Origin: an uncultured Pseudomonadales bacterium
Lineage (GTDB): Bacteria; Patescibacteriota; Microgenomatia; UBA1400; PJMF01
Length of the DNA: 64,000 bases
Direction: 5' to 3'
Assembly: GCA_964393205.1 (NCBI GenBank)
Contig: CAYMSV010000001.1
Coordinates: 103,440-167,439 of the forward strand
Shown here: in pieces, positions 1 through 64,000 of the stretch
How the letters are laid out: the number at the start of each line of letters is the position of its first letter
Position numbering within the stretch: the first letter of the stretch is position 1
Position numbers and translations under genes: made by a program
The notes under the pieces: generated by a model
What the model was told of the DNA's origin: nothing
Databases searched by the model: none
What the model saw: only the letters and a program-made list of their open reading frames with translations

Positions 1-70
1 ATATCGATCTCGTCGGCGACAATTAAGTCCTAGTGAAAAGAAGCTCAGAAGAATTAAAAACTGGCGGATT

Positions 71-2656
71 TTGGCTTTGGTTTTTTGCGGCCTGGTGGTT
101 TTTGGCATCATTAGTTTTTTAATAATGTTTGCTTGGTTTTCTAGAGATTTACCAAAACCTGGACAAGTGATTAGAAGAGAAGGTTTTAGTAGTAAAATTT
201 ATGATCGCGAAGGTGAATTGTTATACGATCTCTTTCAAGAGGAGCGTCGCCAACCCAGTAAAATTGAAGACATCCCAGAAGTACTTAAAAATGCGACCAT
301 AGCTATTGAAGATAGAGATTTTTATAAGCATCGTGGTTTTGATTTTTTAACTATTGTTCGTATTCCTTATAACTTTATTTTTAGAGGTCGTGTGGTGGGT
401 GGCTCTACCCTCACCCAACAATTAGTTAAAAATGCGCTACTGACTAATGAGCGAACAATTATTCGTAAATTTAAAGAATTGGTTTTATCTATTCAGATTG
501 AGCGCAGATTTAGCAAAGATGAGATCTTGACAATGTACCTGAATGAAGCTCCATATGGAGGTAATCTCTGGGGAGTGGCAACGGCAGTTGAAGCCTATTT
601 TAATAAACCGATGAGTGAATTAACTATTTTGGAAAGTGCTTTTTTGGCTGGTTTACCTCAACGCCCCAGTGTCTATTCTCCTTATTCAACTCGTTTGGAT
701 GAAGATGGCGAGCCTTATTGGAAAATGCGCACCAGAGCGGTGTTGAAGGCGATGAAAGACAATAAGCATATTTCCGATGAGCAATATGAAGAGGCTTTAA
801 CTGGATTAGAAGACTTAAGTTTTGAGCGAGTGATGTCAGAAATTAAAGCCCCACACTTTGTTTTTTATGTACAAAGAGAACTTGAAGAAATGTTTGGTGA
901 GGAATTGTTGATGCGAGGAGGTTTAAATGTTACTACTACCCTGGATTGGCAGTTACAAGAATTAGCACAGACAGTTGTTAGTGAGGAGGTCGAAGCAGTC
1001 ACTAGATATGAAATTAGCAATGGAGCGGCATTAGCTCTGAATCCTAAAACTGGAGAAATATTAGCGATGGTTGGTAGCAGAGACTACTTTAATGATGATA
1101 TAGGTGGTCAATTTAATGTGGTAGTAGACGGTCTTAGACAGCCAGGATCAGCGATTAAGCCTATTACTTACTTGGGCATGCTTCAGCGTGGCTTTACACC
1201 GGCCACGATGGTTATGGACGTGCCGACTACTTTTGCGAGAAATGAGGCAGAAAAACCCTATACTCCTCGTAATTATGATGGGCAATTTCGTGGACCAGTG
1301 AGTTTGCGTCAATCTTTAGGCAGCTCTTTAAATATTCCAGCAGTGAAGTCTTTAGCAACAGTGGGTTTAGAAGACTTTTTAAGCCTAGCTTATGAAATGG
1401 GTCTGGAAACCCTTGAACCAAACAAGGCTAATTTACAACGTTTTGGCTTAGCTCTTACTTTGGGTGGTGGTGAAGTATATATGTTAGATTTAGCCGGAGC
1501 GTATAGCATTTTTGCTAATGGAGGGCAGAAAATTGAGTCTGTAGCTATTTTGAAAGTAGAAGACAGCGAGGGCAAGGTGCTTTATGAACATAAACAAACT
1601 CAGGGCAAGCAAATCATTGATGAAGCAGAAGCATTTTTAATTAATGATATTTTATCTGATAATAACGCTCGGCTTTTAGCTTTTGGCGCTAACTCTCTGT
1701 TAAATACGGGACGACCAATTGCTGTCAAAACTGGAACTACTAATGACATGAAAGATAACTGGACTATTGGTTGGAGTAGTGATGTGTTGGTGGCCGCTTG
1801 GGTAGGTAATAATGACAATAGTTCGATGAGCTATGTAGCTTCTGGTATTACTGGAGCCTCACCCATTTGGCGAAGAATTATTTTGGGAGCGCTCAATTTT
1901 GGTTATTCTGCAGCAGAATGGGAAATGCCTAGTAATGTTGAAAGAGTTGAAGTTGATGCAATTTCTGGCTATCCCAAACATGATGATTTCCCCAGTAAGT
2001 TTGACTATGCAATTAAAGGAACACTCCCAGCTCTCCCCGACCCCATCCATCGTTTAGTTGAAGTTTGTAAAGGAGAAAATGATAAGTTGGCTACTGAAGC
2101 AAAAATTGCTGCGGGAGATTATGATAGGCGCGAGTTTATCTATGCTTTAGAAGAAGATCCATTCAGTGAGGATGGAGTGAATAGATGGCAGATTGGTATA
2201 AATGCTTGGATAGAGGCACAGGATGATTCTCGTTATCGAGTACCGAATGATTATTGTGGTGATTTTGGAGATGTTAGTGTCAGGTTAAGAAAACCCAATG
2301 ATAAACAAAATTTTAAAGATGAGGAGATTGAAGTTGAGATTAGGGCTGGTAGCGATGATGGCATTGAAAAGCTAGAACTTTATGTGGATGGTGAGCTTTT
2401 GGAAACCATTGAGGGTCGTAGCGAATATAGGGGAAAAATTAAATTAAAGACAGGTAAGCACGAGCTTTATGCAAAAGCCTATGCTAAAAGTGGTGAAACT
2501 AAAACTAGTGGTAAAGTCAGAATTGGTGTAGGAGGAGTTGATTGGGATTATGTAGAGCCAACTCCAACTCCAGAGCCAGTTGCCACCCCAGAACCAACAA
2601 CAGCAGTTATTGAATTAAGTCCGACTCCTACTCCGGTAACTGAAGAAGATGATTAG
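71..2656 (+). CDS. mrcA: Class A penicillin-binding protein (transglycosylase + transpeptidase) with a C-terminal Ig-like domain and a Pro/Thr-rich tail
   Basis: Translation shows N-terminal TM anchor, GT51 motifs (EDRDFYKHRGFD, GGSTLTQQLVKN), transpeptidase motifs (SAIKP, KTGTT); C-terminus PTPTPEPVATPEPT linker. TTG start in the ORF track. Confidence 0.85.
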   Translation: MALVFCGLVVFGIISFLIMFAWFSRDLPKPGQVIRREGFSSKIYDREGELLYDLFQEERRQPSKIEDIPEVLKNATIAIEDRDFYKHRGFDFLTIVRIPYNFIFRGRVVGGSTLTQQLVKNALLTNERTIIRKFKELVLSIQIERRFSKDEILTMYLNEAPYGGNLWGVATAVEAYFNKPMSELTILESAFLAGLPQRPSVYSPYSTRLDEDGEPYWKMRTRAVLKAMKDNKHISDEQYEEALTGLEDLSFERVMSEIKAPHFVFYVQRELEEMFGEELLMRGGLNVTTTLDWQLQELAQTVVSEEVEAVTRYEISNGAALALNPKTGEILAMVGSRDYFNDDIGGQFNVVVDGLRQPGSAIKPITYLGMLQRGFTPATMVMDVPTTFARNEAEKPYTPRNYDGQFRGPVSLRQSLGSSLNIPAVKSLATVGLEDFLSLAYEMGLETLEPNKANLQRFGLALTLGGGEVYMLDLAGAYSIFANGGQKIESVAILKVEDSEGKVLYEHKQTQGKQIIDEAEAFLINDILSDNNARLLAFGANSLLNTGRPIAVKTGTTNDMKDNWTIGWSSDVLVAAWVGNNDNSSMSYVASGITGASPIWRRIILGALNFGYSAAEWEMPSNVERVEVDAISGYPKHDDFPSKFDYAIKGTLPALPDPIHRLVEVCKGENDKLATEAKIAAGDYDRREFIYALEEDPFSEDGVNRWQIGINAWIEAQDDSRYRVPNDYCGDFGDVSVRLRKPNDKQNFKDEEIEVEIRAGSDDGIEKLELYVDGELLETIEGRSEYRGKIKLKTGKHELYAKAYAKSGETKTSGKVRIGVGGVDWDYVEPTPTPEPVATPEPTTAVIELSPTPTPVTEEDD

Positions 2657-3925
2657 TGTGAGACTAGTTAGTCCTGCAACTTGAGTAATTAGGTAGTGGT
2701 CCAGACTAGCGATAGGTATTAAAAGTAAGATTTTTGACCAGGTCAGCTTTGTTCTTAATTTCCAAATGATAAGTAGTAGTAAGCCAGAAGTGATGATTCC
2801 ACCCTCACTGAGAATTAATAGACCCAAATGATGAACTGGTTGAACAAAACGCACCACTTCTCGGTTTTGACTATAGTTTTCAAGTTCTCTAACAAAGTTA
2901 TTTAAACCAATTCCAAAAACTGGCTGATCGGCGAACATTTGCCAAGCTGCTTCATTAAGTATTTCCCTTCGCGATACAGATAGGTGGTTTTTTTTAAGAT
3001 TACTATCTAAGTGTTGAATAATAAAAGGGCTAAGAAGAAAGAATAAAATAAGTAAAAAGTTTAATAATTTTTGCCAAGATAAAATTGATTTTTTTAATTG
3101 TTTGTTTTTTATTTTCAATTTTTCAAAAAATAAATAAATTAAAAATATTAAAAAAGTTAATAAAGCGGAAAAAGATTGAGTTAAAACAATAATGATAAAG
3201 CTGTTAAATAAAAGCAGGCTTTTAATGCTTTTTTTTAATTGAGTATTTCCAAATAAGATGATGTTAAAAATTACAACTAAACCAGCCAAAATATTCGGAT
3301 GAGCAGTGCTCCCATAAGGTAGTATTTTTTCAGCTTTTAGGAATTGTCCTCGACTAATATTTGCAAATTGTTGTAAGTTGCTCTCACCAAAAAAATGATA
3401 AGGAGCGAAAGATTGTTGGTTGAAAAATTGATAATAAGCTAAAAAACTCTGCCAAACAACAGAGACCAAAAGAGCTTGATAAAAAGTGCGCAAACGTAGT
3501 TTATCTAAGTAAATTGATAGTATAAAAAGTCCGAGCAGGATTAATCGAAAATGAAAAATTAGAGAACTAAGACTAGGATTTAGAAATTGATTAAACAAAA
3601 TAAGACTGACCATTATTAAGATTGATATATCAATTTTATTTAATTTTATTTTATTTTTTTTGAAAATTTTTCTATTTTTTTCTTGAAAGAAAAAAATAGC
3701 CACACTGCTTAATAATAAACAATCAAACAGATAAATTTTAGGTATTAAATAATCGAGCAATAAACCTCTAACATAAGCTGTTTCTAAAGCTATTTTTAAA
3801 AACAGATTGCTGCTCAAACTAAGGATGGTAACAAAGAGTAGTAGCTGTTCAAATTTCACCCACCAATTGGGCTTGGAATTTTTTTTGGGCCAGGTCCACC
3901 ACTTTTTGACGAATTGGTTCCACAT
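2615..3925 (-). CDS. Polytopic membrane protein, O-antigen ligase (Wzy_C)-like
   Basis: 10+ predicted TM helices, extracytoplasmic loop with STAHPNILAG-type motif typical of Wzy/WaaL family; convergent 42-nt overlap with PBP gene end. Confidence 0.4.
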   Translation of the reverse strand: MWNQFVKKWWTWPKKNSKPNWWVKFEQLLLFVTILSLSSNLFLKIALETAYVRGLLLDYLIPKIYLFDCLLLSSVAIFFFQEKNRKIFKKNKIKLNKIDISILIMVSLILFNQFLNPSLSSLIFHFRLILLGLFILSIYLDKLRLRTFYQALLVSVVWQSFLAYYQFFNQQSFAPYHFFGESNLQQFANISRGQFLKAEKILPYGSTAHPNILAGLVVIFNIILFGNTQLKKSIKSLLLFNSFIIIVLTQSFSALLTFLIFLIYLFFEKLKIKNKQLKKSILSWQKLLNFLLILFFLLSPFIIQHLDSNLKKNHLSVSRREILNEAAWQMFADQPVFGIGLNNFVRELENYSQNREVVRFVQPVHHLGLLILSEGGIITSGLLLLIIWKLRTKLTWSKILLLIPIASLDHYLITQVAGLTSLTLIIFFSYRSRSRT

Positions 3926-5888
3926 CTTCTTTGCTTAAATTCTTCTTCGAATCTTGATAAATAATTTGAAAAGTATAATTGTTTTGATAAATACTAAGTA
4001 AACTAAATTCCCTAATTTTTTTATTTGTTTTTTCTAGGGCTCTGATAAAGTCTCCAACAGCCACTTGCTCTCTCAGGGTAAAAGTTAATTGTTCGATGAT
4101 GGCAGCTTGTTGACTAGCTTTTTGATATTGAGGATGAAAATTAGCTACTTTTAATAGATTATTTAATTTAATTTCGATGCCAACTAATTGTTTGTCTAAG
4201 AGGTGTAGATAGCCCAAAAAGACTCGTTGTCCCTGATCTTTAATTACGAGTTTAGCACTCTGAGTATAAATTGGATGATTTTTGACCATGATTTCTTCAA
4301 CCAAAAGCTCAACTTCATTTTTTTTGAGTACAAAAAATTTCTCTAATAATAGCTCAAAAACGCCCTTAACTTGGCGAAAATTATTTTGACTAAGCATACT
4401 GAGGTAGCTCTCTTGAATAGGTAAATCATTCTTGCGAGGATGATAAAGATTAGCAATTTCAAACAGTTGCCAGTCTTTGTTTTGAGGATGATCTTTAATG
4501 ATTGATATCAGCGATGGCAAAATTGATCGACGTAAATAAGTATTTTCTTCTTTAAGTGGATTCTGTAGTTTTAAATGTTTAGCTAGAGAATAACCAGACA
4601 TTAAAGCCTCTTCTTCTCCAACTAGAGAATAACTATAAATTTCTTGCCAAGCTAAATTGGCTAAAAAATTTCTGAGACAATTTTCTAATTTAAAAATATC
4701 TTGATTCGGTCGATTTGTAGGAATAGCGCTGCTCATTAATTTACTAGGTAAATTATGATAGCCATAAATCCTAGCAATTTCTTCAATGATATCTGCTGGA
4801 ATTTTCAAATCTGATCGGTACGTGGGAGCGATGACTTCTAGTTTCTCCTGTTTACTTTGTTTGAGGGTGCTTACTTGGCAATCTAAATCTTCTAAGATAT
4901 TAATAATTTCTGATTTAGGAATATTTATTCCCAAATATTTATTAATTGTTTCAGTGTTAATGATAACTTTATTTCCCATTTTTTTATCTGGAAAATAATC
5001 ATAAACTGAGCTGGCCACTTTAATATTAGCTAGTTTTTCTAGTAAGTAGACCGCATAATTTAGAGTTTTTTGAGCTAAATGTGGATCAACTTTTTTTTCA
5101 TTTAGTTGGGCAGCCATGGTGCGAATGGCATGCGCCATTGAGGCATAACGCACTTTGTGCGGGTCTAGTGATTCTATCCAAAATAAAATATTTTTAGTAT
5201 TTTGGTCAACACCGGTGTTTAAGGTACCCTTCACTGCGGGCAAATCAATAATTTCACCAGCACTATTTTCGAAAACGATTTCTCCACCCACAGTTTCATG
5301 TACTTCTTTGTCTAAGGTAGTGAATTTCTTACCTGGACGCGCTTCCTTAATAATAATTTTGCCACCCATACTCATAATTTTGTCGTAGTCAAAAACATGA
5401 CAGGGATGACCAAGTTCGTGGGTGACGTAGTTGCTAACATCAACCACTACATCATGAATATTGATGTCTACTGCTTGTAGGCGATTTTGTATATATTGAG
5501 GACTACTTTGTTGTTTGAAGTCAGTAAGGACAACGGCCATTACTCTTCTAATATGATCTGTTTCGTAAATGATTTCTGGTAAAGCTAAATTATGTTGGGG
5601 ATGTTTTTTAATCTCTGGATAGTTTTTTTTGGTGGAGCGAGCGCTAAAACCAGCTCTTTTTAGAATAGTAACTGCTTCACGGGCGATGCCTTCTATTGAC
5701 ATCATGTCTACTCGATTGGTGGTCACTTCGATATCGTAAACAACATCTTTATTTCCATCAGCCAATTTAACTGTAGTGAAACGCTCAACTGAGGGGCCAC
5801 TGAGAGACAGATATTTTTGAATATCTTTGGGTGTGGCCTTGCTGGAGAGATGTTCGTTTAACCAGCTATGTGGAATTAGTATGTTCAT
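3849..5888 (-). CDS. pheT: Phenylalanine--tRNA ligase beta subunit (short form lacking N-terminal EMAP/tRNA-binding domain)
   Basis: N-terminus MNILIPHSWLNEHL (B1 domain), B3/4 and B5 motifs, C-terminal anticodon-binding-like domain; 679 aa vs ~800 in E. coli. Confidence 0.85.
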   Translation of the reverse strand: MNILIPHSWLNEHLSSKATPKDIQKYLSLSGPSVERFTTVKLADGNKDVVYDIEVTTNRVDMMSIEGIAREAVTILKRAGFSARSTKKNYPEIKKHPQHNLALPEIIYETDHIRRVMAVVLTDFKQQSSPQYIQNRLQAVDINIHDVVVDVSNYVTHELGHPCHVFDYDKIMSMGGKIIIKEARPGKKFTTLDKEVHETVGGEIVFENSAGEIIDLPAVKGTLNTGVDQNTKNILFWIESLDPHKVRYASMAHAIRTMAAQLNEKKVDPHLAQKTLNYAVYLLEKLANIKVASSVYDYFPDKKMGNKVIINTETINKYLGINIPKSEIINILEDLDCQVSTLKQSKQEKLEVIAPTYRSDLKIPADIIEEIARIYGYHNLPSKLMSSAIPTNRPNQDIFKLENCLRNFLANLAWQEIYSYSLVGEEEALMSGYSLAKHLKLQNPLKEENTYLRRSILPSLISIIKDHPQNKDWQLFEIANLYHPRKNDLPIQESYLSMLSQNNFRQVKGVFELLLEKFFVLKKNEVELLVEEIMVKNHPIYTQSAKLVIKDQGQRVFLGYLHLLDKQLVGIEIKLNNLLKVANFHPQYQKASQQAAIIEQLTFTLREQVAVGDFIRALEKTNKKIREFSLLSIYQNNYTFQIIYQDSKKNLSKEDVEPIRQKVVDLAQKKFQAQLVGEI

Positions 5889-5911
5889 TGTTTTTATTTT
5901 CTTAGTATTTT

Positions 5912-6976
5912 TTAAAATTGTTCTAAAAATTCTTTATTAGCTGAATAAAAAAGTCGAATGTCATCAATATTTAAACCCTGTTTAAGGGTATAGCTTCTTT
6001 CTACTCCCCAACCAAAAGCAAAACCTCGGTATTTTTCGCTATCAATGCCGCCTGCTTTTAAAACATTGGGATGAACCATACCTGCCCCACCAACCTCATG
6101 CCAACCAGACTTACAAAAACGACAGTTAGTTTTTTTATTATCTTCATTTTTGATGTAGCCGCTGCCACCGCAAATTTGACAACTAAAATCAACCTCAAAA
6201 GAAGGTTCGGTAAATTTGAAGTGAAAAGGACGAATACGGCTTTTAGTTTTGGGTCCGAAGAATTCTTTGGCAAAATAATCAATAGTTCCCTTGAGATGCT
6301 GAATATTGATGTTCTTATCAACTACTAGTCCCTCAAACTGATGAAACATTTGAGTGTGAGTGTTGTCACTTTGTCGTCTGTAACAGCGACTGATATTGAT
6401 CATGCGAATAGGCGGTTGCCCTTTTACTCTTTCCATTTCTCTAACTTGACCATTAGAGGTGTGGGTGGTTAAGACCATTTTTCCTAATTGAGAATGAGGA
6501 GGAGTGTCGACAAAAAAAGTTTCCCATTCATCTCGTGCGGGATGGTTGGCTGGCATGTTGAGTGCAGCAAAAACATAATGATCCCAGTCAACTTCAGGAT
6601 AACGACCACGAATGAATCCGATCTTTTCAAAAATTTGACTAATTTCTTCAATAGCCTGTGAAACTGGATGGACATGACCCACTTTTTGTTTGATACCGGG
6701 AAGAGTGAGATCAAGGTGTTGTTGAGAATCAGTTTTTGCTTGTTGACGACTTTTAAGTTCTTTTTCTAAGTCTTTTTTTAGTTGATTAAGTATTTGGCCG
6801 AATTCTTTTTTTTCTTCATTTTTAAGAATTTTAATTTGACCGGCTAATTGATTAAAAAGCCCCTTTTTTCCAAGATATTTAATATTTAATTTATCAAAAT
6901 CACTATTATTTTTTTCTTTACTTAATTGAACCAGAAGTTCTTGACTTTGTTTAACTAAATCTTGATATTTAGACAT
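5912..6976 (-). CDS. pheS: Phenylalanine--tRNA ligase alpha subunit
   Basis: Class II aaRS motifs (FRPSYFPFTEPSFEVD, GAGMVHPNVL, GFAFGWGVER); CxxC...CxxC zinc-ribbon insert as in Bacillus PheS. Confidence 0.9.
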   Translation of the reverse strand: MSKYQDLVKQSQELLVQLSKEKNNSDFDKLNIKYLGKKGLFNQLAGQIKILKNEEKKEFGQILNQLKKDLEKELKSRQQAKTDSQQHLDLTLPGIKQKVGHVHPVSQAIEEISQIFEKIGFIRGRYPEVDWDHYVFAALNMPANHPARDEWETFFVDTPPHSQLGKMVLTTHTSNGQVREMERVKGQPPIRMINISRCYRRQSDNTHTQMFHQFEGLVVDKNINIQHLKGTIDYFAKEFFGPKTKSRIRPFHFKFTEPSFEVDFSCQICGGSGYIKNEDNKKTNCRFCKSGWHEVGGAGMVHPNVLKAGGIDSEKYRGFAFGWGVERSYTLKQGLNIDDIRLFYSANKEFLEQF

Positions 6977-7031
6977 GTTTTTTAAACTTTCTGTATCTGT
7001 ATTTTAACAGTTTTCATAGAGATTGACCAAA

Positions 7032-7226
7032 CTACTTAAAATTACACAAACCCAGGCGACAAATTTTTGCCAGACGATGGAGTTTGGGGCCACTTTGTTG
7101 CAACAACGGATCATATTGTTCTGGCAGTGATAATTTGAGCAATTTAGCCTCAAGTAAGTTAAGAGTTTGTGTGTCTCTTTCGATCTGTTTTAGTGTTGTG
7201 TTTTTTTCTTTTTTTGACATATCCAA
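7032..7226 (-). CDS. Small ORF (62-64 aa) in the rplT-pheS spacer, hypothetical
   Basis: ORF immediately after the rplT terminator hairpin; no recognisable domain and not Phe-rich (so not a pheM-type leader peptide). May be non-coding. Confidence 0.2.
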   Translation of the reverse strand: MDMSKKEKNTTLKQIERDTQTLNLLEAKLLKLSLPEQYDPLLQQSGPKLHRLAKICRLGLCNFK

Positions 7227-7230
7227 ATTA

Positions 7231-7262
7231 AAAAACCCCGCTTGGTAGCGGGGTTTTGTTTT
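7231..7262 (-). terminator. Rho-independent terminator hairpin (bidirectional) downstream of rplT
   Basis: CCCCGC-TTGGTA-GCGGGG stem-loop at about 7236-7253, flanked by A-run on one side and T-run on the other. Confidence 0.55.
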
Positions 7263-7368
7263 TATAATAATTACAAGAACATTACCCCACTCTTCGTTTA
7301 AAGAACTTTTGAATAAGAGAATGGTAATGTAGTATGTGTGACGAATTCATGGACAATTATTTATATAC

Positions 7369-7722
7369 CTATTTTTGTGTTTTGACAACAATTTCTTTAA
7401 AAGTATCGAAATCACGAATGGCCAATTCACTTAACATTTTACGATTAAGAGCAATTTTGGCGTTTTTTAAATTATTGATAAATCGAGAATAATTAAACTG
7501 TTGATTGATTTGTTTTAGTCCGGCATTGATACGGATAATCCAGAGCTTACGCATGTCACGCTTACGCAATTTACGTCCAATATAAGCATATTGTCCAGCA
7601 TGGAGTGAAGCTTCTTTAGCCCTTTTATATAAACGACTATTAGTTCCACGATAACCCTTGGTTAGTTTAAGGATTTTTTTATGGCGACGACGTCTAATAA
7701 CGCCTGTTTTTGTTCTTGGCAT
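7369..7722 (-). CDS. rplT: 50S ribosomal protein L20
   Basis: MPRTKTGVIRRRRHKKILKLTKGYRG... is a canonical L20 N-terminus. Confidence 0.95.
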   Translation of the reverse strand: MPRTKTGVIRRRRHKKILKLTKGYRGTNSRLYKRAKEASLHAGQYAYIGRKLRKRDMRKLWIIRINAGLKQINQQFNYSRFINNLKNAKIALNRKMLSELAIRDFDTFKEIVVKTQK

Positions 7723-7739
7723 AATAGCTTTCTAAGAAT

Positions 7740-7943
7740 TTATTTGAGACCTAGCATTCTTTTAATTTTTCGAGCGTAAGGAGCCTTAACTTCGACTGGA
7801 ATACGATAATTACGAATGGCTTTCTTGCTTTTATTACGGCGCAGATGGCGACGATTTTGAATACGACGCATGACTTTTCCGGTACCAGTAATATGAAAAC
7901 GGCGAGCGACGCCCTTTCTGGTTTTAACCTTAATTTTTTTCAT
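7740..7943 (-). CDS. rpmI: 50S ribosomal protein L35
   Basis: MKKIKVKTRKGVARRFHITGTGKVMRR is a canonical L35. Confidence 0.95.
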   Translation of the reverse strand: MKKIKVKTRKGVARRFHITGTGKVMRRIQNRRHLRRNKSKKAIRNYRIPVEVKAPYARKIKRMLGLK

Positions 7944-7951
7944 AATTATCC

Positions 7952-8509
7952 TTATTTTTTAACTTCTTTGCCCAGGGGGGCGAGTTGAGCTTGAAGCTTT
8001 TTACCTAGCAGTCGGGCTTCAACTTCAACTTTTGCAAGATCTTCTGTGTCTTTAAAGATTTTGGCAAAAATTTCATAGCCAGCTTCTTTATAAGCAATTT
8101 GTCTTCCTTTAAAGAAGAGAGTGATTTTAACTTTATGTCCCTTATTCAAAAAATCTCGCAATTGTTTGAGTCTGGTTTGATAGTCACCCTCCCCTATGAC
8201 TGGTGAGAAACGTAATTCTTTAAGATCTTGAACTTTAGACTTTTTTCGGTTATCAGCTTCTTTCTTTTTAAGCTGATACTTGAATTTTGATAATTCAATA
8301 ATCTTAACGATTGGTGGTTTAGCCTTTTCAGTAATTAAAACTAAATCTTTACCCGCATCCATTGCTTTTTTAAAAGCTTCTCTGGATGACATGACACCCA
8401 CCATTTCTCCATGTTCTGTTAAAACGCGCACTTCAGGAAAACGAATATTGGTATTCGCTTTCACAAATAAATTGTCTTTTTTATGTTTGTTGTATTTTCT
8501 TCTGATCAC
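7952..8509 (-). CDS. infC: Translation initiation factor IF-3
   Basis: EVRVLTEHGEMVGVMSSREAFKKAMDAGKDLVLI N-domain and C-domain motifs. First codon in the ORF track is GTG (RC of cac at 8507-8509), consistent with non-AUG starts typical of infC. Confidence 0.9.
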   Translation of the reverse strand: MIRRKYNKHKKDNLFVKANTNIRFPEVRVLTEHGEMVGVMSSREAFKKAMDAGKDLVLITEKAKPPIVKIIELSKFKYQLKKKEADNRKKSKVQDLKELRFSPVIGEGDYQTRLKQLRDFLNKGHKVKITLFFKGRQIAYKEAGYEIFAKIFKDTEDLAKVEVEARLLGKKLQAQLAPLGKEVKK

Positions 8510-8637
8510 CTGAGGTTTAGAATTATACTATAAATTAAACAAAAAGCCAGTAAGTAATCTCTGGAAAGATTGCGAACTTTAGCTATTTCTGTAAACTTCA
8601 AGGCTATTATAGCATGACTTATTGACTACAAAACAGA

Positions 8638-8666
8638 TTGATTTGTAGGTAGGCATCAAGTATAAT
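8638..8666 (+). promoter_or_regulatory. Sigma70-type promoter for tRNA-Val (TTGATT-17 nt-TATAAT)
   Basis: TTGATT at 8638-8643, 17-nt spacer, TATAAT at 8661-8666, about 19 nt upstream of the tRNA 5' end. Confidence 0.5.
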
Positions 8667-8685
8667 TCACAACGTTTAGTGATCG

Positions 8686-8758
8686 AGCTTGTAGCTCAGT
8701 TGGTTAGAGCGCTTCGTTGACATCGAAGAGGTCAGAGGTTCGAGTCCCCTCAAGCTCA
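8686..8758 (+). tRNA. tRNA-Val (anticodon GAC)
   Basis: Hand-folded cloverleaf: acceptor GAGCTTG/CAAGCTC, D-arm GCTCAGTTGGTTAGAGC, anticodon arm CTTCG-TTGACAT-CGAAG, T-loop TTCGAGT. No encoded CCA; followed by a T-run. Confidence 0.85.
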
Positions 8759-8786
8759 CTTTTTTATTTATTGATTGGGTTAATTT

Positions 8787-9359
8787 ATGAGCGAAAAAAA
8801 CGATTTAGTTGTTAAAGAATTGCCTCGCAATTATTATTACAACGGTCATCCAGACACAGTTATTGATCGAGTCGATGCTTTGGCAAAACTAAATGGCAAC
8901 CCAGAATTAAGTGAAAAAAGAGCTTTAATAATCCGAGAAGTTCTAACTTTTTGTCCTGTTCCCTTTTTAAACGAATTAATAGAGGCGCTAGAAAAACCCA
9001 GCGATGAGACTATAAAGCTTTTAATCAATAAAGCCAGTCACGGGGAAATCAATTTAAAAACTAACAATTCTCTAAGTGCAGAGCAAAAAAATCAAATTAG
9101 TACTTTAGCCTTCAATCTATTGGTTAAAAAAATAAATAGCTCTAGTGCAGAGAAACTCTTGCCCATTTTATACTTTGTTAAGGAATATATATCAGCTCAA
9201 AGAGCAGTAGTGTTAATGTCTGATCGGGAAGTTATGGAAATTGAAAAGGAAATGGGAGAATTACGAAAAAAAATTGATTTGGAGAGAGATAGACTGAGAG
9301 AAACTCAACAAGATTTACTTTTACTTTTTGTTAAAAAATTAAACAATTCTAATTTTTAG
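8787..9359 (+). CDS. Hypothetical protein (190 aa)
   Basis: Uninterrupted ORF after tRNA-Val; no recognisable motif; C-terminal charged coiled-coil-like segment. Confidence 0.5.
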   Translation: MSEKNDLVVKELPRNYYYNGHPDTVIDRVDALAKLNGNPELSEKRALIIREVLTFCPVPFLNELIEALEKPSDETIKLLINKASHGEINLKTNNSLSAEQKNQISTLAFNLLVKKINSSSAEKLLPILYFVKEYISAQRAVVLMSDREVMEIEKEMGELRKKIDLERDRLRETQQDLLLLFVKKLNNSNF

Positions 9360-10051
9360 CCACCCATATTCATACCAAAGTTTTTTTCGCTACCCATAGC
9401 ATCGTGAACATTTTTGCTATTTTTAAAGCTAAAAGCGCTGCCTCTTCCCTGTTTTCCCTTACCAGCAACCTGTGATTTCCAAGTTGGAGCGCTATGAATT
9501 TGTTTACGTAGAAGCATAATCAGTTCGCGTAATTTATGAAAAAAGTTAAAAAAACCAATACCACTGGTGCCGGGATCTACTACTTCTCTAGTAAGTGCTA
9601 AATCAATTTCTTTGTCTAAATTTTTAACGTCTTGAGCCAACAATTTTAATTCTTCTCTAGTAGCTTTTAATTCTTCTAGATTTTTTTCAGCTTGAGCAGA
9701 AAAAATTTCATGAGTTTCAACAGGATTAACACGATCGTGGAATTTTTGACGTAAAGCTTCTTTCTTTTGTTGAGCAAGTAACTCTGCTTGTTTTTTTAGG
9801 GAAAGATGTTCATTTTCTTGAGGAGAAAATTCTCCACCAGCTTGACTTAAAGCTTGGGCAAAAGGATTTAATTGTTGTTTTTTATCTTGCTTAGCGTTTG
9901 CCGCAGGCGAACTACCCGGATTTTTTTCGCTCTCCAGAAGAGCTCTAGCGAGAGATTGATTTCGCTGAGCCATTGTTTTGCTGCCAGCGGACTTGGTATT
10001 ATTTTGATTCAAGTTATTCATGATTGTAGCGTGATTAAAAAAAAAGGACAA
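9356..10051 (-). CDS. Hypothetical coiled-coil protein (231 aa), Q/K-rich
   Basis: ORF with 4-nt convergent overlap with the 190-aa ORF; low-complexity N-terminus, central coiled coil; no domain recognised. Confidence 0.45.
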   Translation of the reverse strand: MSFFFNHATIMNNLNQNNTKSAGSKTMAQRNQSLARALLESEKNPGSSPAANAKQDKKQQLNPFAQALSQAGGEFSPQENEHLSLKKQAELLAQQKKEALRQKFHDRVNPVETHEIFSAQAEKNLEELKATREELKLLAQDVKNLDKEIDLALTREVVDPGTSGIGFFNFFHKLRELIMLLRKQIHSAPTWKSQVAGKGKQGRGSAFSFKNSKNVHDAMGSEKNFGMNMGG

Positions 10052-10149
10052 GAAATATTAATTTTTAATCAATTTTGGAGTATATATTATAAGATCAAAG
10101 TAGCACAAAGTCAAATTTTACCTCTGGAAAAGTGTTAATAAAGAACTTA

Positions 10150-11169
10150 TTAATTCTTTAATAAACTTTCAATTGTTTGTCGGCGCAGTAATTGAGCCTT
10201 GAAACTACTGAGATACTGTTCATGATTGCTGATTTGTTCTCGGAGCTTTTCATCTTCAATGGAATCTAAGGCTTTTTTGAGAGCACTATCCTCCACTTTT
10301 ATTTTTCGATCTTTAGCGATGGCTGCTAAGATAAAATCAATTTGTAGGCGGTTGAGCACGGTTCCAGCCAATTCATTACTTAACTCTTCAAGACTAATCT
10401 GTCTTTTTTTCAAGTAATCTTCAATAGAAATTTTATAGGAACTTAATTGTTCTTTGAGCTTTTCAAATTCAGCTTGAGTTTCACGACGCAGTAGCAACTC
10501 ACCAATGCTTGGACGGATGTTAACTACCAATTCTCGTAAAATATGTTGATAATAGATTTCTTTTTCTTGATCAGGAGATAGTTTTTGAGCTTGAGGCTTT
10601 TGCTCTTTATCTTTGTTTTGAGTTTTTGTAGCCTTTTTTGTAGTTTCTTTTTTGCTTTTATCGTTTTGTTCTTTGATAAATTTAGCAGCGGCTTTTCTGC
10701 CAGTAGCTAGATATTTTTCGTAGTCTTTTAGATCGATTTTAGGAGCTTCACAAAAATGAGCTTCTAGAACCCAATCTTCGCCTTTTTTGATCGATACTAA
10801 GTGATATTCAGGAGCAGTGACAGGTTGTTTTTTGGTAGTTTCAAGGGCTGCTATATATTTTTTTGGTAAAAGATCACGTAGAACTGTTTCTGCAATTTTT
10901 TCTAAGGAAACTTGTTTTTCGACAATATCTAAAGGTACTTTTCCTTGGCGAAAACCCTCAATTTTCACACTTTTTGCCAAATTAGCTATAGCTGAACGAT
11001 AGGGTTTTTCTAGTTCTGACCAAGGAATGCTGATGCGTAGGCTATCATTGCTAGCAATTAGTGATTTTTTTTCTTGTTTTTGTGTAGTCTTTGTTTTTGG
11101 AGCAGACTTAGTTTTGTCTGAAGTTTTTGTTTTAGAATTGGTTTTTTTCTTAGTTTGTGTTTTTGCCAT
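10150..11169 (-). CDS. tig: Trigger factor, short form (ribosome-binding N-domain + C-domain, apparently no PPIase domain) with a Lys/Thr-rich N-terminal extension
   Basis: GFRQGKVPLDIVEKQ signature of TF N-domain; C-terminal arm-domain-like helices; 339 aa vs ~430; first ~50 aa are KTKT-rich. Confidence 0.7.
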   Translation of the reverse strand: MAKTQTKKKTNSKTKTSDKTKSAPKTKTTQKQEKKSLIASNDSLRISIPWSELEKPYRSAIANLAKSVKIEGFRQGKVPLDIVEKQVSLEKIAETVLRDLLPKKYIAALETTKKQPVTAPEYHLVSIKKGEDWVLEAHFCEAPKIDLKDYEKYLATGRKAAAKFIKEQNDKSKKETTKKATKTQNKDKEQKPQAQKLSPDQEKEIYYQHILRELVVNIRPSIGELLLRRETQAEFEKLKEQLSSYKISIEDYLKKRQISLEELSNELAGTVLNRLQIDFILAAIAKDRKIKVEDSALKKALDSIEDEKLREQISNHEQYLSSFKAQLLRRQTIESLLKN

Positions 11170-11396
11170 AGGTGTGCATTATACCTTATGACTCAAACTC
11201 TGATTAGGGTCGCTATTGGACAAGATCTAAAAAAGCATGTAAACAAAGGGACTGACTGGAGAGGTGGTTGAGAAGATAACTAAAAAGCCAAAAATAATAA
11301 AAATGATGACTGGAGGAATTAACCACCAGTTGCGTTTTTGCCAGAGATATTCGAGTAGTTCTTTAAACATAATAATTGTCCTTTTATTTTTTAAAT

Positions 11397-13100
11397 CTAT
11401 TTACTCACAATATATTGGTCAATCACCAAATGATCAATATCAGTTTGCAAAAAGCAATTAATAGCATCTTGTGGAGTACAAACTATAGGTTCACCCCGCA
11501 CATTAAAAGAGGTATTGATAAAAGTGGGAATACCCGTTTTTTTAAAGTAAGCTTCTAAAAGATCATAATAAAGGGGGTTGTCATTGCGAGCGAGTGTTTC
11601 TGGACGACCACTACCATCTACGTGAACAACGGCGGGCACTAGTTTTTTAGCTTTTTCTTTAAAAGGATGAACGGTGAGCATCCATTTTAATGAAGGAGAG
11701 AAATATTTGTCCATGTGGAAATATTTATTGGCTTCAGACTCAATAATAACTGGTGCAAATGGTCTAAATAGCTCTCTTTTTTTAACTTTTGCGTTGATGA
11801 TATCTCTCATTTCCTCAGTTTTAGCACTAGCTAAAATACTTCGATTACCAAGGGCGCGAGGCCCCCATTCCACAGGACCTTGAAACCAGCCAATAACTTT
11901 TTGTTGAATAATTAAATCACTGACTTGCTTAATTAACTCTTTTTCTTTGCTAATTAACTGATATTTTAATCCTGCTTTTTTTAGAGCGTGCTCAACCTGA
12001 TACCAGGAATAACTCGGGCCAAGGTAAGGATGAAAATCACGATTATTTTTAGCGACTTTTTCGCCTAAGCTAGCTGCCAACTCTAAAGCTGCTCCCATGG
12101 CTCCACCACCATCACCTGGATCTGGTGGGATAAAGAATTTTTTAAAACTAGTGTTTTGTAAAATTTTGCCATTCATAACTGAATTTAGCGCAACGCCACC
12201 AGCCAAACATAAATTTTGAGTTTTATATTTTTTTTGTACTTGATTGAGTAAATTAAAAATTACTTCTTGTAATTTATTTTGTAGCGCGGCAGCAATATCT
12301 TCATGATGCTTGAAAATTTTTGCTTCTTTTTGACGAATTGGATGGCCAAATAAATCGATTAGTTTTTTACTAGGCATTTGTTCTCGCCAGACGAAATCAA
12401 AAAATTTCATGTTTAATTTAAAACTACCATCAGGAAAAACTTTAATAATTTGATCAAAATGTTTTTTAAAAGGTTTTGGATCTCCGTAAGAAGCTAGGCC
12501 CATGACCTTGTATTCAGCGTCATTAGCTTCAAAACCCAAATAGGTAGTAAAGGTGCTATAAAGCAAACCCAATGAGTCTGGAAAATGTAGTTCTTTATCC
12601 AGCCTGATTTTATTATTTTCCCCGAGTCCAATGCTGGTAGTGGTCCACTCACCTACCCCGTCAATATTGACTATAGCTGCTTTTTTAAAGCCAGATAAAT
12701 AATAGGAACTAGCAGCGTGAGAAAGATGATGGTTGATATAGCGGATTGGTCCGTGGTAATTAAGCTCTTCTTTAAAAGTTTTATTCAGATTGAGTCTTTC
12801 ATTAAACCAGGGGGCCATATATTTGATAAACTGACCAAGGCTTTTGGGAAAATATTCAAGATGTTGACTAATAACTCTCTCAAATTTAACTAGAGGTTTT
12901 TCATAAAAAGCTACAGAGTCAATTTCTTTGGCAGCTATACCTATTTTTTTTAAACAAAAATCAATGGCTAGTTTTGGAAAGCGGTTATCATGTTTTATTC
13001 TAGAAAAGCGCTCTTCTGCAGCCGCAGCAATGATTTTGCCATCTTTAATTAGACAAGCTGCGCTATCGTGATAGTAGCAAGAGATACCTAAAATAATCAT
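11397..13100 (-). CDS. Carbamoyltransferase, NodU/CmcH/TobZ family
   Basis: MIILGISCYYHDSAACLIKDGKIIAAAAEERFSRIKHD... (ASKHA-like N-domain) and C-terminal YrdC-like/Kae1-like carbamoyltransferase region; 567 aa typical for the family. Confidence 0.85.
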   Translation of the reverse strand: MIILGISCYYHDSAACLIKDGKIIAAAAEERFSRIKHDNRFPKLAIDFCLKKIGIAAKEIDSVAFYEKPLVKFERVISQHLEYFPKSLGQFIKYMAPWFNERLNLNKTFKEELNYHGPIRYINHHLSHAASSYYLSGFKKAAIVNIDGVGEWTTTSIGLGENNKIRLDKELHFPDSLGLLYSTFTTYLGFEANDAEYKVMGLASYGDPKPFKKHFDQIIKVFPDGSFKLNMKFFDFVWREQMPSKKLIDLFGHPIRQKEAKIFKHHEDIAAALQNKLQEVIFNLLNQVQKKYKTQNLCLAGGVALNSVMNGKILQNTSFKKFFIPPDPGDGGGAMGAALELAASLGEKVAKNNRDFHPYLGPSYSWYQVEHALKKAGLKYQLISKEKELIKQVSDLIIQQKVIGWFQGPVEWGPRALGNRSILASAKTEEMRDIINAKVKKRELFRPFAPVIIESEANKYFHMDKYFSPSLKWMLTVHPFKEKAKKLVPAVVHVDGSGRPETLARNDNPLYYDLLEAYFKKTGIPTFINTSFNVRGEPIVCTPQDAINCFLQTDIDHLVIDQYIVSK

Positions 13101-13324
13101 TAGTACATTTTTTCTAAACTGGCTTGAGTATTACTCTTAATTTCAATCTTTTGCCAGTTACTATTTTTATGTTTTTTATTTAAAAATTTTTTGCCAACAA
13201 TCTTAGCTATCACAGCACTCAAACCAATGCCCAAAAAATAAATAACAATGAGAGTAAATTGAGTAAATTTTTTCTCAACAAATTTTCGCCAATTTGTAAA
13301 AAACTTAGTAATTTTATTTTTCAT
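13100..13324 (-). CDS. Small membrane protein (74 aa), hypothetical
   Basis: Single TM helix (FTLIVIYFLGIGLSAVIA); stop overlaps carbamoyltransferase start (translationally coupled arrangement). Confidence 0.4.
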   Translation of the reverse strand: MKNKITKFFTNWRKFVEKKFTQFTLIVIYFLGIGLSAVIAKIVGKKFLNKKHKNSNWQKIEIKSNTQASLEKMY

Positions 13325-13339
13325 GTTTTTTTAATTAAA

Positions 13340-14389
13340 TTAGATTAGAGCCAATTGCTCCATTAAACGAGAAGTATAGCCCCACTCGTTGTCATACCAG
13401 GCTATGATTTTTAATAGATTATTGTCGATGAGTTGAATTAGTGGTAAGTCTACCACGGCACTATATTCACAGCCAATAAAATCACTTGAAACTAGAGGTT
13501 CGCTACTAACTGCTAGAATGTTTTTGTATGCTCCTTGAGCAGCCTCGATAAAAGTCTTTTTTACTTCTTCAACTGTGGTGTTTTTACCTAGGATAAAGGT
13601 GATATCAGCTAGTGAAACAGTTGGAGTTGGGACTCGAATAGCTAAGCCATCAAATTTATTTTTCAAAGCAGGAATGATATCGGCAGTTGCTTTAGCGGCG
13701 CCAGTTGAAGTAGGCACCAAATTTAGTGCTGCTGCTCGAGCACGGCGAAGATCTTTTTTATGAGAATTGTCATGCAAGTTCTGATCGCTAGTATAAGAAT
13801 GAATGGTGGTTAAGATAGCTTTCTCAACACCAAAAGTATCTTGGATAATTTTAACGACTGGCGCAACACAATTAGTGGTACAAGACGCATTGGAAAAAAT
13901 ATTTTTATTTAGATCCAGTTGATTAATGCCAATCACTCCAGTGCTAATCAGTTTATCTGGATCTTCTTTTCCGGGGGCAGACAGCAAAACTTTTTTAGCT
14001 CCGGCTTTTAAATGTAAACCAGCTTGTTTAGCTTTGTTAAAAGCACCAGTTGATTCAAGGACGCTATATACTTCATATTTTTCCCAAGGGATTTTAGCAG
14101 GATCGCGTTCAGCAGTGATGAGAATCTTGTGCTCGCCCACCACAATGTATCCTAATTCTATTTCTCCTTCAGCCAATTCTTTGACTTTTTTTTGTTCTTC
14201 AAAGGAAATGGGTTCTTGAAAAGTGCCATAAACGCTATCATATTTGAGTAATCTCACCCAGCCCTCCAAATCCATGGAACCAGAGGTATTAATGACTTTT
14301 AAATTTAGAGTTTGGCGATGTTTTTCAAACCAAACTCGAAAGGCTAAGCGACCAATGCGACCAAGGCCGTTGATGGCAAAATTTTTCAT
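13340..14389 (-). CDS. gap: Glyceraldehyde-3-phosphate dehydrogenase
   Basis: NGLGRIGR Rossmann motif, catalytic SCTTNC, C-terminal WYDNEWGY. Confidence 0.95.
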   Translation of the reverse strand: MKNFAINGLGRIGRLAFRVWFEKHRQTLNLKVINTSGSMDLEGWVRLLKYDSVYGTFQEPISFEEQKKVKELAEGEIELGYIVVGEHKILITAERDPAKIPWEKYEVYSVLESTGAFNKAKQAGLHLKAGAKKVLLSAPGKEDPDKLISTGVIGINQLDLNKNIFSNASCTTNCVAPVVKIIQDTFGVEKAILTTIHSYTSDQNLHDNSHKKDLRRARAAALNLVPTSTGAAKATADIIPALKNKFDGLAIRVPTPTVSLADITFILGKNTTVEEVKKTFIEAAQGAYKNILAVSSEPLVSSDFIGCEYSAVVDLPLIQLIDNNLLKIIAWYDNEWGYTSRLMEQLALI

Positions 14390-14428
14390 AGGCAGTTTCC
14401 TTTTTAATATTTCACAGATTTTAATTAA

Positions 14429-15169
14429 TTAAGCTAGTTCTGTTTCTACATCATTGGCTAGATAAGTACCAACATCTTCTCCATCAATTGCTTTTTTTAA
14501 ATCATGTTCATTGAAGAGATTAAAAACCATGATTGGCATGTCGTTTTCTTTGCACATTGCCAAAGCACCAGTGTCCATAATTTGAATTTCGTCTTTCTCA
14601 ATAGCATCTTTAAAAGTCATGGTTTTTAGACGTTTAGCATCTGGAAATTTCATTGGGTCACGTTCATAAATACCATTAACTTTAGTGGCTTTCATTAAAA
14701 CATCACAGTGTAGTTCTAGAGCGTGCAGAGCAGCGCCAGAATCAGTAGTAACATAAGGCATACCTGTGCCAGCCACTAAGATTAAAATTCTGCCTTTTTC
14801 TAAATGACGAATAGCTTTGTTACGAATAAAACTCTCGCTAACAGCAGGCATAGTAAGTGCAGATTGAGTTCTGACCGCTACACCAACTTTTCTTAGAGCA
14901 TCTTGGAGTGCTAAGCCATTCATCACGGTAGCCAACATTCCCATGTAGTCGGCTGTCGCTCGGTCAATACCGTTTTTTGAGGCAGCTAGACCGCGAAAAA
15001 TATTGCCGCCACCAATAACAATGACAATTTCAATTTCTTTATCAACAATGGTTTTTATTTTTTCTGCCATGATCAATACAGCTTTAGGATCAATACCAAA
15101 CTCTCTATCTCCAAGTAGCGATTCTCCGCCAATTTTGAGCATGATTCGCTTAAAACGTTTTTGTCCCAT
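14429..15169 (-). CDS. pyrH: UMP kinase
   Basis: MLKIGGESL...GGGNIFRG...amino-acid-kinase fold motifs; 246 aa. Confidence 0.9.
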   Translation of the reverse strand: MGQKRFKRIMLKIGGESLLGDREFGIDPKAVLIMAEKIKTIVDKEIEIVIVIGGGNIFRGLAASKNGIDRATADYMGMLATVMNGLALQDALRKVGVAVRTQSALTMPAVSESFIRNKAIRHLEKGRILILVAGTGMPYVTTDSGAALHALELHCDVLMKATKVNGIYERDPMKFPDAKRLKTMTFKDAIEKDEIQIMDTGALAMCKENDMPIMVFNLFNEHDLKKAIDGEDVGTYLANDVETELA

Positions 15170-15190
15170 AGTTATTTCCTTTTCTTTTAT

Positions 15191-16225
15191 TTATAGCTTA
15201 ATAAATTTTTTTTTCAAACGCAAGAATTTCCATCGCCAATCTTCAGCCAAGGCGTAGAGTTTATAGGTTGGATAGTTGTACACGAGATCATAAGTACCAA
15301 TATGCTCAATGAGTTGACCGCCATAACTTTTTTTAAAACGATGAAAACCAAACCAAGGATCTTTTGGATCAGGATTTGGTCCGAGCGCACCCCACAAGTC
15401 AAAAAGTTGACAATTATGTTTTTGGCCAAAACGAATGGCTTCCCACATCATCAAGTTGCTAGCCATAACTTCTCGATGTTGACTACTAGAAGCTCCATAG
15501 GGGTAATAAAGAACATCGTTAAAGGTGAAAAGAATCCAAGTGACAATTACCTGATTTTCATAAGTTGCTTTTAAAATATGCATGATATTGCTGTCTTTAA
15601 AAACCTGCCACATTTGGCGAAAGTAATCTGGTGTATGAGCATAAAATGCTTGTCGACTGGTGGTTTCGTTTAAAACTTTCAAATAATCTTCTAAACCTTT
15701 TTCACTACTATCTTCAAAAACTGTCACTCCTTTTTTCATTGCCAAACGAGTGTTATAACGAGTTTTGCTAGTCATATTACTCATTAGTTTATCTTCAGAA
15801 AGAGTAAGATCGATTTGAAAAGTATAGGGTGTAAAAAGGGATCGACCCTCTTCTACCTGATAATTCTTTAAAAAATTAACAGTTTTATGTTCGTCATGGC
15901 TTTGTTCTAAACTCTTAAGTACAGCTGGTTCTAATTTAATAAAAATAGCTTTGTGCTTATTGGCTAGTTGCTCTAGTGTGGCAACCTGATCTTTATCTGG
16001 ATCAAAGCCCTTGGGGAAATAGCCGACCGTTTTGTTTAAAAGAGGCAGTTCGTGAAAAGTGATGGTCATCGCTTTTTTAAGCTGACCATTATTAAAAAAG
16101 CCAATTCTTTCAACTTTTTGTCCAGTTTTTTTGCGAAACTCACCCCACTCATAGGATTGGATAGGATGATTAACACAGCGATTATATATTTCTTGTTCTT
16201 CTGGACGAATGTCGCGAATTAGCAT
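15191..16225 (-). CDS. FemAB-family peptidoglycan interpeptide-bridge aminoacyltransferase (FemX-like)
   Basis: Family-typical segments (NTRLAMKKGVTV..., ...YYPYGASSSQHRE..., ...LFDLWGA) and size (344 aa). Confidence 0.7.
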   Translation of the reverse strand: MLIRDIRPEEQEIYNRCVNHPIQSYEWGEFRKKTGQKVERIGFFNNGQLKKAMTITFHELPLLNKTVGYFPKGFDPDKDQVATLEQLANKHKAIFIKLEPAVLKSLEQSHDEHKTVNFLKNYQVEEGRSLFTPYTFQIDLTLSEDKLMSNMTSKTRYNTRLAMKKGVTVFEDSSEKGLEDYLKVLNETTSRQAFYAHTPDYFRQMWQVFKDSNIMHILKATYENQVIVTWILFTFNDVLYYPYGASSSQHREVMASNLMMWEAIRFGQKHNCQLFDLWGALGPNPDPKDPWFGFHRFKKSYGGQLIEHIGTYDLVYNYPTYKLYALAEDWRWKFLRLKKKFIKL

Positions 16226-16277
16226 ATTTTATATTTCTTTATTATATGAGAAAAAACCGATCTTGTCAGTCAGGTCT

Positions 16278-18287
16278 TTAGCTTTTTAGAAATTCCTTTA
16301 CGTCAATGTCGTCTTTTAGTAATGCATCAAGTTGGTCCTCATCAATTATTAAGCGCCTTTTTTTCGAGCCTTTATTGAGGGATTTTTTCTTAGCTTTTCT
16401 GCCATAAAAAGATTGGTGTCGATTACTAATAGTTTCATCAAAATGACGATTGACGCTGATGAGCTTGCTACTAACTTCATCTAGAAAGCGACTAGGTAAA
16501 TTTTGTTGTTGGTTACCAAAAGTATAACGATTACGAGCATAGCTAAAAAACAATTGTTGTTTAGCTCTAGTGATACCAACGTAACACAGTCGTCTCTCCT
16601 CTTCTAAGTCTTCTTCACTAAGCATTGAGCGATTGTGAGGCAACAGGCCTTCTTCCATACCAACCATAAAAACTATTTCAAATTCTAACCCTTTGGCTGA
16701 ATGTAGGCTCATTAAACTGATGCCGGTATTTTTAGTGCCAGTTTTTTGTTCTAGTAGGTAACCGTCTTGAACAAGAGCTACATTTTCTAAAAAATATTGG
16801 CTATTTTCAAATTGACTGGCAACGCTCAACAACTCTTCTATATTATCTAGTCGGCTTTGATCCTCTGGGTCTTTTTTATTAAATTTGTCTAAGTAATGAG
16901 TGGCCTCTAAAATTCCTTGTAGAGCTAAAGAGGGATTGTCTAAAATCTGATCCTCCACTTCTCGCAACCATTTTTGAAAATCCTTAAACCGCCTTTTACC
17001 AAGTTTAATGGTTCGAGTGAGACTGGGGCTATCAAGATCATTAAAACACAATCGCAAGTAAGCCAAAAGATCTTTAATTTCTTTACGCTGATAGAATTTG
17101 GTTCCACCTATTATTCGATAAGGAAGCTGACGGTGAATAAATGCTTCTTCGAAAGCTCGAGACTGAGCATTGGTTCGATATAAGATTGCTATTTGATCTA
17201 ATGAATTCAAAAACTTTTCATTAATAATTTGAGCAATTTTCGCTGCTTCTAATTCAGCATTATTTAATTCATAAAGTTGGATCTTTTGATCTTTTTCATC
17301 TTTTTGATCAGTCCATAGTTCTAGAATGGGGTGAAGTTGATTTTGTTGAATAATTTGAGTGGCCGCATCTAAGATATTTTGTGTAGATCGATAATTACGC
17401 TCTAAACGATACTCGGTAATATCGGGAAAATCCGAACTCAGTTGTTTGAGATTTTTATAATCTGCTCCTCTCCAGGCATAAATACTTTGAGAAAAATCAC
17501 CAACCACAAAAAGATTGTTTTGAGGTCTAGCCAATATTTTGCTTAGCAAATATTGAACCTTATTGGTGTCCTGATATTCATCTATCAAAACATGTTTAAA
17601 TTGTTCTTGATATCTTTGACGCACATCTTGGTTTTTTTTGAGTAGTTGGTAGGTTAAGATTAACAAGTCATCAAAATCAAGAGCATCCTCTGTTTTTAGA
17701 CGTTGTTCATAAATCTTATAAATTTTGCCAACAGTTTGTTTAAAAGAATTATTGGCATCAGTCATATAATTACTAGGACTAATCAATTGATTTTTAATTT
17801 GACTGATAATAGCTTTTGTAGTTGTAATTTTAAATTCTTGACGGTCGATGCCATTATTTTTATAAATGTTTTTGAAAAGGTTGATTTGATCTTGATCGTC
17901 ATAAATTGTAAATTGAGGACTAATTGATCTTCCAGCTACTTGCAATTGAGAATTTTTTTGAGTTTGTTTATTGGCTTCTAAACGAAGTATTTTGACACCT
18001 AAGCTGTGAAAAGTTCCAGAAAAAAGTAATTGCTGACCTGTATAGTTTAATACTCTTCTCTTCATTTCTGCAGCAGCCTTATTGGTAAAGGTCAGCAATA
18101 ATATTTCTTTTGCAGTGGCGAGCTTTTCTTGGATTAGATAGGCGGCGCGACTAGTCAAAACCCTAGTTTTACCACTACCAGCTCCCGCTAAAACGATAGC
18201 TGGTCCATTTTTGTGCAAAACAGCTTGACGTTGTTCTAAATTTAGTTGGTCAAGAAGAGTCTGGCTCTCGAACATAAGTCCAATCAT
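16278..18287 (-). CDS. pcrA: ATP-dependent DNA helicase, UvrD/PcrA/Rep family (SF1)
   Basis: Walker A GAGSGKTRVLTSR, motifs II (VLIDEYQDTN), III, V, VI (VGITRAKQQL); 669 aa. Confidence 0.85.
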   Translation of the reverse strand: MIGLMFESQTLLDQLNLEQRQAVLHKNGPAIVLAGAGSGKTRVLTSRAAYLIQEKLATAKEILLLTFTNKAAAEMKRRVLNYTGQQLLFSGTFHSLGVKILRLEANKQTQKNSQLQVAGRSISPQFTIYDDQDQINLFKNIYKNNGIDRQEFKITTTKAIISQIKNQLISPSNYMTDANNSFKQTVGKIYKIYEQRLKTEDALDFDDLLILTYQLLKKNQDVRQRYQEQFKHVLIDEYQDTNKVQYLLSKILARPQNNLFVVGDFSQSIYAWRGADYKNLKQLSSDFPDITEYRLERNYRSTQNILDAATQIIQQNQLHPILELWTDQKDEKDQKIQLYELNNAELEAAKIAQIINEKFLNSLDQIAILYRTNAQSRAFEEAFIHRQLPYRIIGGTKFYQRKEIKDLLAYLRLCFNDLDSPSLTRTIKLGKRRFKDFQKWLREVEDQILDNPSLALQGILEATHYLDKFNKKDPEDQSRLDNIEELLSVASQFENSQYFLENVALVQDGYLLEQKTGTKNTGISLMSLHSAKGLEFEIVFMVGMEEGLLPHNRSMLSEEDLEEERRLCYVGITRAKQQLFFSYARNRYTFGNQQQNLPSRFLDEVSSKLISVNRHFDETISNRHQSFYGRKAKKKSLNKGSKKRRLIIDEDQLDALLKDDIDVKEFLKS

Positions 18288-18309
18288 ATTAACATAAAAC
18301 TCGGCAGAA

Positions 18310-18338
18310 TTGCTTTGTCACTAGCTTTTGGCTAAAAT
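18310..18338 (+). promoter_or_regulatory. Sigma70-type promoter of tpiA (TTGCTT-17 nt-TAAAAT) placing the TSS at or within about 1 nt of the ATG (leaderless)
   Basis: TTGCTT 18310-18315, 17-nt spacer, TAAAAT 18333-18338, ATG at 18345 (6 nt after -10). Confidence 0.45.
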
Positions 18339-18344
18339 GAAATT

Positions 18345-19031
18345 ATGCAAAAAACTATTTTGCTTAATTGGAAGGCTAATAAAAATATTATTGAGGCTGA
18401 ATATTGGATTAATAATTTTCCCAAAGACTTGTTACTAAAACAGCAAAATATTAAATTACTACTTGCTCCACCTTATCCATTTTTAAGTCAAATGAAGCGC
18501 TTAATTGACCATCAACAATTGCCAATCTCTTTAGCAGTTCAAGATGTTAGTGCTTATGGTTCTGGAGCTTATACTGGTGAGGTTTCAGCAGAAAATTTAG
18601 AATTTTTAGGAGTGGAGGCAGCGATTATTGGTCACAGTGAACGACGACGCCTCTTTTGTGAAAGTTCTCAGTTAATAGTGGGCAAAGTACAACAAGCTAT
18701 CCAAGCTGGTTTGGAAGTAGTTTTATGCTTAGATGAAACAGATTTTCCAGAACAAGCTAAATTGCTTACCAAAACTGAAAGAGCTAAGATTAGTGTCGCT
18801 TATGAACCAGTAGCCGCCATTGGAACTGGTCAGGCTGTAAAAGCAATTTCGGTAAAAAATTTTTTTAAGAAACTTCGCCAATATTTTCCTCACAATTCTT
18901 TAATTTATGGAGGCAGTGTTAACGCTAATAATATCAATGATTTTTTAGCTGTTAGTGATGGGGTGCTGGTTTCTAGCGCAGCCTTAGAGTTAAGTGATTT
19001 ATCTGTTTTAATTCAAGCAATTGCTGATTAG
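18345..19031 (+). CDS. tpiA: Triose-phosphate isomerase
   Basis: IIGHSERR, catalytic E in AYEPVAAIGTG, GGSV C-terminal motif. Confidence 0.9.
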   Translation: MQKTILLNWKANKNIIEAEYWINNFPKDLLLKQQNIKLLLAPPYPFLSQMKRLIDHQQLPISLAVQDVSAYGSGAYTGEVSAENLEFLGVEAAIIGHSERRRLFCESSQLIVGKVQQAIQAGLEVVLCLDETDFPEQAKLLTKTERAKISVAYEPVAAIGTGQAVKAISVKNFFKKLRQYFPHNSLIYGGSVNANNINDFLAVSDGVLVSSAALELSDLSVLIQAIAD

Positions 19032-19071
19032 ACTTGCAAATTTGTACTATTTATATATATTCTGATAGATA

Positions 19072-20439
19072 GTGAAGATTAAAGAATTAATTTTTTTGGG
19101 CCTAATTTTATTGTTTTCCTTAATTTTGCGTCTGTGGCGCTTAGATTTTCCATCAGAAATGTATTTTGATGAAATTTATCATGTGCCAGCAATAAAAATG
19201 TTGGCTCAAGGTGATTTTCAAACTCCTTTTGAGTGGTGGCATCGAGCTGAATGGCCAATTTATTTTGATTGGCTTCATCCTCCTTTGGCAAAATATATTC
19301 AGGCGCTATTTCTACGTTATCTAACTTTTTTGCCAGCAGTGGTAGCATGGCGATTACCATCAGTATTATTCGCTATGGCTAGTTTATTAGTTTTTTATTT
19401 TTTAGCCAAAGAATTGGCTTATATTTTATTGAGTAATAAAAAGATAAAAAGCTCTTTTTTAAAAGGAAAAGATCTTGAAGATTTAAGTATTAATTTTGCC
19501 TTGATTGCTTGTATTTTACTAGCCAGTGACGGTTTGTTTTTAGTGCAAAGTCGCTTGGCTATGAATGATATTTTTTATTTATTTTTTACTCTTTTTGCTA
19601 GCTATTTTTATTTCTTATATCTTCGACAAAAAAATTTAATTTTATTATTTATTAGTGCTTTAATTTTATCTTTAGCTTTGTTGACTAAATGGTCTGCTTT
19701 GTGGCTAATACTTTTCTTTTTTATTTTAGAGTTTGTAAAAATTATTAAAAATAAGAGTTGGCAGAAAATGCCTTTTTTATTATTTTCTTTTGTTTTAACT
19801 CCAATTGTAATTTATTTGGTGGCTTTTGTTCCCTATTTTTTCAGTGGTAAAAGTATTAAGGATTTTATTCAGCTACAGCAGCAAATTGTGAATTTTCAAT
19901 TTAATTGGGCTAGTCCGCACCCTTATCAGTCAAAACCTCTGACTTGGATGTTTAATTGGCGACCAGTTTGGTATTTTGCAGATTTTTCTCAATTAAATTG
20001 GAGAAGAGACATTTATGCCCAGGGCAATCCAATAATTTTTCTATATTTTTTATTTTTACCAGTCTCTTTGTGGATTTACTTAAGAAATTTGAAAAACCGT
20101 CGATTAATGAAAAAGCATCAACAAATGATTTTTCAAGCCCCTTACTATTTGTTGATAGCTATTTTTTGTTTTTCTTTTTTACCTTGGCAGCTGATTAATA
20201 GACCATTATTTTTTTATCATTTTTTGCCAGCCCTACCCTATTTAATTTTGTTGATAACTTGGCCAGTATATTTTTACACATTAAATTTTAAGTCTTTGAA
20301 TAAAAAAAGAGCTTTAATTTTTAACTTTTTATTTTGGCCAATCTTAGTAGCCCTAATCTTTTATCCTCATTGGGTTGCCCTGCCGGTGCCAGAATCAGCT
20401 GCCGCTTCCCTCTACTTTTTCTTACCAAGCTGGCAATAA
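19072..20439 (+). CDS. GT-C fold membrane glycosyltransferase, PMT/GT39-like
   Basis: 11+ TM helices, first extracytoplasmic loop with YFDEIYHV (DE-motif of PMT/ArnT-like GT-C enzymes); GTG start. Confidence 0.5.
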   Translation: MKIKELIFLGLILLFSLILRLWRLDFPSEMYFDEIYHVPAIKMLAQGDFQTPFEWWHRAEWPIYFDWLHPPLAKYIQALFLRYLTFLPAVVAWRLPSVLFAMASLLVFYFLAKELAYILLSNKKIKSSFLKGKDLEDLSINFALIACILLASDGLFLVQSRLAMNDIFYLFFTLFASYFYFLYLRQKNLILLFISALILSLALLTKWSALWLILFFFILEFVKIIKNKSWQKMPFLLFSFVLTPIVIYLVAFVPYFFSGKSIKDFIQLQQQIVNFQFNWASPHPYQSKPLTWMFNWRPVWYFADFSQLNWRRDIYAQGNPIIFLYFLFLPVSLWIYLRNLKNRRLMKKHQQMIFQAPYYLLIAIFCFSFLPWQLINRPLFFYHFLPALPYLILLITWPVYFYTLNFKSLNKKRALIFNFLFWPILVALIFYPHWVALPVPESAAASLYFFLPSWQ

Positions 20440-20480
20440 TGTATAATTCAAGAAGTTCAATAGAATAGTACTAAACTACT

Positions 20481-21827
20481 GTGAATTTTATGAAAAAAAT
20501 TGCAATTATTGGTGGTGGATTTAGTGCTTTAAATTTAGCTTGGCGGCTAAGTAATTCTTCTATCAATGAAGATTTAGATATAAATATTTTTGAAAAGGAA
20601 AACTATTTAGGTGGAATGGCGGCTGGTTTTAAAAATAAGAATTGGGACTGGACTTTAGAAAAGCACTATCATCACCTTTTTGCCAAAGATAAGGCTTTTA
20701 AGGATTTTTTAAAAAGTCTTGGTTTAGAAAATCAGCTTTTTTACAAAAAAACGATATCTCGTACTCGTTCATCTGGCGTAAATTATCAACTGGATTCAAT
20801 TTTTAGTTTATTAACTTTCAAGCAACTAAGTATTATTGACCGTTTACGCACCGGTTTAGTTCTAGCTTTTTTAAAAGTTTTACCTAACGGACAGTTTTTA
20901 GAAAAATATAAAGCTGGTCAATTTTTAAGAAAAGGCATGGGCAATAAATCTTGGCAGATTATTTGGCAGCCTCTATTTGAATCTAAGTTTGCTGCTTGGA
21001 CCGAAGAGATAAACATGGCATGGTTTTGGGCAAGAATCCAACCTCGAACTCCTAAATTAGGTTATGTTGAGGGAGGATTTCAAGTTTTAATCGATCAAAT
21101 TCAAGCCAAATTATTGGAAAAGGGAGTCAAGATTCACCTCAATCAAGAGATTAAAAAGATCAATATTAATGATAAAAAATCTTCAAATAATTCTCACATA
21201 AGTTTAGATTTTAAATCTTCAGTTAAAGGACAAGGTAAGATCAAAAAAGAAAAATTTGACTTGTTAATTAGCACTTTACCATCTTCTAAATTTAAGCAAA
21301 TTCTTGAATTACCAGAACTTAAATCTAAAAATTTAAAAGGTTTAGCAGCTATGACTTTAGTTCTGTCTCTTAAAGAGAGTTTTTTAAAGGATGGTACTTA
21401 TTGGTTAAATATTAATGAAAAGAATTGGCCTTTTGTAGCTGCAGTTGAACACAATAATTTTATTGATAAAAAACACTATAACAATCAGTCTCTCTTGTAT
21501 TTGGGTAAATATTTGCCAGCTACAGATCATTTTTTCAAATCTACAGCCAAAGAAGTTTTAGAATTTTATTTGCCATTTTTGCGGCAAATAAATCCAGAAA
21601 TTGATCAATCAATTATTGATTATCGTCTGAGTAAAGATGCCTTTGCTCAGCCACTGGTGCCTATTAATCACAGTGAACATTTACCTAGTATGCGCACTAG
21701 CCACTCTAGTATCTATTGGGTGTCAATGCAACACATTTATCCTTATGATCGAGGCATTAATCAAGCAGTTCATAGCAGTAATCAATTGTTTGAAATAATC
21801 AAAGAAGATTTGGCTAAGCTTAGTTAA
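20481..21827 (+). CDS. NAD(P)/FAD-dependent oxidoreductase (amine-oxidase/desaturase-like fold)
   Basis: N-terminal dinucleotide-binding motif KKIAIIGGGFSALNLA...E; 448 aa; no further subfamily assignment possible by eye. Confidence 0.55.
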   Translation: MNFMKKIAIIGGGFSALNLAWRLSNSSINEDLDINIFEKENYLGGMAAGFKNKNWDWTLEKHYHHLFAKDKAFKDFLKSLGLENQLFYKKTISRTRSSGVNYQLDSIFSLLTFKQLSIIDRLRTGLVLAFLKVLPNGQFLEKYKAGQFLRKGMGNKSWQIIWQPLFESKFAAWTEEINMAWFWARIQPRTPKLGYVEGGFQVLIDQIQAKLLEKGVKIHLNQEIKKININDKKSSNNSHISLDFKSSVKGQGKIKKEKFDLLISTLPSSKFKQILELPELKSKNLKGLAAMTLVLSLKESFLKDGTYWLNINEKNWPFVAAVEHNNFIDKKHYNNQSLLYLGKYLPATDHFFKSTAKEVLEFYLPFLRQINPEIDQSIIDYRLSKDAFAQPLVPINHSEHLPSMRTSHSSIYWVSMQHIYPYDRGINQAVHSSNQLFEIIKEDLAKLS

Positions 21828-21837
21828 TTTTGCTATA

Positions 21838-24033
21838 GTGTTAGAGATGATTTTTAGAGCTTATTTATCGTTACTTTTTTTACAATTATTAGCCTTGCCT
21901 GTATTTGCGTGGCTTAGTAAACGTTTTCCACAAATTAAGGATGGTTTGTGGGCCTTTGGACGCTTTTTTACTTGGTTGTTTTTAAGTTTAGTTGTCTTTT
22001 TTATGGCTAGCTTTAAATTGCCAGTTAATAATTTATGGGGAGTTTATTTTTTCTTGTTTATTTTTCTTTTAGCAGACATCTATTTGTTATTTTTCTGTAA
22101 AAAAACAGTTCATTGGCTTCGACTGCTTAGAAATTATTGGCGCTTGTTTCGTCGACAAATTGTTATTGAGGAGTTATTATTCCTGTTCTTTTTTATTTTT
22201 CTATTAGTGGTGCGCAGTTTTCAACCAGAGATTTTGGGTTTGGAAAAATTCATGGATGCAGGCTTTATTCAGGCTTATCTAAAATCTCCTACTTTACCGG
22301 TTCAAGATATTTGGTTAGCTGGAGAGACTGTTAACTATTATAGTTTTGGTCACTTCATGGGTGCTATTTTAGTGCAAGTTTGGATGATTGATTTAGCTTG
22401 GGCTTACAATTTACTTTTGGCTAGCATTATGGCGTTACTTGGTTCTGGAGTTTTTTCTTTAGCTTTCAACATCAGGGCGAATTTTAATTGGGGTGAAGTT
22501 CCTGGAAAAGATTTTAAAGCTAAGGAAAAATACAATTTTAGAGCAAGCGTGTGGACAGCTATTTTAGCTAGTTTTTTGCTAACTTTGTTTGGTAACGGTC
22601 ACAGTTTATGGTATTTACTAAGCAACGCAAGCTTTGATGCTTATTGGTATCCAGAAGCAACTCGTTTTATAGAAAGAACCATTCATGAATTTCCAGTTTA
22701 TAGTTTTGTGGTAAGTGATCTACATGCTCATGTTTTTTCGATGCCAATAGTAATTGCTTTGTTGATGATTATTTTTTTGTGGCTCAGCCAATTAATTGAA
22801 GAGGTAAAGAGACAGAAAATTTTACGGCTTTTTGGAGAGCGTTTTTTTGCTTTAAGTTTAGCAATGGGGGTTTTGTTTGGAGTATTGGTCATGACCAATA
22901 CTTGGGATGTTTTAATTTATGGTTTACTACTGTTAGTTTTGGGAATCTTATTGCTAATTTGGCAAACTAACTTTTTTTGGCCACTAGTGAGTTCAGCATT
23001 AGGTTTGGGTTTAACAGCTGGTTTAATTAGTGCTCCTTGGTTTTTAACTTTTGAATCAATTTCAGATGGTATACGTTTAGCTACCGAGCACTCACCACTA
23101 TGGCAGCTACTGGCACTATGGGGAGCACATTTATTGCCGACACTAATTTTTATTATCTTTTTATTAATTGATCGACGTCAATTAAAAAAGAAAGAAGAAA
23201 CATCTTGGTTTTTTGTGATGGCTCTTTTTTTTGCTTTTCTAATTTTGTTAATTTTTACTGAAACTTTCTATTTTCAAGATATTTATACTGGTCATCCTAG
23301 AGCTAATACGATGTTTAAATTAATGTTTCAGGGTTTTATGTGGATTGCTCTTTTAATGGCAATGGCAATTAGTTTTTTTATAAGTCAGGTTAGGCGTAAA
23401 AAATGGTTTAATTGGCGATTGATTGATTTGCGTGAAGTTTTGCTTTGGAATAAATCAAAATTATTTATTATTAAAGTTTTTGTTCGTACTTGTTTTTTTG
23501 TATATTTACCCATTATTTTTTTACTTGTTGCTTTAGGAGCTTATCCCTATCTAGCTTTTAGTACCTATTATGGTGAATTTAGAAATTATCAGGGTTTAGA
23601 TGGTTTGCAGTGGATGGCCAGAAAATATTCTAGCTCTTATGCTGTTATTAATTATCTTAAAGCTGAAGAACCAAGACAGATTAATATTTTGGAGGCCAGT
23701 GGAGAAAGTTTTACAGAATATTCTTTAGTGTCTGCCTTTTCAGGAATGCCAACAATTTTGGGTTGGCAGGCGCATGAATGGTTGTGGCGCGGCTCTTGGG
23801 ATATTCCCGCTCAACGCTTAAAAGAAATTGAAAGTATTTATCTTGATCCGACAAGCAAGCAGAGCCGCGCCCTACTTGAAGAATATCAAATTAAATATTT
23901 ACTGATTACTAATCGGGAGCGAGAAAAATATCCGCAACTAAATGAAATTGAGTTATTAAAACTAGGTCAGGTCGTTTGGACCGGTAGCGAAGACAACATC
24001 AATCAAGATTATCTTATCTTAATTGAAAAGTAA
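21838..24033 (+). CDS. Large polytopic membrane protein (about 17 TM), DUF2298-like, probable envelope glycosylation component
   Basis: 731 aa, many TM helices with a C-terminal soluble domain; sits in an operon with the GT-C enzyme and the oxidoreductase. Confidence 0.35.
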   Translation: MLEMIFRAYLSLLFLQLLALPVFAWLSKRFPQIKDGLWAFGRFFTWLFLSLVVFFMASFKLPVNNLWGVYFFLFIFLLADIYLLFFCKKTVHWLRLLRNYWRLFRRQIVIEELLFLFFFIFLLVVRSFQPEILGLEKFMDAGFIQAYLKSPTLPVQDIWLAGETVNYYSFGHFMGAILVQVWMIDLAWAYNLLLASIMALLGSGVFSLAFNIRANFNWGEVPGKDFKAKEKYNFRASVWTAILASFLLTLFGNGHSLWYLLSNASFDAYWYPEATRFIERTIHEFPVYSFVVSDLHAHVFSMPIVIALLMIIFLWLSQLIEEVKRQKILRLFGERFFALSLAMGVLFGVLVMTNTWDVLIYGLLLLVLGILLLIWQTNFFWPLVSSALGLGLTAGLISAPWFLTFESISDGIRLATEHSPLWQLLALWGAHLLPTLIFIIFLLIDRRQLKKKEETSWFFVMALFFAFLILLIFTETFYFQDIYTGHPRANTMFKLMFQGFMWIALLMAMAISFFISQVRRKKWFNWRLIDLREVLLWNKSKLFIIKVFVRTCFFVYLPIIFLLVALGAYPYLAFSTYYGEFRNYQGLDGLQWMARKYSSSYAVINYLKAEEPRQINILEASGESFTEYSLVSAFSGMPTILGWQAHEWLWRGSWDIPAQRLKEIESIYLDPTSKQSRALLEEYQIKYLLITNREREKYPQLNEIELLKLGQVVWTGSEDNINQDYLILIEK

Positions 24034-24820
24034 CAGTGACTGTTTTAGAAAGCATGCTGCTGCCTGGTTCTAAAGAAGTACTGGTCCAGTCATCCCCTGC
24101 GCTGGTGACTGCGAATTGATCTCTATAAAAAGGTTGTGGTCCAACTTGATCTTCAACTACTTCTAAAACTTTTCTTACCCTTTGTTTGTTACTCGAGGCA
24201 ATAGCCTCCGCTTTCTTGCGGGCATCGCTGACTGCTTCATTGATTAATTCAGCTTCATCAATGGATTGATTATCAAGGCGAAAACTAGGGCCATAGATGT
24301 AGTTGGCTCCACTCTCGTTGAGAATTGCCAATAGCGATTCACTCTTATTTTTTAACTCTTCTGCGTCTTCAGAACGTAAAGTAATAATAGTGTTAATATC
24401 AGCTCGCCAATTACCCTTTTGAGTGGGTCTCGGAGGATAAATCATCATTAACTCTGTTTCCATTAGGGGTTGATCAATAAATTCATCTTCTTGATAAACG
24501 CTTACTTGAGAAGTTTGTATATCTTGAGGATCAATACCAAGGCTATTAATTCTTGTTAATAGTTGATTCATAGTCTCTGCGGCTTGATCGGTAGCTTCAG
24601 TTTTTTCTTCAGCAATTACTTCAATGCCAGCAGTGAATTCGGCGACTTGATTAGTAATGGTTTTTTGTGCTGAGCCAACGACGGTAACAGTGGCTGTTTG
24701 TCCAGCGAGAAATCCTAGTTTTCCAGAATTAACTAAATTCTGCAATAAATAAAATAAAGCGGAGCCAATTAACATGGCAAACAAGAAGATAATGGTTCGG
24801 TAAGTGGATGTTTTATTCAT
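24014..24820 (-). CDS. SIMPL/DUF541-domain periplasmic protein (26-kDa periplasmic immunogenic protein family)
   Basis: N-terminal TM/signal, then ATVTVVGSAQKTITNQVAEFTAGIEV...QTSQVSVYQ pattern typical of SIMPL domain; 20-nt convergent overlap with upstream gene. Confidence 0.6.
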   Translation of the reverse strand: MNKTSTYRTIIFLFAMLIGSALFYLLQNLVNSGKLGFLAGQTATVTVVGSAQKTITNQVAEFTAGIEVIAEEKTEATDQAAETMNQLLTRINSLGIDPQDIQTSQVSVYQEDEFIDQPLMETELMMIYPPRPTQKGNWRADINTIITLRSEDAEELKNKSESLLAILNESGANYIYGPSFRLDNQSIDEAELINEAVSDARKKAEAIASSNKQRVRKVLEVVEDQVGPQPFYRDQFAVTSAGDDWTSTSLEPGSSMLSKTVTVTFQLR

Positions 24821-24896
24821 ATTTTTAATTATTCCATAAGTTTTATATTTTTTATATAAGGATTTAATTTTTTATAAGACAGCTTTCAACGTGTAT

Positions 24897-25892
24897 TTAA
24901 TTAGCAATTAATTCGGCAAAATTAACATTTATCCATCCTTCTTGATTTTCGAATCTAATTTTTAACCAATTTCCAGATTCATCAATCTCAGAGTCCTCAC
25001 CAAGATTTTCAATATAAGGATAATAATAATCACTTTTTGCAAAACCCAATTCTCTTGCACTTAAACTGGGTTTTTCTCTAACTCGTAAAACCTCTTGATT
25101 GTCAATGAAAAAATTAGTCTTTTTAATTAGCACTTTTTTGCCATCTATTTGATCGATCTCCTCTACTCCCCAGCTATCATTTTCTAATTCTGAATCCCCC
25201 AGATTTTCTGCCAGCTCTGTACTGGCAGTTGCTTGATTAGTATTATTTTCTGTATTTACATTAGAATCAGCTTGAATACTTAATTGTTCATCTGTTAAGA
25301 GTTTTGCTAATTTAATGGTAACTTTAATCTGGTGGCCTGCTAGTACTTGTATTTTATGCTCCTGTATTTCATAGGAAGGTAAACTCACTGAATAACTATA
25401 TTCTTGAGGCAATAACGCCTCAATCGTAATGGGAGTATATTGGGTGGGAGCTTGATCAAAACTCAAAAGAGCGTTTTCTGGATAGGTCTCAAAACTAATT
25501 GTACCTAGTTCCTTCAAATCATTTTGAGCCTCTACTTCATAAATGGTGGCGGAACTTTGTTTGGTATCTGGCCCAGGATTGTAGGTAACAACGGTTAACG
25601 CTCCTTCGGTTAGGGTGATAGGAATGCTGAATTCAGCTAAATCTTGATCGTCTGGCACAATTTTTAAAATATAGTCGCCACTTTGAATGTTTTTTTCGGA
25701 TAAGGGTGCCTTTTCCAAATATTGATTATTAAGGAAAACACTAGCGTATTGATCGGAACCATTATATTCAACTTGTAGACCTGCTGATTTAAGCTTTATC
25801 AGTGGATTAAAATAAAGAAAAACTCCAGTGCTTAAAATAATTATCGAGAGAAAAAGTGGCCAAAAACGCTTAATTATTGCTTTACTTGTCAT
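24897..25892 (-). CDS. Membrane-anchored protein with PEGA-like and C-terminal SH3-like domains, hypothetical
   Basis: N-terminal TM helix; VEYNGSDQYASVFLNNQYLEKAPL... (PEGA-like beta domain); C-terminal GWINVNFAELI resembles bacterial SH3. Confidence 0.4.
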   Translation of the reverse strand: MTSKAIIKRFWPLFLSIIILSTGVFLYFNPLIKLKSAGLQVEYNGSDQYASVFLNNQYLEKAPLSEKNIQSGDYILKIVPDDQDLAEFSIPITLTEGALTVVTYNPGPDTKQSSATIYEVEAQNDLKELGTISFETYPENALLSFDQAPTQYTPITIEALLPQEYSYSVSLPSYEIQEHKIQVLAGHQIKVTIKLAKLLTDEQLSIQADSNVNTENNTNQATASTELAENLGDSELENDSWGVEEIDQIDGKKVLIKKTNFFIDNQEVLRVREKPSLSARELGFAKSDYYYPYIENLGEDSEIDESGNWLKIRFENQEGWINVNFAELIAN

Positions 25893-25929
25893 TATTGATT
25901 ATTGCTAGTATAGCAAATTTGCTCAAAAT

Positions 25930-28275
25930 TTAGCTGAGAGCGATTTTTAAAACTTCTTTTACATCTTTAACTGTTTGAAAATCCAAGTCTTTTTTAATTT
26001 CTTTGGGTATTTTTACTAAATCACGTTTATTATCCTGGGGAATAATTACTATTTTACTTCCAGCTCGGTGAGCAGCAATGGCTTTTTCTTTTAAACCACC
26101 TATGCGCAACACTCGACCTCGCAAGGTTACTTCGCCAGTCATAGCAACATCTCGACGGACAGCTCTCTTTTTAAAGGCAGAAACAATGGCGGTGGTAATG
26201 GTTACTCCCGCTGATGGTCCATCTTTAGGAACGGCTCCTTCTGGCACGTGAATGTGAACATCAGTTTGGTTAATTTTTTCAATATCAATTTTTAATTCTT
26301 TATGATGAGAACGAACATAAGTTAAAGCTGCTTGCGCTGATTCTTTCATGACGTCACCCAATTTACCAGTTAATTTAATTTTTCCTTTTCCTGGTGAAAG
26401 AGCGACTTCGACAAATAATATATCGCCACCGACACTGGTCCAAGCCAAACCTGCGGCCAATCCAACCTGATCGTTCTTTTCAGTAATAGTTTCATCGTAT
26501 ATTGGAGGACCAAGGAATTCTGATAGTCTTTTGTTAGTAACAGTAATGGTTTTTCTATTTTTTTCTAAAATTTCTCTCGCAGTTTTGCGCATTATTTTAT
26601 TAAGTTGTCTTTCTAAATTGCGCACTCCAGCTTCACGAGTATAGCGACTGATGATTTTTTTCAAAATCGTGTCGCTTAATTTGCTTTGAGTTTTTTTGAG
26701 GGCATTTTTTTTGACAGCTTTGGGAAGTAGGTAGCGCTTGGCAATTTCAAATTTTTCGTTAAGAGTGTAGCCAGAATATTGAATGACTTCTAAACGATCT
26801 AATAGTGCTGGTGGTACGCTGTCCAAAGTGTTGGCTGTAGCAATAAAGAGAACATTAGATAAATCATAAGGTACATCTAAGTAATGATCCTCAAAACTAA
26901 AGTTTTGCTCAGGGTCTAAAACTTCAAGCAAGGCACTACTGGGATCACCATGAAAATCGCGACCTAGTTTATCAATTTCATCTAGCATGAAAACTGGATT
27001 ATTGCTTCGAGCATTTTGTAAACCCTTGATAATACGACCAGGCATAGCGCCTACATAAGTGCGTCTATGTCCACGAATTTCTGATTCATCTCTGACTCCA
27101 CCTAGAGAAATTTTAATAAAGTGACGATTTAGACTTTTGGCAATACTTTGACCAATACTGGTTTTACCAACACCTGGTGGTCCAACAAAACATAAGATAG
27201 TAGGCAAGTTTTTTTCTTGATTATCATTTTTATTTTTTAACTGCATAACGGCCATGTGTTCCAGGACTCGATCTTTGACTTCTTTTAGTCCGTAATGATC
27301 TTGGTCCAAAGTTTTGGCGGCTCGTTTAATGTTGATATTAGTTTTTTTGTTTTTTTGCCAAGGTAAGTCAAAAACTAAATCCAACCAACTTCTTAAGTAG
27401 GAAGTTTCTGGATTATTTGGAGACATTTGTTCAAGTCGAGCAATTTCCTTCTCAACTTTTTCTTTTACCTCTTTTGGTAATTTTTTCTTTTTCAAAAGAT
27501 CACGATAGTCGTTGATACCTTCTTGCCCATCACTTAACTCTCCTAGTTCTTTTTGAATAGTGCGTAGTCGTTCTCTCAGCACACTTTCTCGCATGTGCTC
27601 ATCAAATTTTTCTTGAGTTTTAGTATTAACATCTTGTTCAATTTCTAGGATTTTGACTTCTTTAGATAAGTGTTCAATGACTAAACGAATTCTTTGTTTA
27701 ACATTGGTGGTTTCTAAAATCAATTGTTTTTTATTACTGGGAATTTTCAAAGTGCTGGCAATTTGGTCAGCCATTTCTCCCTCATTAACACCGCTTAATA
27801 ATTTAATAAAATTAAGGAATTCAATTTGTTTGCCCATTTGGACAGTTTGGCGAAACAGTTTTTGCAACTGGTTGCTCAAAGCAATTAATTCATCGTCACG
27901 CTCAATAAAGCTGGGTACTTTTTCAGCCACAGCTTGTAGAAAAGGCTGCTCTTGGACAAATTTTTGAATTTTAATACGGCTCACTCCCCTAACTAGTGCA
28001 CTAATATTGGCAGAATTTTTTAAAGTTTTTTCGATTGCTGCCAAGGTGCCAATTTGATAGAGGTCTTTAGATTGAGGTTGTTCAATTCGGGGATTCTTTT
28101 GGGTTAGTAAAATAATATGATTGCCTTGTTTTTGAGAATGACGAATAGCGTTAACCGACAACTCACGGCCAAAACCAAGCACTGATTCTGTTTGAGGAAA
28201 TAATACTCCTTCGCGGATTGGTACCACTGGTAAATTTAACAAGTTGCTAGGCAGTTGAATAATTTTACTGTTCAT
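25930..28275 (-). CDS. lon: ATP-dependent Lon protease
   Basis: LON N-domain, AAA+ Walker [10 protein letters not shown], protease domain DGPSAG with catalytic Ser, K in KIGG. Confidence 0.95.
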
Positions 28276-28323
28276 ATTTGATAAAGTAATTATACCCTAA
28301 TTTTAGGCAAAAATGGTGAGCAA

Positions 28324-28350
28324 TTGGCAGTCCAAAACTTTGACTGCTAA
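28324..28350 (-). promoter_or_regulatory. CIRCE-like inverted repeat (9-N9-9) about 50 nt upstream of lon; candidate HrcA-type heat-shock operator
   Basis: Plus strand TTGGCAGTC-CAAAACTTT-GACTGCTAA; on the minus strand TTAGCAGTC-N9-GACTGCCAA, compared with canonical CIRCE TTAGCACTC-N9-GAGTGCTAA. A TATAAT at about 28294-28289 (minus) lies 13 nt before the lon ATG. Confidence 0.5.
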
Positions 28351-28368
28351 ATAGGAGTTTTTAAAAAG

Positions 28369-28442
28369 TGGGTATGCTTGGAATCGAACCAAGGACCTCA
28401 GTCTTATCAGGACTGCGCTCTAACCAACTGAGCTACACACCC
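28369..28442 (-). tRNA. tRNA-Ile (anticodon GAT)
   Basis: Hand-folded: GGGTGTG acceptor (one G-U), D-arm GCTCAGTTGGTTAGAGC, anticodon arm CAGTC-CTGATAA-GACTG, T-arm CTTGG-TTCGATT-CCAAG, discriminator A; no encoded CCA. Confidence 0.85.
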
Positions 28443-28488
28443 ATTTATTTATTAAATTTACTTTAACAAAGCCATATTTTAGCACAAA

Positions 28489-31098
28489 TCAAGCTTTTAC
28501 CAAATCAAGCTTTTTCTTCGTCCAATCTAATTTAATTTTGTCACCAGCCTGAATTTTGTTTTTAATCATTTGGCTAGCTAGCTCATCTAAGATCTCTTTT
28601 TGAATGAGGCGCTTTAGTGGTCTGGCTCCAAAAACGTGATCATAGCCAGTTTCAGCTAAATGTTCGATTAATTGTTCACTAAATTCTAATTTGATTTCTT
28701 GTTCAGCTAGGCGGTTAGCAACTAGATCAAGTTGCAGTTGTACAATCTCTTTAATTTCTTTTTTATCTAGACTTTGGAATATAATAATATCATCTAATCT
28801 ATTCAAAAACTCTGGGCGAAAATGCACCTTTAGCAAACCATCTAAAGCCTTCTTTTGTTCAACTGGATCACTACTGGTTTCGCTAATAATTTGACTACCC
28901 AAATTGGAAGTCATAATGATAATACTGTTTTTAAAATTGACAGTACGACCTTTGCTATCAGTCAAATGACCTTCATCCAAAACCTGTAGAAGAATATTAA
29001 ATACTTCGCTATGAGCTTTTTCAATTTCATCTAGTAAAACTATAGTATAGGGATGGCGACGAATAGCTTCTGTTAATTGACCACCTTCTTCATAGCCAAC
29101 ATAACCTGGTGGCGAGCCGATGAGGCGAGCCACGCTATGTTTTTCCATATATTCACTCATATCGATGCGGGTAATCAGACGCTCATCATTAAAAAGTTGT
29201 TCGGCAAGAGCCTTGGCTAATTCTGTTTTACCCACACCAGTGGGTCCAAGGAACAAGAAGCTACCAATAGGTCTGCCCTCTTCGCTAATGCCAGCACGAT
29301 TACGACGAATAGCGCCAGCCACTGCTTCAATAGCTTGATTTTGCCCAACAACTCTTTGACCAAGTTCTTTCTCCAAATTTATGAGTTTTTCGGTTTCTTC
29401 AGTAAGCATGCGACTAACCGGAATGCCCGTCCATTTAGAAACTATAGTGGCAATATCGCTTTCATCAATTTCTTCTTTGAGCAATCTTTGTGTTGGGTCA
29501 ATATCAGCCATTTTCGCTTGAGCTTCTTTTACTTTTTTCTCCAACTGAGGAATTTCTCCATAATTAATGGCGGCGGCTCGTTCTAGATCATAATTTCGTT
29601 CAGCTTTTTTTGCTTCTTCGCGAAGTTCATCTAATTTTCGACTGTATTTTTTAATTGAATCTAAAATTTCTTTTTCTTTGCGCCAGCGCAGCTCCAAGCT
29701 TTTGTATTCTTCTTTTAGTTCTCCAATTTGTTTTTCAATGTTTTTTAAGCGATCCTCACTTTTTTGACCTCTTTCTTTTTTAAGTGATTCTTTTTCAATT
29801 TCTAATTGGCGAATTTCTCGCTCCAATTGATCAATACTGTTGGGTTTACTATCAATTTCGATGCGTAGTGCTGAGGCAGCTTCATCCATTAAATCGATAG
29901 CTTTATCTGGCAAGAAACGATCACTAATATATCGATGAGAAAGTTTAACTGCAGCAATAATAGCGCCATCTAAAATGCGCACTCCGTGATGTGCTTCATA
30001 TTTACTTTTAATACCTCGTAGAATAGAAATAGCATCATCTACTGAAGGTTCTTCAACCATTACTGGTTGAAAGCGTCTTTCTAGCGCACTGTCTTTTTCA
30101 ACATATTGGCGATACTCTTTTAGAGTGGTTGCACCAATGGTGCGCAAGGTACCACGAGCTAGCGCTGGTTTAAGTAAGTTGCCAGCATCAGTTGATCCTT
30201 CACTGGCTCCGGCGCCAACAATACTGTGTAATTCATCGATAAAGAGTATGATCTGTCCTTCACTCTTTTCAATTTCTTTGATTACGGCTTTTAATCGATC
30301 TTCAAACTCTCCACGATATTTAGCTCCGGCTATCAGAGAACCCATATCTAAAGCTAAGATTCTTTTATTTTTTAGTGCTTCTGGGACATCATCATCAATA
30401 ATTTTTTTGGCCAAACCTTCGACAATGGCAGTTTTACCAGTGCCTGGTTCGCCAACCAAAACCGGATTGTTTTTGGTGCGACGCGACAAAATTTGAGTAA
30501 TACGACGAATTTCTTCATTGCGACCAATGACAGGATCAATTTTTCCTGAACGAGCTAGACTGGTAAAATCTAAGCAATATTTTTCTAGAGCCTGATATTT
30601 GCCCTCGGGTTCTGGATCAGTAACTCGTTGTTGACCACGTACTGTTTTTAAAGTTTGCACGACTTGTTTGGGATCAAGTTCGGTAAGTTGGACAACTTTT
30701 TTTTGGTTTAATAGTGCCAAAAACAAATGCTCAGTACTAATGTATTCGTCTTTAAGTTTTACTGCTTCTGTTTCTGCTTGACTTAAAACCTTACTTAGTT
30801 CTGGGGAAGCGTAAGCTTGAGTGGGCGCATCTGTGCTAGGTAATTGTTTAAGTTCTTTTCTAATTAAAGAAGCAATTGTTTCTGGATTTTTATCTAATTG
30901 TTCAAGCAAATTAGGAATGATGCCTCCTACTTGTTCAACTAGGGCTAATAATAGGTGCCAAATTTCGATTTGACTATGTTTGAGTTTGCCAGCCAGCTGC
31001 ATAGCGTCTTGTACAGCTTCACTGGCTTTGGTGGTATAGCGATCAAAGTTCATAAGTATTCTTTCAAGTTTATTAAAGGCTTTAGTGTTTATAAGCAA
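28489..31098 (-). CDS. clpB: Chaperone ClpB (Hsp104 family disaggregase)
   Basis: Clp N-domain, two AAA+ modules (GEPGTGKTA and GPTGVGKTE Walker A) with long middle coiled-coil; 869 aa. Confidence 0.95.
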
Positions 31099-31138
31099 TA
31101 TTATTTTAGCGCGCTTGAAATATTTTGCATAGAGTCAA

Positions 31139-31165
31139 TTAGCAGACTAGAAAGGACTCTGCTAA
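31139..31165 (-). promoter_or_regulatory. CIRCE-like inverted repeat (9-N9-9) about 50 nt upstream of clpB; candidate HrcA-type heat-shock operator
   Basis: Plus strand TTAGCAGAC-TAGAAAGGA-CTCTGCTAA (embedded in a perfect 10-bp IR AATTAGCAGA...TCTGCTAATT at 31137-31167); same half-site family as the lon site. Confidence 0.5.
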
Positions 31166-31286
31166 TTAACTAAAAGTTGATTTTTACTTGATACTTCTTA
31201 TATATTTTGATACATTTTGATAGATTAAAACAATAAAAATATTGATTTTAACTCATCACTAATAAAAAATACAAAAAAATTAATTT

Positions 31287-31640
31287 TTATTTACCATAAC
31301 AAACATGAAAAAAATCTGCTATATCTTCGTAAATTTTTTCAATTTCTGAATCTGTAAGATCTTCATTGTTTTTTTCTGCAGAGCGAAGATTTTTATTTGA
31401 TTTTGACCTAGAATCTTCTTTGATCTTAGTAATAATAGTTTTTATAGCAAATTCTCTCAATTCGAAATCATAGGCAAAAACCTTTTGCATGGACTCATTA
31501 AAGCTATGAAGATAACTAAGAAGAGCTTTTAAGTCTTGTGGCGAATCTGATGAAAGTAATTTTTTAATAAGAGCTTGCGGGCCAATTTTGGCATGTTTTT
31601 CTCTTAATTCTTTTCCTCTTTTTTCTCTTTCTTTAGACAT
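31287..31640 (-). CDS. Hypothetical protein (117 aa), charged/helical
   Basis: ORF between 16S and clpB, no recognisable motif. Confidence 0.35.
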   Translation of the reverse strand: MSKEREKRGKELREKHAKIGPQALIKKLLSSDSPQDLKALLSYLHSFNESMQKVFAYDFELREFAIKTIITKIKEDSRSKSNKNLRSAEKNNEDLTDSEIEKIYEDIADFFHVCYGK

Positions 31641-31714
31641 AAATTTGTATCGCTTTTATCTATATTTAAGTATATAGAACACAGTCAATTATAACATGTA
31701 GGCTTTTTTAATTA

Positions 31715-31750
31715 AAAAAACGAGCCCAGTAGCTCGTTTTATTTTTTGAT
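31715..31750 (-). terminator. Rho-independent terminator hairpin (bidirectional) about 150 nt downstream of the 16S 3' end
   Basis: AAACGAGC-CCAGTA-GCTCGTTT stem-loop (about 31718-31739) flanked by A-run and T-run. Confidence 0.5.
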
Positions 31751-31884
31751 TAAAATTGAATTAATTAACAGTAAATACAGTGACAGAAAGCGACCTGGGC
31801 ACCTATGTCCACAGGATTTTAGTTTTTCGTCTAAGTTGCCTTAGACGGGAGAAGGAGGTCGTGAAAACTCCTACCCATTCTCCT

Positions 31885-33375
31885 TAGAAAGGAGGTGATC
31901 CATCGGCACCTTCCAGTACCGATACCTTGTTACGACTTAACCCTCATCGCTAATCTCGCCGTAGAAGGGCCGTTCTCTTGCGAGTTACGGTCACCCGCTT
32001 CGGGCGCTACTAACTTTGCTGGTTTGACGGGCAGTGTGTACAAGGAGCGAGAACGTATTCACCGCAACCTGCTGATTTGCGATTACTACCGATTCCGACT
32101 TCATGCTCTCGAATTGCAGAGAACAATCTGAACTGAGGGGCCGTTTAAAGGATTGGCTCCGCCTTGCGGCTTCGCTACCCGTTGTCGGCTCCATTGTAGG
32201 ATGTGTGTTGCCCTGGATGTAAGGGTCATGCTGACTTGACGTCGTCCTCTCCTTCCTCCCTGCAAAAAGCAAGGCAGTCTCCCGTGACACTTGTAACACG
32301 GGATAAGGGTTGCGCTCGTTACCACACTTAAGTGGACGCCTCACGACACGAGCTGACGACAGCCATGCAACACCTGTGTAACACTCTCGAAGAAGATCTA
32401 GTTTCCTAGACCGTGCAGTTACATGTCAAACCCAGGTAAGGTATTTCGCTTTGTATCGAATTAAACCACATGCTCCACCGGTTGTGCGCTCCCCCGTCAA
32501 TTCCTTTGAGTTTTAACCTTGCGGTCGTAATCCCCAGGCGCCTTGCTTAACGCGTTAGCTTACATCACTCAATTCAAAGAATCAAGCAATTAGCAAGGAT
32601 CGTTTACGGTCTGGACTACAGGGGTCTCTAATCCCTTTTGCTACCCAAACTTTCGTCCCTGAGCGTCAGTTGTACTCCAGGAGCTCGCCTTCGCGAATGG
32701 TGTTCCTCTCGATATCTACGGATTTCACCCCTCCACCGAGAATTCCAGCTCCCCCTAGTAAACTCAATTCTATCAGTATTTCAACCTGTATCTGGAGTTG
32801 AGCTCCAGTATTAAAGTCAAAACTTAATAAAACGCCGACGGACGCTTTACGCCCAATAAATCCGGATAATGCTTGCACCCTACGTATTACCGAGGCTTCT
32901 GGCACGTAGTTAGCAGGTGCTTTCTAGCAGGGTACCCTCAAAAATTGTTCCCCTGCCACAGTGGTTTACACTCCGAAGAGCGTCTTCCCACACGCGGTGT
33001 CGCTGCGTCAGGCTTTCGCCCATTGCGCAATATTCCCAGTTGCTGCCACCCGTAGGTGTAGGTTCCGTGTCTCAGTAACCTTGTGGCCGGTCGTGCTCTC
33101 ACACCGGCTACCTGTCATCGGCTTGGTGAGCTATTACCTCACCAACTACCTGATAGGACATAGGCCTCTCCCTAAGCGCCCGAAGGCTTTGATCCGGAGA
33201 TCACATGCGGTATTACCCAATCTTTCGACTGGCTATTCCCCACTTAGGGGTAAGTTCCTATGTTGTACTCACCCGTCTGCTACTTGTGTTAGTCCGAAGA
33301 CTAACTTACCGTTCAACTTGCATGCTTAAAGCACACCGCCAGCATTCATCCTGAGCCAGGATCAAACTCTTAAAA
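31885..33375 (-). rRNA. rrs: 16S ribosomal RNA (complete, about 1.49 kb), not linked to 23S/5S
   Basis: Minus-strand 5' end AGAGTTTGATCCTGGCTCAG (RC at 33351-33370), 3' end AAGTCGTAACAAGGTA...GGATCACCTCCTTTCT (RC at about 31887-31936); the internal 515F site is divergent (see findings). ORFs predicted inside this interval are spurious. Confidence 0.9.
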
Positions 33376-33604
33376 AAGTTTGATTTGCTCTATAAAAAAA
33401 TAAAAGTCAAATTGACGAGATGCAATCTTTAGTTTTAAAAACCAAAGATAAAATCTCTCTTGCACTTTCTATCACTATATTTGCTGTTAAAAAAATAGCT
33501 GTCTTTACTTGTTAAAGATCAAAAAAACTTCTTTTTAAGCAAAAAAAAGAAAGGAGAAAACTTCTAGCTTTCTCTAATCATCTCTCTTTGCCTGAAGTGG
33601 GAGT

Positions 33605-33633
33605 ATTATATGGTCAAAAATTTTTAAAGTCAA
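33605..33633 (-). promoter_or_regulatory. Near-consensus sigma70 promoter (TTGACT-17 nt-TATAAT) about 225 nt upstream of the 16S 5' end
   Basis: Minus strand reads TTGACTttaaaaatttttgaccaTATAAT; -35 at 33633-33628, -10 at 33610-33605. Confidence 0.45.
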
Positions 33634-33688
33634 CAGCGAAAACCAGATTAAAATTTGTTTTTTTACTTATGTTTTTAAATACAAGTTT

Positions 33689-34522
33689 GTGCTTTTTACA
33701 AAGCCAACTTTTTCTTTTATACTAGAAGCAATGCCTGCAATCAAACAGGCGATCGTTATGACTTTAACGGTCGTCTTTGCTTACGTATTTTTGCAAACGC
33801 CAGAATTATCGGTTTATTCTTTGCAATTTTTTGCTGTACTTTGTCTCGCCTATTGGTGGCTACAGAAAAAACAAGGAAAACACTTTTTTTATCTCTTCAA
33901 TGAGCAGGGCTCCAGCAACGTCTTAGTTTTAAATTTAGCTTTTTTAATTTTGATTGGCAACACTCAGGGTTTAGCCTCTGCCTTTTTTGCTCTAAGCTTT
34001 ATCCAGCTTTTTTTTGTAACCTTAGCACTTGAAAATCGTTTAGCAATTTTATTGTCTTTAGAATTATTTTTATTTTATTTGGGTTTAGCTTTGAATCGTT
34101 ATGGTTTAATTTTGTCTAACAACATAAGTATGACTGAGTTAAATAATTTAATAGCTATTCCTTTAGTAACTATTTTTTATTTATTCGGCAAAGTTCAATA
34201 CCAACGTTTGCACTATCATTCTTTGTTGCTTGATAGTGAAAAACAGGAAAAGATTCAGGCTCAAGCAGACGATCAAGCTGTATCGATTTTTATTAATAAT
34301 TTACTAGATAAGCGTTTGCCGATGTTGGAATACTTGCTTACCTTTCCCCAAAAAAACATGGTAATGATTCAGGCCGAAATGCAATCTTTAAAAAAAGATT
34401 TAAATAGTTTGATGAAAGAAATTAATCACAAAACTGTTAAAAATGAGTCGGCAATTCAAGAAAAAATATTAATAGAAGAAGAAGCAGAAGTTTTAATCAA
34501 AGCTATTGATGATGAAATTTAG
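33689..34522 (+). CDS. Membrane protein (about 5 TM) with C-terminal cytoplasmic coiled coil; first gene of a secreted-protein operon
   Basis: Hydrophobic helices through about aa 170, then K/E-rich heptad-like segment; overlaps next gene by 17 nt. Confidence 0.45.
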   Translation: MLFTKPTFSFILEAMPAIKQAIVMTLTVVFAYVFLQTPELSVYSLQFFAVLCLAYWWLQKKQGKHFFYLFNEQGSSNVLVLNLAFLILIGNTQGLASAFFALSFIQLFFVTLALENRLAILLSLELFLFYLGLALNRYGLILSNNISMTELNNLIAIPLVTIFYLFGKVQYQRLHYHSLLLDSEKQEKIQAQADDQAVSIFINNLLDKRLPMLEYLLTFPQKNMVMIQAEMQSLKKDLNSLMKEINHKTVKNESAIQEKILIEEEAEVLIKAIDDEI

Positions 34523-35246
34523 CTCAATCTTTTTACTGGTTTTTTTGTTTTCTTTTTTAAAGCCAGCAATGGTTAGGGCTGATAATATGAGTTCAAACTC
34601 TTATTATTTGCAATTTGGCAATTTTAATATGGGGAGTGGCGAGTTTGATACTGGTAGTCAATTTGGTTTGACTTATACCTTGGGCGGCACTGCTATTGGT
34701 CCCTATGGCGAATATGGTACTAGCCAGTATTTTATAGGTAGTGGTTTTCAATATATTTATCAAATTAGGCAATTTAGTTTTAGTTTATCCAAACTCAGCA
34801 TTGATCTTGGTGAGTTAAATCCAGGGTTTTTTGCTAGTGATAGTCATACTGTAACTATTAATACTGGTAGTGCCGGTGGTTATCAGGTTTATGTTTTTGA
34901 AAATCGTCCTCTAACTCATGTCAGTCAGCCAACTGAACAAATTCCCAACACCACATGTAACACTGGTTGTACAAAAAGTTTAGCAGGTATTTGGGACAAC
35001 CCAATTTATGATGGTTTTGGCTACCATGTGACTGGTGACAATACACCGAGTGATTTTATTAATAGTAGTTACTTTCGTCCCTTTGCTGATAATAGTTTAG
35101 GTGAAGACATGGAGCTGATTATGAGTAGTAATAATGTGGCTTTTGATGAAACAGCCACTATGACTTATCAAGCAGCTCCATCAGTAATGCAAGCGGCTGG
35201 TGATTATCAAACTTTTGTGGTTTTTGTAGCAGTACCAGGTTATTAA
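34506..35246 (+). CDS. Secreted protein, small member (246 aa) of a paralogous pair (with 36346..37800)
   Basis: Sec signal peptide (…PAMVRA|DN); G/T/S/Y-rich beta-type composition; C-terminal motif YQAAPSVMQAAGDYQTFVVFVAVPGY shared with the 484-aa protein. Confidence 0.6.
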   Translation: MMMKFSSIFLLVFLFSFLKPAMVRADNMSSNSYYLQFGNFNMGSGEFDTGSQFGLTYTLGGTAIGPYGEYGTSQYFIGSGFQYIYQIRQFSFSLSKLSIDLGELNPGFFASDSHTVTINTGSAGGYQVYVFENRPLTHVSQPTEQIPNTTCNTGCTKSLAGIWDNPIYDGFGYHVTGDNTPSDFINSSYFRPFADNSLGEDMELIMSSNNVAFDETATMTYQAAPSVMQAAGDYQTFVVFVAVPGY

Positions 35247-35247
35247 A

Positions 35248-36291
35248 ATGATTAAAAAAATAATTTTTACTCTTATTTTTTTTGTAAGCTTATTGTCAGG
35301 CAAGCTGTCTGTAGTTAGAGCTCAAGGAATTGATGCTTTATCCGTAAATATTAATCCACCAGTTTCCTATCTTTATATAAAGCCTGGCGCTGGTATTGGG
35401 GCACCAATTAATTTGGAAAATCAGGGCCGTTATACTATTAGAGTAACTCCACAATTAGTTGATTTCCGAACCCATAAACAAACCGGGCAAATTATTTTAG
35501 AACAAACTAGTGAGTTTAAACACTTATCGATTGCAGGCAATCAGGAGCGTTGGGGCGAAGAATTTATCATTAAGCCAGGAGAAAGTTATACTCTACCCCT
35601 GACAATTGCTGTGCCAGCAGATTTTCCTCAAGAGGAATATCATTTATCAGTATTATTTAATGTCGAACAAATGCTTTTTTCTGATTATGAAAAAAGCAGT
35701 AACACTATTTTGTCTGGTATTGTTGCTAGTCATTTAGTAGTGATGGTTAGCTTAGATGAAGCTGATCGTAGTCAAATTGTGATTAAAGATTTTCAATTAC
35801 CTAAGATAGTGGATAGTTTAATGGGAATTAATTTTAAGATTTGGGTAAAAAATATTGGTTTAAATGCCAGTCCAATTCGGGGTAAACTAAGTGTTAGTCA
35901 CTGGCCATCTCCTGAAAAAGAAGTTTATGAATTTTATCCAGATATGGTTTTGGCTGATAGTCAGCGACAAGTACGAGGAATGAGTGAAGGAAATTTGGCT
36001 CGTTTACAAGAGTTGACTGAGCAAGAGGAGATTATATTGGCCAATAATGAAGATTATTTTGAATTACAAAGTTTATTGGTGCAAGAAACTTTAATTAGTG
36101 ATTTTCGCTACGAGAAAGCTTTTTTATTAGGTGCTTATGATTTTCATCTGGAAATTGGAGATGAAGAGCAAACTGAAAGAGTGATAGCTCTACCCTTCTC
36201 AATTCTTATAGCCCTTATTTCATTGCCAATTTTGTCTCGTTTATTAATTATTCTAATAAAGAAACTAGATTTTAAACATAAAAAAAACTGA
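35248..36291 (+). CDS. Cell-surface protein: signal peptide + Ig-like ectodomain + C-terminal TM anchor with basic tail (DUF916/DUF3324-like architecture)
   Basis: Signal VVRA|QG; LSVNINPPVSYLYIKPGAGIGAPINLENQGRYTIRVTPQLVDF resembles the N-terminal pattern of DUF916 proteins; C-terminal LPFSILIALISLPILSRLLIILIKK + KHKKN. Confidence 0.5.
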   Translation: MIKKIIFTLIFFVSLLSGKLSVVRAQGIDALSVNINPPVSYLYIKPGAGIGAPINLENQGRYTIRVTPQLVDFRTHKQTGQIILEQTSEFKHLSIAGNQERWGEEFIIKPGESYTLPLTIAVPADFPQEEYHLSVLFNVEQMLFSDYEKSSNTILSGIVASHLVVMVSLDEADRSQIVIKDFQLPKIVDSLMGINFKIWVKNIGLNASPIRGKLSVSHWPSPEKEVYEFYPDMVLADSQRQVRGMSEGNLARLQELTEQEEIILANNEDYFELQSLLVQETLISDFRYEKAFLLGAYDFHLEIGDEEQTERVIALPFSILIALISLPILSRLLIILIKKLDFKHKKN

Positions 36292-36345
36292 GTTAAACTG
36301 CCCTTGACTCTCTGGCAAAAAAAATTATAAACTAGATTACATACT

Positions 36346-37800
36346 ATGCAAATAAAAAATCGTTTTTTGTTTTTATTGTCCCTTTTTATAATTATAAGCT
36401 CATTTTTTATCGGAATTCGCCCTAATCAGATAAAAGCAGCTAGTTTAAACAATGTTTCAACCCTGTTGAATAATGCGCGTTTCTCTTTTAGGAGTGCTCT
36501 CGAAGGTGCTCAAACTCTTGGTTCTTCTTTAATTACTATTGATGTAACTAACTATCCATCGACTTCGGTTTTGCAACTACAATCTGGTGATGTATTAAGA
36601 ATTGGTGGCGTTAATAATTACAATGTAGCCACTACCATCGATGACGCTACTGATGACAAAGTCAGTTTAACTTCCGGTTTATTAACTGGCGACATAGCAG
36701 ATGAAACCGCCCTAATTTCTACCCAGTCTTCAACTTTGACGGTTAAATTAACAACAGTGAGTGCACTGGAGAATGGAACTATTCGTATTTTGGTTCCGGC
36801 TACAAGTGCTACGGCAACTAATCGAGATGGATTGCCTGATGATGATGGATTTGATTTTGGAGGTAGCGCAAACGCAGCTATTACTTGTCCAGCCACCTAT
36901 CCAGCTGGATTTACAGGATTTACTGGAACGAGTAGTTATGCCAATGGCTCAGTTGAGATAGATGGTATTGATTATCATGTTTTTGACTGTGCTTACACGG
37001 GCACTGGAGCAGTTAGTGCTGCTTTTGATGGGACAACTTATCCAGCTTTTACAATTGCTAATTTAATTAATCCTTCGCCGAGTAGTTCGAGCGTTTTAGG
37101 AGAAGCAGATACTTATACGATCATAATTAGGCATTTGGCGAGTGACGATACCATAATTGATGAAACTTTAGCTAAAGTAGGAGTGATAGATGCAGTTCGT
37201 GTTTCGGCTACTATTCTACCTCAATTAACTTTTACCATTGAGGGCGTAGCATCCGGTCAAAGTAAATGTGGCATCACTACAGATGCTACTACTACACCTT
37301 TGGCCGTTCCTTTTGGAGATATTACCATTGGTACTTTCTCTGATTTGGCTCAGGTTTTAACTGTAACTACTAACGCGGCCAATGGCTATCAAGTAACAGC
37401 GGCAGAAAGTGATCAATTGGGTAAGGATGGACAGGCTTGTGCTGGTGATGGTTCGGCCGATACTGCTTGTATCGTTGATGCTAATGTTACTGGCATGAGC
37501 AATACTGTTTCAGCAGATTGGGCTGTAGTTACTGGAGATCAATATGGTTTTGGTTTCACTATAGGTTCGGCCACTGCTGGAATAACCAGACCTTTTTACT
37601 ACAATGAATCCGGCAGAACTTACAGTGCTCGCCATTTCTCAGATTTAGCTGAATCCACTGATCCTGAAACGATTTTCTCTCGCTCTACAGCAGCTCTGGA
37701 AGACATAGTAGATGTTTGTTATCGACTAACACCCTCTGCACTCAATGTAGCTGGAGACTATGAGAACTACATTGTGTACATAGCAACAGCTACTTTTTAA
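36346..37800 (+). CDS. Secreted protein, large member (484 aa) of the paralogous pair; Thr/Ala/Gly-rich
   Basis: Signal peptide (…QIKA|AS); C-terminal about 200 aa alignable with the 246-aa protein (…NGYQVTAAESD…C…C…GFGFTIG…YRLTPSALNVAGDYENYIVYIATATF). Confidence 0.6.
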   Translation: MQIKNRFLFLLSLFIIISSFFIGIRPNQIKAASLNNVSTLLNNARFSFRSALEGAQTLGSSLITIDVTNYPSTSVLQLQSGDVLRIGGVNNYNVATTIDDATDDKVSLTSGLLTGDIADETALISTQSSTLTVKLTTVSALENGTIRILVPATSATATNRDGLPDDDGFDFGGSANAAITCPATYPAGFTGFTGTSSYANGSVEIDGIDYHVFDCAYTGTGAVSAAFDGTTYPAFTIANLINPSPSSSSVLGEADTYTIIIRHLASDDTIIDETLAKVGVIDAVRVSATILPQLTFTIEGVASGQSKCGITTDATTTPLAVPFGDITIGTFSDLAQVLTVTTNAANGYQVTAAESDQLGKDGQACAGDGSADTACIVDANVTGMSNTVSADWAVVTGDQYGFGFTIGSATAGITRPFYYNESGRTYSARHFSDLAESTDPETIFSRSTAALEDIVDVCYRLTPSALNVAGDYENYIVYIATATF

Positions 37801-37851
37801 GATTTAAAATTTAATTAATAATAAGAAACAGTTTAAAAATCAAGGAACAGA

Positions 37852-38847
37852 ATGCAACTAACCTGCCCAAAAAAGAATATTAAGATTCTTATTTTTCTTT
37901 TAAGTTTATTTATATTTACTTTCAGTTTGAAATCGGTGGCTATCGCCCAGGAGGCTTTGTCCTTGACAGTGAAGCCGGTCAGAATTGGAGATGATAATTC
38001 TTTACTTCTAAGTCCTGGTGAAAAAAAACAAATTCAAGTGAAGGTAGAAAACAACTCTCAAATGGACTTACAAATAGAGAGTCAAGTTTTAGATTTTATT
38101 GTGGCTCAAGACGGAACAACCCCGATTCCTGTTACAGAAGAACAAGATAACCGCTGGAGTTTAGCTAGTTGGATGACTCTGGCACCAGCAAGTAATTTTT
38201 TACAAGCTGGTGGGTCAGCAACCGTTAATGTTTTAATTGAAGTGCCCGAGGATGCTCTTCCTGGGGGTCGTTATGCTATGGTGTTACACAGTCCTGATGT
38301 AGGAGGAGTTGAAGACCAAACTGGAGCTGGTATTGCTCAGCGAGCAGGTACTTTGATTTATGTGATAATTGATGGTCCAATTAATGAATTAGCCTATGTT
38401 AACTTTTTTAGAGTGCCTGGATTTTTAGAAAAAGGACCAGTGCCTATGGAAATTAAGATTAGAAACGAATCAGACGTTCACATTACACCAACCCCGCAAA
38501 TTAAAGTTTTTAACATTTTTGGTAAAGAAATAGATAGATTGGTACTAGATCAGAAAAATGTTTTTCCTTTAACCGAGCGAGATTTTAGTGATGTTTGGCA
38601 GAAAAAATGGGGTTTTGGTCCCTACACTCTTAGGTTAGAAGCTGTCTACGGATTTCAAGGACAGGTGGCAAGTGCTGAAGCAGTAATCTGGTTAATACCA
38701 GTAACAATTATTATAATTGTTTTGCTTAGTATTTTACTGATTGTGGCTATAGTTTTGGCAATTAAGAAGAAACAAAGTCAGAAGGCACCATTTAAAGAGA
38801 TGCCAGAAGCTGAAACTCAGCCAATGGATGATCAAGATCAACAATAA
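37852..38847 (+). CDS. Cell-surface protein, paralog of 35248..36291 (signal peptide + Ig-like ectodomain + C-terminal TM anchor, DUF916/DUF3324-like)
   Basis: Signal AIA|QE; LSLTVKPVRIGDDNSLLLSPGEKKQIQVKVENNSQMDLQIESQVLDF parallels the motif in the 347-aa protein; C-terminal VTIIIIVLLSILLIVAIVLAIKKKQSQK. Confidence 0.5.
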   Translation: MQLTCPKKNIKILIFLLSLFIFTFSLKSVAIAQEALSLTVKPVRIGDDNSLLLSPGEKKQIQVKVENNSQMDLQIESQVLDFIVAQDGTTPIPVTEEQDNRWSLASWMTLAPASNFLQAGGSATVNVLIEVPEDALPGGRYAMVLHSPDVGGVEDQTGAGIAQRAGTLIYVIIDGPINELAYVNFFRVPGFLEKGPVPMEIKIRNESDVHITPTPQIKVFNIFGKEIDRLVLDQKNVFPLTERDFSDVWQKKWGFGPYTLRLEAVYGFQGQVASAEAVIWLIPVTIIIIVLLSILLIVAIVLAIKKKQSQKAPFKEMPEAETQPMDDQDQQ

Positions 38848-41035
38848 AAAACGATTATTGAGATTTAAAAAAAATAAAAGCTTTCTTATTACTCATCAAT
38901 TATGTAGAAAGCTTTTATTTTTTCTTTTACTATTCTTTATATTTTCAAAAGCAAGTTTTGCGCAAACTGTAGATCCTGTAACTAGAAATGTAATAGTGTC
39001 AGCTAGTATTCCTGATACGATTCCTCCCTCAACACCAATTTTGATTACTCCAGAAGATGGAGCTAACGTTGATACGGCCCGTCCGGTTTTTCAGTGGTAT
39101 GAGAGTACAGACAATAAGGGCATGTCTCATTACGAATTTCGTCTAGATGGAAGATCTTGGTTTAACAATATTCCCCTATCTAGTTTTGCTAATGAAGATT
39201 ACAGTTTAAACTATGATGCCGGATCGGGAATTTATACTTTTGTAGCTAATCAAGATTTAAGTCATGGTACTCATCGTTGGCAAATTATTGCTTATGATCA
39301 GCTAAACAATAGTGCTGCCTCTACTATTTGGAATTTTAATGTTTTTGTTAATGAACCGCAGTTTACAATTAGGAAAATTGCGGATGTTAATACTAGTATA
39401 AGCTCCACCAATCCCTCAAGTGTTCCTGAGGAACCCATTACTCTTTTTTCAACTGATCCATTTGCTAATGAACCTTGGATTATAGCTCTAGGAGCTCCTA
39501 ATTTAGAGGTAGATTTAACAGTTATCATACCTAACAGTGCTGACCAATCTTTTAGCCAAGAGACCGATAGTAGTGGAAATTGGAGTTTACAGTTAGGTAT
39601 TTTACCTCGAGATGAGATAGTACGATTAGACTTTACTATTACTGACGTAGTTGGACACAAAAGCTATATTCGTGAGCTTTATATTATTATTAATCGGCAT
39701 TATTGGCCCCCCACCGCAATACCAACAGCGACAATTACCGAAACTCCTCCAACAACCGCTCCAACTTCTTTTATCTCTCCCAGTATTACTCCCAGTATCA
39801 CCACTTCTATTACACCAACTCAAGATCCAACTGTTACTCCGTCTATTACTCAAGCGAGCCCAGCGCCCGTAACTCCATTGCCCTCACCAGGTATTAGGGT
39901 GCCAATTATTCCACCAAAGGAAGTAGTTCATGATTTAGTTGAAGACGTTAAAAGAAGTTTGCCTGATCGAATAGCCAACTTAATGACTGATTTTAGTGGA
40001 TCGCCTATATGGAAAGCTGTAAATAATTTTTCAGCCATAGCTTTAGCTTTGCTATTGCCAATTGCCAGTTATTTGTTTGTGTTATTTAAGTTTTATCAAT
40101 CTTTTTCAATAAAAACCTTTCAAGAGGTTCTGATGGCCTTATGGCCTTGGTCTAAAAAAAGAAAAAATTTAGTATTTGAGTATCGCAATAGTCAGGCTGC
40201 TCCTTTGGTGAAAGTGGAACTAATAGACGCTGAAACGAATGAAGTTTTAGATTGGCAAATAACTAACTATTTAGGACGATTTATTAACTTTGATTGGCCG
40301 ACGGGACGTTCTCTCAAATTGAGAGTGAAAGATCATAATTTCTATTTTCCAATAGGTGGTGGTAAGCCACTTTATTTATCTTGGCACAATTTTTATCAGG
40401 GAGAAACTTTTAATTATCAAGAAGCCTCAAAAAATAAAAAAGTTGCTGCAAACATATTTGCTGGTCGACGAGCTCTAGCGATCCCTACGCTTTTGGCTCA
40501 AGGCAAACATAACCTACCCCTAATTGAGCGCCTCAGGGTTGTTTTGGCCTATTTAGTGACCTATCCAAGCTGGTTTTTTCTACTAAGTTTGTTTCCTGTG
40601 TTAATTTTAGTATTGAGGTATCCAAGCTTTTTGAATTATTTAGCACTTGTTTATTATTTTATAGTAGCATTCTTTAAACACGCTAATCGTTTAGGAAAAA
40701 AGACTTGGCAGTTTAGAGTATTAACCAGCAATGGCCACAAAGTTAATCAAAACCTAATACTTATCACTAATGATTTAATAAAAGGATATTCTCAAGCTCA
40801 AATAGTAAATATCAATGAGGCTTTGAGTCCTAAATTAAAATTTGTGAAAAATGAATTTATTTTTAGCTTACAAACAAAGGATTATGCCTTGTGGGATAGT
40901 CAGCGTGCAATTAGTGAAATGGAATATAGTCTTAGAAGAGAATCAATTGGTGAGTTTAAATTACATCTAATTGAAAGTTCTAATCACAGCCTTAGGATTT
41001 TGCAACCCCTTTGTCAATTATTGCACCAGCAATAA
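38828..41035 (+). CDS. Large envelope protein: signal peptide, FN3/Ig-like domain, Pro/Thr/Ser/Ile-rich linker, CarbopepD_reg-like beta-sandwich, C-terminal polytopic membrane domain
   Basis: Signal SFA|QT; PVFQWYESTDNKGMSHYEFRLDG (FN3-like); linker TITETPPTTAPTSFISPSITPSITTSITPTQDPTVTPSITQASPAPVTPLPSPG; LIDAETNEVLDWQITNYLGRFINFDWPTGRSLKLRV; at least 4 TM helices at C-terminus. Confidence 0.5.
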   Translation: MIKINNKKRLLRFKKNKSFLITHQLCRKLLFFLLLFFIFSKASFAQTVDPVTRNVIVSASIPDTIPPSTPILITPEDGANVDTARPVFQWYESTDNKGMSHYEFRLDGRSWFNNIPLSSFANEDYSLNYDAGSGIYTFVANQDLSHGTHRWQIIAYDQLNNSAASTIWNFNVFVNEPQFTIRKIADVNTSISSTNPSSVPEEPITLFSTDPFANEPWIIALGAPNLEVDLTVIIPNSADQSFSQETDSSGNWSLQLGILPRDEIVRLDFTITDVVGHKSYIRELYIIINRHYWPPTAIPTATITETPPTTAPTSFISPSITPSITTSITPTQDPTVTPSITQASPAPVTPLPSPGIRVPIIPPKEVVHDLVEDVKRSLPDRIANLMTDFSGSPIWKAVNNFSAIALALLLPIASYLFVLFKFYQSFSIKTFQEVLMALWPWSKKRKNLVFEYRNSQAAPLVKVELIDAETNEVLDWQITNYLGRFINFDWPTGRSLKLRVKDHNFYFPIGGGKPLYLSWHNFYQGETFNYQEASKNKKVAANIFAGRRALAIPTLLAQGKHNLPLIERLRVVLAYLVTYPSWFFLLSLFPVLILVLRYPSFLNYLALVYYFIVAFFKHANRLGKKTWQFRVLTSNGHKVNQNLILITNDLIKGYSQAQIVNINEALSPKLKFVKNEFIFSLQTKDYALWDSQRAISEMEYSLRRESIGEFKLHLIESSNHSLRILQPLCQLLHQQ

Positions 41036-42122
41036 CTAACAAATTTAACTTATCTTTTTTATAAAAAACTGCGGCTTGACCGCTGGCTGGAGCAAAGATT
41101 TTTTTATCTGTTCTTACAAGGATTTCATTTTTAATTTTTTTTACTTGGCAAGAAATTAATTGACCACTGTTGCGAATTTTAACTAAAGCAGAAAATTTTT
41201 CCTTTTTTTCCCATGATTTTTGATCCTGTTCTTTAATAAAGACCAAGTTTTTAATTGTAAATTCTTTTTTAAAACAAAGGTTTGCTTTTGCTACCACCAA
41301 TTGATTAGTTTTTTTCAGTTTATCTATGACAGCTAAAGCCGGGGGTTTATTTTTGGAAAAGCTAATTGCTTGACTATTTTTTAAGGCTTGATGATCGATA
41401 TTAAAACCTCGACGTTGGCCCAATGTATAAAAAGCTAATCCCTGGTGCTTACCAATGATTAAGCCTTTTTGGTCAATAATATCGCCCGATTTTTTTTGTA
41501 AATTTTCATTCAAAAATTCTTTTAAATTACTGTCTTTTAAAAAACAGATGTCAAAAGATTCTCGGTTCAAACAATCCAAATTATTTTTTTTAGCAATTTT
41601 TTTGACTTCTGATTTTTTTAAATTACCAAGTGGAAACAAAAGTTGGGCTAATTGTTTTTCTTGAAGTTGATACAAGAAGTAGCTTTGATCTTTATCTTGG
41701 TCTTCAGCAGCTGCTAGATAATAAGCATCCAATTTTTTAATAATTTTGGCATAATGACCAGTGGCCAAATGACTAAAGCCTTGTTCTTTAGCCCAATCAA
41801 ACAGGTAGCCAAATTTGAGAAGCTTGTTACAAACAGTGCAAGGATTAGGAGTATGTCCCTTTTGATAATTATTCAGCAAATAATCAACCACACATTTTTT
41901 CTGTTTTTGGGAGTAATCTAGAGTAATAAATGGAATTTTTAAGGATTGAGCAATTTGTTTAGCTATTTTACTTTCCTGAATAATTCGTTTTTTTTGTTCT
42001 TGATTACGAGCATACAGTTTTAAATAAACTGCACTAACATCAAAATTTTCTTTTTTTAATAAATAAGCAACAGTGCTGGAATCAACTCCTCCGGAAAGAG
42101 CAAGTAAAATTTTTTTTGACAT
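40992..42122 (-). CDS. mnmA: tRNA-specific 2-thiouridylase MnmA
   Basis: PP-loop ALSGGVDSS, catalytic Cys region (…NPCTVCNK…), C-terminal beta-barrel; 376 aa. Confidence 0.9.
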   Translation of the reverse strand: MSKKILLALSGGVDSSTVAYLLKKENFDVSAVYLKLYARNQEQKKRIIQESKIAKQIAQSLKIPFITLDYSQKQKKCVVDYLLNNYQKGHTPNPCTVCNKLLKFGYLFDWAKEQGFSHLATGHYAKIIKKLDAYYLAAAEDQDKDQSYFLYQLQEKQLAQLLFPLGNLKKSEVKKIAKKNNLDCLNRESFDICFLKDSNLKEFLNENLQKKSGDIIDQKGLIIGKHQGLAFYTLGQRRGFNIDHQALKNSQAISFSKNKPPALAVIDKLKKTNQLVVAKANLCFKKEFTIKNLVFIKEQDQKSWEKKEKFSALVKIRNSGQLISCQVKKIKNEILVRTDKKIFAPASGQAAVFYKKDKLNLLVIAGAIIDKGVAKS

Positions 42123-42124
42123 AG

Positions 42125-43108
42125 TTAGAAAATAAAGTTACGTTTAGCCAAAACCTTAACTCTTTTTTGATAAGCTAATGGATCATAGGTATAAAATTTG
42201 GGTAATAGAGCTTGGTAACTTGGATTCATTTTTTGAGCTTTTGCAATATCCTCAATGGCTAATTTTCCATAATATAGGAGACTGGGATTATATTGGTGGT
42301 TTTTTAAATATTTTAAAACTTGCTCAAAACCTTCTAGGTAAACAAAGCTTTTGCTGAAGCCTCCTGGCAAACTAGTGTCTGTTAAGCCTCTTTTATTTTT
42401 TAGAGCATAAGACCAAGATTTTTGAGAATCTTGTAAATATTCGTAGAAAAAAGCGTAGACCGTTTTAAAATCTTTTTTTTGAGCTACTTGAGCGCCCAAA
42501 TAGGATAAAGCAGTTTTAAAAATCAATTGTTGTTCGCTGTTTAAATATTGATGAATAACAGCCAATCCTTCTTCGGTACGCAAATGATTGCTAAATCCAT
42601 AGTGTTTTTTACGACGGTACCAGTCTTGTTTCTCATAATTTTCTTGACGCAGGATATGGGTGCCTATTTCATGATCTAGAGTATTACTTAATTTTTGTTT
42701 AGAAAAAGCAACAGGCAATCTAACTTTAATCGTATTATTTTTGAAATTAACAGCAAATCGACTAGTAAAATCTTTATCAAAGACTAGCTGATATTTTTTA
42801 TTCAATGAATATTCAGCTAAATATTTCTCAATGATTTGAGATGTAGTTTTAGTATCTAATTTTTCATTTGATAGTTGGTTTTTTTGAAAAAGGTTTTCTT
42901 TTTTAGCCTGTTTAATAATTTTTTTAGCTAAACGAGAATAGCGCCAACGAGACCTACCATAAAAATCCAAATCGCTTTGTTTTATTGTTGTTTGATATTT
43001 AAATTGAGGGTTGTAGTTAGTATTATTGGCAAAAAATTTTTCTTTTTCTGCTAACAAATTAACTGGTACTAATTCACTAAGTTTAAGCATTTTGACTATT
43101 AGGATCAA
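42125..43108 (-). CDS. DUF1704 / QEGLA-motif protein (putative zinc metallopeptidase; 'flavohemoglobin expression-modulating QEGLA motif protein' family)
   Basis: Contains …LRTEEGLAVIHQYL… (QEGLA-like motif) and a potential metal-binding LDHEIGTH segment; 26-nt overlap with the upstream ATP-grasp gene. Confidence 0.55.
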   Translation of the reverse strand: MILIVKMLKLSELVPVNLLAEKEKFFANNTNYNPQFKYQTTIKQSDLDFYGRSRWRYSRLAKKIIKQAKKENLFQKNQLSNEKLDTKTTSQIIEKYLAEYSLNKKYQLVFDKDFTSRFAVNFKNNTIKVRLPVAFSKQKLSNTLDHEIGTHILRQENYEKQDWYRRKKHYGFSNHLRTEEGLAVIHQYLNSEQQLIFKTALSYLGAQVAQKKDFKTVYAFFYEYLQDSQKSWSYALKNKRGLTDTSLPGGFSKSFVYLEGFEQVLKYLKNHQYNPSLLYYGKLAIEDIAKAQKMNPSYQALLPKFYTYDPLAYQKRVKVLAKRNFIF

Positions 43109-44381
43109 TTAGAAAACCATCTAAATCTTGGCGGCCAAGTTCTAGCTTATGTTGACGATGATTTAGTTTCTTACTAACTAACATGGTGGTTTTAACAATG
43201 TGACCTTTTAATTTAAATTTAACTTCCACGACAGGCAAACTACCTTCTTCTTTTTCTTTTTGAAACCACAATAAATCTTCTAGGTCTAATAAACCTAGTT
43301 CACCAGCCAAATCACGAGCAATAGCACTATGAAGTCGTCCAGTATTAATAAAAGCTGAAGTGGAAATTCCTTGTTTTTTTTCACCATACAGAATAATTTC
43401 TTCTCGCAAATTAATTTTAGTAATTTCATTTTTTATTTTAACTCGATTTGAAAAATCACTGGCAAATAAAGCCTGGGCAATTTTTACTCCATGTTCGGGA
43501 TTAATGACATTTAGACCTTCTACTCTTTCTAATCGACGACGCATGCCGGCACGATTGGCAGCTTGAATTGATAATCCTGGTGTGGCATTAAGTTCAACCA
43601 CCATTGGACCTTTAGTCTTATGTAAGAAAATGTCGATTCCAGAAAAGGCCAGATCTGCGACTTCGCTGGCTTGGACGGCGGTTAATAAGGCTTTGTACCA
43701 ATTGGGAATAGTAATGCCGTTAAGCTTTTTTTTGGTTCCTGGTAAATATTGAATATTTTGTTTTTTATGAGCAACGGCATGAGTGGTAATACCACTAGCA
43801 ATATCAATTCCTACAGCAATTGCTCCCTGTGTAACATTAGCGCGACCCGCAGACTCTTCAGTAGGTAAACGTAACATGGCCATAACAGGTACACTGTTGA
43901 AAACAATAACTCTAATATCGGGTGTGCCCTTATAAGAATATTTTAATAACTTAGGATGAATTGGAATACGTTCTTCAATAATAACGTTATGATTGGTGCC
44001 GTGAATGCTATATTGTCCAGCCAAAATGTTTCTGCAATGTAATTTGATGTCGTCTTCATCCCACTTTTCTCCTAAAACATCTAACCAATACTGGCTATTA
44101 ACTTTATTTCTAAAGGCAATAACACCAGTGCCGGCATGACCATTAGTGGGTTTGATAACAAAATCACCCTCTAGTTTTTGCCAATTAAAATCATTAACGT
44201 CTTCATCGGTGCCTAAAATGCCATAGATTTCTGCAGAGGGAATATTATTGTCGTTTAATAATATTTTAGTGGCGTATTTAGAACGAGCGATAGCTTTAGC
44301 TTTACGAGAATTACGACTCACATATAAACTGTTGCGAGCATTGATGCCTAGGAGGTCGCTGGCTGTGGCTTGTTTAGTCAT
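43083..44381 (-). CDS. ATP-grasp ligase, RimK-like ('alpha-L-glutamate ligase-related protein' family)
   Basis: ATP-grasp elements (…FVIKPTNGHAGTGV…, …RLPTEESAGRANVTQGAIAVGID…, …MVVELNATPGLS…); 432 aa with extra C-terminal domain. Confidence 0.6.
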   Translation of the reverse strand: MTKQATASDLLGINARNSLYVSRNSRKAKAIARSKYATKILLNDNNIPSAEIYGILGTDEDVNDFNWQKLEGDFVIKPTNGHAGTGVIAFRNKVNSQYWLDVLGEKWDEDDIKLHCRNILAGQYSIHGTNHNVIIEERIPIHPKLLKYSYKGTPDIRVIVFNSVPVMAMLRLPTEESAGRANVTQGAIAVGIDIASGITTHAVAHKKQNIQYLPGTKKKLNGITIPNWYKALLTAVQASEVADLAFSGIDIFLHKTKGPMVVELNATPGLSIQAANRAGMRRRLERVEGLNVINPEHGVKIAQALFASDFSNRVKIKNEITKINLREEIILYGEKKQGISTSAFINTGRLHSAIARDLAGELGLLDLEDLLWFQKEKEEGSLPVVEVKFKLKGHIVKTTMLVSKKLNHRQHKLELGRQDLDGFLIDPNSQNA

Positions 44382-44393
44382 AGTTGACTTTTC

Positions 44394-45440
44394 TTATTCT
44401 TCTAGTCCTGAAAAATCATCAGTCATAAATTTTTTAAATTTTTGGGACTGACTTTTGTTACTAAGCAAGTCTTTGAAGCGAAAATATTCAAAGATTCTTA
44501 GTCCGGTGTAGCGACCGATAGCTAGATTAATCACTGTTACCAGTAGAATGGTTAATTCAGGTTTTAAAATAACAAATTTCCTGACGGTTTCATTATCTAC
44601 CAACAAAGTACCAACAATTGCCAATATCAATGTTTCAAAAGTTACGCTGAGAGCCTCTCCTCTGCTAGCAAACATTTGAGTGGTCATAAAGTTCTCAGTA
44701 AGCAAAATAATAATAAGCAATGGGAAGATGCTTACATTAAGCACTAAATCAATTTTGAATAAAGAACCAATAATCAATAAAAATAATATTGACATCGAGA
44801 CAATGAGTAGGAGCATAGCTGTTTTTGGCAAGAGTGGCATTTTTAAAAACTTTACTAGATATCTAGCTAAAGTTGCTGATAAAAGTACAGCTAAAAACAA
44901 AATAATGCCCGCTAGTAGACCAGTAGATACAAAAGCTACTGATAAAACTGCTGGAATATAAATACCAAAACCTTTAAAACCAATTACATGTCTAGCTAAG
45001 GCTACAATTGAAGCAATGACTGGAAAAATTAGCATAATTACTACTAAGCTAGTTGGTAAACCTTGAGCAACAGCAAGACGAATAGCTTTTTGTAGAAAAT
45101 TAGTTGGACTAAGTGGACCAATAGGATTTTCATCTAAATGTGCTGCTAAAACACTTTTTTGTCTGCCCGTAGTTTCAGTAATGTCTTCGTCAGTTTTTTG
45201 TTGAATTTTTTCTACTATTTCTGCTGATGGCGAGGATAATTTAACACTATCGCTTGCCTCTGCTTCTTCAGTTGCCTCTTCAATTACTTCTAAATTTTCT
45301 AGATCTTCTCCTTCAAATTGAATGGGATTAATGGTTTGAGCGTAAATTTTTTGCTGTTTTAGATTTGGCCAAAAAGCCAGAACAAGAAAGGCAAAAATAA
45401 AAATCAATAAATAAGTGGGTAAGATTTTTTTAAAATTCAT
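44394..45440 (-). CDS. Signal peptide + periplasmic segment + about 7 TM helices membrane protein (7TM family that is usually fused to an inactive transglutaminase)
   Basis: N-terminal signal, acidic about 100-aa extracytoplasmic region, then 6-7 TM helices; immediately upstream of ATP-grasp/DUF1704 pair. Confidence 0.4.
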   Translation of the reverse strand: MNFKKILPTYLLIFIFAFLVLAFWPNLKQQKIYAQTINPIQFEGEDLENLEVIEEATEEAEASDSVKLSSPSAEIVEKIQQKTDEDITETTGRQKSVLAAHLDENPIGPLSPTNFLQKAIRLAVAQGLPTSLVVIMLIFPVIASIVALARHVIGFKGFGIYIPAVLSVAFVSTGLLAGIILFLAVLLSATLARYLVKFLKMPLLPKTAMLLLIVSMSILFLLIIGSLFKIDLVLNVSIFPLLIIILLTENFMTTQMFASRGEALSVTFETLILAIVGTLLVDNETVRKFVILKPELTILLVTVINLAIGRYTGLRIFEYFRFKDLLSNKSQSQKFKKFMTDDFSGLEE

Positions 45441-45459
45441 AATGGTTCGTGTTACAACT

Positions 45460-45822
45460 TTATAAGATGAAATTAATAGTTCTTTGACAAAAACTAATTA
45501 GACTGGAAACTAAAAGTAGACTAAAAAATTGATTTAGGCGTAAACCAAAGACAATCATTGGGGCAATATTAAAGCCTGGTACAAAATAAGTAGCCAGCCA
45601 AAGGATAAAAACACTAATAACCATAGAAAATAAGCCAAGAGTGACAATATTAATAGGTAAAAAAAGAAGTTTTAAAATTGGTTTAATAATTTTTTCAAGG
45701 ATAGTCAGGACGATAGCGGCTAAAATAAGAGTAAAATAGCTACTATAGCCAACATTAGGTAAAGCCCAGGCTAAAATAGCAATGGTGGCGATTAATACAA
45801 TAACTGGCTTAAGTATTTTCAT
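45460..45822 (-). CDS. Small 4-TM membrane protein, DUF360/'phage holin family 4'-like
   Basis: 120 aa, four hydrophobic helices, …ATYFVPGFNIAPMIVFGL… resembles the VPGF motif of PF04020 proteins. Confidence 0.45.
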   Translation of the reverse strand: MKILKPVIVLIATIAILAWALPNVGYSSYFTLILAAIVLTILEKIIKPILKLLFLPINIVTLGLFSMVISVFILWLATYFVPGFNIAPMIVFGLRLNQFFSLLLVSSLISFCQRTINFIL

Positions 45823-45853
45823 AAAATAGCTCTATATTTAGCTTTTCTTCTTG

Positions 45854-47245
45854 TTATTGTAAAAGATTTTGCTCTCTTAGTCTAGTATGCTGCTTTTTGG
45901 CGAAACGATGGGCCTCATCTCTTAAACGAACAACTAGGTGAAGAGTTGGATGGTTGCTGGGCAACTTGATTTCAATGCTTCGCCACCCGTTATTGGGTTT
46001 TTCTTGATTTTTTGGACGAAGTAAAACTAACCGATCTGGATTTTTAACTACAGATACAATTGGACAATTGAAAAATTGAGGATTTTTTTGCCAAACACGC
46101 TGAGCACTGCGCAACTGTCCTTTACCTCCATCAATGACTATTAAATCTGGTCTACCCCACTCTGGGTGTTTTTGCCTGCGCAATAGTGCTTCTTGCAACA
46201 TAGCATAGTCGTTAGGAGTGGCCTGTTGACGAATTTTAAAGAATTTATACTCACTTTTTTCAGGCTGGCCATCAATAAAACAAACCATGGAAACAGTAGC
46301 TTGTTGTCCTTGAGTATTGCTAACATCATAAGCTTCTATGCGTTGAAAACGATATTTTAAATCAACTATGCCCTGCTGATGCATAATTTGGCGCAAGTGC
46401 ACCAATGCCTCTTCTTGGATTTTCTTGGTTAAATTGGGCAAGATTAAATCAGGTTTTAAACGATACTGTTCTTGAGTAATTTCATTAATTAAATCAATTT
46501 TATTTTTAATTTTTTGTGCTTCTTCAAAATTTTCAGATTTTGCCAAGTTTTTCATTTCTTGAGTCAATTGTTTAATCAAATTTTTATTTTGACCACGAAG
46601 AAGTAATATTAGTTGTTTAATATTATCTTGGTAAGATGATGAATCAATTTTATTGCAACAAGCTCCAGGACAAAGCTCTAGATGATAATAAAGGCAAGCT
46701 TTATTTTCTTTTTTGTTTTTTTTATTACACCAGGGAAAGATTTGTCTAGCTATTTTTAATAATTCATCAACTTTATAACTACTAGCAAAAGGACCTAAAA
46801 TGGCCATGGATTTTTGAAACTGTTTCTTTTTTAAATCAGTTTTTCGCAGTCGTAATAATTTTGGATAATCTTCTTGAGTAAAAAAAAGATAAAGTCGAGA
46901 TTTATCGTCTTTGAGTAGACTGTTGTAAAAAGGTTGATGAGCTCTAATTAATTCTGCCTCAATCAGCAGAGCTTGAAGTTCGCTTTTTAGAATCTGAGTT
47001 CTGACTGTCTTGGCCTTTTTGACTAATTGTTGGATCTTGGCTGAGAGCTGAGGATAGCGAGTGTAACTCTTGATCCTTTTCTTCAAGTTTTTGGCTTTGC
47101 CGACGTAAAGTACTTGTGAGTCTGCGTCCAAAAAGGAATAAACTCCCGGCTGCGAGGGCAAGGACGACAAGTCCTGCGCCCAGGAAAAGTATTTTTTCTG
47201 GGTTTTCAACAGTGATTTTTCCGAACCCTTTGACTTCGACTTCAT
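45854..47245 (-). CDS. uvrC: Excinuclease ABC subunit C, shortened (GIY-YIG + UvrBC-interaction + endonuclease domains; C-terminal (HhH)2 domain absent)
   Basis: PGVYSFLDADSQVLYVGKAKNLKKRIKSY (GIY-YIG), Cys-rich segment, FEEAQKIKNKI (UVR domain), RIEAYDVSNTQGQQATVSMVCF and VIDGGKGQL (RNase H-like endonuclease), ends RLRDEAHRFA…; start codon uncertain because of the overlap with the upstream gene. Confidence 0.8.
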   Translation of the reverse strand: MKSKSKGSEKSLLKTQKKYFSWAQDLSSLPSQPGVYSFLDADSQVLYVGKAKNLKKRIKSYTRYPQLSAKIQQLVKKAKTVRTQILKSELQALLIEAELIRAHQPFYNSLLKDDKSRLYLFFTQEDYPKLLRLRKTDLKKKQFQKSMAILGPFASSYKVDELLKIARQIFPWCNKKNKKENKACLYYHLELCPGACCNKIDSSSYQDNIKQLILLLRGQNKNLIKQLTQEMKNLAKSENFEEAQKIKNKIDLINEITQEQYRLKPDLILPNLTKKIQEEALVHLRQIMHQQGIVDLKYRFQRIEAYDVSNTQGQQATVSMVCFIDGQPEKSEYKFFKIRQQATPNDYAMLQEALLRRQKHPEWGRPDLIVIDGGKGQLRSAQRVWQKNPQFFNCPIVSVVKNPDRLVLLRPKNQEKPNNGWRSIEIKLPSNHPTLHLVVRLRDEAHRFAKKQHTRLREQNLLQ

Positions 47246-49022
47246 GATTAAAAATTTCTCCTTTTTGTAATTGAATGTTGAGGTTTAATTTTGATTTCTT
47301 GCTAATCAAACCATCTTTATTATAAACGCTTAAAGGAATTTCTAAATTTTGAAAAGGAACAATTAAGTTTGGCCAGTCTTCTTCTTGACTAACAATTAGC
47401 TCATCACTGTCAAAAGTAAATTTAGCAAAATACCAAACTTGTCCTGTTGGATTGCTAAGAACTAAAGAATATTTTCCAGGAATATCAAAGTTTAATAGTT
47501 GTTGTTCTTTTAACTCAATATTAATTTCTGGCTGAATGTTTGGAAAATCATTCTGACTAAATTCAACATAGATCTTTTTTTCTTGAGCTTCTTTTTCGCT
47601 TAAATAAGAACCCGCTGGGTAAGGCAAAACACTAGAAACACCATTGATTGCGAAAGTAATATGATTGAGATCGAATTTAGAAAAATAATCAATTCCACCA
47701 GTGGTATTTTGCCAGGTTGGATCAATTTCTTGCCAGCTATTGTTTTCAAAGTTATAAAAGGCTGGCCAAGCATGTAATACATCACCAACCACACTAATTG
47801 GTCTCAATTCTTCATTACTACTATAAGCATAACCAACAATTCTTTTAGCTGGAATTTGTTTAATCCTCGCCAAGGTAACAAATAGATCTGTAAATTCTTG
47901 ACAGGTGGCAAAAATTCTATTTTCTGGTAAGAAGCTATTAGCAGCGCCTAGGCGATAAAATTGTGCGTTCAAATTTTCTTCTGTATATTCAAGATTTTCT
48001 ACTACAAACTGATTAATATCACTAGCACTATTTAATGTCGAAGCGGCTTCTTTTAAATCTGGGCTATCTATTTCCCAAAATTTTTGAGCAGTGAGGTGAG
48101 CTGGTAAAACTGGAGCTGGTTTGATACCAGAATCTGCCTCTAGTCTTAATAAAATTTGGGCTAAAAGCTCAACTTTAAAAGAATTATTGGCTGGAATTTC
48201 ATAGGTAGCTATAAAATTACCATCAAGATCTACTTTAATATTTTTCGGTAAAGGATCTAATTGGTGATAGTGAATTTTTTGTTTAGGGGTTTCAGGAGGT
48301 AAAGTGATCTGAGTAAGAGCGTTTTGACTATTTGGATTATCCAAATAATAACTCAGTTTCAGATCAAAAACTTGTTCTTCACCAAAGATGGCGCTAACTG
48401 CTTGTCCCTCAAGTTTGTCATAATGAAAAGTATCAAAATCTCCAGCTTGTTTAATAGTAAAATCACTGGGACTAATTCGATTGGCAGGACCAAAAATATT
48501 TGGTATTACTAAATTTAGTCGGTATTGATCATATTGCTCTGGATCTGCTAAAGCAGGAATGTTAACTTCTAAAATTTTACCGCTAATGTTAGCAATATCA
48601 CTATCAAGGTAGCTAATAATTAATTCTCGACTTTTTCCTTCTCCCAGTATTTGTTCTTCGAAGGTAACACCAATGCTGGTTTGGCCTGTCAATTTACTAA
48701 CTTGCGGTTCCAATGGAGTTCCATTATCAGTAACTTTAATGTTCTCTAGGTTGGTAGAACTGACAATAATTCCGTATCTATTAATAAAATATTCAGGAGT
48801 GAGATTGCGTATGGTAAATTTTTGAGTTACTAAAGTTTTTCCATTAGCATTGACTCGATAAGTGCTGTCTAGATTGATAGTGAAGTTTTTATCTTCATCA
48901 GTTGCAGAGATTGGTTTAGTAAATAGATGGTTGCTAAAAAGAACAGTTAAAAAAAATAAGCTGATCAAAAACAGAAATCTTTTTTTGGAGATTATTCTAC
49001 TAAATAATTTACTAATAGACAT
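46959..49022 (-). CDS. Transglutaminase-like (Cys-His-Asp papain-fold) domain membrane protein with N-terminal signal/TM and C-terminal TM anchor
   Basis: Core …FATCQEFTDLFVTLARIKQIPAKRIVGYAYS…VLHAWPAFYNFENNSWQEIDPTW… (catalytic C, H, D in TGase-like spacing); C-terminal TM and S/Q-rich tail are encoded out of frame over the uvrC 5' region. Confidence 0.6.
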   Translation of the reverse strand: MSISKLFSRIISKKRFLFLISLFFLTVLFSNHLFTKPISATDEDKNFTINLDSTYRVNANGKTLVTQKFTIRNLTPEYFINRYGIIVSSTNLENIKVTDNGTPLEPQVSKLTGQTSIGVTFEEQILGEGKSRELIISYLDSDIANISGKILEVNIPALADPEQYDQYRLNLVIPNIFGPANRISPSDFTIKQAGDFDTFHYDKLEGQAVSAIFGEEQVFDLKLSYYLDNPNSQNALTQITLPPETPKQKIHYHQLDPLPKNIKVDLDGNFIATYEIPANNSFKVELLAQILLRLEADSGIKPAPVLPAHLTAQKFWEIDSPDLKEAASTLNSASDINQFVVENLEYTEENLNAQFYRLGAANSFLPENRIFATCQEFTDLFVTLARIKQIPAKRIVGYAYSSNEELRPISVVGDVLHAWPAFYNFENNSWQEIDPTWQNTTGGIDYFSKFDLNHITFAINGVSSVLPYPAGSYLSEKEAQEKKIYVEFSQNDFPNIQPEINIELKEQQLLNFDIPGKYSLVLSNPTGQVWYFAKFTFDSDELIVSQEEDWPNLIVPFQNLEIPLSVYNKDGLISKKSKLNLNIQLQKGEIFNHEVEVKGFGKITVENPEKILFLGAGLVVLALAAGSLFLFGRRLTSTLRRQSQKLEEKDQELHSLSSALSQDPTISQKGQDSQNSDSKKRTSSSAD

Positions 49023-49044
49023 TAAATTAATTGTAGCTGAAAAA

Positions 49045-52023
49045 TTAGTTTGAAGCTAATTCGGCTTTTAAATATTTAGCAGTTAAGGAGTGTTTTTTTT
49101 GACTTAATTGTTCAGCTGTGCCTGTAGCAAGCACTTCTCCACCAGCATCACCACCTCCGGGTCCTAGATCGATAATCCAATCAGCGTTTTTAATAACATC
49201 TAAATTATGTTCGATAACAATTACTGTATTATCTTGTTTAACTAATTTATGTAATACATTGAGTAGTTTCTGAATGTCAGCAAAATGTAAGCCAGTAGTG
49301 GGCTCATCTAATAAATAGATAGTGTGATCATGGCTTTTAATACTTAACTCTTTCGCCAATTTGACTCGTTGAGCTTCACCACCACTGAGAGTTGGAGCGC
49401 TTTGCCCAAGTTTTAAATAACCCAGTCCAACCGCTTTGAGGGTGGCTAGTTTGTGGCGAATTAATGAATGATTTTTGAAAAAATCATGTGCCTCATCAAT
49501 GGTTAGATCTAAAACTTCGGCTATGTTTTTTTCTTGATAACGTACTTGTAGTGTTTCTTTGTTATAGCGTTGACCGTGACAAACATCACATTCTACATAA
49601 ACATCTGGTAAAAATTGCATCTCAATTTTAATTTGTCCTTCTCCCTGACAAGCTTCACAACGACCACCCTTAACATTAAAACTAAAGCGACCAACCTTAT
49701 AAGCTCGTATTTGAGCATCTTTAGTATTAGCGAACACTTTCCGAATATAGTCAAAGGTTTTAGTATAGGTGGCGGGGTTGGAACGAGGGGTTTGACCAAT
49801 AGGACTTTGATCTATTAAACTCAAGCGTTTAACTTTTTCTGGAACAATTAATTGTTCGATTTTTGCTAACTGACCATCGTAGCTTTTACCCAAATATTTG
49901 GCTAAGTGATTGTGCAAAACATTGTCTAAAAGAGTTGATTTGCCCGATCCCGAAACACCGGTAATACAAGTGAAAGTGTTGAGTGGAAAATCGACATCAA
50001 TTTGTTTGAGGTTATGATGAGCTGCTCCACGAAATGAAATTTTTGAGCGTTCAAAAACACTAGCCACTGTGGCTTCTGGATCAATTACTTGTCTTTGCTC
50101 TTTTTTGTCTTGGCGAAGGATTTTTTTCTGGCGAGATAGATATTGAGCCGTTAAAGTTTTTTCTTTGAGTAGTTCTTGATAAGTGCCAGTAAAGACGATA
50201 TTGCCACCTTCTTGACCAGCTAAAGGACCAAAATCAACAATGAAGTCAGCAGCAGCCATAATATCTCGATCGTGTTCAACGACAACCACCGTATTACCCT
50301 TATCTCGCAGTTCTTGTAAGGTTTTAATCAGGCGATGATTGTCGCGTTGATGTAGACCAATGGTTGGTTCATCCAAAATATAGAGTACTCCAGTAAGTCC
50401 AGTGCCAATTTGTGAGGCCAAACGAATTCGCTGCGCCTCTCCTCCAGCCAAGCTGCCTGCTTCTCTGGAAATGGTTAAATAATTGAGACCTACTGCACTC
50501 AAAAAGTGTAAACGACTGTAAATTTCTTTGAGAATTGTTTCAGCAATACTCACTTCTTTTTGACTGAGAATTTTTTCTTGGTTTTTTTGTAATTTGGCAA
50601 TCCATTCTAAAGCTTGGTCTATGGTTAATTGGCTAACTTCAGCAATGTTTTTTTCATCAATATGTACAGATAAGGCTTCTGCTTTTAAACGGTCACCCTG
50701 ACAACTAGGACAGGTTTCCTTATGCATAAATGAGGCAATTTCTTTACGGATATATTCACTGTCAGTCTCTCCATAACGTCGTTCTAGATTGTTAACAAAA
50801 CCTTCAAATTTAGTTTCAAAACTAGTTTCATGACCAAAGCGATTTTCTCCAACTACTTCATAAATTTTGTCGCTACCATAAAGTAAAGTTTGTTGAAATT
50901 TTTCGTCCATATCTTCCCAGGTGGTTTTGCGAAAATCATAATTTGCTGCTTCAACAACTTGTTTAACTAAACGAGAGAACCAAGTGTCATTACTCATAGT
51001 ACGGGCAAAAGGAATCACTGCCCCTTCACTAAGAGTGAGACCAGGAGCAATAATTTTTTGCTGATTTATTTTTAAAATTGAGCCTAGACCATTACAGGTT
51101 TCGCAAGCACCTTCTGGAGCATTAAAAGAAAACAATCTTGGTTCTAACTCTTTAAGTGAAACGCCACAGTCACTACAAGCTAGATTTTCACTAAACAATT
51201 GTTCACTAGTTTTTTGCGGACGTTCTGGAAAGTCAAAACCAGTATCTTCAACCCAGACTAGTAAAACTAAACCGTCAGCTAAACGTAGCGCATCTTCTAC
51301 AGATTGATTGAAGCGCGAGCGAAGCGAGCGCTTCTCTTCTTCATCTTTTAATTGTTTATGACTTAGAACAAAACGATCTACTACAGCCTCAATACTATGT
51401 TTATTAGTTTTAATTAAGGTTAGGGGCTCTTCTAAATTATAAATTTGACCATCAATTCTTGCTCTGGTGTAGCCTTTTTTGATTAAATTATTTAATAAGC
51501 CGTCAAACTCACCTTTGCGATTTTTGACCACCGGAGATAATAAAAGAATTTTTTGAGGATCAGCAGAATTACTTTGGAAACGTTTCTCAATTTGTTGAAA
51601 AATTTGCTCGATAATTTGGTCAATGCTTTGGGTAGAGATTTCTTGACCACATTTGGGACAATGAGGATGACCAACTCTAGCAAATAATAAACGCAGGTAA
51701 TCATAGATTTCAGTAATAGTGCCGACGGTAGAGCGAGGGTTGTGAGAGGTGGTTTTTTGATCTATAGAAATAGCTGGTGACAGACCATCAATTTGATCAA
51801 CATCGGGTTTGCTCATGACGCCCAAAAATTGTCTAGCATAGGAACTGAGTGATTCAACATAGCGTCGTTGTCCTTCGGCATAAAGGGTGTCAAAAGCTAA
51901 GGAGCTTTTACCCGATCCAGAAAGTCCAGTAAAAACAATTAATTTATTTTTTGGTAATTCCAAATCAATATTTTTGAGATTGTGTTCGCGAGCGCCGGTG
52001 ATTTTAATGGTTGATTGTGACAT
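49045..52023 (-). CDS. uvrA: Excinuclease ABC subunit A
   Basis: Two ABC ATPase modules (GLSGSGKSS, GVSGSGKST), zinc-finger Cys clusters, signature LSGGEAQR x2; 992 aa. Confidence 0.95.
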   Translation of the reverse strand: MSQSTIKITGAREHNLKNIDLELPKNKLIVFTGLSGSGKSSLAFDTLYAEGQRRYVESLSSYARQFLGVMSKPDVDQIDGLSPAISIDQKTTSHNPRSTVGTITEIYDYLRLLFARVGHPHCPKCGQEISTQSIDQIIEQIFQQIEKRFQSNSADPQKILLLSPVVKNRKGEFDGLLNNLIKKGYTRARIDGQIYNLEEPLTLIKTNKHSIEAVVDRFVLSHKQLKDEEEKRSLRSRFNQSVEDALRLADGLVLLVWVEDTGFDFPERPQKTSEQLFSENLACSDCGVSLKELEPRLFSFNAPEGACETCNGLGSILKINQQKIIAPGLTLSEGAVIPFARTMSNDTWFSRLVKQVVEAANYDFRKTTWEDMDEKFQQTLLYGSDKIYEVVGENRFGHETSFETKFEGFVNNLERRYGETDSEYIRKEIASFMHKETCPSCQGDRLKAEALSVHIDEKNIAEVSQLTIDQALEWIAKLQKNQEKILSQKEVSIAETILKEIYSRLHFLSAVGLNYLTISREAGSLAGGEAQRIRLASQIGTGLTGVLYILDEPTIGLHQRDNHRLIKTLQELRDKGNTVVVVEHDRDIMAAADFIVDFGPLAGQEGGNIVFTGTYQELLKEKTLTAQYLSRQKKILRQDKKEQRQVIDPEATVASVFERSKISFRGAAHHNLKQIDVDFPLNTFTCITGVSGSGKSTLLDNVLHNHLAKYLGKSYDGQLAKIEQLIVPEKVKRLSLIDQSPIGQTPRSNPATYTKTFDYIRKVFANTKDAQIRAYKVGRFSFNVKGGRCEACQGEGQIKIEMQFLPDVYVECDVCHGQRYNKETLQVRYQEKNIAEVLDLTIDEAHDFFKNHSLIRHKLATLKAVGLGYLKLGQSAPTLSGGEAQRVKLAKELSIKSHDHTIYLLDEPTTGLHFADIQKLLNVLHKLVKQDNTVIVIEHNLDVIKNADWIIDLGPGGGDAGGEVLATGTAEQLSQKKHSLTAKYLKAELASN

Positions 52024-52038
52024 TTTTGTGAATGGGTA

Positions 52039-54165
52039 TTATAGCAGCTTTAGTTCGGCAATTTTGTCTCTAATAATAGCAGCTAGTTCAAAATCTAAAT
52101 CGCTAGCAGCTCTGTTCATTTGTTGGCGCAATTGTTTAACTAATTTAACTCTTTCATCGGGAGTTAAATTTTGAGCATCAATGGCCATTAAATTAAGCCT
52201 AGTGCTTTTGTTAATTTGCAAATAAATAGCTTTTTTATTATTATATTTTTTTGTTCGATTTAGCTCTTTTTCCCACTCACCTCCATCTTTTTCTCTTTGC
52301 AGTAATTTTTCTCTAATTGGTTTGTTGATACTAATTGGATCGATATTATGTTCTTGGTTATAAGCTAGTTGTTTGTGGCGGCGACGTGCAGTTTCGTCAA
52401 TAGCTTTTTGCATTGATTTAGTCATTTTATCAGCGTACAAAATTGCCAATCCATTTAGGTGGCGCGCTGCTCTACCAATGGTTTGAATGAGGGCAATATC
52501 GTTGCGCAAAAAACCTTCTTTATCAGCATCTAAAATACCAATTAAACTAACTTCTGGTAAATCCAAACCCTCTCTTAATAAATTAATACCAACTAAAACA
52601 TCGTAGGTGCCACTGCGTAAATCATCTAAAATATCACTGCGATCTAGGGTTTCTATGTCGGAATGTAAATAAGCGACTTTTGGTAGGCGTTTAGGGTTTT
52701 TAGTAACTAATTTTTTAACTTTTTTTGGATCGTTTAAATAATCAGTTAGAGCCTCAGCCATTTTTTTAGTGAGAGTAGTAACTAAAGTTCTTTCTCCCAA
52801 CTCTACTCTTTTAATTACTTCTTTAATTAGGTTTTCAATTTGATTTTGACTGCTTCTAACTTCAACTTTTGGATCAACTAGACCCGTTGGTCTAATTAGC
52901 TGTTCAACAACTTCTCCTTGGCTTTTATTAATTTCCCACTCCTTAGGAGTAGCAGATAAATAAATTATTTGTTGTTGTCTTTTTAAGAACTCATTGAAGT
53001 TGAGTGGTCGATTATCCATGGCACTGGGTAAGCGAAAACCATATTCAATTAAAGTTTCTTTGCGTGATCGATCACCAAAAAACATCCCCTTAATTTGAGG
53101 GATGGTCATGTGACTTTCATCAATGACAGTTAAAAAAGATTTTTTAGCAAATTTCTTTTGATTGAAGTTTAAATAATCAATTAAAGTATAGGGTGGTTCT
53201 CCAGCTTGGCGACCATCAAAATATTTTGAGTAGTTTTCGATACCATTAACAAAACCAAATTCTTCAATTCTTTCTAAATCGTAATTGACTTTTTGTTGCA
53301 AGCGATAAGCTTCTAGAGTTTTTCCAAGTGTTGTTAATTCTTCAATTCTTTTACTGGTATCTTGACGGATTTCTTTAAGAGCATCTTTTTGAGTTTGGGG
53401 ATTGAGTAAGTAGTGCTTGGCTGGATAAATGACAAAATGTTTCCTTGCTTTTTGTCCAGGCGCTATAGGAAGTTTTTGACCAGAGATAGGATCGATTTCA
53501 TCAATTTTATTAATTTTATTACTTAAGGTATCGATTCTAATGGCAGTGTCGCTATAAGCTGGCCAAATTTGGATGGTGTCTCCCCTGAGTCGATAGGTGC
53601 CACGTTCTAAATCAGTGCTGCTGCGTTCATATTGCAGACTACTTAATTGCAAAAGCAAGGTTTTTCTTTCAATCAATTCTCCCTCAACTATTTCTAAGAT
53701 AAATTTTCCGTATTCAGCTGGAGAACCTAAGTTATAAATACAAGAAACAGATGCAACTACGATATTGTCGGGTCTAGTTAGCAAATTGGTGGTAGCAGCT
53801 AAGCGCAGTTTATCAATTTCATCATTGATCATTGCCTCTTTTTCAATATAGGTGTCACTACTGGGTAAATAAGCTTCTGGTTGATAATAATCATAATAAG
53901 AAACAAAATAAGAAACAGCATTTTTTGGAAAAAAATCACGCAGTTCTTGATAAAGTTGAGCAGCCAAAGTTTTATTGTGAGCAATCACAAGGGTTGGTCT
54001 TTGAGTTTGAGCAATAACATTAGCAACAGTAAAGGTTTTGCCAGAACCAGTAACACCTAAGAGAACTTGGTGTTTTTTTTCTGCTTCAATTCCAGCACTC
54101 AACTTCTCAATTGCTTGAGGCTGATCACCGGTTGGTTGATATTTAGCTGCTAGTTTAAATTTCAT
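52039..54165 (-). CDS. uvrB: Excinuclease ABC subunit B
   Basis: Helicase motifs (GVTGSGKTFT, DESH), beta-hairpin region, C-terminal UVR domain (…AIIRDKIAELK…); 708 aa. Confidence 0.95.
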   Translation of the reverse strand: MKFKLAAKYQPTGDQPQAIEKLSAGIEAEKKHQVLLGVTGSGKTFTVANVIAQTQRPTLVIAHNKTLAAQLYQELRDFFPKNAVSYFVSYYDYYQPEAYLPSSDTYIEKEAMINDEIDKLRLAATTNLLTRPDNIVVASVSCIYNLGSPAEYGKFILEIVEGELIERKTLLLQLSSLQYERSSTDLERGTYRLRGDTIQIWPAYSDTAIRIDTLSNKINKIDEIDPISGQKLPIAPGQKARKHFVIYPAKHYLLNPQTQKDALKEIRQDTSKRIEELTTLGKTLEAYRLQQKVNYDLERIEEFGFVNGIENYSKYFDGRQAGEPPYTLIDYLNFNQKKFAKKSFLTVIDESHMTIPQIKGMFFGDRSRKETLIEYGFRLPSAMDNRPLNFNEFLKRQQQIIYLSATPKEWEINKSQGEVVEQLIRPTGLVDPKVEVRSSQNQIENLIKEVIKRVELGERTLVTTLTKKMAEALTDYLNDPKKVKKLVTKNPKRLPKVAYLHSDIETLDRSDILDDLRSGTYDVLVGINLLREGLDLPEVSLIGILDADKEGFLRNDIALIQTIGRAARHLNGLAILYADKMTKSMQKAIDETARRRHKQLAYNQEHNIDPISINKPIREKLLQREKDGGEWEKELNRTKKYNNKKAIYLQINKSTRLNLMAIDAQNLTPDERVKLVKQLRQQMNRAASDLDFELAAIIRDKIAELKLL

Positions 54166-54250
54166 TTTTTATTTGATTTTATTTGTTTTATTTTTAGTTT
54201 TTTTAACACTAAGGCAACCCTCCATTATACCTCACTTTTAAAGCTGCTTG

Positions 54251-54278
54251 TTGCCTCGCATAAATTCTCTAATATAAT
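54251..54278 (+). promoter_or_regulatory. Sigma70-type promoter (TTGCCT-16 nt-TATAAT) whose -10 overlaps the first ATG of the methyltransferase ORF; probable leaderless transcript starting at the second ATG (54286)
   Basis: TTGCCT 54251-54256, TATAAT 54273-54278, ATGs at 54277 and 54286. Confidence 0.35.
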
Positions 54279-55035
54279 GACAAAGATGTCTTTTATATCT
54301 AATTTAGAGAAAAAATTAGTACACAGTTTTTATTTGCTTCCGCCCGATATTCATGAACGGCAACGCTTCATTGCTAGTAAAATTTCTCGAAATCAAAAGA
54401 TTCTAGATGTGGGTGGCGAACAAGCAATTTTGCAAGAAATTGCTCAAGCTAAGGATTATTATCAGGTTAATATTGCTGATGAAATTAATCAGTCGCCAAA
54501 GTATTTAAAAAATAATGTTAAAAGTTTGTATTATGATGGCAAAAAATTGCCTTTTAAAAACCAAAGCTTTGACGTGATAGTTTGTGTTGATGTTTTAGAA
54601 CATGTATCTAAGAAAGATAGAATGGACTTAATTAAAGAAATGTTGCGAGTGAGCAAAAAAAAGTTAATCTGCTCTGCTCCTTTGGGAACTAAAGAACACA
54701 TTGCGGCTGAAAAAGAACTTTACCAAGCTGTGAGTGACAAAAAACAGGTAGCTTTTTTGCAAGATCATATTAAGCATGGCCTTCCCTCTCCAACAGAGAT
54801 AAAAAAATGGCAGGATAGTTTTAATGCAGAACTGATATTTAGTGGTAATTGTCGTTGGTCAAATTTTCTTTACAAGTTGCAAATTAGCCAATTAAAAATT
54901 AAGGGATTGAGTCATTTATATTTTTTTTGTAAATTGTTTTTTTATGCTTTGTGTAATGTATTTCTTTATCCATTTTTATTTAGAAAGAAACATTCTTCTT
55001 ACACCAATCGCTTTTATTTGGTGATTAATAAATAA
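54277..55035 (+). CDS. Class I SAM-dependent methyltransferase (Methyltransf_11-like)
   Basis: Motif I ILDVGGEQ, motif II/III DVIVCVDVLEHV; 252 aa (true start possibly at 54286). Confidence 0.7.
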   Translation: MTKMSFISNLEKKLVHSFYLLPPDIHERQRFIASKISRNQKILDVGGEQAILQEIAQAKDYYQVNIADEINQSPKYLKNNVKSLYYDGKKLPFKNQSFDVIVCVDVLEHVSKKDRMDLIKEMLRVSKKKLICSAPLGTKEHIAAEKELYQAVSDKKQVAFLQDHIKHGLPSPTEIKKWQDSFNAELIFSGNCRWSNFLYKLQISQLKIKGLSHLYFFCKLFFYALCNVFLYPFLFRKKHSSYTNRFYLVINK

Positions 55036-55156
55036 ACATTACCCAGGAAAAATTATTGATCAGCCCATAAATGCTGATTTTTAGTTTGTCTAATACTTGG
55101 GCTTTTAGTATAATGCAAGAGCTAAATAGACCAGAGATAAATTAATTGGTTTATAA

Positions 55157-55230
55157 GCGTCGGTAGCTCAGCTGGATAGAGCAACTGCCTTCTAAGCAGT
55201 AGGTCGTGGGTTCGAATCCCTCCCGACGTA
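55157..55230 (+). tRNA. tRNA-Arg (anticodon TCT)
   Basis: Hand-folded: D-arm GCTCAGCTGGATAGAGC and anticodon arm ACTGC-CTTCTAA-GCAGT are perfect, T-loop TTCGAAT. The acceptor stem would need a G1-U72 wobble pair and the T-stem has one U-U mismatch, so a folding program should confirm it. Confidence 0.6.
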
Positions 55231-55257
55231 CGCTTTGTTATAATACAAAGTCTAATC

Positions 55258-55335
55258 GGTGGCTGTAGCTCAGTTGGTTAGAGCGCCGCTCTGTGAAAGC
55301 GGAGGTCGCGGGTTCAAGTCTCGTCAGCCACCCCA
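55258..55335 (+). tRNA. tRNA-His (anticodon GTG) with encoded G-1 and 3' CCA
   Basis: Extra 5' G pairing with discriminator C, acceptor GTGGCTG/CAGCCAC, anticodon arm CCGCT-CTGTGAA-AGCGG, T-loop TTCAAGT, followed directly by CCA. Confidence 0.8.
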
Positions 55336-55356
55336 AAATTCTTTAGTCTCTATGGA

Positions 55357-55815
55357 CTACTGATTCAACAATTTCTTCATCTCATTTATTTCTTTGACTT
55401 GTGCCCTAATAATTTCTTCAGATAAATTTTTTACCTCAGGTTCTAAAATACTTGCCTGCTCACTCGTAAGTATGGCAGATGAATGATGAGGGATCATTGC
55501 TTTCATGTATTGATCATCAGATATAAACCACTGATTTCGAAGACCCAAAAAAGAAAAAATAAAAATACTTACGCTTAAAACACTCACTAAGATATTAAGT
55601 TTTGCATCTTTATACATTTTTTTCATAAAGATGAGCATAATTGGTGCCATCGGCGCAGTCATCAAAAAAGCCATATAAGTTCTACTATTACTCAGATAAA
55701 TATGATCAAAGCTGGATACATTCATAAACATTACACTGTACATGGTTACAAAGGAGATACACTGCATTATAAATAAATTTATATAGGGCTTAACTATTTC
55801 TTTTTTATTTATCAT
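55357..55815 (-). CDS. Membrane-anchored DUF305-like protein (MxPHH…AI motif), hypothetical
   Basis: Two N-terminal TM helices; C-terminal …YMKAMIPHHSSAIL… resembles the HH motif of DUF305 four-helix-bundle proteins. Confidence 0.4.
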   Translation of the reverse strand: MINKKEIVKPYINLFIMQCISFVTMYSVMFMNVSSFDHIYLSNSRTYMAFLMTAPMAPIMLIFMKKMYKDAKLNILVSVLSVSIFIFSFLGLRNQWFISDDQYMKAMIPHHSSAILTSEQASILEPEVKNLSEEIIRAQVKEINEMKKLLNQ

Positions 55816-56015
55816 CTTTTCCTTAATTAATTTAAAATTTTCTATTCTACTAATCGTTCTGTAATTATTGTAATATCAATACTATGAGTCACACTAAGTC
55901 TAGTGTAGAGGGTGTTTGTGTGGTTTTTGTAAGGAAATAGTAATACTAAGGCAAATTTTTTATCAAATAGCGATGTAGTAAATTTTTGATTGTGAACTTT
56001 TGAAACCCAATATCT

Positions 56016-57566
56016 ATGATGATTTCAAAAAAAGAATTTATAGAAAAAAAAGACAAACTGATTACTCCGAATACGGATTATCAAGATTATTTAGATAATA
56101 AGTTACGCACTAGCGCTGAAGAAAAAATTAACGATAACATTGAGCGAGCAACTAATTCAATTAATTTCGTTGTTGAAGGGGTGTTACCAGACACTATTCC
56201 CAGTCTTGAGCGAGATCAAAGTTTTTCTTTTAGCACTTTGTTTATTTTAAAAAAATTAGGCTTACTAGATGCTTTAATTAAAACTCAGCCTGGAGATAAA
56301 GAAGAACTACAGATTAAGGATATTAGTGTTGCTATTAATCGTTACTCAAGCATGGGTTTTAGTTTGGCTTTTTTAAACATTGAGGGCTTGGAAGAAAAAA
56401 AAGAAGCCTTACTGCAAGAGTTGAAGAACACTCCTTTTTGGCAACTTTTTGTTGAAACGGCTCAACTCCATTCCCCGGGAGATGAAACTTCTATAAATAC
56501 AAAAAATTTTAGATTTCAAGACGATCTTGTAGCTAACGCAGCGCTTTTTTCTCGTCTTAATATTTTAGAAGGTGTTTGTCGTCCTTACAGTTATCAAACT
56601 GGAGAGTCCCTTGAGGGATTAGCAACAAAGGCTTTACTTGATAGTTGTCGACAACACATGGTTTTAGATGATCAAGGTAAACTAAAATTTATCAATTTTT
56701 CTTTGGATGAGGGAATTAGCCTTAATTTATTACCAAGTAATCAAGAAATTACAGCAGAAAATTTGTTTGATACAGATTGGCAACTACAAATTACGAGCCA
56801 AGTTGAGCAACAAACGATGGAGGTAGCTAATCAAAGTTATCAGTCTCGTTGTGAAGCCTTTATTAAACGACCAACTGGTCAGGTTTTAATTGAAGCACTT
56901 AAGCATGCTAATTTGAAATTTTCTGCTAATTTTGAAAATTTTTTAACGATGAATAGAAGTCCCGCATTCAATGATCGTTATGGGGGTGCTTATACTCATA
57001 TTAGTCGCTTATTAGCCAAGGTTTTGTGGTCCAGAGATTTAAATAAAATGGCAAATATATTTGTTAATGAAAACAATGATAAAGCTAGCTTGGAAGAATT
57101 AAATTTATTGGCTGATTATCCAAATACTGATCACGCTTTTTCTAGTTTACAAAATATCTTGAGACAATTACTCGACAGAGAGGTAGATGATGATACTAGT
57201 GACATTGAAGTCTTATCGACAGCAATTGATGTGAGTGATGGGGCTTGTTTTGATGTTAGTACCTATTATTGTCAGGCTTTGAGGTATGGTCAACTTTATT
57301 TGAAATTGATTAATGGTAAACCATTTTTATTAAAAACTCATGGTGCGAGAACCCTGATTAATTTACGACCAATTTGGTTTAATGGTGTTAATTTACCCAA
57401 AGGTAGTTTGTTTACAATGACTGGTGAAAATGAATTCGCTTTTTTGCGTCTCACTCCATTCATGTTTGATGATCGAGAAGACATGGTCTCTGCTTTTGGC
57501 ACAGAGGTGATTAAAGCTGAAGATAGTGGCGAAGACTTATTGGCAGTAGCTAATTATGACTGGTAA
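56016..57566 (+). CDS. Hypothetical cytoplasmic protein (516 aa), no recognisable domain
   Basis: Long uninterrupted ORF, no signal peptide or TM segment, no motif recognised by eye. Confidence 0.5.
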   Translation: MMISKKEFIEKKDKLITPNTDYQDYLDNKLRTSAEEKINDNIERATNSINFVVEGVLPDTIPSLERDQSFSFSTLFILKKLGLLDALIKTQPGDKEELQIKDISVAINRYSSMGFSLAFLNIEGLEEKKEALLQELKNTPFWQLFVETAQLHSPGDETSINTKNFRFQDDLVANAALFSRLNILEGVCRPYSYQTGESLEGLATKALLDSCRQHMVLDDQGKLKFINFSLDEGISLNLLPSNQEITAENLFDTDWQLQITSQVEQQTMEVANQSYQSRCEAFIKRPTGQVLIEALKHANLKFSANFENFLTMNRSPAFNDRYGGAYTHISRLLAKVLWSRDLNKMANIFVNENNDKASLEELNLLADYPNTDHAFSSLQNILRQLLDREVDDDTSDIEVLSTAIDVSDGACFDVSTYYCQALRYGQLYLKLINGKPFLLKTHGARTLINLRPIWFNGVNLPKGSLFTMTGENEFAFLRLTPFMFDDREDMVSAFGTEVIKAEDSGEDLLAVANYDW

Positions 57567-57620
57567 GTTATGAATTATGTTAAACTATTTCATTATCATT
57601 AATTATTATTAATACTAATT

Positions 57621-58268
57621 ATGAAAACAAAAATCAATAAAATGGACTTTTTAGTTGCTCTTTACATTACCTGTTTAGCTTTAGCTGAAATTATGAGTAT
57701 GAAGACCATTCCTTTGTTCAAAGTTTTTAATTATCAATTAAATGTCAGTGTGGGTATTTTTGTTTTTCCGATTTTATTTGCTATCAATGATGTTATTACT
57801 GAAGTGAAGGGTAAAGAAAGAGCTAAACAATTAGTTTTCAGTAGTTTAATTATGGTGGCTATTATTATGGCTTATTCAATTTTTGTGACTTGGTTGCCCG
57901 AGTCAGCAAGATTTAATGATGGTGAAGCTTATAATCTAATTTTTTCAAGAGCAGCTAGAATTTCTTTTGCTAGCTTAGTGGCCTTTTTGGTCTCGGGTTT
58001 ACTGGATGTAGCCATCTTTCATAGGATCAAAGTTAAAACTAAAGGAAAAATGTTGTGGTTGCGTAGCAATGCCTCTAATTTTATCTCTCAATTGGTAGAT
58101 ACCTTTATTTTTATCAGTATTGCTTTCTACTCTTTTCAATATGGTATAAATTCTAATTTGAGTTTTATTTTTAGCATTGTTATTCCCTATTGGCTACTTA
58201 AGTGTTTTATGTCGGTGGTAGAAACCCCACTTACCTATTGGGGCGTGAAGTGGTTGTCAAAAAAATAA
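57621..58268 (+). CDS. yhhQ: Queuosine-precursor transporter, YhhQ/DUF165 (VUT) family
   Basis: Six TM helices, conserved …GIFVFPILFAINDVITEV… segment typical of YhhQ family; 215 aa. Confidence 0.7.
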   Translation: MKTKINKMDFLVALYITCLALAEIMSMKTIPLFKVFNYQLNVSVGIFVFPILFAINDVITEVKGKERAKQLVFSSLIMVAIIMAYSIFVTWLPESARFNDGEAYNLIFSRAARISFASLVAFLVSGLLDVAIFHRIKVKTKGKMLWLRSNASNFISQLVDTFIFISIAFYSFQYGINSNLSFIFSIVIPYWLLKCFMSVVETPLTYWGVKWLSKK

Positions 58269-58311
58269 AATTATTTGTTTATCAAGAGTTTAGTCTATAT
58301 AATTAAAAAAC

Positions 58312-60132
58312 ATGACTAAAAAAAATTTAAAAATTTTGAAATTAATTAAGACTAAAAAAAATCTTTTAATTTTATTATTTTTAATCTTTTTAGCTAATTT
58401 TGCATTGAAGATTTTTAAAATTAGCTCGATTCCCCCAGGATTGACTTATGATGAGCTTGTTTATGTTGCCGAATCCCAAGTTATTTTAAAACATGGTACT
58501 GATGTGAGTGGTGATTGGCGACCGTGGAGTTTTTCACCTTCTAAACCTCTATATTCTGAATTGACTAGCACGACATTAATTCCAGGTTTTTTGCTTTTTT
58601 CCAACAATCCACTTTTGGCCATTAAAATAGTTCCAGTATTAATGGGTAGCTCAATTCCGGTTTTCTTAGCACTAATTGTTTTTTATTTTTTTAAAAACAA
58701 AACTTATTTGCTCAGTGTTGCTTTGCTTGCTACTCTTAATCCTTGGATTTTTCAATTTTCCAGAATGGGCTTTGATTCTTTGTTTAGTATATTTTTTTAT
58801 TTATTTGGTATAGTTTCTTTATTATATTTAAACAAATGGTGGAAGCTTTTGGCAGCCGCGCCGTTTTTTTGGGGATTTTTCCAATATCAGGGTCATAAAA
58901 TAATTTTGATTCCTTTAGTAGGGCTAGTTTATTTAATGTTTTTTATTGAAGAGTTTGTTAAATATAAGAAGTTTGGGTTTGGCGATAAACTAAAAAAGAT
59001 TTTTATAAAAACCTTACCGACTTTACTAGTCCTCATTTTTATTTTTCTATTAACTACTAACTATTTATTTAGATTAAAAACAATGAATTCAGCGATGAGA
59101 AGTGAAGAGTTTTCTTTAATTAACCAAGAAACATTGGCCAACATGGTTATTGAAAAAAGAAGATTGGCTTTTGATTCTCCTCTAGCAAGAATTTTTGATA
59201 ATAAGCTTACGGCTTACGTAGCTTTGGTTTGTCGGAGTTTACTAAAGTCTTTTGATCCTTATCTACTTTTCCTGAGAGGTGATTTGGTGGTTGATACTTT
59301 TGCAGTAACCGATTATGGTTTTTTTCATCGAATAGATATAGTTTTACTTCTATTATTTTTTGTATTAATTGCTCAATCTGTAAAAAGATTTTCTTTGATT
59401 TTATTTTTCTTTTTGTCTTTTACCCTAATAGGGACTTTTCCCAATCTTATTAAAAATCAGGAGACTTGGATAACTTTTAGAGGTTCTTTTGCTTTTTTGG
59501 GCTTAGTGATGATGAGTGGTATTGGTTTAGGCTCATTGATCAATCAATTAAAAACTAAAAAAGGGAAAGTTTTCTTAATTGTATTTTACTTCTTACTTAC
59601 TTCTTCATTTTTTTATACTTATTTTTTTCGCTATCCAATCACTCAAACTTTAAATAGAGGTTTTTATCATAGATTGTTGGCAAACTATGTAGACAGAAAT
59701 CCTGATAGCAAATTTGTTTTGGTGACTGATTTAACAACTGCCAGCTATGATTACCTGCTAACTTATAATCAATATATTAAAACTGAACCGGAATCAATGA
59801 TTAATCAATTTGCTAATGAAAGTAATAAAAAAATTGATAAGGGAAGGATTAGAATATTTGAAGATTGTCCCGAAAATTTAAATACAACAGTTGATAAAGA
59901 TACAATTCTAATAGTTGATCGCTTAAAAGAACCTTGTGCTTTAGAAAAAAAGCCAACACACAATAGCCAGATAGTTTCATTAATAGACGGCGGCACTCAT
60001 TTTTCTATATATAATGATCAGCTTTGTTCTCAGTTTTCACTTCAATCCTATGTCAACCTTAAACAAAATTATTTAGCCATTGAAAAGTTAGATTTAGAAA
60101 CATTTTGTACTTCTTTTTTGATTAGTCGCTAA
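58312..60132 (+). CDS. GT-C fold membrane glycosyltransferase-like protein (PMT/ArnT-like)
   Basis: Multi-TM N-terminal domain with first-loop motif LTYDELVYVAES (DE motif), C-terminal soluble domain; 606 aa. Confidence 0.45.
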   Translation: MTKKNLKILKLIKTKKNLLILLFLIFLANFALKIFKISSIPPGLTYDELVYVAESQVILKHGTDVSGDWRPWSFSPSKPLYSELTSTTLIPGFLLFSNNPLLAIKIVPVLMGSSIPVFLALIVFYFFKNKTYLLSVALLATLNPWIFQFSRMGFDSLFSIFFYLFGIVSLLYLNKWWKLLAAAPFFWGFFQYQGHKIILIPLVGLVYLMFFIEEFVKYKKFGFGDKLKKIFIKTLPTLLVLIFIFLLTTNYLFRLKTMNSAMRSEEFSLINQETLANMVIEKRRLAFDSPLARIFDNKLTAYVALVCRSLLKSFDPYLLFLRGDLVVDTFAVTDYGFFHRIDIVLLLLFFVLIAQSVKRFSLILFFFLSFTLIGTFPNLIKNQETWITFRGSFAFLGLVMMSGIGLGSLINQLKTKKGKVFLIVFYFLLTSSFFYTYFFRYPITQTLNRGFYHRLLANYVDRNPDSKFVLVTDLTTASYDYLLTYNQYIKTEPESMINQFANESNKKIDKGRIRIFEDCPENLNTTVDKDTILIVDRLKEPCALEKKPTHNSQIVSLIDGGTHFSIYNDQLCSQFSLQSYVNLKQNYLAIEKLDLETFCTSFLISR

Positions 60133-60173
60133 ATTATTTGTTTATCCAGTTTTTAGGTTATATAATCTAAGAA

Positions 60174-60776
60174 ATGAAAAGAAAAAAACTAAGAGTTGGT
60201 TTTGATTTAGATGGGGTTTTACTTTATAACCCAGCTCGAATTGTGCGCCCCATTATTTCTTTAATGAAAAAAAAGAAGGTGTTGATCGATCGTGAGGAGC
60301 TTGAGTTTTATGTTCCCAAACCAGGAGTTGGTCAATTTTTTTGGGAATTACTGCACAAATCTAGTGTGTGGGTGGCTCCAGGTTTTGAGCAAATTGAGCA
60401 GTTAAAGAATCAAAAATTGATAGAGCCTTATTTAATCACTGGGCGCTTTGGTCATTTAAAACAAGATTATTTAAAATGGAAACAGAAAATGAGAGCTGAC
60501 CAACTTTTTCTTAATTGTTATATGAATGACCGAGATGAGCAACCACATCTCTTCAAAGAAAGAATGATTAAGGAATTGAAATTAGATGTTTTTATTGAAG
60601 ATAATTGGGATATTGTTCAATATTTAGATCAAACTTTTAGCCAAAAACAGGACAATCAAGATTTGGTAAAAATTATTTGGTTGAGTAATATCTTAGATTT
60701 CAAAATTAATTATCACGCAAAAGCAAATAATTTAAAACAAGCCCTATCACTTATTAATTTTAGGCGAGAAAACTGA
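60174..60776 (+). CDS. HAD-superfamily hydrolase-like protein
   Basis: Motif I FDLDGVL at N-terminus, motif IV-like FIEDN near C-terminus; 200 aa. Confidence 0.5.
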   Translation: MKRKKLRVGFDLDGVLLYNPARIVRPIISLMKKKKVLIDREELEFYVPKPGVGQFFWELLHKSSVWVAPGFEQIEQLKNQKLIEPYLITGRFGHLKQDYLKWKQKMRADQLFLNCYMNDRDEQPHLFKERMIKELKLDVFIEDNWDIVQYLDQTFSQKQDNQDLVKIIWLSNILDFKINYHAKANNLKQALSLINFRREN

Positions 60777-61924
60777 TGAAAAGGGTCACTATTGTCAGTG
60801 ATTTTTATATTCCTCATTGGACTGGAATTTCTAAATCAATTGCTTATTTAGCTAGAGCAATCAAAGAAGAATTTGCGACAACTGTTTTAACTGTGCAGTT
60901 TAAAAAAAAGCTTCCTTTAGAAGAACAAGAAGCGGGCTTAAAAATAATTCGTCGACCATATCTTTTTTCTTTGAGTCGAGCTAAATTTTCTTTTTCCCTC
61001 ATTTTCTATTTTTTAAAAAATATTAATAAAACAGATATTGTTTTAATTAATTCTCCCTCTATTCATATTTTACCGATTAGTTTAATTGCTAAACTATTTG
61101 GAAAAAAATTGCTAATTTTTCATCAGGGCGATTTAATTTTACCCAAAGGCTTGCTAAATTATTTGATTGAGAAATTTTTTGACTTAGCGAGTCTCATAAG
61201 TTTTTACTTAGCTCAAAAACTGGCGACTTACACCCAAGATTATGCTTTTAATTCTAGACTATTAAAAAAGTTTATTAATAAAACAGTGGCTTTTGTGCCA
61301 CCTCTGCCCTATTTTGTTGAAGATGAGGAACAGAAAAAGGCTGATCCTAAAATTGAAAAAAAATTATTAAAACTCAAAAAAAAGAAAAAGTTTTTAATAG
61401 GTTTTGCCGGTAGATTTACTGAAGAAAAGGGTTTTGATGTTTTATTGAAAGCAGCTACACAGCTCAGTAAAAAAAGAAAGGATTTTGTTCTAATTTTTGC
61501 TGGTGAGACCAATATTGCTTATGAAAAAACTTTTTTAAGAAATAAAGCTCTCGTTGATGGTTTAGAAAATAAACTGATTTTTTTGGGTTTATTAGATGAC
61601 AGTCAATTGAAGGCTTTTTATCAGTTGTTAGATTTATTTATTTTACCCTCTCGTTCAGAATGTTTTGCTTTGGTGCAGGCAGAAGCTATGGCACAAAAAA
61701 CTCCAGTTTTAGTTTCCAATATAGCTGGAGCTAGAGATCCAGTTAGACAAAGCAATTTTGGTTTATTATTTGAGTCAGAAAATTCACATGATTTGGCAAA
61801 AAAAATTGAAGAATATTTGAATGCATCGCAAACTTTTCACAATAAATTTAGAAAAGTTCTGGAATATTTTGATTATAAAAAATCTCAAAAAGCTCTGTTA
61901 GACTTTTTAAATACAGTTAGCTAA
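60776..61924 (+). CDS. Glycosyltransferase family 4 (GT-B, retaining; GT1/GT4 superfamily)
   Basis: EX7E motif region …LPSRSECFALVQAEAMAQKTPVLVSN…; 382 aa; start overlaps stop of the HAD gene. Confidence 0.75.
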   Translation: MKRVTIVSDFYIPHWTGISKSIAYLARAIKEEFATTVLTVQFKKKLPLEEQEAGLKIIRRPYLFSLSRAKFSFSLIFYFLKNINKTDIVLINSPSIHILPISLIAKLFGKKLLIFHQGDLILPKGLLNYLIEKFFDLASLISFYLAQKLATYTQDYAFNSRLLKKFINKTVAFVPPLPYFVEDEEQKKADPKIEKKLLKLKKKKKFLIGFAGRFTEEKGFDVLLKAATQLSKKRKDFVLIFAGETNIAYEKTFLRNKALVDGLENKLIFLGLLDDSQLKAFYQLLDLFILPSRSECFALVQAEAMAQKTPVLVSNIAGARDPVRQSNFGLLFESENSHDLAKKIEEYLNASQTFHNKFRKVLEYFDYKKSQKALLDFLNTVS

Positions 61925-61926
61925 AA

Positions 61927-63663
61927 CTAATTACTTATTCTTTTAAAAATCAGCACCTCTGGATGGTCGTAAACTGTAAAAGCTTCATCGGCCCAAGAAT
62001 CATTAAAACTAATTGGGATACCCAAATATTCTAAACTAGGATGAGATTTAAATTGAGCCACAAGTTTAAAATTGCCTTTGCCGCTCAGTAGGTCTTGATA
62101 AAATTTACTCATTTGTGGATATTTTTCTGGTAATCTTATAATGCTCCCCCAAGCTCGATTTGAAGACAAAATGTAGTAGTCAGCTTTGGATAGAATTGAT
62201 TGCATTTCCAGCCATTTACTCTCGTTATCAGGGCTAAAAACTGCTAACTCTTGGTTCTCATAATATTGAGAATAATCTTTTTTGATTGGTAAAGTATCAT
62301 CCCAATGTTCGGTAATTAATAAATTTCTGCTTGGGATATTTTCATAAATCCACTCAGATGCTTGGATACGAGAATGAGGTTTAATATAAATAGAAATAAA
62401 CATTAGTGGCCAGATGCTTAGTGTAAAGATAAGAATAGTTGTATAAAGTAATTTATTAGCTCTTTCTTTTAAAAAATTACTAACTCCGAATCCAGCAAAA
62501 ATAGCTAAGAATGGATAAACAATTAGATAATATCTAATTGATTGGACAAACTGTTGTGAATAATAAGTTAAAAAACAAAATAACCAAAATAAAACTAAGG
62601 TTAATGCTAATAATTCAGCTTCTAGCTTTGGTTTTTTAAAAGATAAAATAATTTTTTTAATTGAGAGTGTAATCCCTTTGATGGCTAACATACTAGCCAC
62701 TAAGCCGAAGCCGAAAAACACTAAATTTTTTAAACCAAAAAATCTTGAGCGATCTATCCACTGAATAGCTGGTGGAAACCAGACTTCATTCCCCTCTAAA
62801 GATCTAAGTTCTTTTAAGTTGTTTATAAAATTGTTGGCTAAATTAATTTGAAAAAAAGAAGTATTTTCAAAAATATATGGTGAGCTGATACGTAAAGATA
62901 AATAAGTACTAATAAAAAAAATAAAAATTATGCGAAAGATTTTAATTAGGTTTTTTTTATAAGATTGTTTAGCAAATTGTTTTTTTATTGGCCAAAAATA
63001 GCTTAAAGCTAAAAGGCTCAAATTAAGCGGCAAAATGAAGACGCCTGATATTTTGCTGGAAATTGCTAATCCTGAAAAAATTCCACTTGCAATTAGCCAA
63101 CAAAGTTTTCTTTTGAAAAAAAACTGCAAGCTAAAATAAAAACTAGCAAAAACAAATAAATTTAAAAAAGTGTCAGTGGTAAAAAAGTGGGCTTGTTGAA
63201 TTGGTAAAACTGATAAGGCATAAATAAAGATGGCCCAGAACTTAGTGTTGGGATCTATTTTTAGTTTTTTATCTTTTAAGTTTTTTTCCAGTAGTAAAAC
63301 TGTCAAATAAATGATGGGAATGACTAGTAAGTCGGCCAAAGCCGATAATAATCGACCGGTAATAGTAATTTCCTCTAAGGAGTCTTGTTTTAATAAACTA
63401 GTGACTAATTTGTTTAGTGAAGGAGCTAAGTTACCATAAACAAAAAAGCTTCTTTCATGATTTCGGGGGTTGAGTCTAGAAAGCTGTGGGTCAAAATATT
63501 CGCTCAAACTATTTGGGATTTCTAGTTCCTTAATGGTCATATTTAGGAATCTTTCGTCAGGATGTAAGAAATGTCCTTGATCCCAATTAATATTGATTAA
63601 TCTCAAGCTAGCAGCTAGAAATAAGATGAAGATCGGGAGAAGCTTTTTTTTAAATTTTGACAC
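61927..63663 (-). CDS. GT-C fold membrane glycosyltransferase-like protein (ArnT/PMT-like), about 13 TM
   Basis: Polytopic membrane N-domain with first-loop …GHFLHPDERFLNMT… (DE motif) and C-terminal soluble domain; 578 aa. Confidence 0.4.
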   Translation of the reverse strand: MSKFKKKLLPIFILFLAASLRLININWDQGHFLHPDERFLNMTIKELEIPNSLSEYFDPQLSRLNPRNHERSFFVYGNLAPSLNKLVTSLLKQDSLEEITITGRLLSALADLLVIPIIYLTVLLLEKNLKDKKLKIDPNTKFWAIFIYALSVLPIQQAHFFTTDTFLNLFVFASFYFSLQFFFKRKLCWLIASGIFSGLAISSKISGVFILPLNLSLLALSYFWPIKKQFAKQSYKKNLIKIFRIIFIFFISTYLSLRISSPYIFENTSFFQINLANNFINNLKELRSLEGNEVWFPPAIQWIDRSRFFGLKNLVFFGFGLVASMLAIKGITLSIKKIILSFKKPKLEAELLALTLVLFWLFCFLTYYSQQFVQSIRYYLIVYPFLAIFAGFGVSNFLKERANKLLYTTILIFTLSIWPLMFISIYIKPHSRIQASEWIYENIPSRNLLITEHWDDTLPIKKDYSQYYENQELAVFSPDNESKWLEMQSILSKADYYILSSNRAWGSIIRLPEKYPQMSKFYQDLLSGKGNFKLVAQFKSHPSLEYLGIPISFNDSWADEAFTVYDHPEVLIFKRISN

Positions 63664-63728
63664 AACTTAATTATATAATAGCCCGACCCGTAACAGCTCA
63701 AGCAAAATTGTGTTACACTATTCTTACT

Positions 63729-64000
63729 ATGACAGATCAAAGTCAATTTCCCCATCAAGTTACAAAGGTAGATAAACGCTCTTGGTTTAAACGTTTAGGC
63801 AGTTCGCTCAGAGGTGTTTTAACCGGTTTACTGCTTTTTGTTATCGCCTTTCCTATTTTAATTTGGAATGAGGGGCGAAGTATTCAGATTGATCGCAGCT
63901 TACAAGAGGGAGCTAGTGTCGTAGAAAGTACTGAGGTTGATAGTATTAATCCTGAACAAGATGAAAAATTAATCCATTTTATTGGTGAAGCTCGTACTCC
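63729..64000 (+). CDS. Partial ORF (N-terminal 90 aa, runs off window): membrane protein, TMEM43/DUF1625-like N-terminus
   Basis: ATG at 63729; MTDQSQFPHQVTKVDKRSWFKRLGSSLRGVLTGLLLFVIAFPILIWNEGRSI… (TM helix followed by a WNEGR motif). Confidence 0.35.
   Translation, partial: MTDQSQFPHQVTKVDKRSWFKRLGSSLRGVLTGLLLFVIAFPILIWNEGRSIQIDRSLQEGASVVESTEVDSINPEQDEKLIHFIGEART

Follow-up and report, generated by a model that had tools for sequence, protein, structure and literature searches.

Genes and palindromes at the lon-clpB locus

In the 64-kb stretch of DNA analysed here (the window), which comes from an uncultured, ultra-small member of the Patescibacteria, the minus strand carries clpB (28489..31053), a tRNA-Ile(GAT) gene (28368..28442) and lon (25930..28275), the tRNA gene lying between the other two. 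The clpB product is an ATP-dependent chaperone of 854 aa when read from the ATG at 31053 (TIGR03346, 1255.9 bits), a length likewise called for clpB on public contigs; lon encodes an endopeptidase La of 781 aa (TIGR00763, 912.6 bits). On the same strand, each gene is preceded by a CIRCE-type inverted repeat (9-N9-9), delimited from the sequence and from orthologous sites, which would be the operator of the gene that follows. The lon site (28350..28324), TTAGCAGTC-aaagttttg-GACTGCCAA, starts 17 nt after the tRNA-Ile gene (28368-28442), and its end is separated by 48 nt from the lon start codon (ATG, 28275); a literature search with the string TTAGCAGTC returned matches to unrelated primers only. 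The clpB site (31165..31139), TTAGCAGAG-tcctttcta-GTCTGCTAA, is separated by 85 nt from the likely ATG (31053, the gene-caller start) and by 40 nt from the first in-frame TTG (31098). A sequence check bore out the positions and sequences that the first-pass annotation had given for both palindromes; its estimate of about 50 nt between site and start codon was right for lon, but not for clpB.

The neighbourhood of the two sites has features of its own. The tRNA-Ile gene has a promoter, TTGGTA-16-TGcTAAAAT (28503..28476, minus strand), and transcription running past the tRNA gene from there would traverse the lon operator. Directly upstream of the clpB operator lies an AT-rich conserved block with three TATCAA(A/G) repeats (31187..31222, minus strand), which may be separate from the operator; related blocks adjoin the operator in loci L007, L008, L024, L097, L042, L108 and L009.

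Resemblance to CIRCE

CIRCE, of consensus TTAGCACTC-N9-GAGTGCTAA, belongs to the HrcA class I heat-shock regulon of the Bacillus subtilis type (PMC545781). The window sites share its 9-N9-9 organization, its outer hexamers TTAGCA/TGCTAA with the same spacing, and a position upstream of protein-quality-control genes. As claimed in the first-pass annotation, the spacer is exact and the hexamers stand 15 nt apart: the outer bases match CIRCE at 12 of 12 positions before clpB and at 11 of 12 before lon, where the single mismatch gives TGCCAA. The perfect 10-bp inverted repeat described at clpB (AATTAGCAGA/TCTGCTAATT) is real and part of an even longer palindrome, whose 14-nt arms at 31133-31146 and 31158-31171 are 93% complementary. 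Neither site has the inner triplet CTC/GAG of canonical CIRCE (positions 7-9). The two had been thought to deviate from it in the same way; they do not, as lon has GTC/GAC and clpB GAG/GTC, and the constant departure from CIRCE is the replacement of C by a purine at position 7. The window sites thus differ from CIRCE in having G or A rather than C at that position and a loosely conserved inner triplet, and also in their targets, which are lon and clpB instead of groESL or dnaK.

The number of matches is by itself not significant: with at most one mismatch, TTAGCA-N15-TGCTAA is found twice in the 64-kb window against 0.55 expected, and two or more matches occurred in 9 of 100 shuffles. What makes the sites significant is their position, since both fall within the leaders, about 100 nt long, of the sole heat-shock genes in 64 kb. 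By our own estimate from the shuffle data, about 0.001 chance matches are expected per leader of this size, and the probability for both leaders is about 1e-6; conservation in relatives (see below) points the same way. A third match in the window (57540-57566, two mismatches), situated where an unrelated ORF ends, was put down to chance.

Conservation in relatives

At 69-86% identity of Lon or ClpB, relatives have sites at equivalent places, with diverged spacers and flanks. Upstream of lon, the outer hexamers persist at their 15-nt spacing in L007, L008, L009, L108 and L042; the same holds upstream of clpB in L007, L008, L097 and L024 (ClpB 69-85% identical). For four loci (L042, L097, L073 and L088) the NCBI labels 'uncultured Gammaproteobacteria/Pseudomonadales' were distrusted, because their Lon and ClpB are 70-75% identical to those of the window and because their HrcA groups with Microgenomates proteins.

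A sample chosen independently of the motif was provided by 75 metagenomic lon loci, among the matches listed; most of these encode a distant Lon (45-62% identity), and the single close relative is incomplete. The same 6-N15-6 palindrome stands directly before lon in all 19 of the nearest loci and in 22 of the 75 overall; of the 56 loci further away in sequence, only 3 have it (again among the matches listed).

A purine at position 7 across genomes

Position 7 was tallied in unbiased sets: of 14 half-sites in the window lineage, 11 have G, 3 have A and none has C, and of 44 half-sites in the wider lon set, 25 have G, 10 C, 7 A and 2 T. Among the checks proposed in the first-pass annotation were a motif scan and a search for hrcA. 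The scan, carried out with the purine-7 variant on 185,579 species genomes, returned 120 loci, or 113 once repeat elements were removed. Heat-shock genes follow in 69 of the 113: groES (17), hrcA (15), clpB-type (12), lon (8), hsp20 (7), dnaJ (4), dnaK (3) and htpG (3). The variant also adjoins canonical sites in Firmicutes. The deviation at position 7 being common before hrcA and groES elsewhere, it is therefore a tolerated or lineage-typical variant. Judged from these sequences, G at position 7 is the common form in Patescibacteria, not confined to the window lineage. The usual operator in Patescibacteria can be modelled as A(A/T)TTAGCA-R-N13-Y-TGCTAATT, where position 7 is occupied by a purine, in most cases G, and not by C. 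Of the proposed lineage regulon comprising lon and clpB, the operators are thus retained, but not the idea of a lineage-specific variant, which is the majority form in Patescibacteria-like lon promoters.

HrcA in related groups

The second check was run on relatives. A profile search found HrcA (PF01628) to be common, as a protein of 246 aa, in bacteria that carry the names Microgenomates group or Roizmanbacteria. This HrcA of the related groups is about 100 central residues shorter than that of Thermotoga maritima (PDB 1STZ). Four hrcA-grpE-dnaK-dnaJ operons of Microgenomates, fetched by protein, all have a TTAGCAG-type site inside the promoter; it reads cTTGACAnaTTAGCAG...TTGCTAA and ends 2-46 nt before the hrcA ATG. 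As with CIRCE, the element of these related genomes precedes both hrcA-grpE-dnaK-dnaJ and groES: in a genome named Pacebacteria, groES is preceded by TTGACA-16-TAAAAT with TTAGCAATT-N9-GACTGCTAA downstream of it. The segment that the short HrcA lacks presumably contains the insert through which the HrcA of known structure dimerises.

In the 64-kb window, and in the flank examined beyond one of its ends, no hrcA, groESL or dnaK was found. Among the 120 matches listed, the HrcA profile search had none on the 537,639-bp source contig, nor any on contigs of 804,852 and 828,603 bp; a GroEL search seeded from the Pacebacteria locus reached another lineage only, with no match on these three contigs. 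Because none was found in the window, the flank or the matches listed, we infer the HrcA of the window genome from the related groups.

Predicted promoters and position of the operators

The lon and clpB promoters were predicted from consensus only. For lon, a candidate -10 box (TATAAT, 28289..28294, minus strand) follows the end of the operator at a distance of 29 nt, with another 13 nt to the ATG; box and spacing are the same in the window, L007, L008 and L009, and the consensus-based prediction recognised no good -35 box. The predicted clpB promoter (31103..31131, minus strand) consists of a -35 box, TATGCA (31131..31126), which begins 7 nt past the operator end, a 17-nt spacer and a -10 box, TAAAAT (31108..31103). 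L007 (TATGCA) and L008 (TTGGCA) repeat this layout, with 30 nt from operator end to TAAAAT. Since the predicted -10 boxes are 29-30 nt downstream, the operator would either precede the -35 box or border on it.

Such an arrangement is unusual for the CIRCE repressor, whose site is expected to overlap the promoter or to follow it. Most Patescibacteria have the site embedded in the promoter, the TTGACA -35 box abutting its distal half and the -10 box overlapping its proximal half. The same distance of 29-30 nt from operator end to -10 box was also found at four Cloacimonadota hsp20 loci.

Comparison with other heat-shock systems

The heptad-N3-heptad layout of TATCAAA-atg-TATCAAA, in the block upstream of the clpB operator, is reminiscent of a CtsR box. 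CtsR has not, to our knowledge, been described outside Firmicutes. A search allowing up to three mismatches found no CtsR box in the lon or clpB leader; a CtsR operator was rejected, the sole close match (30969-30985) being inside the clpB coding sequence and unconserved at synonymous positions. The CtsR operator is RGTCAAA-NAN-RGTCAAA, found at clp genes of Firmicutes, and CtsR controls clp ATPase genes (PMC3472708). HspR and its HAIR operator (CTTGAGT-N7-ACTCAAG) were also rejected: none of eight weak window matches (up to three mismatches) is near lon or clpB. In some bacteria clpB and lon are among the genes controlled by HspR, which is able to work from sites upstream of the promoter. It is a repressor of heat-shock genes in C. 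jejuni and H. pylori (PMC7464140, PMC6032397).

The closest precedent is found in Mollicutes, where an HrcA regulon reaching lon and clpB is already documented: CIRCE controls lon, clpB and dnaK in Mycoplasma and Spiroplasma (PMC5138195) and is present at lon in M. pneumoniae (PMC7737663). These are genome-reduced bacteria with HrcA among very few regulators, as would also hold for the window lineage; they belong to a different phylum, however, and descriptions of their CIRCE call it canonical and strongly conserved. Purine-7 sites were also returned by the species scan for two Mycoplasmopsis loci (L029 and L041).

Identity of the sites and alternative explanations

The variant precedes heat-shock genes and the hrcA operons of the Microgenomates group, and we therefore regard the lon and clpB palindromes as HrcA operators (CIRCE elements), in the purine-7 form usual in Patescibacteria. 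We consider this identification very probable, and the first-pass proposal of a CIRCE-like HrcA operator common to lon and clpB is thereby supported by relatives and public genomes alike.

Another regulator, still unknown, could have a CIRCE-like recognition sequence in a lineage that has lost hrcA. The lack of hrcA in the window and examined flank, the inner triplet unlike that of CIRCE and the place of the operator upstream of the predicted promoters would all fit. We nevertheless hold this to be improbable, as the variant stands before hrcA itself both in the four Microgenomates operons and in 15 genomes of the scan, and the hrcA-grpE-dnaK-dnaJ operon is conserved across the wider group. 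We know of no regulator other than HrcA for TTAGCA-N15-TGCTAA.

The sites might also be relics of a promoter-embedded CIRCE whose function was lost once new promoters arose downstream. Relatives do have the operator embedded in the promoter and, in the window sub-lineage, the flanking -35 and overlapping -10 boxes have decayed, a new -10 box being found 29-30 nt downstream. Yet the hexamers and the 29-30-nt spacing persist at 70-86% Lon identity despite the divergence of the intergenic DNA, and the geometry is the same at Cloacimonadota hsp20, so that mere relics are highly improbable.

Stable-RNA genes lie upstream of both sites, and the repeats could accordingly act as RNA hairpins that terminate, process or stabilise the 16S rRNA or tRNA-Ile transcripts. 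The clpB repeat does fold strongly as RNA (-17.1 kcal/mol, z = -5.8), but the lon repeat folds weakly (z = -1.5), and the lon orthologs of L007 and L009 are no better than shuffles, the L007 fold even bypassing the repeat. Moreover, the inner triplets are without pairing co-variation, what is conserved being the outer hexamer sequence; no U-run follows the repeats; and a separate terminator (31740..31717) already ends the 16S transcript. On the comparison of fold scores with shuffles, the hairpin explanation was rejected as scarcely credible. Read-through from 16S rRNA into clpB was likewise rejected, because of this strong terminator.

Finally, that the palindromes are chance matches, two per 64 kb being unremarkable, is effectively refuted by their conservation in many relatives and by their place in the leaders of the only two heat-shock genes of the window.

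Proposed mode of control

With the sites taken as HrcA operators, a dimer of HrcA, probably in the short 246-aa form of the group, would sit on each of them at normal temperature and hold clpB and lon transcription low. When unfolded proteins build up, HrcA would become inactive and both genes would be derepressed; in the Bacillus model, HrcA loses activity because GroEL is titrated away. In the window sub-lineage, where the operator appears to lie just upstream of the promoter, repression may proceed by steric exclusion of sigma region 4 or of the alpha C-terminal domain of RNA polymerase. The lon operator could additionally block read-through from the tRNA-Ile promoter. HrcA binding, the location of the promoters and the way in which repression works are predictions.

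A more specific scenario, which we find rather unlikely, is that CIRCE moved outside the promoter in this Pacebacteria-like sub-lineage, to a fixed place where it ends 29-30 bp upstream of the -10 box and is read by the short HrcA. If this were true, HrcA would act from upstream and not by promoter occlusion: it might block the alpha C-terminal domain or UP-element contacts, stand as a roadblock in the path of read-through from the tRNA gene, or even activate transcription. The short HrcA would then dimerise unlike the known protein.

Implications

Almost nothing is known of gene regulation in Patescibacteria (candidate phyla radiation), and in the full-text literature we found no work on HrcA in these bacteria, save a passing mention of HrcA in an oral-microbiota survey. 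As the slightly altered spelling of the operator is usual in the group, the finding is genuine but adds to a system already known; since that system has been studied so thoroughly, the addition was in this respect to be expected. For the biology of the group, it defines a concrete, testable regulon of hrcA-grpE-dnaK-dnaJ, groES, hsp20, lon and clpB, all of which a single short HrcA would govern through a G7-type CIRCE. The corrected operator model given above can be used for annotating Patescibacteria genomes, and many lon and hrcA mRNAs of the group should be leaderless.

Putative operators upstream of lon and clpB

Two inverted repeats were examined on the minus strand of the window. The one before lon (28275..25930) reads TTAGCAGTC-N9-GACTGCCAA (28350..28324) and ends 48 nt before the ATG; the one before clpB (854 aa, likely ATG at 31053) reads TTAGCAGAG-N9-GTCTGCTAA (31165..31139), ends 85 nt before that ATG and lies within a larger 14-nt inverted repeat of 93% complementarity. 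Both are present precisely as the first-pass annotation had spelled them. Their number by itself is unconvincing (2 observed in the window versus 0.55 expected); position and conservation are what convincingly set them beyond chance. TTAGCA-N15-TGC(T/C)AA is kept at the same place before lon in the relatives L007, L008 and L009 (Lon 86%, 77% and 70% identical), and the clpB site is likewise kept in L007 and L008; the 9-nt spacers and the flanks diverge among these genomes and the window. At the seven sites, half-site position 7, a C in the CIRCE consensus, is a purine in 14/14 half-sites (G 11, A 3, C 0). The species-genome scan presented below found the site in four further members of the lineage: L097 (ClpB 74.5%), L024 (ClpB 69%), and L108 and L042 (Lon 70%).

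The minus-strand order is 16S rRNA gene (31888-33377), intrinsic terminator (31740..31717), small ORF (31287-31640), clpB, tRNA-Ile(GAT) (28368-28442, with its own promoter and a TGn-extended -10) and lon, in DNA of 35% G+C. The Lon homologs 86-89% identical are named Candidatus Pacebacteria, those at ~70% Woesebacteria or Patescibacteria group, which places the uncultured source bacterium in the Patescibacteria (CPR). The small ORF encodes 117 aa and lies between the 16S terminator and the clpB promoter; neither Pfam nor NCBIfam gives a match for it. Gene callers report it on same-species contigs, there is no gene call at the equivalent place in L007 and L008, and it may be spurious. The usual location of tRNA-Ile(GAT) is the 16S-23S spacer; here it is split from the 16S gene by the terminator, the small ORF and clpB, lon follows it, and the 64-kb window holds no 23S gene. 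L007 and L008 share the order clpB, tRNA-Ile, lon and have a 16S-sized gap, without gene call, 5' of clpB. L009 and L108 have tRNA-Ile and lon without clpB upstream, the pair being now preceded in L108 by a clpB-type operator and promoter.

Of the other readings, an RNA hairpin finds some favour in the clpB repeat of the window, the only one with a good fold. Shuffled sequences fold as well as the lon repeat and its orthologs do, and co-variation is absent from the inner triplets, so the constraint bears on the DNA sequence rather than on a hairpin. The lon and clpB leader regions contain neither an HspR (HAIR) nor a CtsR operator. Read-through from 16S into clpB was rejected in view of the terminator at 31740..31717, which separates the two genes.

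Distribution of the motif

The pattern AWTTAGCAR-N13-YTGCTAAWT was searched in 185,579 species, one genome each, and gave at least 120 loci; seven of the 120 listed are a Haliscomenobacter repeat and the other 113 were retained. With downstream families assigned via clustering, Pfam and HMM searches, a heat-shock gene was found directly downstream and correctly oriented in 69 of these 113 (groES 17, hrcA 15, clpB-type 12, lon 8, hsp20 7, dnaJ 4, dnaK 3, htpG 3). The purine-7 loci listed come from Clostridia, Dehalococcoidia, Cloacimonadota, Chlamydiae, Mycoplasmopsis and many Patescibacteria, and at some Firmicutes loci such sites adjoin canonical ones. This spread makes the purine-7 spelling a widely used form of CIRCE.

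Two oddities were revealed. The Haliscomenobacter sp. JTS-AC203 repeat is a perfect palindrome, TTAGCAGCCGCC-TTCG/GAAG-GGCGGCTGCTAA, on seven contigs of one assembly (L084, L085, L090, L105, L107, L126, L129), in most cases ~100 nt into the fetched stretch, whose start is often a contig end; it resembles the end of a repeated or mobile element and is unrelated to CIRCE. The hrcA promoters of L043, L045, L066 and L114 (Clostridia, Bacilli, Lachnospiraceae) each carry two CIRCE-type repeats mixing canonical and purine-7 half-sites, the first with the -35 TTGAC in its 9-nt spacer, the second 3' of the -10 box.

Metagenomic lon loci fetched by Lon protein similarity provided a sample independent of the motif. 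Among the matches listed, the palindrome immediately precedes lon in 19/19 of the nearest loci with upstream DNA, and only 3/56 of the more distant ones carry it. The Lon proteins of these 19 loci are 49-62% identical, as are named CPR Lon proteins. Of 44 half-sites in this sample, 25 have G at position 7, 10 have C, 7 have A and 2 have T.

HrcA in related groups

A profile built from short CPR HrcA proteins gave at least 120 matches. Nearly all of the 120 listed are 246 aa long with PF01628; several carry the names Microgenomates group or Roizmanbacteria, one of these being annotated 'Heat-inducible transcription repressor hrcA'. Four loci of these groups, fetched by HrcA protein, all contain an hrcA-grpE-dnaK-dnaJ operon with cTTGACAn-a-TTAGCAG..-N9-..TTGCTAA, whose end lies 2-46 nt upstream of the hrcA start. 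The site is also present at a Shapirobacteria hsp20 and, just 3' of a TTGACA-16-TAAAAT promoter, at a Pacebacteria groES.

The short HrcA is ~233-249 aa long, i.e. ~246 in Microgenomates group/Roizmanbacteria and 233 in Gribaldobacteria L023 (P0241-P0360; L023, L073, L088; L211-L214). Against Thermotoga maritima HrcA (PDB 1STZ), residues 14-102 align, with a weak, non-significant alignment from ~residue 214; BLAST against full-length HrcAs leaves the same gap. It follows that ~100 central residues are absent, a segment that presumably includes the inserted dimerising domain.

Four loci of the species scan, L042, L097, L073 and L088 (NCBI CAZEEV01, CAZWOQ01, CAYWEH01, CAZWBE01), come from assemblies that bear the label 'uncultured Pseudomonadales' or 'uncultured Gammaproteobacteria'. 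Lon and ClpB of L042 and L097 are 70-75% identical to those of the Patescibacteria window and the short HrcA of L073 and L088 groups with Microgenomates proteins; these labels look wrong.

Operator position and proposed mechanism

Most lon and hrcA promoters of Patescibacteria incorporate the operator: the -35 TTGACA abuts the distal half-site and the -10 (TAGACT, TAGATT or TATATT, in many cases preceded by TGn) overlaps the proximal one, so that bound HrcA would occlude the promoter. As the operator contains the -10 and the start codon in many cases follows it by 1-20 nt (L132-L155, L028, L093, L098, L122, L211-L214), such mRNAs are probably leaderless or nearly so. L024, L097, L042 and L108, more distant members of the lineage, use the proximal half TTGCTA as -35 as well, with a -10 box 15-16 nt beyond the repeat. 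The arrangement is different in the window, L007, L008 and L009: a conserved predicted -10 (lon TATAAT, clpB TAAAAT) lies 29-30 nt after the repeat and, for clpB, a predicted -35 (TATGCA or TTGGCA) begins 7 nt after it. The 29-30-nt spacing recurs at four Cloacimonadota hsp20 loci and is therefore probably functional. HrcA, if it binds the lon and clpB operators, would repress there by steric interference with upstream RNA polymerase contacts, and the lon operator may additionally stop transcripts that start at the tRNA-Ile promoter from reaching lon.

Adjoining the clpB operator is a conserved, AT-rich stretch that contains TATCAA(A) repeats, cTATCAAAatgTATCAAAatatataagaagTATCAAG (31187-31222, minus strand). 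It is also found next to the operator in L007, L008, L024, L097, L042, L108 and L009, and is palindromic in some relatives (TTGATATATCAATCC). The block resembles the CtsR box in its heptad-N3-heptad layout and differs from it in sequence; GTATCAA shows no enrichment across the window (13 matches versus 8.7 expected). The block may serve as a second regulatory site or as an UP-like element.

Relation to the known system

CIRCE and HrcA form a textbook system. The CIRCE signal, TTAGCACTC-N9-GAGTGCTAA, has been described as highly conserved, and groESL as the constant member of the regulon (PMC545781). Three independent lines, the species scan, the motif-independent lon sample and the HrcA operons, uphold the earlier interpretation of CIRCE-like HrcA operators before lon and clpB, and on this comparative evidence the two palindromes are very probably such operators. 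In the Mollicutes HrcA regulon, CIRCE is documented before both lon and clpB (PMC5138195, PMC7737663). Full-text literature searches yielded no paper on HrcA in Patescibacteria or CPR. To conclude, the finding is real and of modest novelty, and it comes with three modest variant features of the known system: an operator consensus dominated by G7 in Patescibacteria, a short HrcA in related groups, and an operator displaced upstream in the sub-lineage of the window.

Follow-up and report, generated by a model that had tools for sequence, protein, structure and literature searches.

[quoted passage not shown] The explanation that best accounts for the observations as a whole is that this is a functional Microgenomates 16S with an inherited compensatory swap that loss of the modification enzyme RsmG may have permitted, and we hold it to be very probable. 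The swap as such is already known: it is a published class-wide trait of the Microgenomates, and newer primers allow for it.

The 16S gene and its 522:527 pair

The gene is complete (31888..33377, minus strand; 1490 nt, no insertion) and is of the Microgenomates type. It matches RF00177 (bacterial SSU rRNA) over model positions 1-1533 of 1533 with 1434.6 bits against a gathering score of 50, a value in the range found for the 16S genes of other CPR organisms and for that of Karelsulcia. The anti-Shine-Dalgarno sequence at the 3' end, GGAUCACCUCCUUU, is intact. E. coli numbering was taken from alignment to rrsH (L121, NC_000913.3); G530, A1492 and A1493 are kept. The full-length model match, the intact anti-Shine-Dalgarno end and the covarying flanking helices all suggest a gene that looks functional.

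The 515F primer target (E. coli 515-533) lies at 32887..32905 on the minus strand. Read from 32905 to 32887 it is GTGCCAGAAGCCTCGGTAA, against the canonical GTGCCAGCAGCCGCGGTAA, and so mismatches 515F at two primer positions, 8 and 13. A first-pass annotation of this DNA had reported the double change and put it at about 522 and 527; the change is read directly within the full-length gene, and alignment to rrsH makes the positions exact. They are A522 (32898, minus strand, by the E. coli alignment and the covariance model), where nearly all other organisms have C, and U527 (32893, minus strand), where a G is found elsewhere, the m7G527 site of RsmG in E. coli. Both belong to helix 18 and its 530 loop (E. 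coli 500-545), which the same two alignments place at 32875..32920 on the minus strand.

Are the two positions paired? In the Rfam covariance model the string '<<____>>' spans 521-522/527-528, with the consensus GC-AGCC-GC, and the model accepts the window's GA-AGCC-UC as two standard pairs, flagging neither as non-canonical. In published work (PMC5435857) G527:C522 appears as a cis Watson-Crick pair of helix 18. Since the model pairs 522 with 527 and the published pair is the same, the change from C:G to A:U, in which the purine and pyrimidine sides are exchanged, is compensatory. Among 67 distinct variants of helix 18, 36 have A:U at 522:527 and 31 have C:G, and in no variant are these two positions unpaired. 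In the same variants the outer helices are 99% paired, with many double changes, so that these are divergent but working rRNAs. The first-pass annotation had supposed that the two positions pair, had called the change compensatory on that condition and had proposed a covariance-model alignment as the check; the model, the published pair and the counts over the 67 variants bear out this reading.

Compared with canonical helix 18 (E. coli, T. thermophilus), the window has the same architecture, including the neighbouring pair G521:C528, the pairs 506:525 and 507:524, and the invariant G530 with its flanks. It departs from the canonical structure in having the reversed A:U in place of C522:m7G527, in having no G527 to methylate, and in having U.C at 505:526. 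The last difference is due to a U at position 505 (32915, minus strand; G in E. coli), which faces an unchanged C526 (32894) and so breaks one of the three pairs of the 505-507/524-526 pseudoknot. This G505U change was overlooked in the first-pass annotation, which had the changes at 522 and 527 right.

The U505 change bears on the view that positions 522 and 527 changed independently and form no pair, the loop having shifted its register around U505, for instance. Of the 109 A:U carriers among the matches listed, 91 also have U505, and with 505:526 broken the local fold may be somewhat unlike the one in E. coli. Against this, not one of 228 listed 16S sites has one change of the 522:527 pair without the other. 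The third change can moreover be separated from these two: A:U occurs with G505 in at least 18 genomes, and U505 occurs with C:G at 58 of 119 listed metagenome sites (at least 58 contigs). U505 was therefore rejected as an obligatory partner of the swap and is a trait separable from it, and independent, unpaired substitutions are very improbable.

The decoding-site core is kept in the window except for C1400, which is U (window 32033), an exception common to its relatives: U1400 is present in 36 of the 54 A:U relatives with a readable site, as against one of 14 C:G sequences. The Rfam consensus gives this decoding-site base in upper case, and the 1392R/1406R primer site includes it. The first-pass annotation, correct on the 530-loop swap, missed the change at 1400. 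A second C:G to A:U swap, again with the purine and pyrimidine sides exchanged, is found at C1409:G1491 (window 32024 and 31939) in helix 44, at the aminoglycoside pocket; this pair is less conserved, with lower-case letters in the Rfam consensus. Taken with U793G, these changes at conserved positions (G505U, C1400U and C1409:G1491 to A:U) are what one might expect of a degenerating or non-functional rRNA copy whose conserved positions are drifting. However, the covariance-model match is full length with a score in the range of other such genes, the anti-Shine-Dalgarno end is intact, the gene is the sole 16S in the window, and the changes are common to the whole clade and accompanied by covarying helices. 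We accordingly give the idea of a decaying copy very little credence.

Because the site lies within a gene, the question of chance becomes whether the variant is real. Four assemblies, from three JGI samples and one ENA sample, contain a 16S gene with 100% identity to that of the window over 1489-1490 nt, and a fifth, from ENA, is identical over the 1138 nt that it contains; the sources are JGI 3300033169, 3300033172 and 3300033173, and ENA ERZ27252285 and ERZ27252300. No fewer than 23 contigs, drawn from many samples, contain the small gene that lies directly downstream of the 16S. A sequencing error, assembly error or chimera that hides a canonical sequence has in its favor that 16S genes assembled from metagenomes are chimera-prone, and that one related contig (L244) looks chimeric or recombinant inside the 16S. 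That said, the same 1490-nt gene in independent JGI and ENA assemblies of at least five samples means that the variant is not an artefact. The identical 19-mer GTGCCAGAAGCCTCGGTAA is also present in at least 109 other genomes and at least 61 metagenome contigs, and it yields a Watson-Crick pair each time, which is not expected of two random errors. The probability of an artefact is thus practically negligible. The first-pass annotation had likewise argued for a functional rRNA over a sequencing error, and the full-length match, the intact 3' end and the recurrence of the identical gene agree with it.

The contig just mentioned, L244 (ENA ERZ27252305 k141_436541), has a 16S gene at 4247-5753 that differs from that of the window only in the first ~800 nt (125 differences). 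From ~800 nt of the 16S through ClpB it is near-identical to the window, and upstream it has no homology. Either the assembly is a chimera with its join in the conserved 16S, or the contig is a true recombinant; each half is of the Microgenomates type, and its 530 site is A:U.

The 16S gene is unlinked to 23S and 5S genes (window 28369-33377), no LSU or 5S rRNA being found anywhere in the 64-kb window. Downstream on the same strand are an ORF of 117 aa without a Pfam match, ClpB, a tRNA and Lon. On the plus strand, 33689-41035 holds six consecutive ORFs of 277, 246, 347, 484, 331 and 735 aa without Pfam matches. In L244 this six-ORF block is absent, and genes for MnmA, MATCAP and ATP-grasp proteins adjoin the 16S; since L244 may be chimeric, the block can be called variable between relatives at most. 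Further along the window, at 42125-45440 and 46959-49022 on the minus strand, there is a cluster encoding a MATCAP-like peptidase, a sugar-transfer-associated ATP-grasp protein, 7TM_transglut and transglutaminase-core proteins. It is broken by a holin-family protein and UvrC, and is unrelated to the 16S swap.

Distribution of the A:U pair

The window 16S is 98.3% identical to that of a Ca. Woesebacteria MAG (L098), and the 16S sequence places the organism in the Microgenomates/OP11 (GTDB class Microgenomatia) of the CPR. The wider occurrence of the A:U pair was surveyed by two scans. Both were pattern-driven, so that the figures come from the matches listed and rare other pair types may escape. 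The genome scan took one genome per species (GTDB) and used the pattern GTGCCAGDAGCCHCGGTAA, which admits every base but C at 522 combined with every base but G at 527. Among the matches listed, 109 have A..T, all in 16S context, and none of the 120 listed has a half-changed state or U:A, G:C or G:U at 522:527 in a 16S gene. Also among the matches listed were 11 with other base combinations, which were set aside as chance matches because all were in non-rRNA DNA. In the metagenome-contig scan both positions were left free but U505 was required; among the 119 16S sites listed, 61 are A:U, 58 are C:G, and nothing else was seen. A:U is the only alternative pair seen among the matches listed, a novel if modest observation.

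Among the matches listed, the carriers of A:U are mostly Microgenomates (Davies-, Woese-, Collier-, Curtiss-, Shapiro-, Blackburn-, Beckwith-, Levy- and Pacebacteria), with some others labelled Saccharibacteria, Berkelbacteria, Parcubacteria or WS2. One carrier among these matches is not a CPR organism at all: Ca. Karelsulcia muelleri PYRVIR, an insect endosymbiont of the Bacteroidota with a 156-kb genome, has the identical GTGCCAGAAGCCTCGGTAA in a full-length 16S gene (L078, NZ_CP094965.1, 1320-2856). It belongs to a phylum unrelated to that of the window organism and keeps G505, and its 16S lies in a normal 16S-tRNA-23S operon, unlike the unlinked gene of the window.

Record titles were not always in keeping with the 16S gene. 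They conflict with it for L029 (CP011212.1), L111, L009 and many loci titled 'uncultured Pseudomonadales/Gammaproteobacteria'. For instance, a genome titled TM6 GW2011_GWF2_28_16 has a 16S gene 91% identical to that of the window, with flanks of ~35% GC, and MAGs labelled Nanoarchaeia, Clostridia or Pseudomonadales have 16S genes of the Microgenomates type. Such genomes are probably mis-binned or mislabelled. It was also observed that 21 of the 63 full-length 16S genes from the two scans have 1.8-3.1 kb between the 27F and 1492R anchors (e.g. L012, L025, L036, L047, L051 and L187). These are large insertions of the kind reported for CPR, and the window gene is without any.

A neighbour-joining tree of the 63 full-length genes was computed with positions 505, 522 and 527 masked, and again with all of helix 18 masked. 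Both trees put the window in a monophyletic clade of 43 sequences, every one with A:U and U505, that includes Davies-, Woese-, Curtiss- and Pacebacteria. The remaining A:U carriers on the tree have G505 and are scattered among C:G sequences, Karelsulcia standing separately. This topology suggests that the A:U pair was inherited from the ancestor of the large Microgenomates clade and did not arise in the window organism. With helix 18 masked, parsimony gives five state changes of the pair, and four to five in all 40 bootstrap replicates; the count is a rough estimate, the 16S tree being rough, the sample pattern-driven and some MAG labels conflicting. By this estimate the pair would have changed state four to five times among the sampled lineages, Karelsulcia included, which is again novel in a modest way. 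The origin in Karelsulcia is certainly independent.

Primer sites and amplicon surveys

The first-pass annotation treated the swap as a trait of this organism and predicted poor amplification with 515F, as in many CPR. The trait is real, as are the two internal mismatches behind the prediction; in fact, however, the swap is a class-wide signature that primer design already exploits, and the escape of CPR from 515F/806R has been reported in the literature. According to the available text of Hu et al. 2024 (PMC10943839), almost every member of the Microgenomatia has mismatches to the V4 primers, which cover 1.2% of the class in SILVA and 0.5% in MiDAS, and the redesigned primer 515F_Mod adds degeneracy at primer positions 8, 11, 12, 13 and 18. 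Positions 8 (M, A/C) and 13 (K, G/T) correspond exactly to E. coli 522 and 527, and string comparison shows that the window site matches 515F_Mod (GTGYCAGMAGBNKCGGTVA) perfectly. The window site is the same Microgenomatia/Patescibacteria variant that 515F_Mod / V4-CPR and V4-EXT target, with nothing material different. V4-EXT, from a 2026 follow-up (PMC13271367), retains these degeneracies, and in digital PCR, as given in the available text of that paper, it yielded Patescibacteria counts from 3-fold (groundwater) to 14-fold (surface water) above those of standard primers. In the available text of both papers the changes are treated as primer mismatches, and the base pairing and the RsmG target at 527 are not discussed.

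The other primer sites give a mixed picture. The 806R target, ATTAGAGACCCCTGTAGTCC (32613..32632, minus strand), has one mismatch to 806R, a G at E. coli 793 (window 32626), and matches 806R_Mod perfectly. The 27F site is canonical, as first read. The 1492R site had been called canonical too but is AAGTCGTAACAAGGTATCGGTA, with two mismatches at E. coli 1508 and 1510; these fall where the 5' end of the primer binds, in the covarying stem of helix 45. In the EUB338 / 341F region the target (E. coli 338-355; window 33029-33046, approximate) is ACACCTACGGGTGGCAGCAA. There the pair 340:349 is A:U in place of U:A, and an A stands at 357; the FISH probe in common use for bacteria and the forward primer for V3 therefore mismatch as well. 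Two 515F mismatches and one 806R mismatch mean that standard V4 amplicon surveys count too few of these organisms. Organisms of the window type are nearly invisible to 515F/806R, for which redesigned primers now exist.

RsmG, streptomycin and a proposed origin of the swap

In ordinary bacteria RsmG methylates G527 to m7G527, and the methyl group shares a pocket with uS12, beside beta-methylthio-Asp89. A uridine at 527 cannot carry this modification, so that the swap removes the very G that RsmG methylates. The rsmG gene is present in 97.7% of non-CPR genomes and in 8.5% of 505 CPR genomes (MBE 2025; overall percentages, not by class). No rsmG (GidB family), rpsL or rimO was found among the 46 ORFs scanned in the 64-kb window, which is too small to conclude absence. 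We infer a link between the swap and rsmG loss, which would be novel, if modestly so. A search of open-access text found no paper that explicitly calls the swap compensatory or connects it with RsmG, and the exact GTGCCAGAAGCCTCGGTAA had no match there; the same literature gave nothing usable on rsmG in Sulcia.

The mechanism that we propose is as follows. A522:U527 closes the 523-526 segment as C522:G527 did, so that helix 18 retains both this pair and its pseudoknot geometry, and the loop at the decoding site is still able to fold. Once RsmG was lost there would be no methylation to keep, and the base at 527 would then be unconstrained, with pairing alone under constraint. In AT-rich genomes (GC is ~35% in this one) a constraint on pairing only could lead, by drift or by selection, to A:U. 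Many CPR lineages without rsmG keep C:G, so that the loss would be permissive at most. Moreover, C:G to A:U requires two transversions by way of a mismatch, and pure neutral drift fits such a route awkwardly. This route, and the lack of U:A, G:C and G:U among the matches listed, hint that the identity of the bases at 522:527 matters, beyond pairing alone.

Could the bases have been selected as an intrinsic resistance? The swap would alter the streptomycin pocket (helix 18, uS12, m7G527) and might shield the cell from aminoglycosides made by neighbours or a host. Both 522 and 527 are changed, and streptomycin-resistance rrs alleles have substitutions within E. coli 522-527. The known clinical and laboratory resistance mutations of the 530 loop each alter one base and make pairing weaker; those at 522 break the pair, whereas the swap keeps it. 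The window has in common with 530-loop rrs mutants and with rsmG (gidB) loss mutants the same nucleotides and pocket beside uS12, and in both cases m7G527 is removed. Loss of m7G527 gives low-level streptomycin resistance, in synergy with uS12 mutations, and 530-loop rrs mutations are classic sites of streptomycin resistance (Finken 1993, as given in a citing paper). The recurrence of the same swap four to five times, with A:U alone among the matches listed, hints that specific bases, and not just a pair, were selected, and 1409:1491 in the decoding site is A:U as well. Against a role in resistance, CPR organisms without rsmG already lack m7G527 and would not need the swap, and AT mutation pressure at ~35% GC also favors C:G to A:U. 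Unlike the resistance mutants, moreover, the window has a state that is ancient and clade-wide. Selection for resistance seems unlikely, and we retain the inherited swap, perhaps permitted by loss of RsmG, as the preferred explanation.

The residual question is why A:U alone is found, and whether the swap tracks RsmG loss. A tentative answer, which we consider possible but rather doubtful, is that A:U is the only tolerated alternative and has been reached repeatedly and independently (four to five changes, the insect endosymbiont included), specifically in reduced-genome lineages without RsmG. The swap would then be an rRNA-side footprint of losing a near-universal modification. What lends the case its interest is that the pair is among the most conserved in rRNA, that it carries a near-universal methylation beside the uS12/streptomycin site, and that one specific alternative pair has cleanly taken its place in several lineages with reduced genomes. 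Should the link with RsmG hold, an rRNA base and its modification enzyme would have been lost together, and uncultured CPR would be the subject of a testable antibiotic prediction: an altered response to streptomycin, or altered decoding fidelity, would be predicted in a large part of the CPR.

Follow-up and report, generated by a model that had tools for sequence, protein, structure and literature searches.

Six plus strand open reading frames with two paralogous pairs, at positions 33689-41035 of a 64,000-nt stretch of DNA (the window), raise the question which kind of surface structure they encode. A preliminary description had taken the block for a WxL/Csc-like locus. The genes, here named g1 to g6, are located at 33689-34522 (g1, 277 aa, GTG start), 34506-35246 (g2, 246 aa, TTG start), 35248-36291 (g3, 347 aa), 36346-37800 (g4, 484 aa), 37852-38847 (g5, 331 aa) and 38828-41035 (g6, 735 aa). 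The intergenic distances from g1 to g6 are -17, +1, +54, +51 and -20 nt, hence the tight packing on one strand with 17- and 20-nt overlaps and a 1-nt gap was described correctly. Public gene calls on identical contigs place the g1 start 14 codons later (263 aa, the alternative ATG at 33731) and shorten g2 by one residue (245 aa). The 16S rRNA gene is situated on the minus strand at 31888-33377, 311 nt away from the g1 start. The promoter-like sites in the divergent intergenic region (33378..33688) are mere consensus matches, and they showed no excess: 23 sites were found versus a shuffled expectation of 25.6. The best site (33633->33605, 11/12) is oriented to the 16S gene; a plus strand site at 33695-33723, a consensus match only, lies just within the longest g1 ORF. 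The vicinity to the 16S promoter region was confirmed for this genome, but is not a general trait, as it was present in three of seven tested relatives, all of them closer ones. The six family HMMs detected no further paralogues in the rest of the window.

A synteny search in related genomes, proposed as a check in the preliminary description, revealed a colinear six-gene block in 62 of 80 species-representative loci. Eleven further loci were interrupted by contig ends, and seven had a partial block with a missing rest not explained by a contig end. The conservation of the block is far above chance. Informatively named relatives were Pacebacteria, Paceibacterota, Microgenomatus, Woesebacteria and 'Patescibacteria group', while record titles naming non-CPR organisms were judged unreliable. 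Distant members of the pilin family discussed below occur in Wildermuthbacteria, Dojkabacteria, Nealsonbacteria and Saccharimonadales, and two distant CPR loci (L085, L086) have the same parts list as the six-gene block. Judged by these names, the system is restricted to CPR bacteria, as is the Pam pilus introduced below.

The strongest link to WxL loci is provided by the anchored pair. Each of g3 and g5 has a signal, two Ig-like domains (the first of g5 DUF916-like), a C-terminal TM helix and a basic tail, which is acidic/basic in g5. The two were rightly regarded as paralogues: the pairwise comparison gave E=7e-5, the family profiles a probability of 99.5% (E=2.4e-23, 266 columns). PF06030 (DUF916) matched g5 with E=3.4e-5, slightly under the gathering score, as well as 67 of 76 g5 relatives and 13 of 59 g3 relatives, and certain relatives are annotated as 'DUF916 domain-containing protein'. 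PF11797 (DUF3324) had no sequence match in the g5 family. The hhalign comparison with Firmicutes WxLIPs yielded 96.8% for the g5 family (E=2.3e-10, 226 columns, both Ig domains covered) and 95.2% for the g3 family. The best PDB match of the g5 model was the E. faecium WxLIP (9i1y/9i25, E=5e-14; top Foldseek match 9i1y_A), followed by the chaperones CfaA, YadV, FimC, CupB2, DraB, CsuC and PapD with E=1e-10 to 1e-8; on the sequence level, Pfam models of PapD-type chaperones gave no match. The proteins are homologues of the Firmicutes WxLIP (DUF916/DUF3324), as had been suspected. A candidate complementing hairpin was located in g5 at aa 148-173 (nt 38293-38370, plus strand) in the model and by alignment to EfmWxLIP1: a loop of low confidence (151-160, pLDDT 54) precedes the conserved strand Q163-G166-T-L-x-Y-V. 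It aligns with the EfmWxLIP1 hairpin, for which AF2 predicts an insertion into WxL (PMC10599100).

The secreted pair has a different affiliation. An N-terminal hydrophobic signal is the sole hydrophobic feature of g2 and g4, and their C-terminal parts are paralogous (g2 97-242 versus g4 319-480, BLASTP E=7e-13), so that g4 was correctly named the larger paralogue of g2. Their interpretation as WxL-small and WxL-large had to be abandoned. The W-x-L motif is absent from both, PF13731 matched neither g2 nor g4 nor any of 73 g4-family members, hhalign against WxL alignments reached probabilities of 0.2%, 0.3% and 1.9%, and the WxL structure 9i25_A was outside the top fold matches. A WxL cluster is defined by at least one WxLIP and at least two WxL proteins (PMC10599100). 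Since the WxLIP homologues are present without WxL-domain proteins beside them, the block is not a WxL cluster by this published definition.

A known system of CPR bacteria provides the closer comparison. The Pam pilus of Candidatus Mycosynbacter amalyticus (Saccharimonadia), first described in 2026, consists of the pilins PamA, PamB and PamE, the tip PamT, the anchored chaperones PamC and PamD and the anchor PamR; its filaments are proven by cryo-EM, and remote PamA homologues (~21% identity) were reported in Microgenomatia (bioRxiv 10.64898/2026.03.03.709456). Behind a Sec signal with cleavage after VRA at about residue 25, g2 has a Gly/Tyr/Phe-rich N-terminal region and a predicted Pam-pilin C-terminal acceptor domain (approximately aa 86-246, nt 34761-35243, plus strand), assigned by NCBIfam matches and by the paralogy to g4. 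The PamT equivalog model (NF058579, curated cut-off 240 bits) matched g2 with 30.4 bits (E=2.5e-7), and the model of the Pam pilin C-terminal domain, Pam_pilin_C (NF058581, cut-off 55 bits), with 15.9 bits (E=0.01); g4 obtained 6.3 bits (E=9.2) with the latter. Within the g2 family, PamT was matched by 29 of 57 members, far below the curated cut-off (best 1.5e-10), and Pam_pilin_C by 53 of 57 (best 5.8e-10). In the g4 family Pam_pilin_C was found in 41 of 73 members (best 1.9e-9). Distant PamB-sized relatives, including a Saccharimonadales member, bridge to Pam_pilin_C with up to 41 bits; the pilin superfamily comprises 2,072 clusters at 50% identity. No protein of the window attained the curated cut-offs of the NCBIfam Pam models, therefore the membership is one of remote, family-level similarity: g2 and g4 appear to belong, as distant representatives, to the Pam pilins of CPR bacteria. 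The earlier suggestion of a divergent or new family for the secreted pair was reasonable, with the NCBIfam matches pointing to the Pam pilins. The g4 protein opens with a Sec signal; its N-terminal beta-sandwich domain is joined by a linker to a C-terminal domain, which the AF2 model and the family matches suggest to be an acceptor (aa 294-484, nt 37225-37797, plus strand). Its monomer model (pLDDT 92) had the chaperone-usher pilins CfaB, CfaE, Saf and FimH as top Foldseek matches. Most likely, g4 is the major two-domain pilin, PamA-like, and g2, judged by these similarities, a PamT-like tip subunit.

The linker of g4 harbours a putative donor strand, AVRVSATI (aa 283-290, nt 37192..37215, plus strand), indicated by family conservation and the AF2 model. 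In the g4 family the consensus is AV[RK]V[TS]A[TS]V with an invariant V284; in the monomer model the linker is a coil with lowered pLDDT between flanking domains above 95. In other CPR classes, PamB-sized pilins show their highest conservation at the same motif, there GVTVSATV. In Pam pilins no region is more conserved than the donated linker (bioRxiv 10.64898/2026.03.03.709456); the inter-domain linker of g4 is likewise conserved and, by analogy to that description, may serve as donor. A second copy was obtained by motif search and family alignment at the N-terminus of g6: VIVSASI (aa 55-61, nt 38990..39010, plus strand) starts 9 residues past the predicted SFA↓Q cleavage site, with the family consensus V-T-V-[TS]-A-[TS]-V-P-D (A59 96%, D63 95%). 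In a six-frame translation of the whole window, the strict donor motif was present in the g4 linker and the g6 N-terminus only. It occurred in 21 of 74 g6 orthologues versus 4 of 2,376 unrelated ORFs, a looser pattern in 38 of 71 g6 orthologues, and the strict motif in none of 67 g2 orthologues. A 273-aa protein of L085 carries VTVSATI 7 residues past its signal peptide. From this distribution we infer a polarity with g2 as tip, g4 as polymerising pilin and g6 as terminator; the absence of the motif from g2 fits the tip role.

The multidomain architecture described for g6 was confirmed. A Sec signal and the donor-strand-like motif are followed by two Big_13/FN3-like Ig domains (aa 66-290), and a P/T-rich spacer (aa 293-350) visible in the sequence. 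Next come TM1, a domain resembling CarboxypepD_reg and the hairpin of TM2 and TM3; the C-terminal domain behind them is, according to the positive-inside rule, probably located in the cytoplasm. Besides the signal there are three TM-like segments. Big_13 Ig-like domains were found in 59 of 60 family members and CarboxypepD_reg in 44 of 60, and a Pam pilin C-terminal domain was not detected in g6. Most likely, g6 terminates the pilus and anchors it in the membrane, a role like that of PamR; the correspondence to PamR, compared by its published description, is one of architecture only, and g6 is much larger. The opening gene g1 is conserved and present in 64 related loci. It had been described as a protein with 5 TM segments plus coiled-coil; the membrane protein with a charged, coiled-coil-like C-terminal tail was recovered, with 4 TM-like peaks rather than 5 in a crude hydropathy scan. 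The g1 family had no informative Pfam or PDB match, and the annotation of the Pam-like loci L085 and L086 lacks a g1-like gene. The protein may act as a platform in the membrane or as a regulator.

Taken together, the block is quite probably a Pam-type pilus operon, a Microgenomates-type member from an ultra-small CPR (Minisyncoccota/Patescibacteria) bacterium. Shared with the Pam system are the specificity for CPR bacteria, the location of all components in one operon without usher, a Sec-exported two-domain pilin with conserved linker and putative C-terminal truncated-Ig acceptor domain, a putative single-domain tip subunit (here g2), two PapD/FimC-like chaperones each keeping a C-terminal TM helix (here g3 and g5), and an anchor with Ig/FnIII domains plus an extra N-terminal strand. 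The link between WxLIPs and Pam chaperones appears to be unreported. Several traits differ from the Pam system: the sequences are remote, below the NCBIfam curated cut-offs; g4 is the one pilin, whereas Pam has PamA, PamB and PamE; and g6 has 735 aa with a P/T-rich spacer, three TM segments and two beta-rich domains of probably cytoplasmic location, in place of the single C-terminal helix of the Pam anchor. The polytopic membrane/coiled-coil protein g1 is an additional, conserved component, and the published Pam model has no counterpart of g1 or of the large membrane/cytoplasmic part of g6. The block adjoins the 16S rRNA gene, and the lineage is Microgenomates/Pacebacteria-like; for pam operons, an ATP-synthase neighbourhood was reported (bioRxiv 10.64898/2026.03.03.709456). 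Pam filaments were seen by cryo-EM, while the pilus proposed here is predicted from genes and monomer models.

A non-filamentous surface complex of the WxL/Csc type, in which g3 and g5 would each fix one secreted partner, g2 or g4, to the wall by inserting a strand and thereby present binding domains without polymerisation, is a rather unlikely alternative. WxL/Csc clusters of Lactobacillales and Bacillales encode a small WxL, a large WxL and a WxLIP of DUF916, DUF3324 and TM (PMC10599100, PMC9772566, PMC1534035; PDB 9i1y, 9i25), and several features recall them: anchored proteins that are true WxLIP homologues across both Ig domains in the layout signal, two Ig domains and C-terminal TM; a hairpin after the first domain as predicted strand donor, which in WxLIPs is predicted to complete the WxL sandwich (PMC10599100); and small and large secreted partners with a common C-terminal domain encoded beside the anchored protein, in the order small secreted, anchored, large secreted, anchored. 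A short C-terminal-strand likeness between pilin and WxL reached an hhalign score of 20.8 versus 8.7 +/- 1.7 for a column-shuffled null, but block-shuffled profiles attained the same score in 2 of 100 trials. The secreted partners lack both W-x-L motifs and a detectable similarity to the WxL domain, which is defined by two such motifs, two WxLIP-like genes are present instead of one, an LPxTG protein is missing, the conserved putative donor strand of the pilins implies polymerisation, and the organism belongs to CPR and not to Bacillota. A static 1:1 complex would leave the g4 linker motif, its copy in g6 and its absence from g2 unexplained, and the pilin matches point to a family with cryo-EM-proven filaments. 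Of the WxL/Csc-like locus originally proposed, the WxLIP homology of g3 and g5 stands, while g2 and g4 resemble Pam pilins instead.

An unrelated surface structure with only Ig-like folds in common, for instance an S-layer-like coat, a complex of adhesins or an appendage related to sortase or type IV pili, is very improbable, as LPxTG and class III (type IV prepilin) signals are absent from all six proteins, the family-level matches are specific to Pam_pilin_C/PamT and WxLIP/PapD-like chaperones, and the donor-motif distribution is as predicted for a strand-exchange polymer and not a 2-D lattice. A sortase-assembled pilus was rejected, with LPxTG in none of the six proteins and no match to a sortase family, as was a type IV pilus: the class III signal peptide (G↓F-T-L-x-E) is absent, and signals of the Sec type with A-x-A sites are present instead. 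For a chaperone-usher pilus proper, no usher-like family, and thus no outer-membrane usher, was detected in the six proteins. The type 1/Fim, P/Pap, CFA/I and Csu pili share with the block the pilin fold and a chaperone fold made up of two Ig-like domains, both as top structural matches, the proposed logic of donor-strand complementation and exchange, and the proposed polarity of an acceptor-only tip and a donor-only terminator. They differ by possessing an outer membrane and an usher, by soluble rather than membrane-anchored chaperones and by a donor in an N-terminal extension, here presumably an inter-domain linker except in g6; the pilins of the block have an additional N-terminal domain.

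A Pam-type pilus would be a thin extracellular filament built by chaperone-assisted, usher-free donor-strand exchange. Five exported proteins would cross the membrane via Sec, as suggested by their A-x-A signal peptides. The anchored chaperones g3 and g5 may use their hairpin strand to cap the C-terminal Ig-like domain that is left open in g2 and g4; g3 probably serves g2, its neighbour across the 1-nt gap, and g5 probably the adjacent g4. An incoming g4 linker, AVRVSATI, would displace the chaperone strand and complete the C-terminal domain of the preceding subunit, giving a linear polymer whose distal tip is g2, the subunit with a predicted acceptor domain and without donor strand. The strand exchange is modelled on the PamA/PamB cryo-EM structures, while the motif distribution itself was observed. 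Entry of the N-terminal strand of g6, which seems to have no acceptor domain, into the last g4 would halt the growth, and its Ig domains and wall-spanning P/T-rich spacer would tether the filament to the three-TM membrane module. The conserved polytopic g1 with its coiled-coil tail may be an accessory membrane component.

The Pam pilus, a system not considered in the preliminary description, fits the locus better than a WxL cluster because of the pilin-family matches of g2 and g4, the matching architecture and the distribution of the donor motif. The role at the cell surface or in host attachment proposed at the outset is supported by this assignment: the likely biological role of the pilus is the reach and attachment to the host cell.

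The six plus-strand genes at 33689-41035, numbered g1 to g6 in their order, probably constitute a Microgenomates-type member of the CPR Pam pilus system, known from Candidatus Mycosynbacter amalyticus, and not a new system. The open reading frames g1 (33689-34522, 277 aa), g2 (34506-35246, 246 aa), g3 (35248-36291, 347 aa), g4 (36346-37800, 484 aa), g5 (37852-38847, 331 aa) and g6 (38828-41035, 735 aa) were all found where the preliminary description had placed them, with intergenic spacings of -17, +1, +54, +51 and -20 nt. The membrane topologies proposed there agreed with a simple hydropathy scan: g2 and g4 have an N-terminal signal only; g3 and g5 combine a signal with a C-terminal TM helix and a charged tail; g1 is polytopic and likewise ends in a charged tail; in g6 the signal is followed further on by three TM-like segments. 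Cleavage sites of the A-x-A type are present in each of the five exported proteins. Pairwise and family-profile alignments also showed that the two suspected paralogous pairs are real. The C-terminal domains of g2 and g4 aligned with E = 7e-13, g3 and g5 with E = 7e-5 and, as families, with 99.5% probability (E = 2.4e-23, 266 columns); further paralogues of the block proteins were absent from the 64-kb window. On identical public contigs the gene callers chose a later ATG as start of g1 (263 aa), and the public label for all these proteins is 'hypothetical protein'.

A complete bacterial 16S rRNA gene (31888-33377) lies on the opposite strand, 311 nt from the block start, and the strongest promoter-like site of this gap is directed toward the 16S gene. 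A promoter and terminator scan of the region gave a promoter count not above chance, thus the transcript structure can be deduced from the gene spacing only. A plus-strand promoter-like site at 36304-36333 (9/12), inside the 54-nt gap upstream of g4 (36292-36345), could be a candidate internal promoter raising the expression of the major pilin, such sites being no commoner than in shuffled sequence. The minus strand at 28368-33377 carries tRNA-Ile (28368-28442), a full clpB (28489-31098), a 117-aa ORF (31287-31640) and the 16S gene, which is thus parted from the tRNA by the ORF and clpB; 23S and 5S rRNA genes were not found in the 64-kb window. In three relatives (loci L015, L018, L025) only about 0.7-1.4 kb lie between the 16S gene and a tRNA, and in L018 a group II intron domain (RF01998, 37 bits, L018:2440-2519) adjoins the 16S gene, whose match is also shorter (2807-4155). 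Beyond the block, the minus-strand gene mnmA (tRNA 2-thiouridylase) is convergent with g6 and overlaps its 3' end by 44 nt. In this minus-strand stretch (40992-45440) mnmA is followed by genes for a MATCAP-family protein (PF08014), an ATP-grasp protein (ATPgrasp_ST) and a 7TM_transglut membrane protein, Pfam labels taken from identical public contigs; these three look like a peptide-modification module.

The block is a conserved operon, not a set of ORFs lined up by chance. The g5 family was detected in 135 species-representative genomes, and 80 loci were retained and scanned with HMMs built from the six block proteins. Order and orientation of g1 to g6 were kept in 62 of the 80, bearing out the conserved synteny that had been expected; 11 further loci were interrupted by contig ends, and 7 had a partial block only, with no contig end to account for the missing genes. 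As first gene, g1 is conserved in 64 loci. The adjacency to the 16S gene is kept in closer relatives only. Informative record names among the 80 loci were Pacebacteria, Paceibacterota, Microgenomatus, Woesebacteria or 'Patescibacteria group'. Many CPR-type contigs with the block (loci L005-L084) are titled 'uncultured Pseudomonadales bacterium', and single block-bearing records candidate division TM6 (CP011212.1, an 853-kb complete genome), Limisphaerales, Methylococcaceae and Vitreimonas. These non-CPR titles look like mis-assignments or mis-binning, unfit for taxonomy.

Two filaments of Ca. Mycosynbacter amalyticus were solved by Troman et al. (bioRxiv 10.64898/2026.03.03.709456). The pilins PamA and PamB have two domains, and the linker strand enters the open C-terminal Ig-like domain of the neighbour; conservation is reported to be highest in the linker and in the site that receives it. 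Further products of the operon are PamT, a tip pilin of one domain, PamC and PamD, both FimC/PapD-like chaperones retaining a C-terminal TM helix, and PamR, an RbmA-like anchor that has a TM helix and, at its N-terminus, an additional strand. Microgenomatia homologues (~21% identity) were detected there by language-model search only. The secreted proteins g2 and g4 resemble this pilin family as remote homologues. The g2 protein matched the NCBIfam models 'CPR-type pilus protein PamT' (E = 2.5e-7) and 'Pam pilus system pilin subunit', C-terminal domain (E = 0.01). The pilin domain was matched by 53/57 g2 relatives and 41/73 g4 relatives, PamT by 29/57 g2 relatives. All these scores were below the curated cut-offs, therefore the homology to Pam has to be seen as remote. 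The AlphaFold2 model of g4 (pLDDT 92) had chaperone-usher pilins (CfaB, CfaE, Saf, FimH) as top Foldseek matches. An exhaustive g4 profile search retrieved 2,072 clusters (50% identity) at E<=1e-3, of which 329 also passed E<=1e-30, the best 150 matches being close g4-like proteins only. The most distant sequence relatives of g4, PamB-sized proteins of 366-393 aa, have only the C-terminal domain in common with it, span Wildermuthbacteria, Dojkabacteria, Nealsonbacteria and Saccharimonadales and score at best 41 bits against the Pam pilin model. A bridging search from P0118 arrived at a Saccharimonadales pilin, none passing the NCBIfam cut-off.

The secreted pair had first been likened to the WxL components of a Csc-type locus, which was wrong. 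Neither g2 nor g4 contains a W-x-L motif, Pfam WxL was matched by neither of them nor by any of 73 g4 relatives, and hhalign against WxL alignments gave 0.2% and 0.3%. Sequence searches of the PDB with g2, g4 and the family profiles matched neither a Pam pilin nor a WxL chain. By eye, two look-alikes are visible between WxL and pilin sequences, GTNAGW-x-L-T versus TNA-x-x-GY-x-V-T and G-x-YTTT-L-TW-x-L versus AG-x-YTNT-x-VYV, and the comparison was therefore repeated with deeper domain sets (17 WxL domains, 125 CPR C-terminal domains) and shuffled controls. The alignment was confined to the last 42 columns, the C-terminal strand (hhalign score 20.8, probability 1.9%). This score exceeded all 100 column-shuffled profiles (8.7 +/- 1.7) and was reached by 2/100 block-shuffled profiles; a global alignment of WxL and CPR pilin domains yielded nothing. 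Homology of the two domains was rejected as unproven, and the short strand alignment is taken as a hint.

For the anchored proteins g3 and g5 the presumed resemblance to DUF916 was correct. The g5 protein matched PF06030 (WxLIP_PGBD, formerly DUF916) with E = 3.4e-5, slightly below the gathering score. The model was also matched by 67/76 of its relatives (best 1.8e-8), and some relatives are annotated 'DUF916 domain-containing protein'. Reference WxLIPs, the WxL-interacting proteins of Firmicutes, were aligned from WxL clusters in Listeria, Lactiplantibacillus, Lactococcus, Enterococcus, Lactobacillus and Levilactobacillus plasmid records. Against these, hhalign gave 96.8% for the g5 family (E = 2.3e-10, 226 columns over both Ig domains) and 95.2% for the g3 family (E = 2.6e-8). 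The AlphaFold2 model of g5 (pLDDT 85) had as best PDB match the E. faecium WxLIP 9i1y_A (E = 5e-14), also 9i25_C, 'bound to long WxL', followed by the pilus chaperones CfaA, YadV, FimC, CupB2, DraB, CsuC and PapD. Residues 151-160 are the sole low-confidence ectodomain loop in this model; the strand behind it is highly conserved (Q163, G166, T, L, Y170, V), and the region aligns with the WxLIP hairpin, which is predicted by AlphaFold to enter WxL and complete its sandwich (PMC10599100). In g3, an insertion of ~40 residues in the second Ig domain (residues ~245-285, 35980-36100; LARLQELTEQEEIILANNEDYFELQSLL) is rich in charged and helix-forming residues. It is absent from g5 (hhalign gap), similar to the extra element that sets PamD apart from PamC (bioRxiv 10.64898/2026.03.03.709456). 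Pam-type chaperones are members of the Firmicutes WxLIP/DUF916 family. This appears to go beyond the published description, in which WxL, DUF916 and DUF3324 are unmentioned (bioRxiv 10.64898/2026.03.03.709456); among the papers searched, none combined DUF916/PF06030 with CPR terms. Of the original reading as a WxL/Csc-like surface locus, three points were retained, namely anchored proteins of WxLIP type, conserved synteny and a role at the surface, and the WxL/Csc-like secreted components were dropped.

The inter-domain segment of g4, AVRVSATI (residues 283-290), is modelled in the monomer as coil of reduced confidence, both flanking domains being >95. V284 is invariant and V286 and A288 are nearly invariant in the family. 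In the PamB-sized family no stretch is better conserved than this same motif, there G-V-T-V-S-A-T-V. In its strict form, V-x-V-[TS]-A-[TS]-[VIM], the pattern occurs at two sites only in the six-frame translation of the 64-kb window, the g4 linker and g6 residues 55-61, nine residues past the predicted signal cleavage site. Among relatives it was present in 54/78 g4, 21/74 g6, 0/67 g2 and 4/2,376 other ORFs; a looser pattern was found in 38/71 g6 relatives. In the g6 family this stretch, with the consensus V-T-V-[TS]-A-[TS]-V-P-D, ranks with the best conserved positions (A59 96%, D63 95%); g6 has no pilin C-terminal domain. Motif and domain distribution thus make g2 a putative acceptor only, g4 donor and acceptor, and g6 a donor only with a membrane anchor, a division with the polarity of a strand-exchange pilus. 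Such a pilus would carry g2 at its tip and have g6 as its base, with g3 and g5 acting as strand-donating chaperones; adjacency suggests the pairs g3-g2 and g5-g4. Strand exchange, chaperone-client pairing and the filament itself we infer from the observed homologies and motif distributions. The block differs from Pam in having a single pilin with a donor strand and in g6, which is far larger than PamR as described. The presence of the donor-strand motif of the pilin a second time, where the mature anchor protein begins, appears to be a further addition to the published description. Motifs and gene content of the block spoke against sortase, type IV and usher-based systems, and these alternatives were rejected.

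In g6, two Big_13 Ig domains (59/60 relatives) and a P/T-rich spacer are followed by a TM segment leading to a CarboxypepD_reg-like domain (44/60 relatives) and by a TM hairpin leading to the C-terminal domain; K/R-rich flanks suggest that the last two domains are cytoplasmic. For g1, no relatives were found in Pfam or PDB, and no counterpart is annotated in L085 and L086, two distant CPR Pam-like loci. There, WxLIP_PGBD-type genes flank the pilins and are followed by Ig-domain genes; NCBIfam appears to hold no models matching these chaperone-like or anchor-like proteins. L085 encodes a 273-aa protein with VTVSATI seven residues past the signal peptide and a dockerin-like end (DINDNGPVDLVDFSVMMFHWNGG), and the product of the next gene resembles cohesins and has a TM helix at its N-terminus (regions L085:13410-14752 and L086:12120-13873). 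This suggests that in these distant CPR lineages the pilus base may be held by a cohesin-dockerin pair instead of a fused membrane domain as in g6. Giant proteins (>3,000 aa) with Laminin_G_3/DUF2341 domains adjoin both operons (L085:1-8912, L086:1-4911; two unrelated CPR lineages) and may be pilus-associated adhesins.

A common origin of WxL/Csc clusters and Pam pili, client domains included, is improbable in our estimation. The shared ancestor may have been an ancient monoderm system presenting proteins via membrane-anchored chaperones. PamC/PamD would then have WxLIP as their counterpart at orthologue level, and WxL domains would have diverged from acceptors of the Pam-pilin type, W-x-L standing for Y-x-V and the mobile N-terminal strand for the donor strand. 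WxL proteins could on this view be assembled, even oligomerised, by donor-strand complementation. In the present locus, g1 and the cytoplasmic half of g6 would make up an inner-membrane assembly platform not recognised before. As to the chaperones this proposal is well supported, the pilin-WxL half draws only on the two short motif resemblances.

A large part of bacterial diversity belongs to the CPR. Its members live attached to other cells, and the means by which they reach and hold hosts are, to our knowledge, established for a minority of them. Structures of the Pam pilus come from one Saccharimonadia species so far, and the present locus indicates a compact, very widely conserved counterpart in Microgenomates-like lineages. 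The pilin superfamily comprises ~2,000 clusters at 50% identity. Its assembly logic of tip, pilin and anchor can be read from the locus and is directly testable. The placement of Pam chaperones in the DUF916/WxLIP family of lactobacilli, enterococci and Listeria joins two literatures without mutual citation. It suggests that WxLIP is a membrane-anchored strand-donating chaperone, a role that offers a mechanistic lead for the long-unexplained WxL/Csc clusters.

Follow-up and report, generated by a model that had tools for sequence, protein, structure and literature searches.

The window analyzed here (the whole stretch of 64,000 nucleotides) carries a cluster of six genes encoding proteins of 277, 246, 347, 484, 331 and 735 aa (Table 1). 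This gene order is intact in 60 of 80 related CPR MAG loci, and in the remaining 20 the cluster is cut by contig ends. In 78 of the 80 loci, the 246-aa gene is immediately preceded by the gene for the 277-aa protein, which contains hydrophobic segments and gave no match in Pfam and NCBIfam searches, while the 735-aa gene takes the last place in 60 or more. The 246-aa and 484-aa ORFs, with the coordinates of the first-pass annotation, flank the 347-aa gene, and the 347-aa and 331-aa genes each lie directly 3′ of one of these two subunit genes.

Table 1. Features of the six-gene locus, with their positions in the window, strand and basis of assignment.
Feature	Position	Strand	Basis
277-aa polytopic membrane protein	33689..34522	+	Heads conserved cluster; overlaps start of 246-aa gene
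246-aa secreted PamT-like subunit, candidate tip subunit	34506..35246	+	NCBIfam, AF2, Foldseek
246-aa protein, residues 26–86, Gly/aromatic/Asn-rich	34581..34763	+	Most conserved part of the family; left unfolded by AF2
246-aa protein, Cys pair C151/C155 (TTCNTGC)	34956..34970	+	Invariant in 34/34 and 81/81 homologs
246-aa protein, C-terminal motif YQAAPSVMQAAGDYQTFVVFVAVPGY (end of penultimate strand, AGDY hairpin, last strand)	35166..35243	+	Conservation, AF2
347-aa anchored two-domain beta protein, chaperone-like, PamC/PamD analog, WxLIP homolog	35248..36291	+	hhalign, TM segment
484-aa secreted PamA-like major-pilin candidate	36346..37800	+	AF2, family matches to CPR_Pam_pilin_C, architecture
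484-aa protein, inter-domain linker DAVRVSATILPQ (residues 282–293), candidate donor strand	37189..37224	+	AF2 coil, conservation, Pam analogy
484-aa protein, C-terminal motif YRLTPSALNVAGDYENYIVYIATATF	37720..37797	+	Conservation, AF2
331-aa anchored chaperone-like protein, WxLIP (DUF916/DUF3324) homolog	37852..38847	+	Pfam, hhalign, PDB
735-aa membrane protein, candidate pilus terminator/anchor, PamR analog	38828..41035	+	Pfam domains, cluster position, TM segments
735-aa protein, RNVIVSASIPD (residues 53–63), like pilin linker AVRVSATILPQ	38984..39016	+	Family consensus

The first-pass annotation had proposed that the secreted 246-aa and 484-aa proteins are paralogs, and both pairwise and profile alignments confirm this. 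BLASTP with compositional adjustment aligns residues 97–242 of the smaller protein with residues 319–480 of the larger (E = 7e-13, 25% identity, 162 columns), hhalign of 34 against 31 homologs returns a probability of 99.8% (E = 2.1e-27, 148 columns), and profile–profile alignment of the trimmed domains gives E = 1.4e-30 over 160 columns. Furthermore, phmmer searches of the 80 related loci recover 111 ORFs that match both queries. Given these statistics, the similarity cannot be attributed to composition. The segments NGYQV/GGYQV and GFGFTI/GFGYHV, already noted as shared, fall in aligned columns in the hhalign comparison of the two families; the shared region, however, spans ~150–160 aa rather than about 200 aa.

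The identity of this region is suggested by the Pam pili of Candidatus Mycosynbacter amalyticus, which comprise the pilins PamA, PamB and PamE, the tip PamT, the anchored chaperones PamC and PamD and the terminator PamR (10.64898/2026.03.03.709456). Cryo-EM shows that these pili assemble by beta-strand complementation, with PamA and PamB donating their inter-domain linker (Troman et al., bioRxiv 2026, 10.64898/2026.03.03.709456; PDB 25PZ/25QA). The NCBIfam Pam models (NF058579 and NF058581) find relatives of both of our proteins: CPR_Pam_pilin_C is matched by 31 of 34 homologs of the 246-aa protein, 20 of 31 homologs of the 484-aa protein (best E = 1.5e-10) and 108 of 149 distant representatives, and CPR_pilus_PamT by 22 of the 34 and 102 of the 149, with best family-member E-values of 1e-10 to 1e-16 against the two models. 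In the window itself, the 246-aa protein matches CPR_pilus_PamT with E = 2.5e-7 and CPR_Pam_pilin_C with E = 0.01 (model positions 5–148 of 148), and the 484-aa protein searched alone against NCBIfam has no match. The window's own proteins thus score far under the curated cut-offs (30 versus 240 bits, and 16 versus 55 bits), and therefore represent a distinct subfamily.

The fold of the shared domain, as modeled by AF2, is pilin-like. Nearly all top Foldseek matches of the 246-aa model are chaperone–usher pilin domains (among them CfaE, the PapGII pilin domain, CsuA/B, CsuE, FimA/F/G/I and SafA) at probabilities of 0.9–1.0, albeit with TM-scores ≤0.51 and a modest best E-value of 2.5e-3. The PDB sets compared contained no Pam structure, such that the resemblance to PamA and PamB is an indirect one. 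Judging from sequence comparison, the six genes form a conserved operon of a CPR bacterium (Microgenomatia/Pacebacteria-like) and belong to the Pam pilus system as a divergent member. We consider it quite probable that the locus is of Pam type and, jointly, that what the two proteins share is the acceptor domain of its subunits. The paralogy is then largely explained by Pam pili, a system described recently from ultrasmall CPR bacteria, in that each of the two proteins ends in the ~150-residue Pam pilus subunit domain.

The 246-aa protein consists of a signal peptide (residues ~1–25), a conserved N-terminal region (26–86) and the acceptor domain (87–246), the AF2 model reaching pLDDT >90 over residues 90–246 and staying <50 over residues 23–86. 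It is a candidate PamT-like tip subunit. We note that the stretch 26–86 contains 17 invariant residues, that the N-terminal consensus is retained in 149 distant representatives, and that this conserved region is not accounted for by the Pam-pilus reading.

In the 484-aa protein (AF2 pLDDT 88), an N-terminal beta-sandwich (residues ~33–281) is joined by the linker (282–293) to the acceptor domain (294–484), an architecture that fits the published description of PamA and PamB. The linker is an unpaired coil in the AF2 monomer, with pLDDT ~75 between blocks >90; V284 is invariant in it, ≥90% of members keep A288, and the pattern [VIL].[VIL][ST]A.[IVL] occurs at the linker place in 69 of 72 orthologs (family consensus VTATIxPQ). 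By analogy with the PamA/PamB linker, we regard it as a candidate donor strand. The protein has six cysteines (181, 215, 308, 365, 375 and 458). The Cys pair previously described as shared holds insofar as both proteins carry one, but hhalign and Cys conservation place the pairs in different columns, in adjacent loops: C365/C375 belong to an inserted segment that the 246-aa protein lacks, and C151/C155 of the latter align with a Cys-free stretch. Among 31 large-protein homologs, the first Cys loop alone is present in 19, the second alone in 5 and both in 5.

The C-terminal motif noted in the first-pass annotation is almost universal in both families. A Gly at position −14 combined with an aromatic last residue is found in 81 of 81 members of the 246 family and 70 of 72 of the 484 family, and the expression G.Y...[IVLAT].[YFW].[AVTI]...[FYW]$ is matched in the whole window by the 246-aa and 484-aa ORFs only. 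The invariant residues of the former family are G232 (−14), Y234, A242, V243, P244 and G245, and ≥90% of its members also keep Y246; in the latter, G470 and Y472 never vary, and Y459, A469, Y478, A480 and F484 each reach ≥90% conservation. What is conserved is a pattern rather than a near-identical strand, as 9 of 26 residues are identical in the 26-residue segment. Giant adhesin-like proteins in related CPR loci end in the same motif.

For the function of the motif, a sorting signal had been one suggestion; it could be, for example, an export signal of the sortase/exosortase type or an outer-membrane beta-signal with an aromatic end. Beta-signals of outer-membrane proteins do have an aromatic last residue and alternating hydrophobic residues, which the motif resembles, but there is no hydrophobic segment or helix, basic tail or LPXTG in or after it, it lies within a folded domain, and CPR bacteria are, to our knowledge, regarded as having no outer membrane, the Pam chaperones being placed in the single membrane (10.64898/2026.03.03.709456), such that we consider this reading very improbable. 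The first-pass annotation also suggested docking or strand complementation, in which case the strand would itself be donated or would dock into the Ig-like anchored proteins. This amphipathic strand forms the end of the protein and is its best-conserved short element, and C-terminal strands are donated in the type V pili (FimA/Mfa) of Bacteroidota. However, in both AF2 models the last strand (residues 238–244 and 476–482, the latter at pLDDT 93–96) is a confident core strand packed inside the domain at pLDDT >90, while the linker is left unpaired, and the donor in the solved PamA/PamB filaments is the linker (10.64898/2026.03.03.709456). In addition, a type V-style lipobox Cys or propeptide is absent from the sequence, and Pfam FimA-type matches are only single ones at E = 0.13–0.17. 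Donation of the C-terminal strand is therefore unlikely in our view, and we lean instead toward a last strand that lines the groove receiving a donated strand. Docking by strand complementation stands to the extent that these are secreted partners of anchored Ig-like proteins, as in Pam (cryo-EM) and WxLIP–WxL (AlphaFold2) complementation, but the common element is the whole ~150-residue acceptor domain, not the terminal strand alone.

The 347-aa and 331-aa proteins each carry a signal peptide and a C-terminal TM segment (310–340 with a basic tail, and 270–309 with a charged tail, respectively), and are paralogs of each other (hhalign probability 99.3%, E = 1e-20). Profile comparisons show that both are homologous to WxLIP of Firmicutes WxL clusters, a relationship that is new. 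The 347-aa family aligns with Firmicutes WxLIP at 96.7% probability (E = 4.7e-10), and its HMM, run against 163 ORFs of Firmicutes loci, matches WxLIP ORFs only; the 331-aa protein does so at 96.9% (E = 1.7e-10, 228 columns), has EfmWxLIP1 (9i25_C) as its best PDB sequence match (E = 0.016), and matches Pfam WxLIP_PGBD with E = 3.4e-5 and 24.3 bits against a cut-off of 27.3, the model being matched by 47 of 60 of its orthologs (best E = 4.4e-7).

The 735-aa protein combines a signal/anchor, an N-terminal donor-like strand, one or more Big_13 Ig domains (30 of 30 orthologs), a Pro/Thr-rich stalk and a CarboxypepD_reg-like domain (21 of 30), with TM segments at ~398–424 and 571–603. Its donor-like motif, for which the family consensus is VTAxVPD (D63 invariant, A59 kept by ≥90% of members), is found, among the six operon proteins, here and in the 484-aa linker only. 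The strict motif lies within the first 90 residues of only 22 of 61 members of the 735 family; SVTVSATIG stands at the N-terminus of a mature Big_6 protein encoded by a distant operon.

The WxLIP homology raises the alternative of a nonfilamentous WxL-type surface complex, in which strand-inserting WxLIP-like proteins hold the subunits one to one, without polymerization, and the small and large secreted proteins share a wall- or partner-binding C-terminal domain. WxL clusters follow the identical grammar (PMC9772566, PMC10599100): a small protein is encoded together with a large one that shares its C-terminal domain, and with a two-Ig protein anchored by a TM segment. In the present locus, two subunit genes and two anchored-protein genes form adjacent pairs. 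Against this, the linker motif recurs at the 735-aa N-terminus, which fits chain extension and termination, and family members match models of pilins that polymerize in cryo-EM. Moreover, even at a threshold of E ≤ 10 the subunit families give no match to Pfam WxL, hhalign of the WxL and pilin domains gives ≤5% probability, a value at which homology is not demonstrated, and CPR cells have no thick sortase-decorated wall, nor was an LPXTG protein found in the cluster. A WxL-type complex thus has perhaps a slightly better chance than donation of the C-terminal strand, but is still unlikely.

For a Pam-type pilus, we infer the strand pairing, the order of assembly and the chaperone–subunit pairing by analogy. 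The 246-aa and 484-aa proteins would have a common C-terminal domain, an Ig-like acceptor that is incomplete, and the 484-aa protein, with its beta-sandwich, linker strand and acceptor domain, would be the polymerizing pilin, the linker of each incoming subunit filling the acceptor groove of the previous one by donor-strand exchange. The 246-aa protein, with an acceptor domain and no donor linker, would sit at the distal tip. The anchored paralogs may lend a strand to the open groove and hold newly secreted subunits until exchange, and the donor-motif copy of the 735-aa protein (VIVSASI) would act as a plug for the last subunit and tether the fiber to the cell. The C-terminal motif, as AGDY hairpin and final strand, would form one edge of the groove, and we propose that it is conserved because this edge pairs with any donated strand. 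Its free aromatic C-terminus may be gripped by the chaperone, as in chaperone–usher pilins, where Arg8 and Lys112 of PapD bind the C-terminal carboxylate of the pilin (PMC6838868).

The proposed pilus resembles several known systems. The TasA fibers of Bacillus (PDB 8aur) are likewise monoderm, usher-free and strand-complemented, and 8aur is among the Foldseek matches of both the 246-aa and 484-aa models, at low TM-scores of 0.26–0.35. Pfam searches of the window proteins and their homologs found no Peptidase_M73/TasA family match, and we know of no anchored chaperone paralogs in the TasA operon. With chaperone–usher pili of Gram-negative bacteria (Fim, Pap, Csu, CFA/I) there is resemblance in domain fold, in the logic of donor-strand complementation and exchange, and in the conserved C-terminal strand, which has a Gly ~13–14 positions before the C-terminus and a terminal or adjacent aromatic residue (E. 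coli chaperone–usher pilins have a near-invariant Gly 13 residues before the C-terminus, and Tyr as the penultimate residue). In contrast, our system has no usher and no outer membrane, its chaperone-like proteins are membrane-anchored, and its donor would be an inter-domain linker rather than an N-terminal extension. The pilins show no relation to chaperone–usher pilins at the sequence level, the match between the anchored-protein and chaperone N-domains is weak (37% probability), and Pfam PapD_N has no match in the 347-aa and 331-aa families.

Firmicutes WxL (Csc) clusters encode a small WxL protein, a large one and WxLIP (DUF916+DUF3324+TM; PDB 9i25) (PMC9772566, PMC10599100), the hairpin of which, as predicted by AlphaFold2, completes the beta-sandwich of the WxL protein it pairs with (PMC10599100). 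Besides the cluster grammar and the homologous anchored proteins, both systems have the common domain always at the C-terminus, and ~90–110 residues before the first conserved block of the small protein. Unlike in WxL proteins, which are described as peptidoglycan-bound surface proteins and not as fibers, the Trp-x-Leu motifs are absent here, and the corresponding positions read GY.V and Y/F.[AV].

The published Pam parts list of two-domain pilins, a single-domain PamT, TM-anchored PamC/PamD, an anchored terminator with an N-terminal strand, and paired cysteines (10.64898/2026.03.03.709456) has counterparts throughout: a CPR-specific operon of signal-peptide proteins without usher or ATPase, a small subunit that has just the acceptor domain, paired cysteines, a pair of chaperone-like paralogs that both carry a C-terminal TM helix, and a last protein that is membrane-anchored with an N-terminal strand. 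The locus differs in having one large pilin gene instead of three, a Big_13/CarboxypepD_reg multi-TM terminator candidate where PamR is RbmA-like, and a conserved membrane protein at its head. ATP synthase genes, reported as typical Pam neighbors (10.64898/2026.03.03.709456), were not seen in a motif search of the window. Distant Pam homologs are reported from Microgenomatia (10.64898/2026.03.03.709456), and the present operon is probably among those Microgenomatia homologs that the Pam authors reached by language-model search alone.

The two secreted proteins of the cluster, one of 246 aa and one of 484 aa, have a domain in common, and their similarity is real and significant. BLASTP aligns residues 97–242 of the smaller protein with residues 319–480 of the larger one (E = 7e-13, 25% identity over 162 columns), and alignment of the two family profiles with hhalign (34 vs 31 database homologs) gives a probability of 99.8% and E = 2.1e-27 over 148 columns, or E = 1.4e-30 over 160 columns when the trimmed domains are used. 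The NGYQV/GGYQV and GFGF/GFGY segments and the C-terminal strand, which the first-pass annotation had taken as evidence of paralogy, all lie within the aligned columns; the shared region, at ~150–160 residues, is shorter than the roughly 200 aa proposed there, and the C-terminal strand described as near-identical has an identity of 9/26 over the last 26 residues. A Cys pair is indeed present in both proteins, as had been noted, but the two pairs do not occupy equivalent positions, as C365/C375 of the 484-aa protein fall within an insertion, and C151/C155 of the 246-aa protein lie opposite a Cys-free stretch. Among distant large homologs, the first Cys loop alone is found in 19, the second alone in 5, and both in 5.

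The extreme C-terminus is strongly constrained in both families. Invariant positions are G470 and Y472 of the large family and G232, Y234, A242, V243, P244 and G245 of the small one; A469, Y478, A480 and F484 of the former and Y246 of the latter are each retained by at least 90% of members. A Gly at position −14 combined with an aromatic last residue occurs in 81/81 orthologs of the small family and 70/72 of the large family, across 80 genome loci; within the window, the motif and the domain are confined to these two ORFs. We considered the aromatic C-terminus as an outer-membrane beta-signal, and rejected this reading on cell-envelope grounds.

Features of the cluster and its surroundings (window coordinates)
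Feature	Position	Strand	Remarks
ClpB-type AAA+ chaperone, 869 aa	28489-31098	-	judged by own sequence
16S rRNA gene	31888-33377	-	complete (1435 bits); upstream of the cluster, opposite orientation
ORF	31991-32344		inside the 16S rRNA gene; spurious
ORF	32961-33329		inside the 16S rRNA gene; spurious
277-aa polytopic membrane protein	33689-34522	+	charged C-terminal tail; overlaps start of 246-aa gene
246-aa secreted protein	34506-35246	+	N-terminal hydrophobic segment only
Residues 26-86 of the 246-aa protein	34581-34763		Gly/aromatic/Asn-rich
347-aa anchored protein	35248-36291	+	N-terminal segment, C-terminal TM, charged tail
484-aa secreted protein	36346-37800	+	N-terminal hydrophobic segment only
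92-aa ORF	36618-36896	-	antisense to the 484-aa gene
331-aa anchored protein	37852-38847	+	N-terminal segment, C-terminal TM, charged tail
735-aa membrane protein	38828-41035	+	N-terminal segment; membrane segments near residues 400 and 575-600
tRNA 2-thiouridylase, MnmA-like, 376 aa	40992-42122	-	judged by own sequence

Both genes belong to a six-gene cluster, none of whose products has an LPXTG motif. Scanning one genome per species with the 246-aa family alignment returned 80 related loci, 60 of which retain the full order 277-246-347-484-331-735, the remaining loci being broken by contig ends; the 277-aa protein, which is without any family match, stands at the head of the cluster in 78/80. 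Where lineage names are present for these 80 loci, they are Pacebacteria, Woesebacteria, Microgenomatus, Paceibacterota, Parcubacteria and Patescibacteria, all within the CPR/Patescibacteria. Many operon-bearing MAG records go under the title "uncultured Pseudomonadales bacterium", and isolated records under "Vitreimonas", "Limisphaerales", "Methylococcaceae" or "TM6"; such titles look like mislabels and do not count as evidence of occurrence outside the CPR. The genes flanking the cluster look, from their own sequences, like housekeeping genes, and neither a 23S nor a 5S rRNA gene is found anywhere in the 64-kb window. The 92-aa antisense ORF is Ala/Val/Ser-rich, as expected when a Thr/Ala-rich gene is read in reverse, and is most likely not a gene.

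Pfam returns nothing for either secreted protein. The 246-aa protein weakly matches the NCBIfam model CPR_pilus_PamT (E = 2.5e-7) and covers the whole of CPR_Pam_pilin_C (NF058581) at 15.9 bits and E = 0.01, missing the curated cut-off of 55 bits, and the 484-aa protein has no match to the latter model at E ≤ 1. On profile evidence, homology to the Pam pilin and PamT models is nevertheless solid at the level of the families: CPR_Pam_pilin_C matches 31/34 members of the small family, 20/31 of the large family and 108/149 distant representatives, with E ~1e-10 to 1e-12 for the best members, and PamT matches 22/34 of the small family and 102/149 of the distant representatives, the best at E = 1.2e-16. 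All of these scores fall under the curated cut-offs, and we therefore regard the proteins as a separate subfamily. In an exhaustive profile search, 1,401 clusters (50% identity) were found at E ≤ 1e-3. The anchored proteins match no NCBIfam model.

The NCBIfam models originate from a 2026 preprint that describes two filaments of the CPR parasite Ca. Mycosynbacter amalyticus solved by cryo-EM. According to this source, the linker of one Pam subunit fills the C-terminal domain of its neighbor, and the operon encodes a single-domain PamT as the proposed tip, the PapD/FimC-like chaperones PamC and PamD with C-terminal TM helices, and PamR, a membrane-anchored terminator with an N-terminal strand; Microgenomatia homologs are described there as distant and reached by language-model search only (10.64898/2026.03.03.709456). 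The AF2 model of our 484-aa protein (pLDDT 88) has the same layout, with strands up to residue 281, a coil at 282–293 (DAVRVSATILPQ, pLDDT ~75), and a C-terminal domain at 294–484 that includes a confident last strand (476–482). The 347-aa and 331-aa families are paralogs (hhalign probability 99.3%, E = 1e-20), candidate chaperone-like proteins each with a signal peptide and a C-terminal TM as judged from sequence. ATP synthase genes are reported near pamA, whereas no ATP synthase alpha/beta Walker motif occurs within this window, and a counterpart of the 277-aa protein is not among the operon components given in the available portion of the preprint (10.64898/2026.03.03.709456). We read the locus as a divergent, currently unannotated member of the recently described Pam kind of system.

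By analogy with the solved filaments, the fiber would most likely be built by donor-strand exchange of the Pam type. The 246-aa subunit, equipped with the acceptor domain alone, would be placed at the fiber tip, 484-aa subunits would be added repeatedly via their linkers, and the 735-aa protein would cap and anchor the fiber through a donor mimic at its N-terminus. Unassembled subunits would be held at the membrane by the 347-aa and 331-aa proteins, and the fact that each of these is encoded just downstream of one subunit gene hints at dedicated pairs. We infer from linker conservation and from the solved Pam filaments that the linker enters the C-terminal domain of the following subunit; the strand pairing, the assembly order, and the chaperone specificity are inferred as well. 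The C-terminal motif would form the final hairpin and strand of the acceptor domain, with the C-terminal strand pairing, by analogy with chaperone-usher pilins, with the donated strand. The earlier suggestion that the anchored Ig-like proteins take part in strand complementation was right in spirit, although the role it assigned to the C-terminal strand was probably reversed.

A donor-like motif is found in only two of the six operon proteins, the 484-aa and 735-aa proteins, where the sequence VIVSASI of the latter mirrors the pilin linker VRVSATI. The motif is present at the linker position in 69/72 pilins, and in its strict form in only 22/61 members of the 735 family, whose mature N-terminus carries VTAxVPD (D63 is invariant, and at least 90% of members keep A59). 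Big_13 is matched by 30/30 members of this family and CarboxypepD_reg by 21/30, and in a distant operon a Big_6 protein begins with SVTVSATIG.

At the putative tip, the AF2 model of the 246-aa protein is confident for residues 90–246 and leaves 23–86 unstructured. Residues 26–86 (SxSYxxQFGNFN ... GSGFQYIYQI, with 17 invariant residues) are the best-conserved part of the 246 family, and yet have a pLDDT below 50; they may fold only within a complex, or may constitute the binding module of the tip.

The relation of these proteins to chaperone-usher pili is at the fold level only. In a Foldseek search of the 246-aa model against the PDB, the top 50 matches are dominated by chaperone-usher pilin domains, plus TasA, with probabilities of 0.9–1.0, TM-scores up to 0.51, and a best E of 2.5e-3, while the whole 484-aa model yields generic multidomain Ig matches only (TM-scores below 0.25). 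Single-sequence PDB searches with either secreted protein gave chance-level matches, the Pam entries 25PZ and 25QA being absent from the copies searched, and the A2 profile found nothing relevant in the PDB. No usher family is matched by any of the six proteins in Pfam or NCBIfam, and there are no matches to the PapD_N and Fimbrial Pfam families among the pilin-like and chaperone-like families. When the secreted proteins are compared with E. coli chaperone-usher pilins using hhalign, the signal peptides alone align; the chaperone-like family aligns weakly with E. coli chaperones over the N-domain only (probability 37%, E = 3.6e-4), and the WxLIP proteins of Firmicutes give a probability of 1.4% against chaperone-usher chaperones. 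The 15 E. coli pilin sequences that we read directly end in a comparable signature, in which Tyr is the penultimate residue and a near-invariant Gly stands 13 residues from the end. In PapD, Arg8 and Lys112 hold the terminal carboxylate of the subunit (PMC6838868); we considered the invariant R44 of the 331 family as an equivalent of Arg8, with which the hhalign register does not agree.

A large part of bacterial diversity belongs to the CPR, whose members live attached to host cells, and Pam pili are so far their sole structurally defined lineage-specific attachment fiber. The present locus is a compact, highly syntenic Microgenomatia version, of a type that current curated models leave unannotated. 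Its components are clearly laid out, and two signatures can serve to annotate it: V.V[ST]A.[IV] for the donor motif and AG.Y...[IV].[YF].A...[FY] for the C-terminal motif.

The anchored proteins lead to a further comparison, with the WxL clusters of Firmicutes. The 331-aa protein scores 24.3 bits against Pfam WxLIP_PGBD (DUF916), just under the cut-off of 27.3, and 47/60 of its orthologs match this family; the best PDB sequence match of the 331-family profile is EfmWxLIP1 (9i25_C, E = 0.016). Against alignments of the WxLIP and WxL domains that we built from seven WxL clusters on Firmicutes plasmids, hhalign aligns the 331 family with WxLIP over both domains (probability 96.9%, E = 1.7e-10, 228 columns) and the 347 family with a probability of 96.7%, and when the CPR HMMs are run against 163 ORFs of the Firmicutes loci, the WxLIP ORFs are the only matches. 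At the level of sequence profiles, these results demonstrate homology of the 347-aa and 331-aa proteins to WxLIP, which is the one result beyond the published Pam account, as WxL and DUF916 are unmentioned in the available portion of the preprint (10.64898/2026.03.03.709456).

Homology of the shared subunit domain to WxL itself, tested in four ways (Pfam, two hhalign settings, and HMM search), is unsupported. Pfam WxL (PF13731), a domain with two Trp-x-Leu motifs, is matched by none of the 31 + 34 members at E ≤ 1 or E ≤ 10, hhalign gives probabilities of 0.8–5% with full and trimmed alignments, the 204-sequence C-terminal-domain alignment gives 2.3% (P = 0.02, 50 columns), and the A1 and A2 HMMs find no match among the WxL ORFs. 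The motifs do resemble each other in colinear order (GW.L vs GY.V; AxxYxxxLxWxL vs AGxYxxxIxYxA), which is no more than a lead. PDB entries 9i25 (chains A and C) and 9i1y are titled "WxL domain surface protein" and "EfmWxLIP1", and 9i25, which contains both a WxL chain and WxLIP, is apparently a WxL–WxLIP complex. We also note two giant proteins, of 3641 aa (DUF2341/Laminin_G_3) and 2559 aa (records L088:1-6912 and protein P0368), that end in the same C-terminal motif (...AAQASGTYDTTLIYINTANY and ...AAQEAGNYETKVTYILTGIY), which suggests adhesin-sized subunits plugging into the same system, like "large WxL".

The WxL clusters follow the same grammar as the CPR locus, in that a small and a large secreted protein with a common C-terminal domain are encoded beside an anchored two-Ig protein, and in an AF2 model a WxLIP hairpin completes the WxL beta-sandwich (PMC10599100). 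It is conceivable, though less likely than not, that the Pam pili of CPR bacteria and the WxL clusters both branched off from a single ancient monoderm system, in which the anchored two-Ig protein (WxLIP, equivalent to PamC/PamD) donates a strand to the C-terminal acceptor domain common to both secreted proteins. If so, the WxL domain would be a divergent form of the Pam-type acceptor domain, and assembly of WxL proteins, perhaps even their polymerization, may proceed by donor-strand exchange, rather than these proteins merely adhering to peptidoglycan. The WxLIP link ties a Pam-type system to the WxL clusters that are associated with virulence in enterococci, listeriae, and lactobacilli, and also suggests a testable assembly mechanism for these clusters.
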